Shown here: in pieces, positions 1-64,000 of the stretch
Position numbering within the stretch: the stretch's first letter is position 1
Layout: each line of letters begins with the position of its first letter
Assembly (NCBI GenBank): GCA_014905635.1
Contig: JABVCE010000003.1
Span: 1 to 64,000, forward strand
Reading direction: 5' to 3'
DNA: 64,000 nucleotides
Source: Scenedesmus sp. PABB004
Taxonomy: Eukaryota
Translations under genes and position numbers: made by a program
Notes under the pieces: model-generated
What the model was told of the DNA's origin: nothing
Seen by the model: the letters and a program-made list of their open reading frames with translations, nothing else
The model's database searches: none

Positions 1-678
1 CCGGGCTTGCTGCGACCCCGGCTGGCTGCGTGTCGCGCCTCTTCTGCAGCGTGCAAGTTGGGCGGTGTCCGCCCGTGCCGCGGGGCTGGTGTCTGCGTGT
101 TGGTCGTCGCGCGGCGAGGGGGCTGCTGCGATGGGGGGCCCTGGCGCCGCCGGCGTGTTTGGCGCTGCACGCGCTCCGTGCGCGGCGGCTTGGCGTGCTG
201 CCTGCCCGGTGGGGGCGGCTTTCTCATCGGTGCGCGGCTTTCTCAGGGGTTTTTGCAGCAAAGCCACCTGTTGCCCCCTGGTGTGTGCGTGTGTCGTCGC
301 GCGGCGCGGGGGCTGATGCCGCTGAGGCCGGCCCCTGCCGCCGCCAGCGTGGATGGCGTTTGCGCGTGATCTCTGCGCGGAGGCTTGGGGTGCACCTCGC
401 TGCACCGATGCCCGGTGCGGCTCGCCGCACCGGAAGGGGGTGTGCGGCCTGATCTGCTGCTGCCCCTTTCATTGCGGGGCATCACTGGTCTCCTTGGGCG
501 CCCGTTGGGCGTTGGCCTCTGGCTGTGCCGTTGGGTGATGTGTGGCCCCTCTCGGGGGGCGCCGGGGCGCGGTTTTTTCACGAGGGGTTACTGCGCTCTT
601 CCCGTTGGAGCTTTTTTTCAGTGGGCTGCCCCTGGCCTCGGTCCTTGTCTGGTCACCCATTGTAACAAAAAAAAAAAA
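1..678 (+). mobile_element. 3' UTR and poly(A) tail of an L1-like LINE (copy 1, 5' part outside window)
   Basis: 1-490 is near-identical to ~10869-11370 and 481-678 to 17913-18119, which is the 3' UTR following a zf-RVT ORF end. Ends CCCATTGTAAC + A12 (667-678). Confidence 0.85.
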
Positions 679-3600
679 GCGAAAGCGGCGCACGGCAGCG
701 CTGCGCCGCGGCGCCGCGAGCGGCGCGCGCGCGGGCGGCGCGCGGCCCGCGGCGCGGCGCGGCCGCCGGCGGCCGACCTCTGCGGCGCAGCGCGTGGCCG
801 GGCAGCCTGTTGGAGCCCCGCACCCCGCTCCCCAGGGGCGGCGGGGCAGCGGAACGGCGCACGGCAGCGCTGCGCCGCGGCGCCGCGAGCGGCGCGCGCC
901 GCGGCGGGCGGCGCGCGGCCCGCGGCGCGGCGCGGCCGCCGGCGGCCGACCTCTGCGCGCAGCGCGTGGCCGGGCAGCCTGTTGGAGCCCCGCACGCCCG
1001 CTCCCCAGGGGCGGCGGGGCAGCGGAAACGGCGCACGGCAGCGCTGCGCGGCGCCGCCGAGCGGCGCGCGCGCGGGCGGCGCGCGGCCGCGGCGCGGCGC
1101 GGCCGCCGGCGGCCGACCTCTGCGGCGCAGCGCGTGGCCGGGCAGCCTGTTGGAGCCCCGCACGCCCGCTCCCCAGGGGCGGCGGGGCAGCCGGAAACGG
1201 CGCACGGCAGCGCTGCGCCGCGGCGCCGCCGAGCGGCGCGCGCGCGGGCGGCGCGCGGCCCGCGGCGCGGCGCGGCCGCCGGCGGCCGACCTCTGCGGCG
1301 CAGCGCGTGGCCGGGCAGCCTGTTGGAGCCCCGCACGCCCGCTCCCAGGGGCGGCGGGGCAGCGGAAACGGCGCACGGCAGCGCTGCGCCGCGGCGCCGC
1401 CGAGCGGCGCGCGCGCGGGCGGCGCGCGGCCCGCGGCGCGGCGCGGCCGCCGGCGGCCGACCTCTGCGGCGCAGCGCGTGGCCGGGCAGCCTGTTGGAGC
1501 CCCGCACGCCCGCTCCCAGGGGCGGCGGGGCAGCGGAAACGGCGCACGGCAGCGCTGCGCCGCGGCGCCGCCGAGCGGCGCGCGCGCGGGCGGCGCGCGG
1601 CCCGCGGCGCGGCGCGGCCGCCGGCGGCCGACCTCTGCGGCGCAGCGCGTGGCCGGGCAGCCTGTTGGAGCCCCGCACGCCCGCTCCCCAGGGGCGGCGG
1701 GCAGCGGAAACGGCGCACGGCAGCGCTGCGCCGCGGCGCCGCCGAGCGGCGCGCGCGCGGGCGGCGCGCGGCCCGCGGCGCGGCGCGGCCGCCGGCGGCC
1801 GACCTCTGCGGCGCAGCGCGTGGCCGGGCAGCCTGTTGGAGCCCCGCACGCCCGCGCTCCCAGGGGCGGCGGGCAGCGGAAACGGCGCACGGCAGCGCTG
1901 CGCCGCGGCGCCGCCGAGCGGCGCGCGCGCGGGCGGCGCGCGGCCCGCGGCGGCGGCGCGGCCGCCGCGGCCGACCTCTGCGGCGCAGCGCGTGGCCGGG
2001 CAGCCTGTTGGAGCCCCGCACGCCCGCTCCCCAGGGGCGGCGGGGCAGCGGAAACGGCGCACGGCAGCGCTGCGCCGCGGCGCCGCCGAGCGGCGCGCGC
2101 GCGGGCGGCGCGCGGCCGCGGCGCGGCGCGGCCGCCGGCGGCCGACCTCTGCGGCGCAGCGCGTGGCCGGGCAGCCTGTTGGAGCCCCGCACGCCCGCTC
2201 CCCAGGGGCGGCGGGGCAGCGGAAACGGCGCACGGCAGCGCTGCGCCGCGGCGCCGCCGAGCGGCGCGCGCGCGGGCGGCGCGCGGCCCGCGGCGCGGCG
2301 CGGCCGCCGGCGGCCGACCTCTGCGGCGCAGCGCGTGGCCGGGCAGCCTGTTGGAGCCCCGCACGCCCGCTCCCCAGGGGCGGCGGGGCAGCGGAAACGG
2401 CGCACGGCAGCGCTGCGCCGCGGCGCCGCGAGCGGCGCGCGCGCGGGCGGCGCGCGGCCCGCGGCGCGGCGCGGCCGCCGGCGGCCGACCTCTGCGGCGC
2501 AGCGCGTGGCCGGGCAGCCTGTTGGAGCCCCGCACGCCCGCTCCCCAGGGGCGGCGGGGCAGCGGAAACGGCGCACGGCAGCGCTGCGCCGCGGCGCCGC
2601 CGAGCGGCGCGCGCGCGGGCGCGCGCGGCCGCGGCGCGGCGCGGCCGCCGGCGGCCGACCTCTGCGGCGCAGCGCGTGGCCGGGCAGCCTGTTGGAGCCG
2701 CACGCCCGCTCCCAGGGGCGGCGGGGCAGCGGAAACGGCGCACGGCAGCGCTGCGCCGCGGCGCCGCCGAGCGGCGCGCGCGCGGGCGGCGCGCGGCCCG
2801 CGGCGCGGCGCGGCCGCCGGCGGCCGACCTCTGCGGCGCAGCGCGTGGCCGGGCAGCCTGTTGGAGCCCCGCACGCCCGCTCCCCAGGGCGGCGGGCAGC
2901 GGAAACGGCGCACGGCAGCGCTGCGCCGCGGCGCCGCCGAGCGGCGCGCGCGCGGGCGGCGCGCGGCCCGCGGCGCGGCGCGGCCGCCGGCGGCCGACCT
3001 CTGCGGCGCAGCGCGTGGCCGGGCAGCCTGTTGGAGCCCCGCACGCCCGCTCCCCAGGGGCGGCGGGGCAGCGGAAACGGCGCACGGCAGCGCTGCGCCG
3101 CGGCGCCGCCGAGCGGCGCGCGCGCGGGCGGCGCGCGGCCCGCGGCGCGGCGCGGCCGCCGGCGGCCGACCTCTGCGGCGCAGCGCGTGGCGGGCAGCCT
3201 GTTGGAGCCCCGCACGCCCGCTCCCCAGGGGCGGCGGGGCAGCGGAAACGGCGCACGGCAGCGCTGCGCCGCGGCGCCGCCGAGCGGCGCGCGCGCGGGC
3301 GGCGCGCGGCCCGCGGCGCGGCGCGGCCGCCGGCGGCCGACCTCTGCGGCGCAGCGCGTGGCCGGGCAGCCTGTTGGAGCCCCGCACGCCCGCTCCCCAG
3401 GGGCGGCGGGGCAGCGAAACGGCGCACGGCAGCGCTGCGCCGCGGCGCCGCCGAGCGGCGCGCGCGCGGCGGCGCGCGGCCCGCGGCGCGGCGCGGCCGC
3501 CGGCGGCCGACCTCTGCGGCGCAGCGCGTGGCCGGGCAGCCTGTTGGAGCCCCGCACGCCCGCTCCCCAGGGGCGGCGGGGCAGCGGAAACGGCGCACGG

Positions 3601-6600
3601 CAGCGCTGCGCCGCGGCGCCGCCGAGCGGCGCGCGCGCGGGCGGCGCGCGGCCCGCGGCGCGGCGCGGCCGCCGGCGGCCGACCTCTGCGGCGCAGCGCG
3701 TGGCCGGGCAGCCTGTTGGAGCCCCGCACGCCCGCTCCCCAGGGGCGGCGGGGCAGCGGAAACGGCGCACGGCAGCGCTGCGCCGCGGCGCCGCCGAGCG
3801 GCGCGCGCGCGGGCGGCGCGCGGCCCGCGGCGCGGCGCGGCCGCCGGCGGCCGACCTCTGCGGCGCAGCGCGTGGCCGGGCAGCCTGTTGGAGCCCCGCA
3901 CGCCCGCTCCCCAGGGGCGGCGGGGCAGCGGAAACGGCGCACGGCAGCGCTGCGCCGCGGCGCCGCCGAGCGGCGCGCGCGCGGGCGGCGCGCGGCCCGC
4001 GGCGCGGCGCGGCCGCCGGCGGCCGACCTCTGCGGCGCAGCGCGTGGCCGGGCAGCCTGTTGGAGCCCCGCACGCCCGCTCCCCAGGGGCGGCGGGGCAG
4101 CGGAAACGGCGCACGGCAGCGCTGCGCCGCGGCGCCGCCGAGCGGCGCGCGCGCGGGGCGGCGCGCGGCCCGCGGCGCGGCGCGGCCGCCGGCGGCCGAC
4201 CTCTGCGGCGCAGCGCGTGGCCGGGCAGCCTGTTGGAGCCCCGCACGCCCGCTCCCCAGGGGCGGCGGGGCAGCGGAAACGGCGCACGGCAGCGCTGCGC
4301 CGCGGCGCCGCCGAGCGGCGCGCGCGCGGGCGGCGCGCGGCCCGCGGCGCGGCGCGGCCGCCGGCGGCCGACCTCTGCGGCGCAGCGCGTGGCCGGGCAG
4401 CCTGTTGGAGCCCCGCACGCCCGCTCCCCAGGGGCGGCGGGGCAGCGGAAACGGCGCACGGCAGCGCTGCGCCGCGGCGCCGCCGAGCGGCGCGCGCGCG
4501 GGCGGCGCGCGGCCCGCGGCGCGGCGCGGCCGCCGGCGGCCGACCTCTGCGGCGCAGCGCGTGGCCGGGCAGCCTGTTGGAGCCCCGCACGCCCGCTCCC
4601 CAGGGGCGGCGGGGCAGCGGAAACGGCGCACGGCAGCGCTGCGCCGCGGCGCCGCCGAGCGGCGCGCGCGCGGGCGGCGCGCGGCCCGCGGCGCGGCGCG
4701 GCCGCCGGCGGCCGACCTCTGCGGCGCAGCGCGTGGCCGGGCAGCCTGTTGGAGCCCCGCACGCCCGCTCCCCAGGGGCGGCGGGGCAGCGGAAACGGCG
4801 CACGGCAGCGCTGCGCCGCGGCGCCGCCGAGCGGCGCGCGCGCGGCGGCGCGCGGCCCGCGGCGCGGCGCGGCCGCCGGCGGCCGACCTCTGCGGCGCAG
4901 CGCGTGGCCGGGCAGCCTGTTGGAGCCCCGCACGCCCGCTCCCCAGGGGCGGCGGGGCAGCGGAAACGGCGCACGGCAGCGCTGCGCCGCGGCGCCGCCG
5001 AGCGGCGCGCGCGCGGGCGGCGCGCGGCCCGCGGCGCGGCGCGGCCGCCGGCGGCCGACCTCTGCGGCGCAGCGCGTGGCCGGGCAGCCTGTTGGAGCCC
5101 CGCACGCCCGCTCCCCAGGGGCGGCGGGGCAGCGGAAACGGCGCACGGCAGCGCTGCGCCGCGGCGCCGCCGAGCGGCGCGCGCGCGGGCGGCGCGCGGC
5201 CCGCGGCGCGGCGCGGCCGCCGGCGGCCGACCTCTGCGGCGCAGCGCGTGGCCGGGCAGCCTGTTGGAGCCCCGCACGCCCGCTCCCCAGGGGCGGCGGG
5301 GCAGCGGAAACGGCGCACGGCAGCGCTGCGCCGCGGCGCCGCCGAGCGGCGCGCGCGCGGGCGGCGCGCGGCCCGCGGCGCGGCGCGGCCGCCGGCGGCC
5401 GACCTCTGCGGCGCAGCGCGTGGCCGGGCAGCCTGTTGGAGCCCCGCACGCCCGCTCCCCAGGGGCGGCGGGGCAGCGGAAACGGCGCACGGCAGCGCTG
5501 CGCCGCGGCGCCGCCGAGCGGCGCGCGCGCGGGCGGCGCGCGGCCCGCGGCGCGGCGCGGCCGCCGGCGGCCGACCTCTGCGGCGCAGCGCGTGGCCGGG
5601 CAGCCTGTTGGAGCCCCGCACGCCCGCTCCCCAGGGGCGGCGGGGCAGCGGAAACGGCGCACGGCAGCGCTGCGCCGCGGCGCCGCCGAGCGGCGCGCGC
5701 GCGGGCGGCGCGCGGCCCGCGGCGCGGCGCGGCCGCCGGCGGCCGACCTCTGCGGCGCAGCGCGTGGCCGGGCAGCCTGTTGGAGCCCCGCACGCCCGCT
5801 CCCCAGGGGCGGCGGGGCAGCGGAAACGGCGCACGGCAGCGCTGCGCCGCGGCGCCGCCGAGCGGCGCGCGCGCGCGCGCGCGCGCGGCCCGCGGCGCGG
5901 CGCGGCCGCCGGCGGCCGACCTCTGCGGCGCAGCGCGTGGCCGGGCAGCCTGTTGGAGCCCCGCACGCCCGCTCCCCAGGGGCGGCGGGGCAGCGGAAAC
6001 GGCGCACGGCAGCGCTGCGCCGCGGCGCCGCCGAGCGGCGCGCGCGCGGGCGGCGCGCGGCCCGCGGCGCGGCGCGGCCGCCGGCGGCCGACCTCTGCGG
6101 CGCAGCGCGTGGCCGGGCAGCCTGTTGGAGCCCCGCACGCCCGCTCCCCAGGGGCGGCGGGGCAGCGGAAACGGCGCACGGCAGCGCTGCGCCGCGGCGC
6201 CGCCGAGCGGCGCGCGCGCGGGCGGCGCGCGGCCCGCGGCGCGGCGCGGCCGCCGGCGGCCGACCTCTGCGGCGCAGCGCGTGGCCGGGCAGCCTGTTGG
6301 AGCCCCGCACGCCCGCTCCCCAGGGGCGGCGGGGCAGCGGAAACGGCGCACGGCAGCGCTGCGCCGCGGCGCCGCCGAGCGGCGCGCGCGCGGGCGGCGC
6401 GCGGCCCGCGGCGCGGCGCGGCCGCCGGCGGCCGACCTCTGCGGCGCAGCGCGTGGCCGGGCAGCCTGTTGGAGCCCCGCACGCCCGCTCCCCAGGGGCG
6501 GCGGGGCAGCGGAAACGGCGCACGGCAGCGCTGCGCCGCGGCGCCGCCGAGCGGCGCGCGCGCGGGCGGCGCGCGGCCCGCGGCGCGGCGCGGCCGCCGG

Positions 6601-9600
6601 CGGCCGACCTCTGCGGCGCAGCGCGTGGCCGGGCAGCCTGTTGGAGCCCCGCACGCCCGCTCCCCAGGGGCGGCGGGGCAGCGGAAACGGCGCACGGCAG
6701 CGCTGCGCCGCGGCGCCGCCGAGCGGCGCGCGCGCGGGCGGCGCGCGGCCCGCGGCGCGGCGCGGCCGCCGGCGGCCGACCTCTGCGGCGCAGCGCGTGG
6801 CCGGGCAGCCTGTTGGAGCCCCGCACGCCCGCTCCCCAGGGGCGGCGGGGCAGCGGAAACGGCGCACGGCAGCGCTGCGCCGCGGCGCCGCCGAGCGGCG
6901 CGCGCGCGGGCGGCGCGCGGCCCGCGGCGCGGCGCGGCCGCCGGCGGCCGACCTCTGCGGCGCAGCGCGTGGCCGGGCAGCCTGTTGGAGCCCCGCACGC
7001 CCGCTCCCCAGGGGCGGCGGGGCAGCGGAAACGGCGCACGGCAGCGCTGCGCCGCGGCGCCGCCGAGCGGCGCGCGCGCGGGCGGCGCGCGGCCCGCGGC
7101 GCGGCGCGGCCGCCGGCGGCCGACCTCTGCGGCGCAGCGCGTGGCCGGGCAGCCTGTTGGAGCCCCGCACGCCCGCTCCCCAGGGGCGGCGGGGCAGCGG
7201 AAACGGCGCACGGCAGCGCTGCGCCGCGGCGCCGCCGAGCGGCGCGCGCGCGGGCGGCGCGCGGCCCGCGGCGCGGCGCGGCCGCCGGCGGCCGACCTCT
7301 GCGGCGCAGCGCGTGGCCGGGCAGCCTGTTGGAGCCCCGCACGCCCGCTCCCCAGGGGCGGCGGGGCAGCGGAAACGGCGCACGGCAGCGCTGCGCCGCG
7401 GCGCCGCCGAGCGGCGCGCGCGCGGGCGGCGCGCGGCCCGCGGCGCGGCGCGGCCGCCGGCGGCCGACCTCTGCGGCGCAGCGCGTGGCCGGGCAGCCTG
7501 TTGGAGCCCCGCACGCCCGCTCCCCAGGGGCGGCGGGGCAGCGGAAACGGCGCACGGCAGCGCTGCGCCGCGGCGCCGCCGAGCGGCGCGCGCGCGGGCG
7601 GCGCGCGGCCCGCGGCGCGGCGCGGCCGCCGGCGGCCGACCTCTGCGGCGCAGCGCGTGGCCGGGCAGCCTGTTGGAGCCCCGCACGCCCGCTCCCCAGG
7701 GGCGGCGGGGCAGCGGAAACGGCGCACGGCAGCGCTGCGCCGCGGCGCCGCCGAGCGGCGCGCGCGCGGGCGGCGCGCGGCCCGCGGCGCGGCGCGGCCG
7801 CCGGCGGCCGACCTCTGCGGCGCAGCGCGTGGCCGGGCAGCCTGTTGGAGCCCCGCACGCCCGCTCCCCAGGGGCGGCGGGGCAGCGGAAACGGCGCACG
7901 GCAGCGCTGCGCCGCGGCGCCGCCGAGCGGCGCGCGCGCGGGCGGCGCGCGGCCCGCGGCGCGGCGCGGCCGCCGGCGGCCGACCTCTGCGGCGCAGCGC
8001 GTGGCCGGGCAGCCTGTTGGAGCCCCGCACGCCCGCTCCCCAGGGGCGGCGGGGCAGCGGAAACGGCGCACGGCAGCGCTGCGCCGCGGCGCCGCCGAGC
8101 GGCGCGCGCGCGGGCGGCGCGCGGCCCGCGGCGCGGCGCGGCCGCCGGCGGCCGACCTCTGCGGCGCAGCGCGTGGCCGGGCAGCCTGTTGGAGCCCCGC
8201 ACGCCCGCTCCCCAGGGGCGGCGGGGCAGCGGAAACGGCGCACGGCAGCGCTGCGCCGCGGCGCCGCCGAGCGGCGCGCGCGCGGGCGGCGCGCGGCCCG
8301 CGGCGCGGCGCGGCCGCCGGCGGCCGACCTCTGCGGCGCAGCGCGTGGCCGGGCAGCCTGTTGGAGCCCCGCACGCCCGCTCCCCAGGGGCGGCGGGGCA
8401 GCGGAAACGGCGCACGGCAGCGCTGCGCCGCGGCGCCGCCGAGCGGCGCGCGCGCGGGCGGCGCGCGGCCCGCGGCGCGGCGCGGCCGCCGGCGGCCGAC
8501 CTCTGCGGCGCAGCGCGTGGCCGGGCAGCCTGTTGGAGCCCCGCACGCCCGCTCCCCAGGGGCGGCGGGGCAGCGGAAACGGCGCACGGCAGCGCTGCGC
8601 CGCGGCGCCGCCGAGCGGCGCGCGCGCGGGCGGCGCGCGGCCCGCGGCGCGGCGCGGCCGCCGGCGGCCGACCTCTGCGGCGCAGCGCGTGGCCGGGCAG
8701 CCTGTTGGAGCCCCGCACGCCCGCTCCCCAGGGGCGGCGGGGCAGCGGAAACGGCGCACGGCAGCGCTGCGCCGCGGCGCCGCCGAGCGGCGCGCGCGCG
8801 GGCGGCGCGCGGCCCGCGGCGCGGCGCGGCCGCCGGCGGCCGACCTCTGCGGCGCAGCGCGTGGCCGGGCAGCCTGTTGGAGCCCCGCACGCCCGCTCCC
8901 CAGGGGCGGCGGGGCAGCGGAAACGGCGCACGGCAGCGCTGCGCCGCGGCGCCGCGAGCGGCGCGCGCGGCGGGCGGCGCGCGGCCGCGGCGCGGCGCGG
9001 CCGCCGGCGGCCGACCTCTGCGGCGCAGCGCGTGGCCGGGCAGCCTGTTGGAGCCCCGCACGCCCGCTCCCCAGGGGCGGCGGGGCAGCGGAAACGGCGC
9101 ACGGCAGCGCTGCGCCGCGGCGCCGCCGAGCGGCGCGCGCGCGGGCGGCGCGCGGCCCGCGGCGCGGCGCGGCCGCCGGCGGCCGACCTCTGCGGCGCAG
9201 CGCGTGGCCGGGCAGCCTGTTGGAGCCCCGCACGCCCGCTCCCCAGGGGCGGCGGGGCAGCGGAAACGGCGCACGGCAGCGCTGCGCCGCGGCGCCGGCG
9301 AGCGGCGCGCGCGCGGGCGGCGCACGGCCCGCGGCGCGGCGCGGCCGCCGGCGGCCGACCTCTGCGGCGCAGCGCGTGGCCGGGCAGCCTGTTGGAGCCC
9401 CGCACGCCCGCTCCCCAGGGGCGGCGGGGCAGCGGAAACGGCGCACGGCAGCGCTGCGCCGCGGCGCCGCCGAGCGGCGCGCGCGCGGGCGGCGCGCGGC
9501 CCGCGGCGCGGCGCGGCCGCCGGCGGCCGACCTCTGCGGCGCAGCGCGTGGCCGGGCAGCCTGTTGGAGCCCCGCACGCCCGCTCCCCAGGGGCGGCGGG

Positions 9601-9850
9601 GCAGCGGAAACGGCGCACGGCAGCGCTGCGCCGCGGCGCCGCCGAGCGGCGCGCGCGCGGGCGGCGCGCGGCCCGCGGCGCGGCGCGGCCGCCGGCGGCC
9701 GACCTCTGCGGCGCAGCGCGTGGCCGGGCAGCCTGTTGGAGCCCCGCACGCCCGCTCCCAGGGGCGGCGGGGCAGCGGAAACGGCGCACGGCAGCGCTGC
9801 GCCGCGGCGCCGCCGAGCGGCGCGCGCGCGGGCGGCGCACGGCCCGCAGC
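679..9850. repeat. Tandem satellite, 172-bp monomer, ~53 copies, ~88% GC
   Basis: GGAAAC motif ends at 6000, 6172, 6344, 6516... (period 172). Monomer GGAAACGGCGCACGGCAGCGCTGC...GACCTCTGCGG...CCTGTTGGAGCCCCGCACGCCCGCTCCCCAGGGGCGGCGGGGCAGC. Central copies appear identical; edge copies carry small indels. Confidence 0.98.
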
Positions 9851-10798
9851 GCGTCGGGGCCGGCGGCGGCCGCTGCCGCCGCTGCCGCCGCGGCGCGGCG
9901 CGAGGAGCATGAGCAGCGGCGGGAGCAGCAGCTGGAGCAGCGCAGGACCCTGGTTCAGGAGCCGGCGGCCAACGACCTCGGCGGCCAACGACCTCGTCGA
10001 CCCGCTCACTGGTGCGACTGCGACGCCGCGCGCCGGCGAGCGCGCGGAGCCGCCCGCCTGGGCCGCCTGCTACGCGCGCGCGCAGCAGGCGCGCATGCCG
10101 CGCGCCCTGCGACACTTTGGCTGGAGCCTGCTGCACGGCGGGGTGCGCGTCAGCGGCGACAGGGTCTTCTCTTACCAGCGCGCGGCGCCGGAGCTGGCGG
10201 AGCTGGCGTGCCCGCACCCGCTCTGCCGCGCGCAGCAGCAGCCGCCGCTGGAGACGCTCGGCCACGTCCTCGGCGGATGCCCCGTGGCGGCGGCGGTGCT
10301 GCAGTGGTTTGCTCACCTCTGGGCGCGGCTGCAGCCGGGCTTCCCGCGCGCGCGCCCCCGCCCAGGGTGATGCTGGCGGACGACTTTGCCAGGTCGGGCG
10401 TCGCGCCGGAGCTGCAGCAGCTCTGGACGCACCTCCGCCTGCTGCTGCTGCGCGCCCTGCTCGCCGCGCGCGCGCGGCACGGCGGCGGCCAGCCCGGGCA
10501 CGCGCCTGTGGCGGCGATTCGCATCTTTGTGTACTCGGTGCGCGACGCAGTCGTGCTGGACTGGCGCAAGGCAGCGATGGACGTGCGCGCGCTGGCGGGC
10601 GTGCCGCGCTCCTGGCTGTCGGGCTCCGGCAAGGAGCTCACTCGGGAAGATTTCGAACGCCGGTGGTGCCACCGAGGGGTCATCGCGCGCACGGGCCAGC
10701 ACGGGGGCCGCTTCACAATGGAGTTCCGGCTCACCGCAGCGGGCGTGCCGGCGCTGCCGGCGGCGCCGGCGCTGGCCCCGCCGGCGGCGCAGGACCCC

Positions 10799-10829
<31 letters not shown>

Positions 10830-10843
10830 AGCGCGGCGGCTAG
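9851..10843 (+). pseudogene. C-terminal remnant of L1 ORF2 with zf-RVT zinc-binding motif, frameshifted
   Basis: RALRHFGWSLLHGGV...CPHPLC...ETLGHVLGGCPVAAAVLQW resembles the zf-RVT signature of L1/Tx1 ORF2 ends. A 17-bp tandem duplication at 9964-9997 and a frame change near 10360 disrupt it. Confidence 0.75.
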
Positions 10844-12129
10844 CTGCAGGGGCCGGGGGGGTCCGCGGCCGGGCTTGCTGCGACCCCGGCTGGCTGCGTG
10901 TCGCGCCTCTTCTGCAGCGTGCAAGGTTGGGCGGTGCCCGCCCGTGCCGCGGGGCTTGTGTCTGCGTGTTGGTCGTCGCGCGGCGAGGGGGCTGCTGCCG
11001 ATGGGGCCGGCCCCTGGCGCCGCCGGCGTGTTTGGCGGCTGCACGCGCTCCGTGCGCGGCGGCTTGGCGTGCTGCCTGCCCGGTGGGGCGGCTTTCTCAT
11101 CGGTGCGCGGCTTTCTCAGGGGTTTTTGCAGCAAAGCCAACTGCTGCCCCCTGGTGTGTGCGTGTGTCGTCGCGCGGCGCGGGGGCTGATGCCGCTGAGG
11201 CCGGCCCCTGCCGCCGCCAGCGTGGATGGCGTTTGCGCGTGATCTCTGCGCGGAGGCTTGGGGCCGGTGCACCTCGCTGCACCGATGCCCGATGCGGCTC
11301 GCCGCACCGGAAGGGGGGTGTGCGGCCTGATCTGCTGCTGCCCCTTTGATTGCGGGGCATCACCTGGTCTTAAGGACGGTTGCTGCCGGACACCTATCTC
11401 GCTCAACGCGTCTATCAACATCGCTGCGTCCAACAACTTGGGGTGGCTCCCGGGAGGCCATTGCGTGCCGAAAAGCCAGGACCAGCGCCACACCAGACCC
11501 GATCTCAACCCACACGCGCAGCGCCAGAGGCGCGCGAGCCCGCGCGGAGCCCGCGCGGAGCCAGTCGGCCGTGGCGGGCTGCCCGCCAACGGCTAGTTCC
11601 GTTCGGCCGCGCGCGCGCCCGTGAGGGCGCGCGCGCCTGCTCAGAGCGCGTTTTCGTGAGGCTGGAGGCGTGAGGGCAGCCGCGGCGGGCCCGCCGCGAG
11701 CGCGGCGGGCCTGCAGCGTGCGGCAGCAGCAGCGCAGCGACCACGGCAGCGGCAGCGGCGACGGCAAGGCGACTGACGGCGTGCCCAGCGCAATGCGGAC
11801 CCCTTGACCTTCAAGGGGGCTGCACTGCGCCGGAGGCGCACGCTGTCGGTCACGCTGGAGCAACGGCAGCAGCGGCGGCAGCGGCAGCGGGCGGGTGCCC
11901 CGAGAACGACAGCGCTGGCGCAGGAGACGTCTGGCCCGCCAGCGGCAGCGTGCACACCCCTAAGACGCGCCACGCCGCCGGACCCAGCCGGACTCCCCTG
12001 CACAGCGCAGCCGCTAGGCGGGGCGCTCGCCTGCCAGCCGCGGCCGCCGCTGCAGCTCGCCCAGCACCTGCCAACGCCCACGCTCACCGCGCGCACGCGG
12101 CTGCCCCACCCTCCAGCTACTGACACACC

Positions 12130-15100
12130 ATGCAGGACCACAGGGACGCAGGAACGGAGGCGGCTGCAGCCGGCGTCAGGGCCACAGCGGCCACGCCGGG
12201 CTCGCCTGCCGTGCGCCCCTGTGGTCCTGGCGTCGGCGGGCCGCTCTACGTGTGCGTGGGCGGCGCGTGGCGGACCATCACCGCGACAAGCTCGGGGTTG
12301 GGCCGTCCGCCGCCGGGCCCGCACCGGGGCCGGACTACGCCTGGGTGGAGGGGGCCTGGCGCCGCGCGGCGGCCCTGCCGACCCCGGCGGGGCCGCCGGA
12401 GCGGCGTGCTGGGGGCGCGCGCCTGCCCGGCAGCACTGGCCGCGCGCGCGCTGCACCCACCGCCGCACCTGCCCACGCGCCGCCTGCCACCGCCGCCCGC
12501 CGCCGCACGACAGGTCATGCCCAAGGCCGCCCCGCGGCGGTCGCGCAGCGTGCGGCCCCGCCTTGTGCGCTGGGGCTCTCTGCCCTGGTGTTTGGCGTCG
12601 GCCCCGAGGATGCCATCGACGGCGGCAACCCCGCGCGCAGCAAGCTCTCCGAGGCCGTCCGGCGGGCTATTGCAGCGGGGGCTGATGCCGACACGCTCAC
12701 GTTGGCGGCGGCCGCGCTGGCCGCGGGGCGCATGCAGTGGATGGGCAGCACGCGTGCGGCGCAGCGCCGCCGCGTCATGCGTGTGCGCCTGCAGCGCATC
12801 CCCAGCGCCCACCGCGCTGCGCTGCTCCAGCACCGCGCGGCGCTGGCGGCGGCGCTGCGCGCGCAGCTCGGCTGGCGCCTCGTGGTCTGCGAGGACGGCC
12901 GCGCCCTGCCTGCTCAGCCGCCCCTGCCCACAGACGCCAACCCCTACGCAGCGCTCGCCGATGCTGCCGCCGCCGAGGCGGCGCCGGACAGCGGCGCCGA
13001 GCGCCGCGCGGCTCCCCCGCGCCTGCACGGCAGCATTGTGTGCAAGCACTTTGCTGGCCACGGCGACTTCTACGGCGTTGTGCTCAAGATCCGCGGCGCC
13101 CGCGGCCCCTACGCCTACCGTGTGCACTACACCGACGGCGAGGACGAGACGATGACGGAGGAGGAGGCGCGGGGCCACCTTGCCGGCAGCGTACCAGCAG
13201 CGCACGCGGTGCACGCGCTGCGCGCGCGCCTGCTGCCGCCGACGCCCGCAGATGGCGTGGTCGTCAAGAAGTACTTCCGGTCGCACCGGCAGCACTTTCA
13301 CGGCGTGCTCACCGTCCGGCCGCCCTTCTTTGCCGTAGCCTACACCGACGGCGACGCGGAGGACATGGACGCCGACGAGGCTGCGCGGCACGCGGTCGCT
13401 GACGCGCCCGAGCTCGCGCCGCACTGGGCCGGGCTCGCCGCGCGCGGCGCGCGCGCTGACCTCTACCCCCTTGCCGCCGCCGCGGCCGCTCAGCTCGCGC
13501 TTGGCGCCGACGCGCCCGAGGCGGCGCCGGCCGCTGCGGCCGCCGCCCCGGCTGCCGGGGCGGCGGCCGCCGACGTGCCGCTCGCGCCGGAGCGCGTCCC
13601 GGCGGCCGACAACGCAGCGCGGGCGCGCCGCGCGTGTCCCGCCTACACCGACCGCCGCATGCGCCGCCGCCACACAGGCCTCGTACGCGCCGCCAACCTG
13701 GCGTGGGCCCGCGCGGGGCTCCGCGTGGCGTGCATCAACGTCTGCGGCATGACCAGGCTGAAGGCTGCCGAGCTCGCCGCTGCTACGACGGCGCTCTGCA
13801 TCGACATCCTCGCCGTCGTCGAGACCTGGGAGGGCCACCCCTGCGTCGCCCACGAGCTGCCTGGCTACACCTTCATCGGCAAGCCGCGCAGCCGGGGGCA
13901 GGGCGGGGGCGTGGGCTTTTACGTCGCGCGCGCGCTGGCCCCGCTCGTGCGCGCGCACGCCGACACGCAGCTGCCCGAGGCGCTCTGGCTGGAGCTGCGC
14001 CGCGGCGGCAGCGCCGCGACCGCGCGGCCGGCGTCTGTCGGCGTCGTCTACCTGCCGCCGGCGTCGCTGGAGAGCGCCGCGCTGCGGGCCGACACCTACG
14101 CGCAGCTGCAGACGGACATCCAGAGGTTCCAGGAGCGGGGCGCGGTGCTGGTGCTGGGCGACTTCAACAGCCGCGTGGGCAGCAGCGCGCCAGCGGAGCA
14201 GCAGGCGGACCAGCCGCCGGCGCGCATCGGGCAGTGGGGGAGAGCGGCGCGCCCGACGCGGCGGGCCAGGCCCTGCTGGCCATGCTCGACGCCACTGACC
14301 TGTACGCCCTCAACGGGCGCGCGCCCACCGCCACCGGCCTGCCTGCCTACACCCGCGCCCGCCTCGTGTGCGGCGCTGACGGCACGCACACCGAGCAGTG
14401 CTCGGTGCTCGACTACGTCCTCGCGCCCGCGGCGTGGGCGCTCCCCTCCAGCCGCGGCCCGGCGCCCTGCGCCCTGACCGTGGCCGACGATCGGCGCATC
14501 ACCAAGTCTGACCACCTGCTGCTGTGGACCTGCCTGCCTCACCCCGCCGCCCGCGCGCGCGCCCCCGCGGGCCTGCGCCGCCGCGTCGCGCGCACCGACC
14601 TGCTCAAGCCGGTCCCGGGGCAGCGCGATGCGGGGCATGCCGATGCCTACCGCGCGGAGCTCGCCGAAGCGCTGGCCGACTATGCCGACGACGTGGCTGC
14701 CCTCGCCGACCAGGTGGGCAGCGCGCTGCTGCCGGCGCGCGAGGCGTGCGCGCGCGCCAAGGCTGCGCTGTGCGATGCCATTTGGACGGTGGTCGATGGC
14801 AGCGTTGGCTACAGGGAGGTGCGCTCGGGCGGTGGCGGCGGCAGCGCCGCCGCCGCGCGGCGCATCTTCACGCCGGCGGTCCAGGCCGCCGTGCAGGCGC
14901 GCCGCGACGCCGATGTCGCGCTGGCGGCCGCCCGGGGGGCGGCCGCCGGCGGCGACGCTGACGCCGCCCCTGCCCAGGCTGCTGCCGAGCTTGCCGCCGC
15001 GCGGGACCAGCTGTGCGCCGCACAGCGGGCTGTCAAGTCCGCCGTGGCGGCTGCGCGCGCAGCGGAGCTCGGCCGCCGCGTTGACGCGGTTCACGCCCGT

Positions 15101-17890
15101 CACGCGGCAGGCGACGGCAAGGGCATGTGGGAGCAGCTGCGCCAGATTGCCGGCACTGCCAGGCGGGGCCCTGGCGGCCCCGCAGCGCTGCGCGCTGCTG
15201 CCAGCACTGGCATGGTTGTGGGCGAGCAGCAGATCGCAGACGCCCTGGCAGCGCAGTACGCCAGTGTCAGCGACCCCGCGGCGTTTGCTGCCGGGGCAGA
15301 CTTTGACGAGCAGTGGCGCGAGCAGGTCGAGGCGGACGTGGCGCGCTACCGCGCCGCCGCCTCTGACCCCAGCGGCAGCGACAGCGAGCAGGACCCCCTC
15401 AGCGCCGACATCACCGCCGCCGAGGTCGCAGCCCAGGCGCAGGCCCTCTCCAACAACAAGGCCCCCAGCCCGCTCGACGGCGTCACCAACGAGCTGCTCA
15501 AGTACGGCGGCGAGCCCCTTTGGGGCGCGCTGGCCGCCTTCTTCAACCTGCAGTTCACCCTGGAGACCAAGGCCCAGACCGCCGGCGTCATCACCCCGAT
15601 CTACAAGCGCGGCGACCCGACCGACCCCGCCAACTACCGCCCCATCACGCTCGGCTCCGCGGTGGACAAGCTCTACAACCTCGTGCTCAACAAGCGCCTC
15701 ACCGACCACCTTGAAGGCCACGGCCTGCTGCACGACGCGCAGCAGGGCTTCCGGCCCGGGCGCAGCGCCGCCGACAACATCTTCATGCTCACCTCCTGCC
15801 TCGACGCCCGCGCCGCGCAGGGACTCGACACCTACGTACTGTTCCTTGACATCGCCAAGGCCTACGACACCGTGTGGCGCTCCGGCCTGCTTCACAACCT
15901 CTGGCGCGTGGGCGTGCGCGGCCGCCTGTTCCGCGTGCTCGCCAACATGACCGACCGCACGCGCAGCATGGTGCGGCACCGCGGCGCGCTGTCCACAGCC
16001 TTTGAGCCGGGCCTTGGGTGGGAGCAGGGCGACACGCTGGCGACTACGATGTTCAACGTCTTCATCAACGCCGTGCTCCAGGAGGTGTGGGCCGCCTGCC
16101 CGGGCGTGCCGCTGCCCGCCGCGCCCGCGCCCGCGCCCGCCGCGCCGCCCGCGCCGCCCGCCGGCGCGGCGCCACCCGCGCCCGAGCCAGGCGCCGCCGA
16201 CGACAAGCTGGTCGCGCTCCTCTTTGCGGACGACTGCGCCAGCCTTGCGGCCGGCCCGGCGGAGATGCAGCAGCTCCTTGGCGCCACGCGCGCCGCGCTC
16301 GCCCGCTGGCGGCTCAAGGCCAGTGTCAGCTCGGCGGACGCGTCCAAGACAGCGGTGATGGTGGTGCCGGGGGGCCGCACCCGGCGTGCCGTCGCTGCGG
16401 CGGCTGCTGCCGCGGCGGCCTACCAGTGGTCGTGGGGCGCGGAGCAGGTGCCGCGCGTCACTGGGTACAGGTACCTGGGCGCGTGGCTGACGGCCGATCG
16501 CAGCGCCCGCAGCTGGGACGCCCACCTGCAGCGCCGCAAGGCTGCTGCGGACAAGGCGTTCTGGGCTCAGTCGGCGGTGCTGCGCGAGCGGCGCCTGCCG
16601 CTGCGCCTGCGCCTGCTCACGCTCACGGGCGTGGTGCAGCCTGTGTTGACGCACGCGGCCCAGGTCTGGGCCCGCCCCACGGTCGAGCGCCGCGCGGAGC
16701 TCGACTCGTGGCAGGCGGGGCTGGTGGCGCGCATGACCGGGTGCCCGCCCAACGTGTCGCACGCGTGCCTGCAGCAGGAGCTGGGCATCACCCCGCTGCA
16801 TGTCGTCTGCGACACCCTCATGCTGCGCTACTGGCACCGCCTGCGCGCCCTGCCAGCCGACCGCCTGTTGCGCCGTGTTGCCGACGCCTGGCCCGCCACG
16901 CCGTGGTGGAAGGGCGTGGGCGGCCTCCTGCGGGACTACGGCGTCGATGTTGTGGCTACTGCTGGCATGAGCCGCAACGAGTTTGCTGCTCACCTTTGCG
17001 ACCTTGCTGGCGACCACATCGATGGCGCCTGGGAGGCCGCCGCCGGCCGCGGCTCGGTGGCGCGGCGCTACCGGGAGGCCTTTGGCAGCGGCGTCTTCTC
17101 TACTCGCTCCTTCACGCGCCGCGCCGGCGTGCCGTGCGCCCGGGATTACCTGGGCTGGCTCTGCAGCCCCGGCGGCCCGCGGCGCGGCCGGCCGGCGGAG
17201 CTGCTCATGCGCCTGCGCATGGAGTGCCTCCCGCTGCGCGCTGCCCACAGCCACGCGCGCCGGGGGGAGTCGATCGCGCGGCAGGCGGAGCGAGAGCGCT
17301 GCCCCTGCTGCGCTGCGCGCGCGCCCGAATCGGCCGCGCACTTTCTCTTTGAGTGCGGCGCGCCCGGCCGCCCTGCGCGCCTCGTTGCGCTGCTTGCGGA
17401 CCTCCGTGCCAGCGGCGGGGGCGCGCATGCTGGCGCGCTGGCTGCGCACCTGCGTGCGGCTGGTGTTGAGATGGCGGCTGGCGGCAGCCAGGAGCTGGAG
17501 GCTGGAGCTGGCGGCGGCGGCAGCGGCAGCGTCAGCGACCCCGGCGTCGTGGCTAGCGCGGCGGCCCCTCGGGCTGCTGACGCAGGCGCGGCGGTCAGCA
17601 TCAGCGATAGCGGCGTCACGGCTGATACGGCGGCCCCTCGGGCTGATGATGTCAGCGCGGCGGTCAGCGTCAGCAGCGTCTCTGCTGGTGCGGCGGCCCC
17701 TCGGGCTGCCGTTACCGGCGCGGCGAGTCGGTGTGCAGCACTGGAGCAGGCTCGGCGTTATCTGCTTGGTGACCTGCTGCAGGATCAGCTTGCTGTTCAC
17801 TCTGTGGCAGATTATGTGATGGACATCTGGAAGATGCGGGACACCGTCCTTAAGGGGCGCGGGACCAATGGGCGCGAGCCTGTGGTGTAA
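12130..17890 (+). CDS. Retrotransposon polyprotein: ORF1-like RRM region, 2x Tudor-like, APE endonuclease, reverse transcriptase, Cys/His Zn finger (frame changes near 12320 and 14236-14240)
   Basis: APE motifs: CINVCG, DILAVVETW, GGGVGFYV, VYLPP, VLGDFNSRVG, LDYVL, SDH. RT motifs: NYRPITL, QQGFRPGRS, LFLDIAKAYDTV, QGDTLA, LFADD, YRYLG. C-terminal CPCC...ESAAHFLFEC. The start codon is inferred. Confidence 0.85.
17520..17710 (+). repeat. Degenerate in-frame 60-69-bp tandem repeat in the RTEX C-terminus (AAPRA x3)
   Basis: CGGCGGCCCCTCGGGCTG recurs at ~17558, ~17628 and ~17691. Confidence 0.7.
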
Positions 17891-18119
17891 CTATCTTATC
17901 TTATCTTATCTTATCACCTGGTCTCCTTGGGCGCCCGTTGGGCGTTGGCCTCTGGCTGTGCCGTTGGGTGATGTGTGGGCCCCCTCTCGGGGGGCGCCGG
18001 GGCGCGGTTTTTAACGAGGGGTTGCTGCGCTCTTCCCGTTGGAGTTTTTTTCAGTGGGCTGCCCCTGGGCCTCGGTCCTTGTCTGGTCACCCATTGTAAC
18101 CAAAAAAAAAAAAAAAAAA

Positions 18120-18289
18120 GATGACCCCTCGGTGGCACCACCGGCGTTCGAAATCTGTCTGAGTGAGCTCCTTGCCGGAGCCCGACAGCCAGGATAAATA
18201 AATAAAGATAGTTACACCAGGAGCGCGGCACGCCCGCCAGCGCGCGCACGTCCATCGCTGCCTTGCGCCAGTCCAGCACGACTGGGTCG
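18120..18289 (-). mobile_element. Inverted fragment of the same L1 family
   Basis: Reverse complement of ~10545-10684 (VVLDWRKAAMDVRALAGVPRSW...RRWCHRGVI). It directly abuts the poly(A) of L1 copy 2. Confidence 0.9.
18195..18216 (-). mobile_element. 22-bp ultra-truncated RTEX-like insertion (terminus and tail only)
   Basis: Minus strand reads TCCTGG-TGTAACTATCTTTATTTATTTA-TCCTGG. TSD CCAGGA at 18189-18194 and 18217-18222. The insert is absent from the L1 copy at ~10610. Confidence 0.85.
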
Positions 18290-19187
18290 GGGGTGCGGAC
18301 GGCGGAGCAGCGGAGCGCCTTGCGGCCGCTGCGGCTCGAGCAAGGGGGCCGGAGGCGGTGCCCGGCGCGTGGCCTCGGGCTTGTGTGGCGCGTTGCGCGG
18401 CATTGTGCGGGCGCAGCGTGCGGCGCGGCGTGCTTGGCAGGCGCTGTGCGCGCGAGCGTGGCGCGCCAGGCAGTGTGTGGCGGCTTCGCGTGCCGGGCGG
18501 TGTACGGTGGCGTAGCGTGCCGGGCAAGGTCCGCGGCGATGTTGGGCGTGGGCGGGGCACAGCACCGGGCGCGCGGCACAGCCGACACCATTCCGGCGCG
18601 CGCCTGCTGGGAATACGGTGCTGTCATTCATCGCGGCCGTGCTGCGCGGGGCGCCGGGCTCGATCCAGCCGGTCCGGGCGCAGGCGAGGCGGCTGCAGCG
18701 ATGCGCAACGCGCTGCCAAGGCCAGCCCGCTGCAGCGGCGCGCGACGCGCTGCAGCAGCCCGGCCACCTCCTGCCGCGGCGCGGTGGGCGCCCACGAGCG
18801 TACAGCGTCTCCAAGGAGGGCCGCGGCGCTCCGCGCGCGGCCAGGCAGCCGCGCTGGCCGGACGGCATCCATCGCAACCGCCGCGCCGGCCGGGGGGACC
18901 GCGCTCCGCGCGCGGGACCCCCGGGGTGATCTGCGTGGCCCGTGCGCGCTTGTGGGCCGGCCGACCGCGGCGGAGGCAGCAGCAGCAGCGGCAGCAGCAC
19001 GTTGCCTGCCCCGGCCGGCTGCTGTTGCTGCTGCACGGCCGCGTGGTGGCGTCGACGGGCATGTAATGCCTTTTCAGAGGGCCGCGAGGCCGCGAGCGCG
19101 GCCAGGGGCGCGCAGCCGCCAGGCGCCGTTGTTACTCCGGTCGGCCCGGCCGCGCCGGCCGGTCGGGCGCCGCCCTCCGCGTTGGAT

Positions 19188-20139
19188 AAAGATAAAGATA
19201 AAGATAGTTACACCACAGGCTCGCGCCCATTGGTCCCGCGCCCCTTAAGGACGGTGTCCCGCATCTTCCAGATGTCCATCACATAATCTGCCACAGAGTG
19301 AACAGCAAGCTGATCCTGCAGCAGGTCACCAAGCAGATAACGCCGAGCCTGCTCCAGTGCTGCACACCGACTCGCCGCGCCGGTAACGGCAGCCCGAGGG
19401 GCCGCCGCACCAGCAGAGACGCTGCTGACGCTGACCGCCGCGCTGACATCATCGGCCCGAGGGGCCGCCGTATCAGCCGTGACGCCGCTATCGCTGATGC
19501 TGACCGCCGCGCCTGCGTCAGCAGCCCGAGGGGCCGCCGCGCTAGCCACGACGCCGGGGTCGCTGACGCTGCCGCTGCCGCCGCCGCCAGCTCCAGCCTC
19601 CAGCTCCTGGCTGCCGCTAGCCGCCATCTCAACACCAGCCGCACGCAGGTGCGCAGCCAGCGCGCCAGCATGCGCGCCCCCGCCGCTGGCACGGAGGTCC
19701 GCAAGCAGCGCAACGAGGCGTGCAGGGCGGCCGGGCGCGCCGCACTCAAAGAGAAAGTGCGCGGCCGATTCGGGCGCGCGCGCCGCGCAGCAGGGGCAGC
19801 GCTCCCGCTTCGCCTGCTGCGCGATCGACTCTCCCCGGCGCGCGTGGCTGTGGGCAGCGCGCAGCGGGAGGCACTCCATGCGCAGGCGCATGAGCAGCTC
19901 CGCCGGCCGGCCGCGCCGCGGGCCGCCGGGGCTGCAGAGCCAGCCCAGGTAATCCCGGGCGCACGGCACGCCGGCGCGGCGCGTGAAGGAGCGAGTAGAG
20001 AAGACGCCGCTGCCAAAGGCCTCCCGGTAGCGCCGCGCCACCGAGCCGCGGCCGGCGGCGGCCTCCCAGGCGCCATCGATGTGGTCGCCAGCAAGGTCGC
20101 AAAGGTGAGCAGCAAAACTCGTTGCGGCTCATGCCAGCA
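19188..20139 (-). mobile_element. 5'-truncated RTEX-like copy (~950 bp)
   Basis: Near-identical reverse complement of ~16960-17890 with a (CTTTAT)n tail. TSD GTTGGAT at 19181-19187 and 20140-20146. Confidence 0.95.
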
Positions 20140-20408
20140 GTTGGATCCGCCCGTTCCGCGGCGCGCGGGCAGATCGGGCCGGGCGCGCGGCCGCGCGGTC
20201 GCGCGGGCCGGCGGGGCAGCGGCAGCTCACCTGGAGCGGGTCACCCGGTCGCGGCAGGGGCGCGCTTGGCCGCGGCGCGCCCCCGAAACCTGCGGGCGCC
20301 CATCGCGGTCACGTCGCGACCGGCGGCGCGGCCCGCGGCGGCCGGACGGGGGCGGGGGCCGGCCATCCCTTCTACCCGAAGTGACCATAGTATTCCAATG
20401 GCGTAAAA

Positions 20409-21107
20409 AGCATGTTGGAGCCGCGCACCTCCGATCCGCAGGGGCGGCGGGCAGGGGAAACGGCGCACGGCAGCGCCGCGCCGCGGCGCCGGCGAGCGGC
20501 GCGCGGCCCGCGGCGCGGCGCGGCCGCCGGCGGCCGACCTCGGCGGCGCAGCCCGTGGCCGGGCAGCATGTTGGAGCCGCGCACCTCCACTCCGCAGGGG
20601 CGGCGGGGCAGGGGAAACGGCGCACGGCAGCGCCGCGCGGCGGCGCCGGCGAGCGGCGCGCGCGCGGGCGGCGCGCGGCCCGCGGCGCAGCGCGGCCGCC
20701 GGCGGCGGCCCTCGCCGGCGCAGCCCGTGGCCGGGCAGCATGTTGGAGCCGCGCACCTCCACTCCGCAGGGGCGGCGGGGCAGGGGAAGCGGGCTGATGA
20801 TGTCAGCGCGGCGGTCAGCGTCAGCAGCGTCTCTGCTGGTGCGGCGGCCCCTCAGGCTGCCGTTACCGGCGCGGCGAGTCGGTGTGCAGCACTGGAGCAG
20901 GCTCGGCGTTATTTGCTTGGTGACCTGCTGCAGGATCAGCTTGCTGTTCACTCTGTGGCAGATTATGTGATGGACATCTGGAAGATGCGGGACACCGTCC
21001 TTAAGGGGCGCGGGACCAATGGGCGCGAGCCTGTGGTGTAACTATCTTTATCTTTTAAAGCGGCGCACGGCAGCGCCGCGCCGCGGCGCCGGCGAGCGGC
21101 ACGCGCG
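20409..21107. repeat. Diverged monomers (~2.5) of the 172-bp satellite, interrupted by an RTEX fragment
   Basis: CATGTTGGAGCCGCGCACCTCC...GGGGAAACGGCGCACGGCAGCGCCGCGCCGCGGCGCC aligns to the main monomer with substitutions. Confidence 0.9.
20793..21057 (+). mobile_element. 5'-truncated RTEX-like copy (~265 bp) inserted in a satellite monomer
   Basis: Matches ~17642-17890 plus tail CTATCTTTATCTTTT. Probable TSD AAGCGG at 20787-20792 and 21058-21063. Confidence 0.9.
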
Positions 21108-21162
21108 ATGGGTTACAACTTGACAGCCCGGGTGTGGTGCCGATTGCCTCGGTGTGACAGCT

Positions 21163-23663
21163 TCAACTGCCCCACAGCCCCTGCAGCAGCTCGACTGCGG
21201 GCGTGACCTTCTGCGCCTTGGTGCGGCGGTCGTAGGTGCCGCGCTGCATGGCGAGGCTGTGGCCCATGTACATTGCCAGTGCCTCCATCTCCGCCTCGCT
21301 CGTGCCCTGCTGCCTGCAGCATGGCGAGGCACGCGGCGCGAGCGGTGCGTGCGCGCTGCAGCCAGGCCAGGCCGAGCCGGGCCGGTGCGCCGCGGGCGGG
21401 CGGTCCGCGCGCGCAGACCGCGGCGGCGGCGCGGCGGTCCCACCTGAGGTGCGTGACGATCATGTCGCGCACGAGGTGCGGGTGCGTGGCCTTGCCCGTG
21501 AGGCGCAGCGCGGCCTGCTTGAAGGTGTAGTACACCGCGTTCTCGTCCATGGCCGCCCCGCTGCGCGGCTTGACAAAGAGGCGCGGGCTGGCGGGGCGCA
21601 GCTCGACGCGCCAGGTGTGGATGAAGGCCTCCAGCTCGGGGTAGATGAACGGCGCGATCACCAGCGCGGGGCGGTCACCGTACTGCTTGCCCGTCTTGTA
21701 GTCGCCCGGGCCGTGCTTGATCACCCACGCGCCGTCTGCGCGGCGCAGCAGCGTGCGGCCCACCTCGAGCTCGCGCAGCGTGCGCTGGCGGTCGGGCACC
21801 ACGCTGAGGATGGCGACGATGAGGTAGCGCTGCAGCGACGCGGCGACCTCGCTCCGCGCGCGCGGCTTGCCGCCGGGCGTCAGCCCTGCCGGCGCGGCAC
21901 GGTGCGGCACGGCACGGCACGGTGCGGCGCGGCGCGGCGCGCCTCGGCGGCAGGGCGGCGGCGGCCGCCGCCGGACGCGCCCGCGCGCGCTGCCAGGCGG
22001 GGGGCGGTGCCGCCCCCGCGCGCGGCGCGCGGGCCCGCCGCCCCGGCCTCACCTGCGCACTCGGCGCGCAGCGCACGCACCATGCCCTGGAACTCGCCCC
22101 ACTCCAGCCACTTGAGCGACTCGTCCATCACGCGCGGCGCCTTGTCGGCCGCCTTCTGGGCGCCGCGCTGCATGGCAACGAGCTCGGCCACCACCTCGAC
22201 GTCGTGGTACGGCCGGGCCTTGGAGTCGCCCAGCGGCTGCAGCGCGCGGCGCGGCGCAGGGGAGGGGTGATGTGGCCCACGGCCGCGCGTGCCGGCTGGG
22301 GCCCTGAACGCGCGCGGTTCGCGCGCAGGCCAGGCGGCCGCTTGCCTGCGCCAGGTCGTGGTAGAGGAAGCGCGCCACGTGCACGGCGGCCTTGATCGGC
22401 AGCGTGGCGGTGCGGGCGGCGGTGCCACGCGTGGTCTCGCGCCAGCGCTGGTAGTCGAGCAGCAGGCTCACGCCCTCGCGCCCCGAGCTCGGCAGCAGCG
22501 TGCGCAGGCTGAGCTGCTCCAGCGGCACGCCGCGCACGCGGTGTACGTAGCCCAGCATCAGCCTGCGGCGCGGGGACGCTCAGCGGCGGCGGCGGCGGCG
22601 GCCATTGCGAGGTGCGCAGCGAGCTGAGCCCCATGCCGGACGCGCGCTGCTGCAGCGGCGGCCTCACTTGACGTAGTGCGCGGTGACGGTGCGGAAGGTC
22701 ACCGGCTGCAGCGGCTGCGCAAGCTGCCCGTAGAAGCACGACGTGGAGAAGCGCTCCAGCTCTGCCAGCTCGGCCCGCAGCGCGGGCGTCATCTCCGAGT
22801 CCTGCGTTGGGCCGGCGGCGGCGCTGTGGCGAGCGAGCGCGGCACGGGCCGGGGCGGCGCACGCGCGCCAGCAGCACTGCGGCCGGGGCTGCCCGCACCT
22901 TCAAGCTGTAAGACGCCCTGCTCTGCAGCGGTGTAACGCGCACGCTGGTTGCTGGGGCGTTTCTGTCACCCTGGAACAAGCTGGCGACCGCCGGCATGCG
23001 GCGCTGCATGATGTCAGCCGGCAGCGGCGGCTCCGCGGCGCTGGCGGGCAGCACCGACCGCTCCTGCTGCGGCTGGTCAATTTTGCCGCTGCTGCTGCCG
23101 CTGTCGCTGCTGCTGCCTGGAGCTGCTGAGCACTGCAGCTGCTCCCTCATCAGCGCCCACAGCTTGACCGGCACGCCCAGCAGCGACAGCTCCTCCTGCG
23201 CCGCGGCGCGGCGGCGGCGGCGGCTTGGCCACGGCGCGGTGCAGCACGCCCAGCCGCACTTGTCTGGCGGCGCCGCGCACCTGCGTCATCGCTGCCACGT
23301 CGCCTGCCGTCTTGTACCAGTTCTCCTTGAGCCGCCGCACCTGCCGGCGGCGCACGGCGCGGCCGCTCAGCCGCCGACGGCGACCGGCGCGCCAGGTGGC
23401 CCCGCCACGCGTGCGCGGCGCCAGCCGGCGCTGCCGCGCGCACCCACCAGCTCTGCATCTGCCGGGCCGGGCTGCCGGCCGGCCGCCGACAGCGCGGCGG
23501 TCATGGCCTCTGCCAGGTCCGACTGCGGCGTCACGCCCGGCGCTGCTGCGCACGTGCTGCCGCCGCGCCGGCCGCCCGCCTTGCCAGCGTGCCTGGCACG
23601 CGCACATCCGGGCAAGACCTGCACGAGCAGCTGCCGGCCCTGCTGCAGCAGGCGGGCGCGCAT
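21163..23663 (-). CDS. Tyrosine recombinase (phage-integrase superfamily), copy A, 8 exons, putative organelle transit peptide
   Basis: The spliced product has the catalytic set PDRQRTLREL (R), DYKTG (K), PHLVRD (H-x-x-R), MGHS (H) and GTYDRR (Y). N-terminus MRARLLQQGRQLLVQVLPGCARARHAG. TGTAA on the minus strand at 21113-21117. Confidence 0.85.
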
Positions 23664-26600
23664 CGTGCCGCCCGCCGCGGCGGTTGGTTGGCGCCGCCGC
23701 TGCCCCGCGCTCGCGCCCGGCGCGCCACGCAGCCGGCCGCGGCGCGAGTGGGTGAGACGTGAGCTGTATCGCGTGTCACGTCGCGCGAGAGAGCGTCAGG
23801 CCCCGGCGCACAGCGGCAGGGCGGCGTCAGCGGCTCGGCAGCAGGCGCAGCTGCTGGCACGCCGCGGCGCCGGCGCTGGAGCTGCTGGTGCTGCTGGGGC
23901 TGCTGCGAGCGCCGGAGAGAGCGAGGGGCGGTGGCGGCTGCGCGCTCGGCGTGGACTAAGGGAGCTGCGCGGTCACACGACAGCCAGCGCGGCGGTTCAC
24001 GCGCGCAACGCCGCTGCCGGCGCGCACCGGCGGCGCGCCAGCTTCCGCCGCCGCGCCCTCACTCGCCCTGATGCTTGCTGAGCCGCATCATGAGGTCCAC
24101 CGCGGGCGTGACCTTCTGCGCCTTGGTGCGGCGGTCGTAGGTGCCGCGCTGCATGGCGAGGCTGTGGCCCATCAGCAGCGCCAGCGCCTCCATCTCCGCC
24201 TCGCTCGTGCCCTGCTGCCTGCAGCATGGCGAGGCACGCGGCGCGAGCGGTGCGTGCGCGCTGCAGCCAGGCCAGGCCGAGCCGGGCCGGTGCGCCGCGG
24301 GGCGGGCGGTCCGCGCGCGCAGACCGCGGCGGCGGCGCGGCGGTCCCACCTGAGGTGCGTGACGATCATGTCGCGCACGAGGTGCAGGTGCGTGGCCTTG
24401 CCCGTGAGGCGCAGCGCGGCCTGCTTGAAGGTGTAGTACACCGCGTTCTCGTCCATGGCCGCCCCGCTGCGCGGCTTGACAAAGAGGCGCGGGCTGGCGG
24501 GGCGCAGCTCGACGCGCCAGGTGTGGATGAAGGCCTCCAGCTCGGGGTAGATGAACGGCGCGATCACCAGCGCGGGGCGGTCACCGTACTGCTTGCCCGT
24601 CTTGTAGTCGCCCGGGCCGTGCTTGATCACCCACGCGCCGTCTGCGCGGCGCAGCAGCGTGCGGCCCACCTCGAGCTCGCGCAGCGTGCGCTGGCGGTCG
24701 GGCACCACGCTGAGGATGGCGACGATGAGGTAGCGCTGCAGCGACGCGGCGACCTCGCTCCGCGCGCGCGGCTTGCCGCCGGGCGTCAGCCCTGCCGGCG
24801 CGGCACGGTGCGGCACGGCACGGCACGGTGCGGCCCGGCGCGGCGCGCCTCGGCGGCAGGGCGGCGGCGGCCGCCGCCGGACGCGCCCGCGCGCGCTGCC
24901 AGGCGGGGGGCGGTGCCGCCCCCGCGCGCGGCGCGCGGGCCCGCCGCCCCGGCCTCACCTGCGCACTCGGCGCGCAGCGCGCGCACCATGCCCTGGAACT
25001 CACCCCACTCCAGCCACTTGAGCGACTCGTCCGCGACGAGCGGCGCGCCCTTTGCCGACTTGTGGGCGCCGCGCAGCATGTTGGCCAGCTCGGCCACCAC
25101 GCCCAGGTCGCGGTACGGCGGCCGGGCGCCCGGCTGAGGCGCGCGGCGCGGCGCGTCGGCTGGTCAGTCGGGGCGGCGCCGCGCGGCGCCGCACGCCCCG
25201 CGCGCCGCCGCGTGCCGCCGCCGCGCGCGCCTGGCTTGCGTCGTGGTAGAGGAAGCGCGCGAGGGCGATGGCGGCCTTGATCGGCATCAGCGCGCTGCGC
25301 GGCGACGTGCCACGCGTGGTCTCGCGCCAGCGCTGGTAGTCGAGCAGCAGGCTCACGCCCTCGCGCCCCGAGCTCGGCAGCAGCGTGCGCAGGCTGAGCT
25401 GCTCCAGCGGCACGCCGCGCACACGGTGCACGTAGCCCAGCAGGCTCCTGCGGCGGCGGCCAGTGGCACCGGGGCTTGACCACGGCGCGCGCGCAGCTGG
25501 CAGGCCCGCAGGCGGCGCAGCACGGGCGGCCAGCGGCAGGCCGGCCGTCGCCCCTCGCACCGCAGCTCCGAGGCGTAGCAGCTGTAGGAGATTGCCCGCA
25601 GCGGCTCCACGCGCTGGCCATAGAACACACCGCAGCTGAACTGCTGCAGCGCGTCAAACTCAGCCCGCAGCGCGGGCGTGAGCTCCTCTGCCTGCCCCCG
25701 GCGGCGCGGGCGAGGGCGCGGCGGCGCGGGGTGCAGCTCAGAGCCAGAGCAGGGCCCCGACCTGCAAGCAGCCCTGCCCTGCCAGTCGGGCGCTGCGGCG
25801 CGCCGCACCCGCATGCCGTACGCCTGCGCGTACGAGGCCGCGCCCGCCCGCGTCACGCGCACCCCCGACGCCAGCGGCGCAGCGGCGCGCGGCATGCGGC
25901 GCTGCATGATGTCACCCGGCAGGTCGTCCAGGGCGGCCGCCTCAAACAAGGGCCGCTGCGGGCTGGCCGCCGCGGCCGCCGAGGCGGCGGCTGCGCTGCG
26001 AGCCAACACGGCACGTGCGCGCGCCTCCACGGTGGCGGGCCCAGCGGGCTGCTGCATCGGCGGGGGCTCGGCGACCATGGCCTTGATGCTGAACCACAGC
26101 TTGACCGGCACGCCCAGCAGCGACAGCTCCTCCTGCGCCGCGGCGCGGCGGCGGCGGCGGCTTGGCCACGGCGCGGTGCAGCACGCCCAGCCGCACTTGG
26201 TCTGGCGGCGCCGCGCACCTGCGTCATCGCTGCCACGTCGCCTGCCGTCTTGTACCAGTTCTCCTTGAGCCGCCGCACCTGCCGGCGGCGCACGGCGCGG
26301 CCGCTCAGCCGCCGACGGCGACCGGCGCGCCAGGTGGCCCCGCCACGCGTGCGCGGCGCCAGCCGGCGCTGCCGCGCGCACCCACCAGCTCTGCATCTGC
26401 CGGGCCGGGCTGCCGGCCGGCCGCCGACAGCGCGGCGGTCATGGCCTCTGCCAGGTCCGACTGCGGCGTCACGCCCGGCGCTGCTGCGCACGTGCTGCCG
26501 CCGCGCCGGCCGCCCGCCTTGCCAGCGTGCCTGGCACGCGCACATCCGGGCAAGACCTGCACGAGCAGCTGCCGGCCCTGCTGCAGCAGGCGGGCGCGCA

Positions 26601-27010
26601 TCGTGCCGCCCGCCGCGGCGGTTGGTTGGCGCCGCCGCTGCCCCGCGCTCGCGCCCGGCGCGCCACGCAGCCGGCCGCGGCGCGAGTGGGTGAGACGTGA
26701 GCTGTATCGCGTGTCACGTCGCGCGAGAGAGCGTCAGGCCCCGGCGCACAGCGGCAGGGCGGCGTCAGCGGCTCGGCAGCAGGCGAAGCTGCTGGCGCGC
26801 CGCGGCGCCGGCGCTGGAGCTGCTGGAGCTGCTGGGGCTGCTGCGAGCGCCAGGGAGAGCGAGGGCGGTGGCGGCTGCGCGCTCGGCGTGGACGAAGGGA
26901 GCTGGGCGGCCGCGACAGCCAGCGCGGTTCACGCGCGCAACGCCGCCGCCGGCGCGCCCTGGCGGCGCGCCAGCTTCCGCCGCCACGGCCCCACTCGCCC
27001 GGCTGCTTGT
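21190..27010. repeat. Tandem segmental duplication, ~2.94-kb unit containing the recombinase gene and its upstream region
   Basis: 23155-24078 matches 26095-27010, and 21190-22125 matches 24100-25030, including introns. Confidence 0.9.
24059..26601 (-). CDS. Tyrosine recombinase, copy B (tandem paralog), 8 exons
   Basis: Same exon structure and catalytic motifs (LHLVRD, LMGHS, TYDRR). ATG is 2938 bp from the copy A ATG. Ends ...MMRLSKHQGE*. Confidence 0.85.
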
Positions 27011-28103
27011 CTCCCACCTCGAGGTGCTGGCTGCGAGTCGTGGTGAGCCGCCAGCGAGCCGCCACTGCTGCCACACCGCCCGCTGCCGCTCCGCGCGCGA
27101 GCCCTGCTCCGTGCGCGCCGCTGCACATGCTGGCGCGCTGCCGCCCTTCCTGGCCCCGCTGCCGCCCTCGCTGGCAGCTGCTGCCGCCCTCGCTGCCAGC
27201 CGCCCGCCGCTGCCGCTGGCCACCCAGGGCCAGCCTCCGCAGCCAGCAGCCAGCCAGGACCAGCCGCCGCAGCCGCCAGAGCCAGTCGGCGCTGCCGTCG
27301 CTGGCGCCGCCGCAGGCGATCCCGCAGGCGATGCCGCAGGCGATGCTGTCTGTCAGATGCCTGCTGCCTGCCGCCCCTGCTGCTTCTCCCCGCGCGCCTG
27401 CCGCGCTGCAGGGCGCGCGGCCGCTGCGCACACGCCACCCCAGCCAACCGCCGCCTGCTGCTGCTGCGCGCGCCCCCGCCTGTGCCCGGCCGTGTGCCGC
27501 TGTCTCCACCCGCTGCAGCCGCCGCGTCGCGCCTGCCGCCCAGCCCGCCGCAGCTGCAGCCGTCGCTGCAGCCGCCGCAGCTGCAGCCGCCGCAGCTGCA
27601 GCCGTTGCCGCCTCCCACCCCCCTCGCGCCACCGCCGCGACGCGCGTGCGCCCCCGCTGCGCCCCAGGCGCGCGCCGCGCGCGCTGCTGCGCTGCCTGGC
27701 GCCCGCCAGCCGCCGCGCCTGCCGCCCAGCCGCCGCTGCTGCGGCCGCCGAGCCGCCGCTGCGCGCGCGCGCCCCCGCTGCCCGCGGCTGCTGCCAGGCG
27801 CCCGAGCCGCCGCGCCCGCCTGCCGCCCGCCAGCTGCCGCTGCCGCCCGCGCGCCGCGCCTGCGAGCACTACGGGGCGGGGGCGGGGCGGGGGGAGGCCA
27901 ACGACCGCGATTACACGGCCCGGTGCGCGCCGCCCGCGCCCCGTGCCCCCCGCCCGCCCGCCCGCCCGCCCGCCGCCGCGCCGGGGCGGCGCCGCTGCGC
28001 GGCCCTGGCGGCGGCGGGGGCGGCGGCGGCGGCGCGGCGGGCGCGCGCCGCAGCGGCCGCTGCTGCGCGCGCGCGCGCCGCGCCGCCGGCGCGTGCGTCG
28101 CGC

Positions 28104-28682
28104 TCACGCCTCCTTGACCAGCACGCCGCTCTCCGAGGTGTAGATGCCGTCGAGGAACTTGCGGATGTCCTTGTTCTTGACGAGGCACTGCTGGTGGATG
28201 AGCGCGGTGCACTGGCTCACGTTCTCGATGTCGTTGCCCTCGAGGATGAGCTCGTCCTTGACGGCGTCGCTGCGGCGGATGGTCACGCCCGGCTTCATCA
28301 CCACCACGCGCACGCGCTTCTCGCCCAGGAAGTTGCGAATCTCGACCTTGGTGCCCTTGTCCTCGATGTTGATGTTGATGGGGAAGTGGGCGTACACCAG
28401 GCGCATCTTGTACTCGAAGCCCTTGGTCACGCCGGTGATGAGGTTCTGCACGTGGCTGCAGGCCGTCCGGATGGCGGCCAGGCGCTTCTTCTTGCCAAAG
28501 TGGCACTCCACCTTGAGCTTTTTCTCGCCCTCCTCCTCGAACAGGTACATGTCCACAGCCAGGTGGCTGAAGTCGCGCTGCAGCACGCCGCGGGGGCCCT
28601 TCACGCGCACGCGGCGGGCCTTCACCTCGATCGAGACGCCGTCGGGCACCGTCACGGTGCCGTTGCTAATGAGGAGCTTCAT
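28104..28682 (-). CDS. RPL9: 60S ribosomal protein L9 (uL6), intronless CDS
   Basis: [16 protein letters not shown]...[12 protein letters not shown]...[16 protein letters not shown]...[18 protein letters not shown] (minus) at 27911-27915. Confidence 0.97.
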
Positions 28683-29050
28683 GGCGCCACACCGTGCGGA
28701 GCGACCTTGCGGCGGCGGCGCGGGAGAGGGCGGGCGGGCGGCGCGGGCGGGCAGAAGGGGGGCGGCGGGCGCGCATGGCGGCCCAGCGCGGTTTAGGCAC
28801 TGCGCTCTGCACACCGGGCGCCCCCGGGGCGCGCGCATGGACGGCCCAGCAGCACAGCGGCACCCCGGCAGCACCGGCGGCAGCCCGGCCCGATCGGCTC
28901 GGGGCGCGGCCATCGCAGCAGGCGGGCCAAGCTCCCAAGCGCCAAGCCCGTGGTGCCCGCGCGGGCCCCTGACGGCCCGCAGTCGCACACCCCGCCGGCC
29001 GGGCGGGCGCCCCAGGCCCACCGCGGCGCGGCAGGGCGCAGGCCAGGGGC

Positions 29051-32000
29051 ATGGCCGAGGAGCAGGGCCCCGCCGCGGGCGCTGAGCGCTTTGCGGGCTA
29101 CAACACCTCCATCGCCGTGGACGAGGAGGATGAGGACGAGCCCACGATGGCGCCCAGGTGCGGCGGGGCGGCCCGGGGGCGCGCCGGCGGGCGCGCGAGT
29201 GCGGCAGCAGCGGCGGCGCGCGCGCGCGGGCGGCGCCCGCGGCGCCGCGCCCGCGCCCGCTTGGGCGGCGCAGCGCCCGATCCCGGCCCGCGCGCCGACG
29301 CCGCCGCCAAACGCGCACGCACGCCCTCTCCCCGCGCAGCGCGGCGCAGCTGCACGCGCTCAAGTACGGCGCGCCCGACCCGGACGGCGACGAGGACGGC
29401 GAGGTGCGCGGCGCCCGCACACGCGGCAGGGAGGGGGGCAGCGCGCCGCGTCCGGCGCGCCGAGCGCAGCCAGCAGCAGCTTGCGGGCGCGCACGCGAGC
29501 AGCAGCAGCGCCAGCAGCGGCGCCAGCAGCGCCAGCAGCGCCAGCAGCAGCAGCAGCGGCGCCGCTCGCGCGGCGCGCGTGGCGGGGCGAGCCCGCCGCA
29601 GCGCTGTTCCGCCGGCCAGCGCCCGCTGCTGACCGCACGCGCGCGCGCCGCTCCCGCGCCGCCGCAGCCGACGGGCTTCACCAAGCCCGGGCGCATCACG
29701 GACCGGGAGGACGACTACAAGAAGCGCCGGCTGGGGCGCATGCTGTCGCCGGAGCGCAACGACGCGTTCCTGAGCGGCGACAAGACGCCCGACGCGCGCG
29801 TGCGCACGTACGCCGACGTCATGCGCGAGCAGATGCTCGCGCGCGAGCAGGCCAACACGCTGCAGAACATCCGCGACAAGCAAAAGGCCGAGGTCGACGC
29901 CGGCGCGGCGGTCGCTGCGGTGCAGGCGGCGGCGGCGGTCGCGGGCGCCGCGGCGGCGGCGGCGGTCGGCCAGAAGCGGCGCAACCGCTGGGACCAGGCG
30001 GCCGACGCCGCCGACGGCAAGCGCGCCAAGGCGGACGGCGGCTCCGACTGGGACGCGGTGGAGGCCACGCCGGCGGCGGTCAACCGCTGGGACGCGACGC
30101 CCGGCGGCGCGCTGGGCGGCGCCACGCCCGGCCCCGCGGCGTGGGACGCCACGCCCGGCGGCGCGCTGGCGGGCGGCAGCAGCAGCAGGTGGGACGCCAC
30201 GCCGGCGGCCTCGCACGGCGTGGACGCCACGCCCAGCGCGCGCCGCAACCGCTGGGACGAGACGCCGGCACCGGTGAGGCGGGGGTGCTCGGCGCGACTG
30301 CGGCGGGACGGGCGGCAGCGGGCGCCCGCGCGGCGGCGCCAGCGGCAGCGGCGGCGGCAGCCGCGGCGACAGCGGCGGCGGCAGCCGCGCGCGCCTCCTG
30401 GCTCACCCGCTGCCCTCCCCGCGCGCGCAGGACATGGGGCTCGGCGCCACGCCCGCTGGCGACAAGAAGCGCTCGCGCTGGGACGAGACGCCCGCGCCCG
30501 GCGCAGCAGCCGCTGCGTACGGCGCGACGCCCTCCGCGGCGGCGCTGGGCGGCGCGTTTGGCGCGACGCCCGCGTTCACGCCCATGGGCGCGGCGGGGCT
30601 GGAGACGCCCGCCGCGGCGGGCATGGTGGGCGCGGGCGGCATGACGCCGGACCAGTGGCACGCCGACAAGGCGGCGCGCGAGATGTACGAGCGCAACCGG
30701 CCGCTGAGCGACGAGGAGCTGGACGCGCTGCTGCCGGGCCCCGAGGCGGGCTACAAGGTCCTGCCGCCGCCGGCGGGCTACGCGCCCATCTACACGCCCG
30801 CGCGCAAGCTCATGGCCACGCCCACACCCAGCATGTTTGGCGGCGCGCCCGGCACGCCCATGTACAGCATCCCCGCGGAGAGCGAGGGCCTGAAGCAGAT
30901 CTATGGCGGCGCGGAGATGCCCGAGGGCCTGCCCGAGCTCAAGCCAGAGGACGAGGCGGTGCGCGCCGCGCCCGCCGCGCCCGCGCGCCGGGCGCCTAGC
31001 CCGCCCGCGCACGCGCGCGCGCGCCGCCGCCGCGCTCCGCTGCGTCCGCCGACGCGCCGGCCCCGCCGCCGGCGCCGGCGCGCGCGCGCAGGCGTTTGGC
31101 AAGCTGCTGCAGGCGGTCGACGAGGCGTCGCTGAGCGCGGAGGAGGCGAAGGAGCGCAAGATCATGAAGCTGCTGCTCAAGGTCAAGAACGGCACGCCGC
31201 CGCAGCGCAAGAGCGCGCTGCGCCAGCTCACCGAGAAGGCGCGCGACTTTGGGGCGAAGGCGCTGTTCGACCAGATCCTGCCGCTGCTCATGACGCCCAC
31301 GCTGGAGGACCAGGAGCGCCACCTGCTCGTCAAGGTCATCGACAGGTGCGCCGCGTGTCGCCGCACCCGCGCGCGCCGCGCGACGCCCGCTCAGCCGCGC
31401 GGGGCGGCCGCGCCGTGCCTGTGCCCGCGCCCGCGCGCCCGCGTCCGACTGACGCCGCCGCCGCCGCCGCCGCTGCGCGCGCCCTGGGCGGCCGCGTCGC
31501 CCAGGATTCTGTACAAGCTGGACGAGCTGGTGCGGCCGTACGTGCACAAGATCCTGGTGGTCATCGAGCCGCTGCTGATCGACGAGGACTACTACGCGCG
31601 CGTGGAGGGGCGGGAGATCATCGCCAACCTCTCCAAGGCCGCGGGCCTGGCCCAGATGATCGCCGCGATGCGCCCCGACATCGACAACATCGATGAGTAC
31701 GTCCGCAACACCACCGCGCGCGCGTTCAGGTGCGGGCGCGGGCGAGGGCGGCCCCCCGCGCGCGCGCACGGCGGCCCGCGCGCGGCGGCGGCGCGACGCC
31801 GCAGCCGGCCGCCCGCGGCGCGGCGGGGCGGCTGCGGCGAGCACGCCACCGCCGGCGCCGCCGCTGACGCGCGGCGCGCCGCGCAGCGTGGTCGCGAGCG
31901 CGCTGGGCATCCCCGCGCTGCTGCCGTTCCTCAAGGCCGTGTGCCTGAGCAAGAAGAGCTGGCAGGCGCGGCACACGGGCATCAAGATCGTGCAGCAGAT

Positions 32001-35000
32001 CGCCATCCTCATGGGCTGCGCGGTGCTGCCGCACCTCAAGGCGCTCGTGGACATCATCAAGCACGGCCTCAAGGATGACAACATGAAGGCAAGCACCCCG
32101 AGCCCCGCGCCGCCCGCGCCGCCCGCCCGCCGCGGCCCGCGCCGCGCCACGCTGCCGGGGCACCGCGGCCGCCGCCGCCGCCGCGGCCGACCCGCCCCGC
32201 CCCGCCCCGCCCCGCCCCCGCCCCGCCCCCGGCCTTGCCCCCGGCCGCGCCCCCGCGCGCAGGTCAAGACCATCACCGCGCTGAGCCTCGCGGCGCTGGC
32301 GGAGGCGGCGTCGCCGTACGGCATTGAGTCGTTTGACGACGTGCTCGAGCCGCTCTGGCGCGGCATCCGCAGCCTGCGCGGCAAGGTGCTCGCGTCGTTC
32401 CTCAAGTGCATCGGCTTCATCATCCCGCTCATGGACGGGGAGCACGCGTTTTACTACACGCGCGAGGTCATGCTCGTGCTCAAGCGCGAGTTCCAGACGC
32501 CCGACGAGGAGATGAAGAAGATCGTGCTCAAGGTGACGCGCGGCCGCCTGGGCGTGGGTGCGCGTGCGGGTGGCTGGGTGTGCGTGTGTGTGTGGGGGGG
32601 GGGGCACGGCGCCGAGGGCGCGGCGCCGAGGGCGCGGCGCCGAGGGCGGGGCGCTCGGCGCGCGCGCAGCGCGCCGACCCGCACGCGCGCCGCCGGCCCG
32701 CGCGCGCTCGCGCGCGCGCCGCAGGTGGTGCAGCAGTGCGTGGGCACGGAGGGCGTGGAGCCGGACTACATCCGCACCGAGGTGCTGCCCGAGTTCTTCC
32801 GCTGCTTCTGGCAGCGCCGCATGGCCCTCGACCGCCGCAACTACCGCGCGCTCGTGGAGACGACCGTCGCGCTCGCAAACAAGGCGCGCCGCCGCCGCTG
32901 CCGCCCCCGCATGCGCCTGCGCGCGCCGCCGCCCCGCGCCCGCGCGCGCCGCGGCCTTGGCTCGCGGCCCACGCCGCGCCGCGCGCGCCGCGCGCCGCGC
33001 GCAGGCGGGGTGCAGCGAGATCGTGAGCCGCGTGGTGGAGGACCTGAAGGACGAGGCGGAGCCGTACCGGCGCATGGTCATGGAGACGATTGACAAGGTC
33101 GTCAGCGCGCTCGGCGCGGCAGACATCGACGCGCGGCTGGAGGAGCAGCTCGTGGACGGCATCCTCTACGCCTTCCAGGAGCAGGCGCGCGCGCGGCCCG
33201 ACGCGGCGGCGCGCGGCGCGCGGCGCGGCTGCTGCGCCGCAGCGCGCGGCCGGAGGCGCGCCCGCGCCGGGCGCTCACTTGCGCGGCGCTCACGCGCGCC
33301 GCGCCGCAGGTGGGCGACGACGCCAACGTGATGCTCAACGGCTTTGGCACGGTCGTCAACGCGCTGGGCAAGCGCGCCAAGCCGTACCTGCCCCAGATCT
33401 GCGGCACCATCAAGTGGCGGCTCAACAACAAGGCGGCCAAGATCCGGCAGCAGGCCGCCGACCTCATCGCGCGCATCGCGCCCGTGCTCAAGGCGTGCGA
33501 GGAGGAGCAGCTGCTGGGCCACCTCGGCGTCGTGCTGTACGAGTACCTCGGAGAGGAGGTGAGGGCGGCGGGCACGCGGGGGCGGGGCGCGCAGCCGGGC
33601 GCGCCGCGGCCGCGCTCGCGCTGGCGCCGCCGCTGCAGCCGCCCGGCGCTGCGCTGCGCGCGCGCGCGCGCGCGCGGGGCTCGGCTCGCCGCCGGCGCCC
33701 CCGCCGACCTGTGGTCCGCGCCGCGCGCGCCGCCCCGCCGCGCGCGCGCAGTACCCCGAGGTCCTGGGCAGCATCCTGGGCGCGCTGAAGGGCGTGGTCA
33801 ACGTGATCGGCATGACGCGCATGACGCCGCCCATCAAGGAGCTGCTGCCGCGGCTGACGCCGGTGCTGAAGAACCGGCACGAGAAGGTGCAGGAGAACTG
33901 CATCGACCTCGTCGGCCGCATCGCCGACCGCGGCGCGGAGTACGTGCCCGCGCGCGAGTGGATGCGCATCTGCTTTGAGCTGCTCGACATGCTCAAGGCG
34001 CACAAGAAGGCCATCCGCCGCGCGACGGTCAACACGTTTGGCTACATCGCCAAGGCCATCGGCCCGCAGGACGTGCTCGTGACGCTGCTGAACAACCTCA
34101 AGGTCCAGGAGCGCCAGAACCGCGTGTGCACGACCGTGGCCATCGCGATCGTCGCCGAGACGTGCGCGCCGTTCACGGTGCTGCCCGCGCTGATGAACGA
34201 GTACCGCGTGCCCGAGATCAACGTGCAGAACGGCGTGCTCAAGGCGCTGAGCTTCATGTTTGAGTACATCGGCGAGATGGGCAAGGACTACATCTACGCC
34301 GTCACGCCACTGCTCGAGGCAAGCCGCACACCGCGCGCGCCGCGCGCGCCGCGCGCCGGCAGCGGCGGGCGCGGCGGCAGGGGCGGCAGCAGGGGCGGCA
34401 GGGGCGGCACGGGCGGCAGGGGCGGCCGGGCCGCCCCGACCGCTCGCGCGCTCGCTCGCCACGCGCCCACCCGCCCCGCGCCGCCGCGCCGCCGCGGCGC
34501 CGCGCAGGACGCGCTGTCGGACCGCGACCTGGTGCACCGCCAGACCGCCGCGACGGTCGTGCAGCACCTCGCGATGGGCGTGCCGGGGCTGGGGTGCGAG
34601 GACGCGCTGACGCACCTGCTCAACTATGTGTGGCCCAACGTGTTTGAGGAGACGCCGCACCTCATCAACGGCGTCATGGGCGCCATCGACGGCTGCCGCC
34701 TCAGCCTCGGGCCATGCATCGTGCTGCACTACACGCTGCAGGCGCGCGCGCGCCGCCGCCGCCGCGGCCGCGCTGGGCCTGTGCCTGGCCTGCCCGCGCG
34801 CGCGCCGGCCGCGCGCCCGCCGCTGCGCCGCTCACGCGCGCGCGCGCCTCGGCCCGTCGCCGCCGCGCGCACGTGCGCGCAGGGCCTGTTCCACCCCGCG
34901 CGCAAGGTTCGGTCGACGTACTGGAAGGTCTACAACAACCTCTACATCGGCGCGCAGGACGCGCTCGTCGCGTTCATGCCGCGCTTTGCAGACAGCGAGG

Positions 35001-35047
35001 ACGGCGCAAACACCTACACGCGCCACGAGCTCGACCTCCTGCTCTGA
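29051..35047 (+). CDS. SF3B1: Splicing factor 3B subunit 1, 14 exons
   Basis: RWDETP repeats, [85 protein letters not shown]. Confidence 0.97.
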
Positions 35048-35633
35048 CCGTGTACGCGCGTGTGTGTACACGCGTGCGCGTCGCGGCCGCGGCGCAGCGT
35101 GGGGCGGACCGCGCGCGTGCTGCCAGCGTGGCGCGGCGCGTGCAGTCGCGGCCGCGGCGCCGCGCGGCGGCGCCCGGCCCCACCTGCGCGGGCCGCGGCC
35201 GCGCCGGCGCGCTTGCGGTTGTGGCGGCGGCAAGGGGAGGGAGGGGGAACATCGCAAACTCAACCCTTGTTCCGGGCTCGGGCGCACTGCTGCTCCAGCG
35301 CAGGAGTGGTCGCGCGCAGGCGTGTGTAACGCCCCGCCGCTGCGGTCCAGGGCGTCGCGACGCGGCGGCGCGCGTGTCGCCCTGCGGCCGGCGCTCAGAC
35401 TCGCGCGCTGCAGTGTGGCGAGTGCAGAGCGCCGCCGCGCGCCGGGCGCGAGCCGAGAGCAGCGCCGCGAGCTGACAGCAGCGCCGCCGCCGACTGCCGC
35501 CGCTGCGTCGCGCCGACCGCCGCTGCTCGCTGGGCGAGCCTGAGGCCCGCAGGGCAGCTCCTGCCGGCGTGTTCCGGGACCGTGGGCGCGGCGGAGCGGC
35601 CATGCGGGCGGCGAGCTAGCAGCAGCAGGCGGG

Positions 35634-37981
35634 ATGGCGTCGCGCGCCCTCCGCGAGCTGGCGGGCCCTGTGGTGGGCGCGAAGGGCCCGCCCGCCGCTG
35701 ACGGCGTGCTCTCGGTCACGCCGGACCCGGAGGCCTGGACCGCGCCCAGCCCGCTGGCCGAGCTGGGCGCGGGGTCGGCCTTTTTGGATGAGGACGACGC
35801 GCCGCAGCCGGGCGCGCTGTTCGGGCGCTTCACCTGGCGCATCAGCGGCTTCACCGACAGCAAGAAGAACCAGCGCGAGATACGCAGCAGCCAGTTTGCC
35901 ATCGGCGACTACAAGTGGTGAGCAGCAGCCAGCCTGGGGGTGGCGCCTGGGCCGCCAGGAGGGCCGCCCCCGTGCAGCGGCGGCCCTCACGGCGCAGGCA
36001 GGCCCGCCAGGCACCGCCCGGCGCCGCCGCACTGCAGCGCCGCGCTGCAGCGCCGTCGCGGCCGCCGCCGCCGCCGCCGCTGCGCTCACGGGCCGCTGCC
36101 GCTCCGCGCGCCGCTGCGCCCAGGTACATCCTGGTCTACCCGCAGGGCTGCGACGTGTGCAACCACCTCTCGCTCTTCCTCTGCGTCGCCGACTACGACA
36201 AGCTGCTGCCGGGTGCGCGCCGCGGCCGGCCGCGCGGCGCAGCGCGCGTGCCTCGGCGCCGGGCGTGCCGCGCCCGCCCGCCGCGCGCCCCACGCCGCGC
36301 CGCGCGGCCGCAGGCTGGAGCCACTTTGCGCAGTTCACCATCGCGGTGGTCAACAAGGACCCCAAGAAGAGCAAGTACTCGGGTGAGGGGGGGGGGGGGG
36401 GCAGCCGCGGCCGTGGCGGCACCCGGCCGCGCCGGCAGCCGGCGGCGGCGACCGGCGGCCCGTGGGCCGGGGCGCCGAGCGGCCGCGCCGCGCCCGCAGA
36501 CACGCTGCACCGCTTCTGCAAGAAGGAGCACGACTGGGGCTGGAAGAAGTTCATGGAGTGAGGCCGCAGGGGGGAGGGGGGCTTGGGCGGGCGCGGCCGC
36601 CGGCGCGGCCGCGCGCTGCGCCCCGCCTGCGGCCGGCGCGGGCCCACGCCGCCGCCGCCGCCGCCGCCGCTGCGCGCCCCACCCAGGCTGAGCAAGGTGC
36701 TGGACGGCTTCACCGTCGCCGACACGCTCGTCATCAAGGCCCAGGTCCAGGTCATACTGTGAGCACACACGCGCCGCCGCGCCGCGCCGCGTGGGCGCAC
36801 GCAGGGGGGCCGCGTGGGCGCACGCTCCTGCCCGCGCCGTCGCCGCCGCCGCCGCCGCCGCTGAGCGCCCGGCGTCGCGCCGCGCGCGCGCGCGCGCAGC
36901 GACAAGCCCGGCCGGCCGTTCCGCTGCCTGGACGCGAGCTACCGGCGCGAGCTCGTGCGCGTGTACCTGAGCAACGTGGAGTCCATCTGCCGCCGCTTCT
37001 GCGAGGAGAAGCGCGCCGCGCTGGCGTGGCTGCGCGACGAGGCCGCCGCGTTCAACGCCTGGTGGCGCAGCCTGCCCGCGGCGCGGCGCGCGGAGCTCAC
37101 GAGCGTGCGGGGCGACGCGATCCTGAAGGGCCTGGTCAAGCAGTTTTTCAACGAGAAGGAGGTCACCTCCACGCTCGTCATGGACGCGCTCTTCTGCGGC
37201 GCAAAGCAGCTCGACGCCGCCGCGCCGGCGCCGGCGGCGCCGTCGGCGGCGCCGGCGGCGCCCGAGGGCGGCGCCCCCGCGCCCGCGGCGCCGTGCGTCG
37301 TCATCAACGCGCGCAGCGGCACCTTTGGCTTTGCGCTGGACGCGCTGGAGGTGGCGGGGCAGCTGGGCGCCGAGTTCATCCCTCACTACGCCGGACGCGA
37401 CGACAAGGCGCGGCGCGCGGCGCGGCCGCGGCGCGAGGGCAGGCCGGCCGGCGCGGGGCGCGGGCGGGGGCGTGGGGCGGCGCCGCCCCCCGCCGGCGTG
37501 CGCCGCCGCCGAGCAGCGCGCCGCGGCCGCCGCCGCCTCCCCGCGCAGGCGCTGCCGCTCGGCGCGGACGGGCTGGGGCTGCGCAGCGGCGGCGACGAGC
37601 TGAGCGAGCTGCGGCGCGACGCGCTGGAGCGCGACGAGCGGCGCCTGGCGGAGCTGGGGCGGCGCACGGTGGAGATGTACGCGCTCGCTCACATCATAGC
37701 CACGCAGCTCGAGGTGAGCCCGGCCGCGCGCGGCTGAACCCGCAGCCGCCCGCGCGGCTGACCGCGCGGCTGACCGCGTCTGACCGCGTCGCGTCGCCGC
37801 GCGTCGCCGTGTCAGCGCGCGTACCGCGACCACCTCGCCGAGCTGCGCATGCAGCGCCTCATCGCGGAGGAGGAGGCGGCGGCTGCGGCGCACGACGAGG
37901 CGGCCGCGGCGCGCGCGGCGGCGGACAAGGAGCGGCGGGCGAAGAAGAAGGAGCGCAAGAAGGCCAAGAAGGTGCGCGCGC

Positions 37982-38017
<36 letters not shown>

Positions 38018-40340
38018 GGGGGGGGGGGGGGGAGGGGGGCTGCTGCCGGCAGCACGCGGCACGGGGGCGCCGGGCGTGCGGCGCGCGCCAGCGAGCCCGA
38101 GCGCCCCGCCACGCGCAGGAGGCCGACCGCGTGCGGCGCGAGGCGGCAGAGGCGGCGGAGGCCGCTGAGCGCAGCAAGGCAGAGGAGGAGCGGCGCGCTG
38201 CAGCGGAGAGGAAGCGGCAGCAGCAGGAGGAGCAGGAGGCCGCGGCCGCCGTGCAGCAGGCGCCCGGCCAGCAGCAGCAGCTGCCGCCAGTGCCGGTGCT
38301 GCAGCAGCAGCGGCAGCAGCAGCAGCAGCAGCAGCAGCAGCCAGGAGAGCAGCTAGAGCAGCAGCAGCGGCCAGGCGAGGAGCCCTCGCAGCTGCCGGAA
38401 GCGCAGCCGTCGCAGGCGCAGCCGGGCAAGGCTGCGCTGGCGGCCGGCCGCGCCGCCAAGGCCGAGGCGCACCACGCGCTGGCCAACGGCAGCGACATGC
38501 AGGAGCCCGGCGGGCGCGACCAGCAGCGCGCGACCGCGCCGCCCGCCGACAGGGACGGCAGCCGCCTGGGCGGCGACGCCGCCGCCGCGGGGCGCGGCGC
38601 GCACAGCAGCGGCAGCACACCTGGCAGCGCTGCCGGCGGCTCGGCCGCGGACAGCGGCAGCAGCAGCGACAGCGGCAGCGAGGCCGGCGACAGCTCGCAG
38701 GGCTTTGAGCCTGTGCGGCGGCACGGCGGGCAGCGCGAGCAGCGGGAACTGCAGCAGCAGCCCCGTGGGCGCGCGGGTCACGCCAGCAGGCATGCTGCGC
38801 AGCCGCAGCCGGCCCCAAACCCGCCAGCCCAGGCGCACGGCGCGGGCGGCTGGGGCGCCACGCACAACGTGCACAGCCAGCAGCCGGCGGCGCCGCACGG
38901 CGGCAGCGGCGGCGGCAGCAACGGCAGCAGCAGCAATGGCGCCGGCGGCGCGCCCGCGCGCGGCAGCATCCCCACGGGCTACGCCGCGGCCCTGGCGGGC
39001 ATGAAGCCGCCGCCCCCCGCCGAGGCGACCGCGGCGGCGGCGGCCATGGCCGAGCAGCAGCGGCGCGTGCGGCAGCTCGAGGACGCGCTGGCTGGGCTGC
39101 GCGGCACCGTGGCCGCGCTGCGCGAGGCGGGTGCCGCCAAGGACGCGGCGCTGGCGGCGTGCGAGCAGGAGGCGGCCGAGCTGCGCGCGCAGGTGGCGGG
39201 GCAGGCGCAGCAGATTGCCGAGCTGCGCAGGCAGGCGGCGGAGCTGCGCGCCGCCGCGGCGAGGGGCGGCGACGCCGCGCCCGCCAGCGGCGCCCGGCCC
39301 CTGCTGGCAGGCGGCGAGGGGGCGGCAGGAGGGCAAGCAGCCGCTCGCGCGGCGTGTCTATGGACCTGGCCGAGCAGCCGGGCAGCGCGGCACCGCACGC
39401 GCCGCTCGCGTGGTCCGCAGTGGCCGCCGGCGGCGCAGCCGTGCCGCCGGGCGGCGTGGCGGCCGTCCTCGACGGCGGCGGCGAGCCGCTGAGCAACAGG
39501 AGCAGCAGCAGCGCAGCAGAGGCCGCGCCGCCCGACGGCCTGAGCAGCCGGGCCGTGGGCGGGCCCGTGAGCTACGCGGGCGCCGTCGGGCGGCCGGGCG
39601 CCGTCGCCGCAGCCAGCGGCGGCGACGGCGCGGCCGCGGCGGCGCCCGGCAGCCGCAGCAGCAGCGGGGGCGGCGGCGGTGGCGGCGTCGCCGCCGCCGG
39701 AGCGTCGTTTGCCAACGGCACGCTGGCGGCCGCCGGCGCGGGCCCCGCCGCGCTCAGCGGCAACGGCGCGCTGGCCAGCGAGGGCGCTGCGGGCGGCGGC
39801 GGGGGCGCCGCGCTCGCGCCGCTCGCGCGGTCGGTGTCGGCGGGCGTGGCCGGCCCGGGCCCCAGCGGCGGCAGGGCGGGCGCCAGCGCGGACGGCGCCG
39901 ACACGCCCACCAGCAGCAGCGGCAGCGGTGGCGGTGGCGCCGCCGCGAGCGGCCTGGGCGGCGCGGGCGCGGGCGACGGCGGCATGCTGCCCGGCCTGGC
40001 GCCGCGCGCGCCGGGCAGCGGCGGCTACCTGGGCGCTGGCGGCGTGCTCGACGCGCCGCCGTTCCACGCCGGCGTGCTCGCGCCGGGCGGGCCCACCAGC
40101 GGCGCCAAGGGCAAGCTCCCCGGCGGCCCGCCCCACCCCTTTGGCGGCTTCGGCGGCCAGATCGCGCCGGGGGCCGGCGGGGGCGTGCCGTTTGGCGCGC
40201 TGCCCGGCGACGCCGCCAAGCCTCAGGGCGGCGGCCCGGGCAGCGGCGGCGGCGGGCGGCCGAGCGCGTCGATGCTGGAGGACGCCGCGCTGGAGGGTTT
40301 TGTGCACATGGGCATGATCCACGACCTGCTGACAGAGTGA
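35634..40340 (+). CDS. MATH/TRAF-domain coiled-coil protein (plant TRAF1-like), multi-exon
   Basis: FTWRISGF...FAIGDYKWYILVYPQGCDVCNHLSLFLCVADYDKLLPGWSHFAQFTIAVVNKDPKKSKYSDTLHRFCKKEHDWGWKKFMELSKV; PFRCLDASYRRELVRVYL; C-terminal HMGMIHDLL. Apparent frame change near 39330. Confidence 0.88.
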
Positions 40341-40699
40341 CGCGCTCGGCGGCTGCGTGCGGCCTGTCCCGGGAACGTGACCGCCTGCGTGTGCCACGCG
40401 CTCCTGCTCCCGCGGTCGATCAAACCGTTCCGCTGCCGCTGGCAGCCGCCGCTCTCGCGCGCGGGCCGGGCAGCACTGGCTGCGCCGGTGTGCGGCGTTA
40501 CAGCACACCACGGCGGCGGCGCGCCGCCCACCCGCCGCTGCCGGTCGGCAGCGCGGGGCGCGCCCGGCAAAGGAGGCGCTGGGGTGCTGGGGCGCCAGGT
40601 CCCAACGAACAGCAAAACGGCGCGACCGCTGGTTGTACACGCAGCTGCTCCCGCCCGCACCGCCGCAAGCTAGCCTACGCGGGGTGTGCGGCGCGGCGC

Positions 40700-41971
40700 T
40701 CAGCTGTAGTAGGGCAGGAACTGGGTGCACGCGTACGCCCACACGACGCCCGACAGCGCGCCGACGGTGAAGCCGGCGGTGAAGTCGTTCCAGCTGCGCG
40801 CGGGCGCGGGCGCGCGGGTGTGGGCGCGGCGGGGGCGACGCGGGAGAGGGCCGTCGGCGGCGCGGGAGAGGGCCGTCGGCGGCCGCCTGCCTGGCGCGCA
40901 GGCGCGCCTGCCCGCGCGGCGGCGCCGGCCGCGCTGCGCGCGGCGCCCAGCTGCGTGCGGCGCTCACCCCTCGGCGGACTGCAGGGGGTCGCGCGACACG
41001 GAGCGGCCGCTCAGCGTCTTGACGCCCAGCTTGGGCCCGCTCTGGAACTGGGCGGAGCCGTAGATGGACAGGCACAGCGCCAGGATCAGCACCAGGCCGG
41101 CCGCCGACATGCAGCCCGCCAGCTCAGCCGCAGACTCGACGTTGCGGAGGGGGCCGAGCTGCGCGCGCCGGGCGGGCGGCGGGCGGGGCGCGTCGGCCGT
41201 GCCGCCGCGCCGGCCAGACGTGCAGCGCCGCTCGCGGCGCAGGGCGATGCCTCCCCTGCCCTCCGCCAGCGCCGTTGCAGCTCCGTTGCGCTGCCGGTTC
41301 GGCGCGCGCCCCTGCCGTCGCCGCTGCTGCCGCCGCTGCTGCTGCCGCTGCTGCCGCCGCAGCAGATCGCGCCGCCTCTGCCAGCGCCGCTGGCGCTGGG
41401 CACGCTGGCAGGGCTGCCACGACCGTTGTCGCCGCTGCCGGGCCGCTGCTCTGCCGGCGCCAGGCCGAATCTCGCCGACCCGCCGCGTCGCGCTGCGCCC
41501 CGCGCCGCGCGCCGCGCCGCGAGCCGCCGCACCTTGATGAAGGGGCCGGGCAGCAGGAAGCCGTGGGCGAGGCCCACCTCCACGCCGCGCAGCAGGGGCG
41601 CCACGCCGGTGCGGTAGGCGGGCAGGTTGCTGAGGAAGCTGACCACCTCGGGGTTGGAGGTCACGGGCGTCTCCAGCATGCCCACGAAGGGGTCGCCGTT
41701 CACCGGCTGGATGGCAGACGCCTGCGCGCCACCGGGGGCAGGCGTCGGCGCGCCGGCGCGCCCGCGCGAGGCGCCCGGGGGCCGCAGCAGCGGCGCGCGA
41801 TCCCGGGCCCCCGCCCGCGCCGCGCCAGCCCGGCGATCCCGCGCGCCGCACCTTGGGCTCGCCGGCGGCACGCACGACCAGCGCGCGGGCGGGGCGCAGG
41901 GCGGGGAGGGCGGCCTTGCGCGAGGCCAGGCCCCGCAGGGCCGGCTTGGAGGCCGCAACGCTGAGCGCCAT
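40700..41971 (-). CDS. psaL: Photosystem I subunit XI (PsaL) with chloroplast transit peptide, 4 exons
   Basis: [19 protein letters not shown]...[41 protein letters not shown]...TQFLPYYS. Confidence 0.96.
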
Positions 41972-42710
41972 GGTGGATGTGCTGGGGCGAGCCGCGGGAA
42001 CGACCTGGGCGCGCCGCGCGGCCTGCGGTGCGCGCCAGCCCGCAGATCGGCTTGTCAGGCGAGGTTTAGGGCTTGCCGGCTCGACGTGCGCGCTCGAAAC
42101 GCGTGGTCGACCGGCGCCGACGGCGGCGTGAGCGGGGCAGGCCTGTGCTTGCGGGGCGCGGGGGCGCGCGTGCCGCGCCGCCGCCCGGCCGCGCGTGCGC
42201 AGGCGCCGCACAGGTGTGTGGCGTGGGCCTGCGCTGGCGGCTGCACGGCTCGCACCACCACCAGCCCCGCTCACCGCCGCCGCGGCCCTGGGCAGCGCCG
42301 CGCCGACCGCGCGGGGGCCCGCGCGCGCAGCGCGCGCTGCTGGCGGCGCTCCCGGGGCCTCGCGCTCCGTCGTCTGGCTGGCGGGGCAGCGGGATGGCTG
42401 GTCAGGCCTCGGCTGGCCGGGCATGGCGGCAGCGGGCCCGCGCGCGTGCGCCGGCAACGACGGCGGCGCCGGCACGGCGGCGCCGGCGCTGGCAACGCGC
42501 CCGCGCGCCCGCGAGCGTCGCGCCGCTCTGGGGCGCTCGTTACGCGCCGTGCCCGGCGCGACCACGCCGGGGCGCGACTGCTGCAGAACCCGCCCGCACA
42601 GCTGCACGCGCGCGCCCATTGCGTGCCGCCGCATTGCCCGCGCACGACACGCACCCCCGGGACCGCTGGCAGACACTCGCGGGCAGCGTGGCGCGCGCGC
42701 CGGCGGAGCG

Positions 42711-44038
42711 ATGCTGGCCACCAGCAGGATGCAGGCCCTGGTGCGCGGGCCCCGCGCGGGGCGCCAATTGCTGCTGCATGGTCGCTGTGTCGCCGCGCCG
42801 CATTGCGGCGCGCAGCCCGGGGCGCGCCTGCTGCTCGCGCCGGCGCCCACCGCGGCGCGATTGCGGGCCCCGCCGCCGCAGAGCGCGCGCACGAGCTTCG
42901 GCAGGGCCATGCCCGTGGCGCGGCCGGTGCTGGTGAGCCCCGGGCGGCGGCGCGGGGCCAGCGGCGCAGCGGGGCGCGGGGCGCGGCGCGGCAGCAGCGT
43001 GTGGCGGCGGCTCTGCCGCGCTGCCGGCCGGCGGCGCAGGCGGCGGCCGGCAGGGCTGCAGAGGCGGGGACGCGCCGGCGGGGCCGCTGCTGGGCCAGCC
43101 CGCGCACCCCCGCGGGGCCGCGGCAGCCGCCGCCCCGCGCGCGCCGACCGCCGGCGCCGCCGCCCGTGCGCTGCAGGTGGCGGCGCCGCGCAGCCGGATG
43201 CCGCTGAAGGTCCAGAACCTCCGCGTGAACAACGTTGAGATCCCCAACAGCAAGAAGGTGGAGATTTCCCTGCAGTACATCTTTGGCATCGGCAGCACGA
43301 CCGCCAAGGCCATCCTGCGCGACACGGTGCGCGGAGCCGCTCGCTGCGCCGCACCGTGCTGTGGCGGCGGCGGCGGCGGCGCCGTCAGGCAGCTGCAACG
43401 GCGGGCGCGAGCAGCGGCAGCAGCGGCAGCGACGGCGGGCAGCGGCGGCGCGGGCTGCCGCGCCCGCACACGATGCCGCCGCCGACCCCGCGGCGCCCGC
43501 CGCCGCTGCGCGCGCCGTGGTCAGGGCGTTGAGAACAAGCGCTGCTACGAGCTCAACGAGGAGGAGATCAACAAGATCCGCGAGGAGGTCGGCAAGTACA
43601 CGACCGAGGCCGACCTGGTGCGCGCGGGCACCCACGCGCAGCGCCGGCGGGCCCCCGCCGCGCGCAGGGCGGCAGGCAGCAGGCAGCAGGCAGCGCTGCG
43701 CCGGCAGCGCCCGAACGCCGCCGCCGCCGCCGCCGCCGGCGCCGCCGCGCAGAGGCGTATCGTGGCGCAGAACATCAAGCGCTTGAAAGACATCGGCTGC
43801 TACCGCGGCCGCCGGCACATCATGGTGAGCCGCGGCAGCGCGCCGCGCCGGCGGCGGTCGCGCCGGGCCGTGCTGGCCGCCGCTGGTGCTCGCTGCCGGT
43901 CCTGCCTCGCCCAGGGCCGCCACCAACCTGCGGCTGCCGCCGCCGCTGCAGGGCCTGCCCGTGCGGGGGCAGCGGACCAAGACCAACGCGCGCACGCGCA
44001 AGGGCAAGCCGAAGACGGTCGCGGGCAAGAAGAAGTGA
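42711..44038 (+). CDS. rps13: Nucleus-encoded plastid ribosomal protein S13 (uS13c)
   Basis: [32 protein letters not shown]...[37 protein letters not shown]. Transit-peptide exons and the start at 42711 are inferred from GT/AG sites. Confidence 0.9.
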
Positions 44039-44291
44039 GCTGCTGCAGGCGCAGCAGCAGCAGCGGCCGCGTTGTATGCTAGCCGAGGGCGGGGACGGGG
44101 GCTGCGCGGCGAGGGCTTGACGGGCTGGGCGGCAGGCGGCGGGGCGGGCGGTAACCCGGTTCACGACACGCGGCTCACGACACGCGGCCGCCCGAGGCGC
44201 GAGCAGCTGCAGCGCGCCGCCACCGCCCGACACGCACCGCTGCCAGCGCGCGCGCCCGGCCCGCGTCGAGAGGGCGCGCCGCCGCTCGCGC

Positions 44292-45658
44292 TCAGGCCAG
44301 GCTGAGGTGGCTCTGCGCGCTGCCCCAGGTGTTGCGCAGCACGTACGCGTTTGACAGTATGCTCTCCACCTGCGCCTCGCCCCAGTCGCGCGTGGGCAGG
44401 CGCTGCAGGAAGAGCATGACCTCCTGGAACTCACGCCCCAGGATGTCGCGCTGCCAGCACGCGAGGAACGCGGCGCACACGTACACCTGACCGGCGCGCG
44501 CGGCGCGGCGGCGGCCGGGCGGTCGGCCGCCGCGCGCGGGCGCCGCCGCGGCGGGGGGGGGGGGGGGCGGGGGCGGCGCGCGGCGCGCGTGGTGGCCGCA
44601 CCAGGAAGTCTGCGAAGCGGCCGCCCTCCGCGAGGTAGGTGTCCCAGAGGCGCGTCGCCGCGGCAAAGGGCACCTCGCGGATGAGGAGGCAGTTGACCCA
44701 GCGGAACGCAAACTGCAGGAAGTCCACGCCCTCCGCCTCCAGGTGCGACACGATCGCGCCGTTGTTCTTGCTGCGCGGCACGCGGCGCAGCGGCGTTGGC
44801 GGCCGCAGCGTGGGGCGGGCGCGGCGTGGGGCGCGGCGGGCGCGGCGTGGGGCACAGCGGGCGGCAGGCGCGCGGGGCGGGGCGGGGCGGCGGCGTCACG
44901 CACGCGACGAGCTCCTTGACGCGGAAGACGGTGCGCTGTATGCCGGGCTGTGCGTAGGTGTAGTGGTCCTGGATGCCCTCCAGCAGCTTGCTGAGGCACC
45001 AGTAGCAGTCGGCCTCGACGTCCAGCAGCACGCCCTCGCCCAGGCCGTCGGCGCTCCAGCCCTCCAGCGGCCCCGGCAGCGCCTCGGACAGGAAGACCGC
45101 GAGGAAGGGCGTGACCAGGTCGTTCATGCCCTGCACGTACCCGCTCGCGGGGTGCCTGCGACCGCCGCACGCCCCCGCGTCAGCGCACGGCGGCGCGGCT
45201 TGCCGCCCCCCTCCGCTGCAGACCCCACCCGCCCTAAGCGCCCGCGGCGCGGCGCCGCGGGTCGCACCGGATGCCCCAGATGTAGAGCATGCGCTCGAGG
45301 CTCTTCTGGATGGCCGGCGAGTGGAAAAAGGCGACGCTGGGCGCGGTGCGCGGCACGTCAACGGCGACCTGCGCGCGGCGCGTGGCGGCGCCGGGCGCGC
45401 GCTCGGCGGGCGGCGGCGCGGGGCGGCGGGGCAGCGGGGCGGCGGGGCAGCGGGGCGGCGGGGCGGCGGGGCGGGGCGGGGCAGCGCTGCGGCGGCGGCG
45501 CGCGCGCCTGGCGCAGCGCCCCGATCTCCTCCTCGCTGCGCGTGTCGTCGCTGACGTCGTAGTACTGCGGGACCATGCCCCGGTACTCGGCGCGCTTGCG
45601 CCCCAGCACTGACGCCTGACGGCTCCTGCCGCGCGTGCGCGGGCGCGCGCGTGCGGCG

Positions 45659-45704
<46 letters not shown>

Positions 45705-46849
45705 TGTCAGCGGTCAGCGGTCAGCGGTCAGCTGTCAGCGGTCAGCGGTCAGCTGCAGCTGCGCGGCGGCGACTGCGCGCCGGCGGTGGGTGCTGCGGCG
45801 CCAGGGCGGGGCGCGCCGCGCGCGCCTGTTGGGCGGCAGGTAGCCTAGCAGCAGGCGCCAGCACACGGGGCGCAGCTCCGCGGGGATGCCGCTCCAGCTG
45901 AGCTCCCGCAGCGCGTCCAGGTCAATCTGCGGCGCGGGCGTGGGCGCGGGCGCGGGCGCGGCCCCGCCCCGCCGCTGCTGCGCGCCCGGCGCGCCAGCTG
46001 CGCGCGCGGTGCCGGCCCCGCGCAGAGGCGCCGCCGGGCGGGCAGCGGACGCGCACCAGGGGCTCGCCGAGGACCTTGTGGAACTTGGCGACCCTGATGG
46101 ACGATGACGTGCGGCTCGACGACACGCCCGCGCCGCCGTCGGCGCCGCCGGCGCCCGACGCCGCGCCCGCGCTGCTGCCGGCCTCGGCGCCCGCGTGCGC
46201 CTGGCCCTGCAGGCTGAGCTGCTCTATGCTCGCCTCCAGCTGCTCGCCGCCGGGCGGCGGCGGCGGGCCGCCGGCGGCGCTGACCGCCGCTGCCTGCGGC
46301 GGGGCGGGCGCATCGCGCGAGGCGCTCGCTCAGCGCTCGCTCAGCGCTCGCTCAGCGCCAGCCGCGGCGGCGACCGCACCCCGCGCCAGCCGCGCTGCTG
46401 GGTGCCGCCGGCGCGGCGCGGCGCGGCGCGCGCTGCCGCTGCTGCGCCGCCGACCGCGCGCCGCGGCGCGCCCCACCTGCCCGGCGCCATCCTGCGGCAG
46501 CGCGGGGGCGCCGCTGGCTGACGCCGCGTCGCCCCGGGGCGCTGGGCTGGCCTGCTGCGCCGGCGAGCCCGGCGCGGGCGGCGCCGCTGCGGCGGTGTAC
46601 GTGAGCGGGTCCTGCGGCCGGTTCAGCCGCGCCTTGCCCGGCAGGCCGCGGGCCTTCAGCAGGCTGCGGCGGGGCGGCAGCGGGCGAGGGTGTCGTCCTG
46701 TTGGCGCGCGGGCGGCCCGCGGGCGGGCCGGGCCGGCGCGGCAGGGCGGCGGCGGGGGCGCGCATCTCGCCGCTGCTCGCCCACCTGCCCAAGTTCCGGA
46801 GCCCGCTTTCGATCGCCTCCCTGCTGCTGCTGCGGCCTTCCTGGCTCAT
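44292..46849 (-). CDS. TBC-domain Rab GAP (Gyp1/TBC1D22-like), multi-exon
   Basis: LRELSWSGIP...WRLLLGYLP; VDVPRT; IRHPASGYVQGMNDLVTPF; EADCYWCLSKLLEGIQDHYT; FLQFAFRWVNCLLIRE; RLWDTYLAE. Start codon is uncertain. Confidence 0.9.
45661..45752. repeat. (GCGGTCA)n heptamer array, ~13 units, intronic
   Basis: Read directly; reads (CTGACCG)n on the gene strand. Confidence 0.95.
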
Positions 46850-47671
46850 GAGGCGGGCATGGAGCCCGCCGGGCTTGCTGCGACGCGGGCGCGGAGCCGC
46901 TGCGCGGCGCTCTCGGGAGCGCGGCGGCGCACCGAGCAGGGCTGCCACGGCTAGCGCGCGGCCCGGTGGTGCGGCGGCGGTGTGGCGGTCGGTCAGTGCG
47001 CGACGGCGGTCCGCCCGGGCAGTGCGCGGCGCGGCGCAACGTGCGACGCCGCGGCTCAGGGGCGATCGGCCCTGCACGCGCCCGCTGCGCGCGCAAGGGG
47101 TGCTGCTGGCTGAGTGGCTGCGGCACGATCCCAGACGCCCGCCTGGCGGGGTGGGCCCGGCGGCCGGGCGCTGCGCCGGCGCCGGCGGCAGCAGCACGCG
47201 CGCCGCGGCGCCGCGCCGCGCGCCGCCGGTGCCGGCGCCGGCTGGCTGCGGAGCCGCTCCCGGGGCCTGCGATGCGCCCTGCGCCACCTGTCGCCGGCTG
47301 CGTGGACGGCGGTGCGCCGCGGGCGGCGCGCCGCGACCGGTCGCACGCTGTCCGCCGGCCGCGCCGCGCCGCAGCGCGCCCGCGGCCCTTGCGCGCCGCC
47401 GGGAGCGTGTGCGCTGTCGCCCGGCGCGACCTCCGGGCGGCTCGGCGACGGCAGCTGCGGTCTAACAGTTGCGACCGCCGCCCTGTGCCCTGTCGTGGCG
47501 CGCCCGCTATGCATGCCGGCCCACCTCACGGCTCCCGCCACCCCGACGCGCGACCGCCGCCGCCGCGCCGACGCAGCCGCTCGCCCGCCCGCGCGCGCCG
47601 GAGAGGCCTCGCGCCAGCGCCGCCCGCGCCCCGCCCCCGCCCGCCGGGCAGCCCGCGACGCCGGCGGCAGC

Positions 47672-48860
<1,189 letters not shown>

Positions 48861-49590
48861 TGATGCAGGCCGCTGGCGCTGGCGCGCCGCCGCCCGCCGC
48901 CAGGGGCCACTCAATTCTTTGGCGGCGCGCCGGCGGCGGCACCGACTGTTCGGGCCAGCGCGCAGCAAGCGGGCGGCTTGCAGCGCGGGGGAGGGGTGGG
49001 CAGGAGCAGCGGCGCGCGCAGCGCCGCACGCGCGCCGGCCCGGCGCGCGGAGTGCGCGCTGCCGGGCCGGCCCCGCCGCCGGTCGGCGGCGGCGGCGGCA
49101 GCGGCGGCCAGCAGTGAGGGCGCGGCGCTGGCGACCGCATCTGCGCGGCGCGCGCCGGAGCTGTGCGGGGGAGCTGCGCGCCCAGCAGGGGGCGCAGCGC
49201 TCCCGGGCCGGCGCGCGGCGCGGGGGCGCGGGGGGCCGCGGGGGGTCGGCGGCAGTTCCGGCGCGGGCGGGGTCGCTGGGACTGCCGGGTCCCTCTCAGG
49301 CGGCCCAGTCTTCGTTCGCGTGGGCATTGCGAGCATTTCGATGGACCGCGAAGGGTCGCGTTCGAGTGAGCGGTGGTGAGGACGTGCATGTAAGCTGCGC
49401 AGCTGCGGTGACGCGTTGCCGCGGCACCCGCCGCCAGCCCCCGAGCCGCCCCGCCGCCGCTGCGAGCGTGCCCCGCGCGACTCTGTCCCCCTGCGCACCC
49501 AGCGGCCTGGCCGGCCAGTGCCTCCTCGCGTGGCGGCGTTACCGCGGCCCTCCTCAGCCCTCCGCCACGGCGCGCGCCAACTCGCCTCGC

Positions 49591-52500
49591 TCACAGGTCG
49601 TCGAGCAACGACGAAAAGTTCATGCTGCCGGTGCCCGCGAGCGCCTGCTGCGCGCTCGGCTTCTGCCCAGCGGCCGCAGCCTTCACCGCAGCCGCCGCCG
49701 CCGCCGCCGCTGCCGCAGCCGTCGGCTCGCCGGCCGCCGCGGCCGCGCCAGCGCCAGCCGGCGCCGCCGCCGGCGCCACGGGCGGCCTCGCGGCGCCCGC
49801 CGCCAGGGCGCCAGGCGCGGCGACAAACACCGGGGGCAGCGGTGCGCCGCCCGGCGCGGCGCCGCCGGGGCTGGGCTTGCGCTGCGCCGCCTGAAGCGCC
49901 GCCATCTGCTGCAGCGTGAGCCCCCCCGACATCTGAACGCCCTGCGGCCGCGCCGCCGCCTGCTGCGCGAGCAGCGCCTGCAGCTGCTGGGTGGCCGCCC
50001 CGGCGCCCGGCACCAGTTTGGCGCCCGCCGCGCCGCCCGCGGCCGCGGCGCCCTGGAGCTGCGCCTGCAGCAGCAGCTGCTGGCGCAGCAGGATCTGCTG
50101 CTGCGCCGCCGCCGCCGCGGCCGCCGCCGCCGGGGAGGCGCCCGCCGGCGCAGCGGCAGCGCCCGCGGCGCCGGCCACGGCCGGCGCCGCCCCCGCGCCC
50201 GCGGGCGCTGCCGCCGGCGGCACGGCCGCCGCGCCCGCGGCCGCCGGCGCGCCCGGCTTGGCCGCCGCGCCTGCTGCCTTGGCCGCCTGCTGCGCGAGCA
50301 GCGCGCGCTGCTGCGCCTGCTGCTGCGCCAGCAGCGCCTGCAGCTGCGCCGGCGTGGCCACCATGAGCTGCCCGCTGCCGGTCGCGATGACCGTCGCGCC
50401 GCCGCCCACGCCGCCCACGCCGCCCACGCCACCGACGCCCGGCAGCGCGACGAGCCCGCCCGGCGCCGCGCCGCCCGGCAGCGGCAGCCCGCGCCCGCGG
50501 CCGATGCCGGCCAGCGCCGGCAGCGGCAGGCCGGGCATGCCCGGGTAGGGCAGCGGCGGCGCGGCGGCGGCGGCGCCCGCGCGCGCCGCCTGCGCCATGA
50601 CCGCCTGCGTGTCGTCGGGCCGGCCCTGCGGCGGGCGCCCCGCGGCGCGGTCGTCCGCCCAGCCGCCGCGGCGGACGTACTGCTCAAACTCGGCGAGCGC
50701 CTCGTAGCTGCGCCGCATGCCGTCGCCCGACGCGGGGCTGCCGTCGGCGCCCATGCTGCGCGCGACGTCGGGCCAGCGGTGCGTGCGCGCGACGCCCTCG
50801 TAGCCGCCGCGCACGTTGACGACCAGGAAGAGCTGCGGGGAGCGGGGGGGGGGGGGGCACGGGCGGCGTGTGCGCGTGTGCGTGTGTGTGTGTGTGGGGG
50901 GGGGGGGCTCGGGCGGCTTGTGCGCGTGTGCGTGTGCGTTTGCGTGGGGCGCGTGTGCGTGGGGCGCAGCACACGCCCCCCCCCCCCGCTCACCGAGTAG
51001 AGGTCCAGCTCGCGCCCCGCCCACATGGGCGGCTTGAGCGCGCGGCCCATGCTCGCGTAGTACGCCGACACGAGCGACACAAACTCGCCCCGGCACGGCA
51101 GCGCGGCCAGGCAGTCCTGCGGCACGGCGGTCGCGCGCGCGAGAGAGAGAGAGAGAGCGCGCACGTGAGCACCGCGCGCCGCCGAGGCGGGCGGGGCGTG
51201 GCCGGCGGGGCGGCGCGTGCGCGCGCGCGCGCGCCTCACCGCCTTGAGCGGCGTCGGCAGCGGGTGGTCGAGCGGCGCCGCGCCCGGCGGCGCCGTCGTG
51301 AGCGACGCGAGCAGCGCCGCGTTGCCCCCGGCCATCGCCTGCAGCATGGCCTGCTGCTTGAGGTGCAGGTGCGCGCCCTGCTGCTGCTGGATCTGCGCCT
51401 TGCTCCACGCCGCGCCCGACACGGGCGCGCCGCCCGCGGCCGCGATCAGGCGCGACAGCCCGCCGCCCGCGGGCGCGCGCGCGCCGCTGCGCCTGGCGCC
51501 GCCGCCGCCGCCGCCGCCGCCCTCGGCCTCGTCGTCGCTGCCGCGGCCGCGCTTGGCGGCGCGGCCGCCGCCCCACGTGATGCCGCGGCCGACGCGCGAC
51601 CGCCGCCGCGCGGCGCCGCGCCGCGCCCGCGCCGGCCGCCCTCGCTGTCGCTGTCGCTGTCGACGAGGGGGTTGTACTCGTCACTGTCCTCGCCGCCGCC
51701 GCCGCCGCCGCCGGCGCCCACGAGCTCGCCGTAGTCGATCGCGCGGCTCACGCGCCGCCGCGCCGAGCGCGCGGGCGGTCCCGACGCCTCGCGCCCCGCC
51801 TGCGCCGCGGCGGCGCCCGCCGCGGCGGCCGCCTCGTCGCGGCGGCGCGCCTCCGCGGCGGCGGCGGCGGCCTCCGCCGCCTTGCGCGCCTCCTCGGCCG
51901 CGCGCAGCGCCTCGCGGTCGGGCTCCAGCTCCCACGGCGACACCTGGCGCGCGGCGCGGCGCGGACCGCGGGCGGACCTGGGCGCCCCACACGCCACGCC
52001 GGCGCGCGGCCCCTTCCTCGGCGCCTGCCGCCGCCGCACCTTGGCGTGGCTCGCGCCGTCGCTGCCGTGCCCGTGCCACGCGACCGTCACACTGCGCCAG
52101 GGGTCGCCCGGCTCGCTGCTGTCCAGCGCCACGACGGTGCCCTGGTGGAAGGACCCGCCCACGCGCTGGCCGGCGCGGCCGCCGCTGTACAGGCTGAAGC
52201 GGTCCCCCGGCGCCCAGCGCCGCGCCATGCCCTCCTCCCACACCGATGGCGCCACCAGAAAGTCGGGCAGGAACGAGTCGACGTGAAACGGCACCGCGAC
52301 GTACCGCGACGCGCCGCCGTCGCCGCCGTCGCCGCCGCCGTCGCCGCCGCTCGCGCCATCGCCCGCGCCCGCGCCCGCGGCGGCGCCGTCCGCCTCGCCG
52401 TTGGCTGCGCCGGCGGCGGCGCCATCCGCCCCGCCGTCGGCTGCGCCGGCGCGAGCGCCGTCGGCAGCCCGGTCGGGCTTGCCGCCGCTGCCGCGCGATG

Positions 52501-55500
52501 TGCTGTCGCCGGGCTCGCGGCGCGCGGGGCTGCCGGAGCGCTCGTCGCCGCTCGCACTGGCGGCGTCGCTGCCGTCCTCGCTGCCCTCCTTGCTGCCGGA
52601 GCCGGGCTCGGGCGCGGGGCCGAGCAGGGCCCACATGCAGGGCGGGCGATACTCTGGCACGACGGTCGGCGTCAGCGGCAGCGACGCCCGCCGGCCCTTG
52701 GCCTGCTCCGGCGTCACCGCCTGCGCGGGCTGCTGCGGCTGCTGCTGCTGCTGCTCCGGTTGCTGCTGCTCCGGTGGCTGCTGCCCCGGTTGCTGCTCCG
52801 ACTGCTGTGTCTGCGTCTGCGTCTGCTGCTGCTGGGGCTGCAGCTGCTGCGGCTGCAGCTGCTGCGCCTGCGCCGGCGCCGGCGCCGGCGACTTTGGCGC
52901 CTGTTGCTGCTGCGCCGGGGCTGCAGCCTGCGGCTGCTCCTGCTGCTGCTGCTGCGGCGACGGCGCCGCAGCCGCCGCGGCACCCGCCGCCGCGGGCGCC
53001 TGCCGCGGCGTCGCCGGCGCCTGGCGCGGCGTCGCGGGCGTCTGCTGCTGCTGCTGCTGCTGCGCGCGCGGCGGCGGCGTCGCGCGGCCGGCCTGCTGGT
53101 GGCGCAGCGCCTGCTGGTGGCGCTCGATGTCCTCAATCTCGTCCAGGTCGAGGTCATCGACGTCAAAGTCAAGCAGGTCGCCCACGTCGCCAAACGCGCC
53201 GCCCTCGGCAAGCGCCAGCCCCGCGGCGATGGGGTCGTCGCCGCCGCCGTCGCCGAGCGGCAGCGCCGGCACGACGTCGCCGAGCGCGGCGGCCGCGGCG
53301 GCCGCGGCGGCCGCGCCGCTGAGCGGCTCGCCGTCGTCGTCGAGCCCCGGCAGGTCGGGCAGCAGCGGCGACGGCGTCGACGCGGGGGGCCCGCCGCCGC
53401 GGCGGCGTGCTGCCGCCGCAGCGCCTCGGGCATGGGGTAGGAGCGGCAGGCCACCGCGAGCACGCGGTAGCGCCCCACCGGCGGCATGCACCGCACCGCG
53501 TCCGCCGCCGCGCCGAGCTCCTCGGCCGCGGGCGGCAGCGGCGCGGTCGCGGACGCGGGCAGGCGGGTGTACTTGTCGAGGTGCTCGCCCACGCCCGACC
53601 GCGCGACCATGAACTCGTCGCCCACGCCCGGCAGCACCAGCGGGCACCTGCGCAGGGGCGCGGGAGCGGGGCGTGGGGCGCGTGGGGCGCGCGGGGCGCG
53701 GCGCCGCCTGGCGCGCGGCGGGCGTGCGGCGGCAGGCGGCGGGCGCGCCGCAAGCGCACCGTGCGTTGGCGGCGATGCGCATGAAGGCCTCCCGGTTGAG
53801 CGCAAAGCCGTCCACCACCACCGCGCGCCCCAGCGCGGCGAGGTGCAGCGCGAGCGCCTCCCAGCTGCCCGGGCCCGCGGCGGCGAGGCTGGCGCGCCAG
53901 CGCTCGCGCCGGGCCGCCCACGCGGGCGCCAGCACGGCCGGCGCGACCTGCGGGCTGGCCAGCAGCGCCTCCAGGTCCAGCAGCGCCGGCGCGAGCTCCT
54001 GTGGGCCCTCGCCGTCCTGCGGCCCGGCGGCGGCGCGGCGCGGCGCGCGTTAGCGCAGCACGACGGCGCGCGGCGCAATGCCCGAGCGGGGCGGCCGACC
54101 CCGCGGCGCGCGTGCGCGCGCGCGGGCACCTGCACCGCTTCCATGACCGGACCCAGCGCGCGCAGCAGCGCCGCCTGGCCCGCGAGGTAGAACGGCGCCA
54201 CGCCCGCGAGGCTGGCCAGGCCCACGCGCACGCGCTCGTCGGTCGCGGCCAGCATGCTGCCGCCCGTGACGCCTGTGCAGCGGCGGCGCGCGGTGCGGGT
54301 GAGGCGGAGGGACGGCGCGCCGCGGGTCGGCGCGCTGCGCCGCGGTGCTGGCGCGGGGCCCCCTCACCGGCCTCCCCGAAGAGCAGCGGCGCGACGAAAC
54401 CTCGGTAGCCGTCGGGGCGCGCCCGCGCCATCTCGGTGGCGCTCATGAGCTGCCCCACCAGCGGCGCGGCCAGGCCGCTCGCCGTGAGCACCGGGCCCAG
54501 CGGCACCACGCCCGCCTCTGCCGGCGTGCTGCAGTAGCTCCACCCCGCGTCGGCGCCCGACACGGCAGCCCAGTAGGCGAGCGCGCGCGGCGAGCTCGGC
54601 GGCGGCGCGCCCGCGGCGACGGCCGCCGCGGCCGCGTCGCTGGCCACGCCCGCGAGCGCGAGCGCGGGCCTGTACGGCCAGGGCATGCTCAGCAGCGCGG
54701 CCAGCAGCGGCTCCTCGTCAGCGATGCGCGCCTGGGCCAGCCAGAGCACGAGGCGCTGCAGGCTCTCGCCCTCGTAGAAGCCCTGCAGGCGCGGCGGCGG
54801 CGCGGCGTCGCGGCCGGGGGAGGGAAGAGGGGACGGGCAGGGGCGCGACGGGGCGGCCGCCCGCGGCCGCGCGACTCACCCACAGCGCGCCCTCCTGCTC
54901 CTCGCACCACACGCGCCACGCGCCGGCCGCTCCGCCCAGCACCCAGTAGCGGCGGCCGCGGCTGTCCTCGCCCAGCGGCACGCGCGTGCCGTGGCTGCGC
55001 AGTGGCGGCGGCGGCGCCGTCAGCGGCGGCGGCGGCGAGCAAGCAGCTGGCCCTCCGCACGGCGCGCGCGCGCGCGCCCGGCGGCCCGCGCCCCGCGCCG
55101 GCGCGCACCTCTGCTGCTCCTGGCGCGCCAGCCAGTCCACCCACTCCTCCAGCATGCGGCCCCACGTCGCGCGCTCCACCGCGGCCGCGGCGGCGCGGCG
55201 GTCGTCCTCGCTCGGCCCCTCCTCGGTGAGCGGGTCCGACGGCGTGAAGCTGATGTACCCCGCGCCGCGCCCGCGCCACCCGCTCGCGCCGCCCACGTGC
55301 GCGGCGAGCCCCGGGTGCGCGTACGGGTGGAACGTGTCGGCGCGCACCGGCTTGGGCCCGTCAAACGCCTCGACGCGCACGTCGACGTGCGCGCGGAACG
55401 GCTCCGAGCCGAGGCCCAGCTCGAGCAGGCCGAGCGCGACCGCGAGGCGCCCCGCCAGGCCCAGGCCCGCGTACTCGCCGCTCGCGAGCGCCGCCGCGGC

Positions 55501-58500
55501 GGCCGCGGCGCCGCCTGCCACGCCCGCGCCCGCGAGCGCGCCGCGCGCGCCGTCGAGCGCGGCGGCCGCGCGCTGCGCCCAGTGCGGCGCGGCCATGTGC
55601 AGGTGCGCGGTCTTGAGCCCCTCGACGGGGCACAGCCGCGCGGACAGGGGCTGGCGCAGCGGCTTCTTGCCCGGCCGAGGCGCGCTGCCGTCGGCGAGGC
55701 GCAGCAGGCCGTTGTGCAGGTCGCGCAGCAGCAGCGAGGAGCCCAGCTCCAGGCGGTCGGCGCAGCCGACGTCCGGCAGCGCCGCCGACGCCTCGGCGTC
55801 CGCGCGCGCCGCGGCGGCCGCCACCGCGTCCAGGGTCAGCGGGCCGGCCTCGTGCGGCTCCTCCAGCTGCGGCCAGCCCGCCGGGACGGGCGCCTGCGCG
55901 CTGGGCTGCGGCCTCAGGCCGCCCAGCTTGACCTTGAGCTTGACCTTGCGGCCTGCAGGCGAGGGGGCGACGCCCGCGCTCGCGCTGGGCGCGGCCTGCT
56001 GCCCCGTGGCCGCGCTGGCCGAGGGCGTGGGGCCCTTGGCGCCCTCCGCGGGCGCACCCACGCTGCCCGGCGCCGCCGGCGCCGGCGGCTCCGGCCGCGG
56101 CTGCTCGTGCTGCGGCTGCTCCGCATCGGGCGGTGGCCGCATGTCCACCTCTGGACCCGGCCGCGCCTGGACCTCTGCCTGCTGCGGCACGCCCGCCTGC
56201 TGCTGCGCCTGCTCGGACGCCGGCTGCATCTCCACCTCGGGGCCCGCATGCGCCTCGCGCTGCGCCTCCGGCGGCGGCGGCGCGCCCGCGCCCGCATCGC
56301 CGCCAGCGAGCGCAGCTGGCTGCTCAGGGCCTCCCGCGTTTGTGACAGCGACCGCGCCGGCTGCGGGCGGCTGCTCCACCGGCGGCTGCTGCACAGGCGG
56401 CTGCTCCGCAGGCGGCTGCTCCGCAGGCGGCTGCTCCGCAGGCGGCTGCTCCGTCGGTGGCTGCTCCACAGGCGGCTGCTCTGCGGGCGGCTGCTCCGTC
56501 GGCGGCTGCTGCGCAGGCGGCTGCTTCGCCTGCGGCTGCTCCACCGGCGGCTGCTCCGCCTGCTCTGCGGGCCGCTGCTCGCTGGCAACCGCTGGCTGCC
56601 CGCTCTGCTGCTGGGCCTCTGCGCCCTCTGACTTCACGCCGCCGGCCTGCTCCGCAGCTGCGGGTGCCGGCTGTTCAAGCTGCTCCCCTGCCTGCGCCGC
56701 TGCCTCTGGCTTCGGCTCCGCAGCCGCCGCAGCGTCCTGCTGTGGCGGGCTGCCGGCCGCGCGGGCCTGTTCCGCCGCCGGTTCCCCAGCCGGCGCCTCG
56801 GCTGTCGGCGGCTCCGCCGCTGCCGCGTCCCCGCAAGCTGCAGCAGGGCCGACGGCGCCTGCGGGCGCAGCGGCCTGCTGCGCCGCGGCCTGCGCCGCGG
56901 CCTCGCCGGCGCCCACTGCGGCTGGAGCCGCAGCCTCGGCCGCCGCTGCGGCTGCTGCTGGTTGAGCTTCCCCGGCCACTGCCTCGGCGGCGGCCGGCGC
57001 TGGCGCCGTTGCGCCGTCTGCCGCCGCCGCCGGCTGCGCCGCATCCGGCTTGCTGCCGCCCGCCGCCCCGCCGGCGCCCGTGAGCTCCGCGATGGCCGCA
57101 GCCATCTGCTCCAGCGCCGCCTTGGTGGCCGCCTCGGCCGCCCTGGCCGCCGCCTCGTCCGCCGCCGCGCCGGTCACGGCCGCGGACTCGCGCTCCTGCT
57201 CGTCCGTGAGCGGCCCCGGCAGCAGGGCCGCCTCCAGCTGCTCCAGGCTGAACGGCGGCAGCTGCAGCACGCCGCCAAAGCCCTGCGCCAGCTCCCACAG
57301 CACCAGCAGCTCTCCCACGAGCGCCGCGGGCAGGCGGAAGGCGCGGCACGGCCGCGGCGGCGCGCCGCGCGCGATGTCGGCGGTGTGCTCCGCCTGGCGG
57401 CGCATCTGCGCCTCGAGCGCGCGCTGCTCGCGCCGCCGGCGCGCCTCCTCGGCGCGCGCGGCCGCGGCCGCGGCGCGCGCCTGGGCCGCCGCTTGCGCGC
57501 GCGCAGCCGCGCTGACGCGCTGCGCCTGGCGCGCGACGTTCGACTGCGGCGCCGCGTACCCCGGCTGCGCCACGTAGGCGCTGGTGTAGTCGCGCGAGCG
57601 CTGGCTGGCCAGCCCCTGCGCGGCCGGGTGCGGCGGCGGGTAGCCGCCCCACGACGCCTGACGACGCGGCGCGCGGGCGGGCGAGCAGGCAGAGGGCGGG
57701 CGCGGCGCGGCAGCGGAGCTCAGGCGCGGCGCGAGGACGAGCGGCGCGCCAGGCGCGGGCGCCGGCGCCGCCCCGCGCCGCGCGGCCCCCACCTTGGCGC
57801 CCGCCGAGTCCTGCAGCGAGTGCTGGCGCTGCAGCTGCTGCTGCCGCGGCGCGGGCGTGACGCCGGGCGGCGCGCGCAGCGCGCCCTTGGGCATGACCAG
57901 CTTCAGCTTGGCCTTGCCGCCCGCCGGCGCGCCGGCGCCGCCGCCGCCGCCGCCGCCGCGGCTGGGCGGGTGGCCCACGATCTGGCTGCCCATGTCCTGC
58001 GGCGGCGGCTGCGCCTGGGGCAGGATCTGGCCCTTGAGCTTGAGCTTGGGCTTGAAGGCGCCGCCAGGCAGGTTGAGCTTCAGCCTGAACTGCGGCTTGC
58101 CGGCGCCGGCGCCGGCGCCGGCCCCGGCGGCCACGCCGGCTGGGCGCGCCCCGGCGGGCGGCCGCGCCGTGCCGTTGCCCACAGCCACGGCTGCGCGGCG
58201 GGCGGCGAGGCGGCGTGTCAGCCGCGGGCGCCGGCGCTGCGCGCGGCGTGCTGCGTGCGACGCAGTGCGGGCTGTGCCAGCTGGAACGAACCAGCCAAGC
58301 GGGGACGGGAGCTTGCTGGGCAGATTGACTGGCCTGCTTTGCTCTAGCCGCCCGCGCGCACCGCCGGCGCGCCGCAGGGGCGGCGCCGGTGGGGGCTGCG
58401 GGCCGAGGCCCGCAGCCCGCCTGCAGCCCCCCGGGGGAGGCGGCAGGCTGTTGCAGACGGCATGCAGCACACACAGTGCCCGCCCGCCTGCTCCCGCACG

Positions 58501-58746
58501 CACCTGGAACGAGCTGTGACGCCACCGCGGCACCAGACTCGTTGACACGCTGCTTCTTCGCAGCGCGCCGCTCGGCGGCAGCACCCGCCTTTTGCTCCAG
58601 CGCCTTGGTCTGCAGCCACGCCAGCAGGGGCATCGCTGGCGGCGCCGGCGGCTGCTGCTTCGGAAACGCACCGGCCTGCAGACGGCGGGGCGCAGCGCAG
58701 TGAGCAAAGCAAGCACAGCGGTGGGAGGGCATGGCGGCCGAGCGAC

Positions 58747-58807
<61 letters not shown>

Positions 58808-60701
58808 CCCACCGCCACCCGCACGTGCCACGAGCCGCGCACCTTGTGCAGCGCGGCCATCTGCGCTGCCAGAAACGTGGCCGCCTCCTGCAGCTGCTGC
58901 ACGTTGGCGCCGGCCTCAGCGCCGACGGCCGCCGCAGCGCTGGGTGCAAGCGCCGGTTCGCCCCCGGCCTCCAGCTTGACGTGGACGGCGCCGCTGGGCC
59001 CCGCCTCCGCCTGGCCGGCGACCTCCAGCTTGACGTGGACGGCGCCGCTGGGCGCGGCCGCCGGCTCGCCAGTGGTGGCCTCCAGCTTGACGCGCACGAT
59101 GGGCCCCGCCTCGCCAGCGGGCTCAAGCTTGATGCGCACCGTGCAGCTGGGCACGACCTCAGCGCCTGCGGTGCCCCCGACGCGGGGCGCAGGCTCGCCG
59201 ACCGCCTGGGCGCCGCCCTCAGTGCTGGCGGCGCCGGCTGCGTTGCGCCCCTCTGCGCCCTCAGTGAGGCCAGGCTGCGCCTGCTCAGACGCCGGCTGCA
59301 TCTCCACCTCGGGGCCCGAATGCGCCTCGCGCTGCGCCTGCGGCGGCAGCGGCGCGCCTGCGCCCGCATCGCCGCCAGCGAGCGCAGGTGGCTGCTCAGG
59401 GCCTCCTGCGTCTGTGACAGCGACCGCGCCGGCTGCGGGCGGCTGCTCCACCGGCGGCTGCTGCACAGGCGGCTGCTCCGCAGGCGGCTGCTCCGCCGGC
59501 GGCTGCTCCACCGGCGGCTTGTCCGCGGGCGGCTGCTGCGCCGGCGGCTGCTCCGCGGGCGGCTGCTGCGCCGGCGGCTGCTGCACAGGCGGCTGCTCCG
59601 TAGGAGGCTGCTCCGCCGGCGGCTGCTCCGCGAGCGGTTGCTCCGCCGGCGGCTGCTCCGCAGGCGGCTGCTCCACCGGCGGCTGCTCCGCAGGCGGCTG
59701 CTCTGTCGGCGGCTGCTCCGCGGGCGGCTGCGCGGCCGCCGCCGCAGCGGCCTTGCTGGCGGCCGCGTCGTTGATGTGGCGCAGCGCCTGGGCGCACGCC
59801 TGCGCCACCGCGGTGCGCGGCTCCTCCACCAGCACCGCCATGCAGCCCAGCGCCAGCGCCTGCTTGGCTACCACCGAGGCATAGGTCGCCTCGTACGCGG
59901 CCACCGGCGCAATGAGGCGGTACCTGCGGCCGGAGAGGGCCGGACGGCGCTCGCCGCGCCGGCGCTGACCGCCGAGCACAGCAGCCCCCCCCCCCACCTC
60001 GCCCCGGCGCGCGCAACCCACCAAGCCACATCGGTCATCACCCACACCGCCGGCTGCTCGCCGTACTCCAGGCACCAGTCGCGCAGCACGCCCGTGGTGA
60101 CGCGCACGCGGCCGACACCTGCAAGCGTGCGCGTGTGCGGGGGCGCGCGTCGCCCCTTGCGCGCCGCCGGCCCCTCGGCCGCCGCCGCCGCCGCCGCAGT
60201 GGCAGTGCCTGCTGCCGGGCGCACCATCGTTCCCGTGCGACGCCGGCAGCAGCTCGCCGCTCGCGGCGAGGCGTGCGGTGCCGCCCTGCAGCGACTCCAG
60301 CGGCACCAGCGCCTCCGGCCGGCCCAGCTCATGGATGCTGAAGCCGTCCAGCAGCCGCAGCTGGCAGGGCGCGCCGCCTGCGGCGCGCGGGCGCGGCGTG
60401 GCGGCAGCAGCGGCGGCAGCGCGTGGGCGCCGCGGCGCGCGCGCTGCTCGGCTGCGTCGCCCGCCGCAGCCCCGGCTGCTCGGGTTGCGGCGTCGCGCTC
60501 TGGGCGAGCCGCAGAGGCGCCTCCCCCCGCGTGTGGGCCTTGCCGGCGGGCGGTGCCACCTCTCCGCCCCCGCGCAGCGCAGGGTGCCGCGCGAGCGGCG
60601 GTGGTGGGCGCTTGTTGCCCCCGTCAGCGCCCGGCAACGCACCGGCCTGCTGGCTGAACAGGGGCGGCACGCCCCGCTCGCCAAGCGGCGTCTCGCCCAT
60701 C
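49591..60701 (-). CDS. Large multidomain chromatin protein: RFTS-like, DDT, WHIM1, WSD, BRWD/PHIP ancillary-like, ARID
   Basis: RLLDGFSI...LVPLESL...LRDWCLEYG...WVMTDVAWYRL (RFTS-like); GELLVLWELAQGFGGVLQLPPFSLEQLEAALL (DDT); PLGEDSRGRRYWVL (WSD); LPDFLV...RRWAPGDRF...PWRSVTVAW...VSPWELEP (BRWD-like); PMWAGRELDLYSLFLVVNVRGGYEGV...WPDVARSMG (ARID). Start and some exon boundaries are uncertain. Confidence 0.75.
56370..56570 (-). repeat. Coding 15-bp minisatellite (EQPPA)n, block 1
   Basis: GGCGGCTGCTCCGCA-type units in frame in the chromatin gene. Confidence 0.9.
58748..58806. repeat. (CTG)n/(CAG)n microsatellite, ~19 units, probably intronic
   Basis: Read directly; lies between a predicted donor at ~58842 and acceptor at ~58677. 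Confidence 0.85.
59435..59730 (-). repeat. Coding 15-bp minisatellite (EQPPA)n, block 2
   Basis: Same unit; the flanking ~150 bp (59280-59435) duplicates 56205-56370. Confidence 0.9.
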
Positions 60702-61141
60702 ACGGGGCTGGCAAGCGCGCTGATGGCCGCATGGGTGCGCCCGACCACGCGATCACTGGCCGTGGAGGCGCTGCGCCAGGCGACGGCCGGCAGGCGGCGC
60801 GCGGCGCAGGGCGGCGGCGCCGCTGCTTGCGCCCGGAGCGCGTGAGAGGAGCGCGGCGCAGGCGGCGGGCGCTTCGGGAGAGTGCCTCAGACGAGTGCGA
60901 AGGAGCGGCGGTGGGGCGTGAGAGGGGCGCACTGCGTACCCGCCGGTGCCGGAAAAACGACGCGGCACGCAGGGCTCGGCGGCAGGGCTGGCGCTGTCAC
61001 CCTCGCTTCAGCTGCCCCACCGCCTCCAGCGCACCAGCCCGCGAGCTCACCGCCCAGCGCGCCGCCGGGCCCGCGCTCTCGAGCCGCCGCTGCTGCTGCC
61101 GGCCTCCCACCGCGCCTGCCGCCGAGGGCGCACCCTCCGCG

Positions 61142-62551
61142 ATGCCGCGTTCGCCCGCCGCTGTCCGGCTGGGCCTGGCGCTGCAGCAGTGCGGTGGCGT
61201 GCGCAGCGCCGCCGCGGCCGGCGCCGGCGCGGGCGGGCGCGCGCTGCTGCTGCCGGCGATCGGCGCCGCCCGGCACGCGCCCGCGCGCCGCGCGGCGCCC
61301 TGGCGGGAGCACGCGTGGCTGAGCAGCCAAGCCGGCGGGGACGGCGGCGAGGGCGAGGGCGTGGTGGCGCAGCTGGACAGCATGGTCGAGGTCATGCTGT
61401 CAAACCCGGCGATGCAGCAGATGATGCTCGCGCGCATGCCGCCGCACATGCGCAAGCCCGAGGTGCTGCGCGCGATGATGGCCAACCCAGAGGTGCGCCA
61501 GCGCATCGCCGCGCTGGCCAAGCAGTCGGTGAGTGTGCGCCGGCGCGCGCGTGGGTGGCGGCGGCCCGTGTGGGGGCGCCGGCGCGCGTGCTCGCGGCGG
61601 CGGGCGCATTGGCGGCTGTGCACGCGCCCGCCGGCGAGCGGCTGCCGTGGTCCCGCCGACCCGCGCAGGGCCTGGACCGCATGCTGTCGCAGCTGGACGC
61701 CGCCAAGATGGCGTCGGGGCTGTCGGCTAGCAGCCGGGCGGGGCTCGACCCCGCGGCGCTGTTTGAGCGCTTCAGCCAGAGCCCCACGCTCGCCCCGCGC
61801 ATGAACGACCCCCGCGTGCTGGCGGCCCTCATGGACCTGGCTAGGTGCCGCGCCGCGCTGCGCGCCGGCGCGCGGCGCGCGGCTGTGGGCGCCGCTGCGC
61901 GGCCATCGTGCAGCCGCCGCGGCCGCCGCCCAACGCCGCGCGCGCGCCCGCTCCGCGCCGCGCTGCAGCAACGGCCCCGACGCGCTGAAGAAGTACTCGG
62001 GGGACCAGGAGGTGGTGGAGGCGGCCATGGAGGCGGGGGACATCATCACTGCGATGCAGCAGGAGCAGGAGCAGCAGGCGGGCGGGAGCGGCGGCGCCGC
62101 GGCCGCTGCAGCGCCTGCCAGCAGCCCTGGCGGCGTCGCGGACGCGGAGGCGCAGCTCGGCATGCGGCCGGAGGAGCTCATGCAGCGCCTGATGGCGCGC
62201 CCCGACCTGCTGGCCAAGGTCCAGGACCCCAAGGTGCGCGCCGCGCGCTGCGCTGCGCGGCGCGCGCCGGCCGGCGCCGTGCGCGTGCGCGGCACGCGCC
62301 GAGCTCCCCCCGCCGCCGCCGCGCGCGTGCGCAGGTGCAGCAGGCGCTGCAGGAGGTGTCGGCCAGCCCCTGGAAGATCGTCAAGTATCTCTTCAACAAG
62401 GACGTGATGGCCGCCATCAAGGCGCGGGCGGGCGGCGCGCGCGCGCGGGCGGGGGAGCGGGCCGGGCCGTGCGCTGAGGCGCCGCCCGTGTGCGCGTGCC
62501 GCCCGCCCGCAGGAGATGAAGGACATGCTGCAGCAGCCGCCGGCTAAGTAG
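61142..62551 (+). CDS. STI1/Hop-domain protein resembling the Tic40 C-terminus, 5 exons
   Basis: MLSNPAMQQMMLARMPPHMRKPEVLRAMMANPEVRQRI; GMRPEELMQRLMARPDLLAKVQDPKVQQALQEVSASPWKIVKY. Confidence 0.75.
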
Positions 62552-63026
62552 TCGCGGCGGCGGGGGGGCGCGGGGGCGCGCCGCATGTCGCTGCGGTTTG
62601 CTGCTGGCGGTCGGCGCGCGTCGCGAGCAACCGCTCCATGCCGTGTTGCCTCGGGCCGCGCCAGGCCCACACCAAAACCCAGGCGATCACTTGTTCAGTG
62701 ACGCCGCCGCGGCGCGGGGCCAGGTCATCCTGCAGTGACGGGCGCGGGCCGGCCCCGGGCTCAGCGCTTGGCCGCAGCGCCGCCGCGTGGGGGGCCGGCG
62801 CGGCCGCCGCTGCAGGGCCAGCCGCCAGCACGCGCCGCTGCCTCGGCAGCTTGTACAGCACGCGGCGCGCCGCCCGGCTGGCGCCGCCGCCGGCCCGGGC
62901 GGGGCGAGGCCCAGGCGGCGCCGCGCGGGGCAGTCCGATGAAATCGCATCCATCCTCTACAGGGGGCCGGCTGCTGCCGACGCGGTGCGGCGTGCCCGTC
63001 GCAGCCGCGCGACCCGGCGACACGTC

Positions 63027-64000
<974 letters not shown>

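What the first reader, a model, noticed from the sequence alone, without database searches (positions are those of the whole stretch)
21163..26601. Tandem pair of spliced, apparently organelle-targeted tyrosine recombinases differing mainly in the DNA-recognition region (possible XerC/XerD-like system)
Seen: two 8-exon nuclear genes each retain the full R-K-HxxR-H-Y catalytic set. Both start with an identical Arg/Ala/Leu-rich, acid-free ~45-aa leader, followed by a small helical module (RRLKENWYKTAGDVAAMTQEELSLLGVPVKLW). The catalytic domain, leader and their introns are almost identical between copies. Two segments of the N-terminal domain differ sharply: QPVTFRTVTAHYVK vs RAISYSCYASELR, and TAARTATLPIKAAVHVARF vs TSPRSALMPIKAAIALARF, with an identical stretch between them. 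Known: in Cre, XerD and lambda Int, core-binding-domain helices read the major groove, and XerC/XerD act as a heteromeric pair on asymmetric dif sites. Inference: domesticated recombinases with two half-site specificities acting on plastid or mitochondrial DNA (dimer resolution, inversion, end processing). I saw no RT, TIRs or other transposon hallmarks around them.
Basis: partly seen in the sequence, partly recalled or inferred. Interest (0 to 1): 0.8.

Follow-up and report, generated by a model that had tools for sequence, protein, structure and literature searches.

The report
Paired Cre-like recombinase genes in alga
Two neighbouring, intact genes in a green alga encode DNA-cutting-and-rejoining enzymes of the Cre/Xer type; they belong to an undescribed gene family inherited throughout green algae, and the pair has stayed different for a long time only in the parts that, in related enzymes, read DNA and touch partner proteins.

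Summary
On the minus strand lie two intact 8-exon genes, B (26601-24059, 571 aa) and A (23663-21163, 566 aa). Both keep the tyrosine-recombinase catalytic residues.

Their DNA is a mosaic. Three blocks are 99-100% identical, introns and promoter included. The stretches between them are 53-65% identical.

Tetradesmus obliquus carries the same B-then-A pair. Trees of the divergent segments group A with A' and B with B'. Trees of the identical segments group the copies by species. So the duplication is old and gene conversion homogenises everything except the A/B-specific parts.

On an AlphaFold model of an orthologue (Cre/Xer fold, Z 16-18) the A/B-specific positions fall in helices B, D, A/E and the C-terminal tail. 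None falls in the catalytic core.

The family shows one hit per named green alga, and its tree follows algal classification. Diatoms, amoebae and cyanobacteria hold relatives; viral contigs hold none. This fits a host gene, not a Crypton or DIRS element.

Organelle targeting is only suggested, by acid-poor leaders in about half of the orthologue models. Heteromeric XerC/D-like action is not shown. I found no paper on the family.

The parts
24059..26601 (-). Gene B (upstream copy), 8 exons, 571 aa, Cre-like tyrosine recombinase. Exons 26601-26386, 26278-26219, 26132-25809, 25691-25561, 25447-25240, 25133-24959, 24791-24350, 24218-24059.
   Evidence: Script model. It aligns without frame breaks to Tetradesmus B' and to transcript-derived P0003. 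All catalytic residues are present. Pro to Leu at an otherwise invariant Pro (HLHLVRD).
21163..23663 (-). Gene A (downstream copy), 8 exons, 566 aa, Cre-like tyrosine recombinase. Exons 23663-23448, 23340-23281, 23195-22899, 22801-22668, 22562-22346, 22236-22053, 21885-21444, 21313-21163.
   Evidence: Script model. It aligns to Tetradesmus A'. The exon 7 translation P0001 finds 498 homologues.
21113..21117 (-). TGTAA, 46 bases after A's stop codon; likely polyadenylation signal of gene A.
   Evidence: That TGTAA is the green-algal poly(A) signal is recalled knowledge. There is no TGTAA on the minus strand between B's stop and A's start.
23175..23896 (-). Conversion block I of unit A (partner B 26112-26834): promoter/5' region, exon 1 (leader), intron 1, exon 2, intron 2 and the start of exon 3 (SAM-like module).
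   Evidence: 99.4% identity, 4 differences in 723 columns (alignment).
22539..23174 (-). Divergent tract 1 of unit A (partner B 25424-26111): linker, intron 3, exon 4, intron 4. Encodes helix A, the A-B loop and the first half of helix B.
   Evidence: 52.6% DNA identity. Protein segment D1 is 44% identical A/B but 57% A/TetA. A and TetA share a one-residue insertion that no other homologue has.
22439..22538 (-). Conversion block II of unit A (partner B 25324-25423): end of helix B, the B-C loop and helix C.
   Evidence: 99% identity. Protein segment C1 is 40/40 identical A/B.
22109..22438 (-). Divergent tract 2 of unit A (partner B 25015-25323): helix D, the D-E loop, intron 5 and helix E.
   Evidence: 64.5% DNA identity. 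Segment D2 is 63% A/B, 69% A/TetA and 67% B/TetB.
21294..22108 (-). Conversion block III of unit A (partner B 24199-25014): end of exon 6, intron 6, exon 7 (catalytic core), intron 7 and the start of exon 8.
   Evidence: 99.4% identity, 5 differences in 816 columns. The catalytic segment is 177/178 residues identical.
21163..21293 (-). A/B-specific C-terminal part of exon 8 (partner B 24059-24198): 'YMGH' against 'LLMGH' and the last helix and tail.
   Evidence: LLMGH and PAVDLM are shared by window B and Tetradesmus B' only.

Best explanation
Genes B and A are an old tandem pair of paralogues of a nuclear host gene.

The family and its domains. Core green algae carry this gene as a single listed copy and inherit it vertically. 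The protein has an N-terminal leader, a small SAM-like helical module, a disordered linker, a five-helix core-binding domain and a catalytic domain. The last two domains together have the Cre/Xer clamp fold with a complete active site. I therefore take both proteins to be active site-specific recombinases that cut and rejoin DNA through a 3'-phosphotyrosine intermediate.

Concerted evolution of the pair. The duplication happened before the window's alga and Tetradesmus obliquus split, and after their lineage split from Selenastraceae and Chromochloris. Since then gene conversion has repeatedly overwritten the promoter, leader, helix C, catalytic core and their introns. In this genome that overwriting is very recent. 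The tracts coding for helices A, B, D and E and the C-terminal tail have stayed A-type or B-type.

Inferred function. Those kept parts are the ones that read the major groove and contact neighbouring subunits in Cre and Xer enzymes. From this I infer that A and B recognise different DNA half-sites or sites. I also infer that they may assemble as a mixed tetramer on an asymmetric site, as XerC/XerD do. The favoured but unproven place of action is organelle DNA, for example multimer resolution or inversion.

Status of each step. Shown: the gene structures, the mosaic, the age of the pair, the fold, and family behaviour like a host gene. Inferred: activity, different specificities, heteromer, compartment and substrate.
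For: Intact genes. The 8-exon models have no stops. They align end to end with orthologues, including a transcript-derived protein, P0003, that runs across the predicted exon 6/7 and 7/8 junctions.

Active site. The catalytic columns are invariant or at least 90% conserved in 80 homologues.

Fold. The AF2 model of orthologue P0007 has pLDDT 86.9. Foldseek's best hits are Cre-DNA complexes, E about 1e-6, TM 0.64-0.68 on the target. VIA gives XerA Z 17.9, XerH 17.2 and Cre/Tre 16-17, with model residues 147-513 aligned to Cre 20-341.

Old pair. P0002 of Tetradesmus obliquus is a fused B'-A' model in the same order.
- On the divergent segments the tree gives winA+TetA (92/93) and winB+TetB (91/89). 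The AU test rejects winA+winB (p 0.003) and TetA+TetB (p 0.0001).
- On the converted segments the tree groups the copies by species. The AU test rejects A+A' (p 3e-5) and B+B' (p 7e-5).

Placement of the differences. Of 21 A/B-diagnostic positions, 4 lie in helix B, 3 in helix D, 2 in helix E and 4 just after the SAM-like module. None of the 153 catalytic-core columns is diagnostic, and none lies in helix C or helix F.

Host-gene behaviour.
- 23 named green-algal species have one listed hit each among the 120 hits shown of 498.
- The family trees follow class and order. Green algae form one clade (support 97) and the eukaryotes one clade (support 99).
- The recombinase lies next to a saccharopine-dehydrogenase gene, in the same order, in Chlorella sorokiniana and Micractinium conductrix.
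- Only two copies exist in the 64 kb window.
- The neighbours on one side are a Ribosomal_L6 gene and SF3B1.
- No relative was found in viral contigs.

Independent assemblies. Freshwater-metagenome contigs 97-99% alike cover both A-specific and B-specific tracts.

Leaders. The window's leader has 48 acid-free residues. Eight orthologue models have leaders of 37-97 residues with 1-4 Asp/Glu.
Against: - No expression data exist for this organism. No RNA run was listed.
- No localisation predictor or experiment was available. A second acid-free run of 43 residues lies inside the mature protein, so the leader's make-up is weak evidence in a 75-80% GC genome.
- Eight orthologue models start at or near the conserved module without a leader. 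The Acanthamoeba N-terminus is acidic.
- Amoebozoa have the gene but no plastid.
- dN/dS between A and B in the divergent tracts is about 0.9 (D1, D2) and 0.44 (D3). That fits relaxed constraint as well as divergence in function, and synonymous sites are strongly biased here.
- Once diverged, tracts can escape conversion without any selection.
- B carries Leu at a Pro that is invariant in 80 homologues, next to the catalytic His. This could weaken B, or it could be an assembly error.
- The helix mapping rests on a model of an orthologue and on helix order. No residue-level superposition with DNA was made.
- Copy number in the rest of this genome could not be checked because no genome is held.
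Confidence: 0.6

Rival explanations
1. The genes are the recombinases of a Crypton-like or other tyrosine-recombinase mobile element, or of one recently immobilised, and the pair is just two element copies side by side.
For: - The active site is intact.
- The pair abuts a repeat-rich stretch with a LINE, truncated LINE ends and a 172-base satellite.
- The family is patchy across eukaryotes: green algae, diatoms and Amoebozoa.
- Cyanobacterial relatives sit in plasmid- or island-like contexts, for example next to a primase-helicase and a ParM-like gene in L003.
- Active Cryptons exist in Chlamydomonas (PMC9977147, passages read).
Against: - One listed hit per named green-algal species, and trees that follow the host classification.
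- The same B-A pair, with orthologous A and B tracts, in a second species.
- Seven introns each, and a TGTAA after A.
- Conserved neighbour gene in two Chlorellaceae.
- Only two copies in the window.
- No GCR1_C, DUF3504 or RT domain in the proteins.
- The RT nearby belongs to an endonuclease-type LINE on the other strand.
- No viral-contig relatives.
Confidence: 0.08
2. The family is a host recombinase that acts in the nucleus, for example on repeats, centromeric or subtelomeric arrays, or programmed rearrangements. It does not act in an organelle, and the N-terminal leader is not a targeting peptide.
For: - Several orthologue models lack a leader, and the Acanthamoeba N-terminus is acidic.
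- The family occurs in plastid-less amoebae.
- A SAM-like module is typical of nuclear and cytosolic proteins (recalled). One homologue, P0025, has a true Pfam SAM domain at this place.
- An acid-free run of similar length occurs inside the mature protein.
Against: - Acid-poor Ala/Ser/Arg-rich leaders of 37-97 residues precede the conserved module in eight orthologue models from six genera.
- By eye the same holds in Chlorella vulgaris, Nannochloris and Chlamydomonas incerta.
- The closest non-eukaryotic relatives are cyanobacterial, which would fit a plastid-related history.
- No nuclear localisation signal or nuclear partner was identified. This was not searched for systematically.
Confidence: 0.2
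3. The A/B differences have no functional meaning. The two genes are redundant duplicates, and the divergent tracts persist only because sequence divergence itself blocks gene conversion there.
For: - dN/dS between A and B is about 0.9 in tracts D1 and D2.
- The divergent tracts include introns and a low-complexity linker that are simply unalignable.
- In Tetradesmus the SAM-like part is also divergent (45%), yet here it is converted. So what is 'protected' differs between species.
Against: - A-type and B-type residues are kept across species. D2 is 69% identical A/A' and 67% B/B', against 52-53% for the cross pairs.
- 21 positions are fixed differently in A and B in both species, and they cluster in helices B, D and E and the tail.
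- An A-specific one-residue insertion in helix B and a B-specific LLMGH are kept in both species.
- Conversion-tract borders fall at structural borders inside exons, not at exon ends.
Confidence: 0.2

Closest known systems
Cre recombinase of phage P1 (and its variants Tre etc.)
   Same: Two-domain clamp fold over the whole length. The orthologue model's residues 147-513 align to Cre 20-341, Z 16-17, rmsd 3.6-4.5 over 284-299 residues. Foldseek's top hits are Cre. It shares the five-helix N-terminal domain, the catalytic R-K-H-R-H-Y set and a C-terminal helix after the Tyr.
   Different: Only 13-17% identity. The algal proteins add a leader, a SAM-like module and a linker of about 90 residues that is disordered in the model. 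They are nuclear, intron-bearing host genes. No target site is known.
XerC/XerD (and the single-recombinase XerH, XerA)
   Same: The fold matches: XerA Z 17.9, XerH Z 17.2. Like XerC/XerD, there are two paralogous recombinases with near-identical catalytic cores that differ in DNA-reading and partner-contact parts. A role in resolving multimers of circular (organelle) genomes would be analogous.
   Different: Not members. The NCBIfam XerC/XerD models give no hit for three eukaryotic orthologues and only far-sub-threshold hits for two cyanobacterial relatives. The profile search of PDB finds XerD only at E 0.36. No dif-like site, FtsK partner or heterotetramer is shown. Most algae have one gene, not two.
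Crypton DNA transposons (tyrosine-recombinase transposases) and their domesticated DUF3504 derivatives
   Same: Eukaryotic nuclear genes coding for a tyrosine recombinase, sometimes with introns. Cryptons are present and active in Chlamydomonas (PMC9977147, passages; PMC3212892, passages).
   Different: No GCR1_C or DUF3504 domain. A single listed hit per species with a host-like tree. The catalytic residues are intact, unlike the animal DUF3504 genes (recalled from PMC3212892's abstract). No terminal repeats were looked for or seen.
Unnamed cyanobacterial 'site-specific integrase' clade (e.g. P0130 Nostoc sp., P0123 Oscillatoriophycideae MAG, loci L001-L005)
   Same: Same architecture from the core-binding domain to the C-terminus, with shared signature motifs (PDRQRT.RELE, YKT, NPHL.RD, YD.R). 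Identity is 24-39% over about 330-390 residues. They form the sister group of the eukaryotic clade in the tree rooted on L003.
   Different: Intron-less prokaryotic ORFs of 410-630 aa in island- or plasmid-like contexts. No SAM-like module was seen. Their function is unknown. No tRNA gene lies beside them.
DIRS/Ngaro/PAT-like tyrosine-recombinase retrotransposons
   Same: Eukaryotic tyrosine recombinases. An RT gene lies within a few kb.
   Different: The RT here belongs to an AP-endonuclease LINE on the opposite strand with its own 3' end. The recombinase units contain no RT, RNase H or methyltransferase.

Membership tests
Tyrosine recombinase superfamily (Phage_integrase, PF00589) | Catalytic residues Arg-Lys-His-x-x-Arg-His/Trp-Tyr in order | tested here: met
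   A has R402/404/407, K433, H506, R509, H535 and Y544; B has the same at +2. The same columns are invariant or at least 90% conserved in 80 homologues. Which of the three Arg is the catalytic one was not resolved.
Tyrosine recombinase superfamily (Phage_integrase, PF00589) | Catalytic-domain and core-binding-domain fold of Cre/Xer/lambda Int | tested here: met
   Tested on orthologue P0007, not on the window proteins themselves. Z 16-18 to XerA, XerH and Cre over both domains.
Tyrosine recombinase superfamily (Phage_integrase, PF00589) | Pfam model PF00589 above its gathering score | tested here: inconclusive
   Single window exons give no hit. Of 12 full-length homologues scanned, two pass (P0002 34.7 bits, P0016 27.8; cut-off 27.1), seven are below it (14-23 bits) and three (P0025, P0030, P0070) have no PF00589 hit.
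XerC/XerD chromosome-dimer resolution system | Sequence membership (NCBIfam equivalogs TIGR02224/TIGR02225) | tested here: not met
   No hit for P0007, P0012 or P0117. Cyanobacterial relatives score 21-29 bits against cut-offs of about 330.
XerC/XerD chromosome-dimer resolution system | Two different recombinases bound to the two half-sites of one asymmetric site, acting as a heterotetramer | not testable with these tools
   No target site is known. It needs binding and recombination assays.
Crypton transposons | Multiple dispersed copies with short terminal direct repeats / target-like ends | tested here: inconclusive
   There are two adjacent copies only in 64 kb, and one listed hit per named species. 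But no whole genome is held for the window, and ends were not searched.
Crypton transposons | Accessory GCR1_C domain (CryptonF/A) or derivation recognisable as DUF3504 | tested here: not met
   No such Pfam hit in the window exons or in 12 full-length homologues.
DIRS-like retrotransposons | Recombinase in one unit with RT/RNase H | tested here: not met
   The only RT (RVT_1, 13460-17887, plus strand) is part of a LINE with Exo_endo_phos, on the opposite strand and 3.3 kb away.
SAM domain (PF00536/PF07647) for the N-terminal helical module | Pfam SAM model hit / five-helix SAM fold | tested here: inconclusive
   Homologue P0025 has SAM_1/SAM_2 hits at the equivalent place. The window module is split over three exons and could not be scanned as one piece. 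The P0007 model shows four short helices at 9-55 with pLDDT 93-95. No fold search of that module alone was made.

The most novel reading that the evidence does not exclude
Algae, and some other protists, possess an unrecognised nuclear-encoded, organelle-imported Cre/Xer-like site-specific recombination system related to cyanobacterial recombinases. It would maintain organelle genome topology, for example by multimer resolution or controlled inversion. In Scenedesmaceae it has evolved by duplication into a two-subunit enzyme, like XerC/XerD, whose two DNA-reading surfaces are shielded from the gene conversion that homogenises the rest of the genes.
Probability: 0.2. Interest if true: 0.85.

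Novelty: new variant of a known kind. Interest (0 to 1): 0.6.

Why it matters
Tyrosine recombinases in eukaryotic nuclei are known as parts of mobile elements (Cryptons, DIRS, the 2-micron plasmid) or as catalytically dead domesticated remnants. Here the gene keeps an intact active site, is inherited vertically through the green algae, and has relatives in diatoms, amoebae and cyanobacteria. That points to a cellular job for site-specific recombination that has not been described. How organelle genomes resolve multimers or control isomerisation without Xer is an open question that this gene would make testable.

The pair is also a clean natural example of concerted evolution with protected specificity tracts. 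It marks out which residues probably set DNA specificity and partner choice. That is useful for engineering Cre-like enzymes and heterospecific recombinase pairs.

Tried and rejected
- Whole-genome copy number: no genome is held for this window, so dispersed copies could not be counted.
- RNA evidence: the look-up of sequencing runs listed no RNA holder. Three freshwater-metagenome DNA runs held small shares. Laying them gave only short contigs.
- Complex prediction of Tetradesmus B' (residues 190-569) with A' (676-1067): no answer, score 0.00, controls not run. This is no evidence either way.
- Pfam on single exons of gene A: no hits for any of 7 exons. A first attempt had a frame error.
- NCBIfam naming of the family: no model fits.
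- PDB search by sequence profile: only XerD at E 0.36-0.41. The fold search was needed.
- Viral contigs: 58 pattern matches, none a relative. A giant-virus or virophage origin was considered and dropped.
- tRNA genes beside the cyanobacterial relatives, as an integrase hallmark: none in L001-L005.
- Earlier notes of this scan: three look-ups returned nothing.
- Literature: searches found no paper on this nuclear family or on five of its gene identifiers. Papers outside the held library cannot be excluded.
- A B-A fusion protein as in the Tetradesmus model: I looked for an in-frame donor/acceptor pair in the window by eye and found none. B's stop lies in a donor-like GA|GTGAGG context, but the candidate acceptors are out of frame. 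This is left open.
- Assembly artefact as the cause of the 100% blocks: considered unlikely, because Tetradesmus shows the same by-species grouping of the same segments.
Full report
**What is there**

The window is extremely GC-rich, 72-88% in 2-kb steps. Reading the minus strand between 27012 and 21100 and aligning its two halves shows a tandem duplication of about 2.9 kb.

Splice-site models built by script give two 8-exon genes without internal stops. Gene B (26601-24059, 571 aa) lies upstream and gene A (23663-21163, 566 aa) downstream. All introns are GT-AG except intron 5, which has a GCAAGC donor in both copies. That junction is the least certain.

The models align without frame breaks to homologues from other green algae. 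One of these is transcript-derived (P0003). It runs straight across the predicted exon 6/7 and 7/8 junctions.

A TGTAA lies 46 bases after A's stop. From memory, TGTAA is the green-algal poly(A) signal. There is none between B's stop and A's start.

A tblastn of protein A against the window finds only these two copies.

It is confirmed in every particular but one.
- The catalytic set is present in both: A has R402/R404/R407, K433, H506, R509, H535 and Y544; B has the same at +2.
- These columns are invariant or at least 90% conserved in an alignment of 80 homologues.
- The first 105 residues are identical between A and B.
- The first 48 residues have no Asp or Glu.
- The two quoted divergent segments are there.

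The exception concerns RT. A LINE with AP endonuclease and RVT_1 lies at 12018-17890 on the plus strand. Truncated 3' ends of it lie at 19201-20098 (inverted) and 20790-21055. The last is about 110 bases from A's stop. It is a separate element on the other strand, with its own (TATCT)n-like tail.

**The mosaic**

At the DNA level the two units alternate between near-identity and near-unalignability.

| A coordinates | B coordinates | Identity | Content |
|---|---|---|---|
| 23175-23896 | 26112-26834 | 99.4% (4 differences in 723) | Promoter region, leader, SAM-like module, two introns |
| 22539-23174 | 25424-26111 | 52.6% | Divergent tract 1 |
| 22439-22538 | 25324-25423 | 99% | End of helix B to helix C |
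| 22109-22438 | 25015-25323 | 64.5% | Divergent tract 2 |
| 21294-22108 | 24199-25014 | 99.4% (5 differences in 816) | Catalytic core, two introns |
| 21163-21293 | 24059-24198 | mixed: 86% and 53% around a 40-base identical stretch | C-terminal part of exon 8 |

Identical introns next to unalignable ones point to gene conversion between old paralogues. A recent duplication followed by local divergence would not give this pattern.

**Age of the pair**

The best database hit of exon 7 (P0001) is a 1067-aa Tetradesmus obliquus model, 79% identical, with two matched stretches. Its sequence is a fused B'-then-A' pair in the same order as in the window.

Per-segment identities:

| Segment | A/B | A/A' | B/B' | A/B' | B/A' | A'/B' |
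|---|---|---|---|---|---|---|
| D1 (divergent) | 44% | 57% | 48% | 47% | 34% | 40% |
| D2 (divergent) | 63% | 69% | 67% | 52% | 53% | 46% |
| C1 (converted) | 100% | 72% | 69% | 69% | 72% | 90% |
| C2, catalytic (converted) | 99% | 77% | 75% | 76% | 76% | 81% |

Trees used three outgroups (Monoraphidium, Chromochloris, Raphidocelis).
- On D1+D2 the tree groups winA+TetA (92/93) and winB+TetB (91/89). The AU test rejects winA+winB (p 0.003) and TetA+TetB (p 0.0001).
- On C1+C2 the copies group by species. The AU test rejects A+A' (p 3e-5) and B+B' (p 7e-5).

A and A' share a one-residue insertion in helix B that no other homologue has. B and B' share LLMGH and PAVDLM near the C-terminus.

So the duplication predates the split of the two algae. 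It postdates the split from the single-copy Selenastraceae and Chromochloris lineages. Both species homogenise the same regions while keeping the same tracts apart.

In Tetradesmus the SAM-like part is still only 45% identical between the copies. In the window it is 100% identical and A'-like. The 'identical leader' is therefore a recent conversion product.

Short contigs from freshwater metagenomes, 97-99% alike, cover both A-specific (22625-23189) and B-specific (25490-25749) tracts. This gives weak support from outside the window assembly that both types exist.

**Fold, and where the differences sit**

An AlphaFold2 model of the Chromochloris orthologue P0007, built with the 80-sequence alignment, has mean pLDDT 86.9 and pTM 0.74.
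- Foldseek's best PDB matches are Cre-DNA complexes, E about 1e-6, TM 0.64-0.68 on the target.
- VIA-align gives XerA Z 17.9, XerH 17.2 and Cre/Tre 16-17. Model residues 147-513 span Cre 20-341.

By order, the model's helices 148-162, 175-194, 214-229, 235-252 and 272-290 correspond to Cre helices A-E.

I counted positions where winA = TetA, winB = TetB, and A differs from B. There are 21.

| Element | Diagnostic positions |
|---|---|
| Just after the SAM-like module | 4 |
| Linker | 1 |
| Just before helix A | 1 |
| Helix A | 1 |
| A-B loop | 1 |
| Helix B | 4 of 20 columns |
| Helix D | 3 of 18 columns |
| D-E loop | 1 |
| Helix E | 2 of 19 columns |
| E-F linker | 1 |
| C-terminal region | 2 |
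| B-C loop, helix C, C-D loop, helix F | 0 |
| Catalytic core | 0 of 153 columns |

From memory of the Cre-loxP structures, helices B and D lie in the major groove, helices A and E contact neighbouring subunits, and the C-terminal helix docks on the neighbour. In XerC/XerD the C-terminal ends control which partner cleaves. These assignments are recalled, not computed here. The mapping goes through an orthologue model and helix order, not through a residue-level superposition.

The borders of the conversion tracts lie inside exons at structural borders: the end of the SAM-like module, the middle of helix B, and the end of helix E. They do not lie at exon ends.

**Host gene or mobile element**

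- Among the 120 hits listed of 498, 23 named green-algal species have one hit each. Clusters at 90% identity would hide very recent copies.
- A tree was built of 34 rows: the 29 named hits, the window pair, the split Tetradesmus pair and one cyanobacterial ORF. The 91 unnamed listed hits were left out. It follows class and order: a Coccomyxa-Trebouxia group, Chlorellales, Chlamydomonadales and Sphaeropleales.
- A second tree had 41 rows. Four fragmentary rows were dropped and 11 cyanobacterial or metagenomic rows added. It puts the green algae in one clade (support 97), which also holds two of the added metagenomic rows. All named eukaryotes fall in another clade (support 99), apart from a cyanobacterial/metagenomic group.
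- In Chlorella sorokiniana and Micractinium conductrix the recombinase is fused in the annotation to the same downstream saccharopine-dehydrogenase gene. This indicates a stable locus.
- In the window, the neighbours upstream of B are a Ribosomal_L6 gene and SF3B1.
- No relative exists in the viral contig collection.
- No GCR1_C, DUF3504 or RT domain is present.
- A profile search of 1.84 billion cluster representatives finds 455 proteins at E up to 1e-30 and 1371 at E up to 1e-10. That is a modest family.

All this fits a vertically inherited host gene. It argues against a Crypton or DIRS element. The copy number in this particular genome could not be checked.

**Relatives outside the eukaryotes**

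Five cyanobacterial MAG loci encode intron-less relatives, 24-39% identical over about 330-390 residues and carrying the family's signature motifs. Named examples include a Nostoc 'site-specific integrase'. Their contexts look like islands or plasmids: a primase-helicase and a ParM-like gene in L003, and an HNH gene in L001. No tRNA gene lies beside them. No NCBIfam model names the family.

**Compartment**

The window's leader is basic and acid-free for 48 residues. A 43-residue acid-free run also occurs inside the mature protein.

The leader before the conserved helix was measured by script.

| Orthologue model | Leader length (aa) | Asp + Glu |
|---|---|---|
| Micractinium sp. CCAP 211/92 | 70 | 1 |
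| Micractinium tetrahymenae | 97 | 3 |
| Chlorella sorokiniana | 64 | 2 |
| Chlorella ohadii | 64 | 1 |
| Trebouxia | 63 | 3 |
| Parachlorella | 61 | 2 |
| Coccomyxa sp. Obi | 37 | 2 |
| Tetradesmus B' | 45 | 4 |

- By eye, Chlorella vulgaris, Nannochloris and Chlamydomonas incerta look alike.
- Eight models start at or near the conserved module, four are truncated, and Acanthamoeba's N-terminus is acidic.

No targeting predictor was available. I rate organelle targeting as somewhat more likely than not for the green-algal proteins, no more.

**How it most likely works**

Shown:
- two intact paralogous genes
- a Cre/Xer fold in an orthologue, with a complete active site
- an old duplication with concerted evolution
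- A/B-specific residues confined to the core-binding helices and the C-terminal tail
- host-gene behaviour of the family.

Inferred:
- both are active site-specific recombinases
- A and B read different DNA sequences
- they may form mixed tetramers on an asymmetric site, as XerC/XerD do
- the substrate is organelle DNA.

Points against these inferences:
- dN/dS of about 0.9 between A and B in the divergent tracts
- the possibility that divergence alone blocks conversion
- a Pro-to-Leu change in B at a Pro invariant in 80 homologues, beside the catalytic His
- the lack of any expression, localisation, binding or target-site data.

**Novelty**

Five literature searches found Cryptons (including active ones in Chlamydomonas; PMC9977147 and PMC3212892, passages read) and plastid-encoded recombinases. 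They found no paper on this nuclear family or on five of its gene identifiers. I file it as a new variant of a known kind: a conserved, apparently active, host-encoded Cre-like recombinase family in algae, here as a duplicated pair with protected specificity tracts.

Noticed in passing
window 678-9872; also 20409-20792 and 21049-21105: A 172-base satellite of about 88% GC forms an array of 53.6 copies at 99% matches. About two more copies, plus a partial one, lie directly beside truncated LINE 3' ends next to gene A. The pair therefore borders a satellite/LINE-rich region, possibly centromeric or subtelomeric.
   Followed up: no
window 12018-17897 (+), 19201-20098 (-), 20790-21055 (+): A full-length LINE (Exo_endo_phos, RVT_1 and a PTM/DIR17-like Tudor domain) ends in TGTAA plus a (TATCT)n-like tail. 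Two 5'-truncated copies of its 3' end lie nearby in both orientations, 99% alike. The nested 3'-end pattern recalls Zepp-like centromeric L1 elements described for green algae (PMC8226300, passages read). Relationship to Zepp was not tested.
   Followed up: partly
window 24059-24061 and 23663-24058: B's stop codon lies inside a donor-like GA|GTGAGG context, like the real donor of exon 4. There is no TGTAA between B and A. The Tetradesmus annotation fuses B' and A' into one 1067-aa protein. A read-through or fused B-A transcript is conceivable, but I found no in-frame acceptor by eye.
   Followed up: partly
window 24387-24389 (gene B, codon Leu507) versus 21481-21483 (gene A, Pro505): The only amino-acid difference inside the converted catalytic block is Pro to Leu in B (CCG to CTG). 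The position is invariant in 80 homologues and directly precedes the catalytic His. It is either a real weakening or regulatory change of B, or a sequence error.
   Followed up: no
L002 4356-5243 and 5146-6738: In a Stenomitos MAG the full-length relative (530 aa) is preceded by an overlapping ORF of 295 aa in another frame. That ORF carries a second copy of the N-terminal core-binding-like region (LGWLYRIRGEPLATLSLECLVP...). This could be a frameshifted tandem duplicate or a protein with two DNA-binding domains.
   Followed up: no
P0013 (Chlorella sorokiniana) and P0021 (Micractinium conductrix): Both are annotated as 'saccharopine dehydrogenase' but are fusions of the recombinase (N-terminal) with a Sacchrp_dh_NADP protein. 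These are probably merged neighbouring genes. They are useful as a synteny marker, and the public name is misleading.
   Followed up: partly
window 28107-29714 (-), 30278-35044 (+): Ordinary housekeeping neighbours lie upstream of gene B: a Ribosomal_L6-domain gene, with a TGTAA at 27915-27911 on the minus strand, and SF3B1 (SF3b1 and HEAT domains).
   Followed up: no
window 56366-56559 and 59438-59731: Two arrays of a 15-base repeat (GGCGGCTGCTCCGCA/C; 12.9 and 19.6 copies) lie inside a very long open frame on the minus strand (54721-60699). This may be a repetitive coding region.
   Followed up: no
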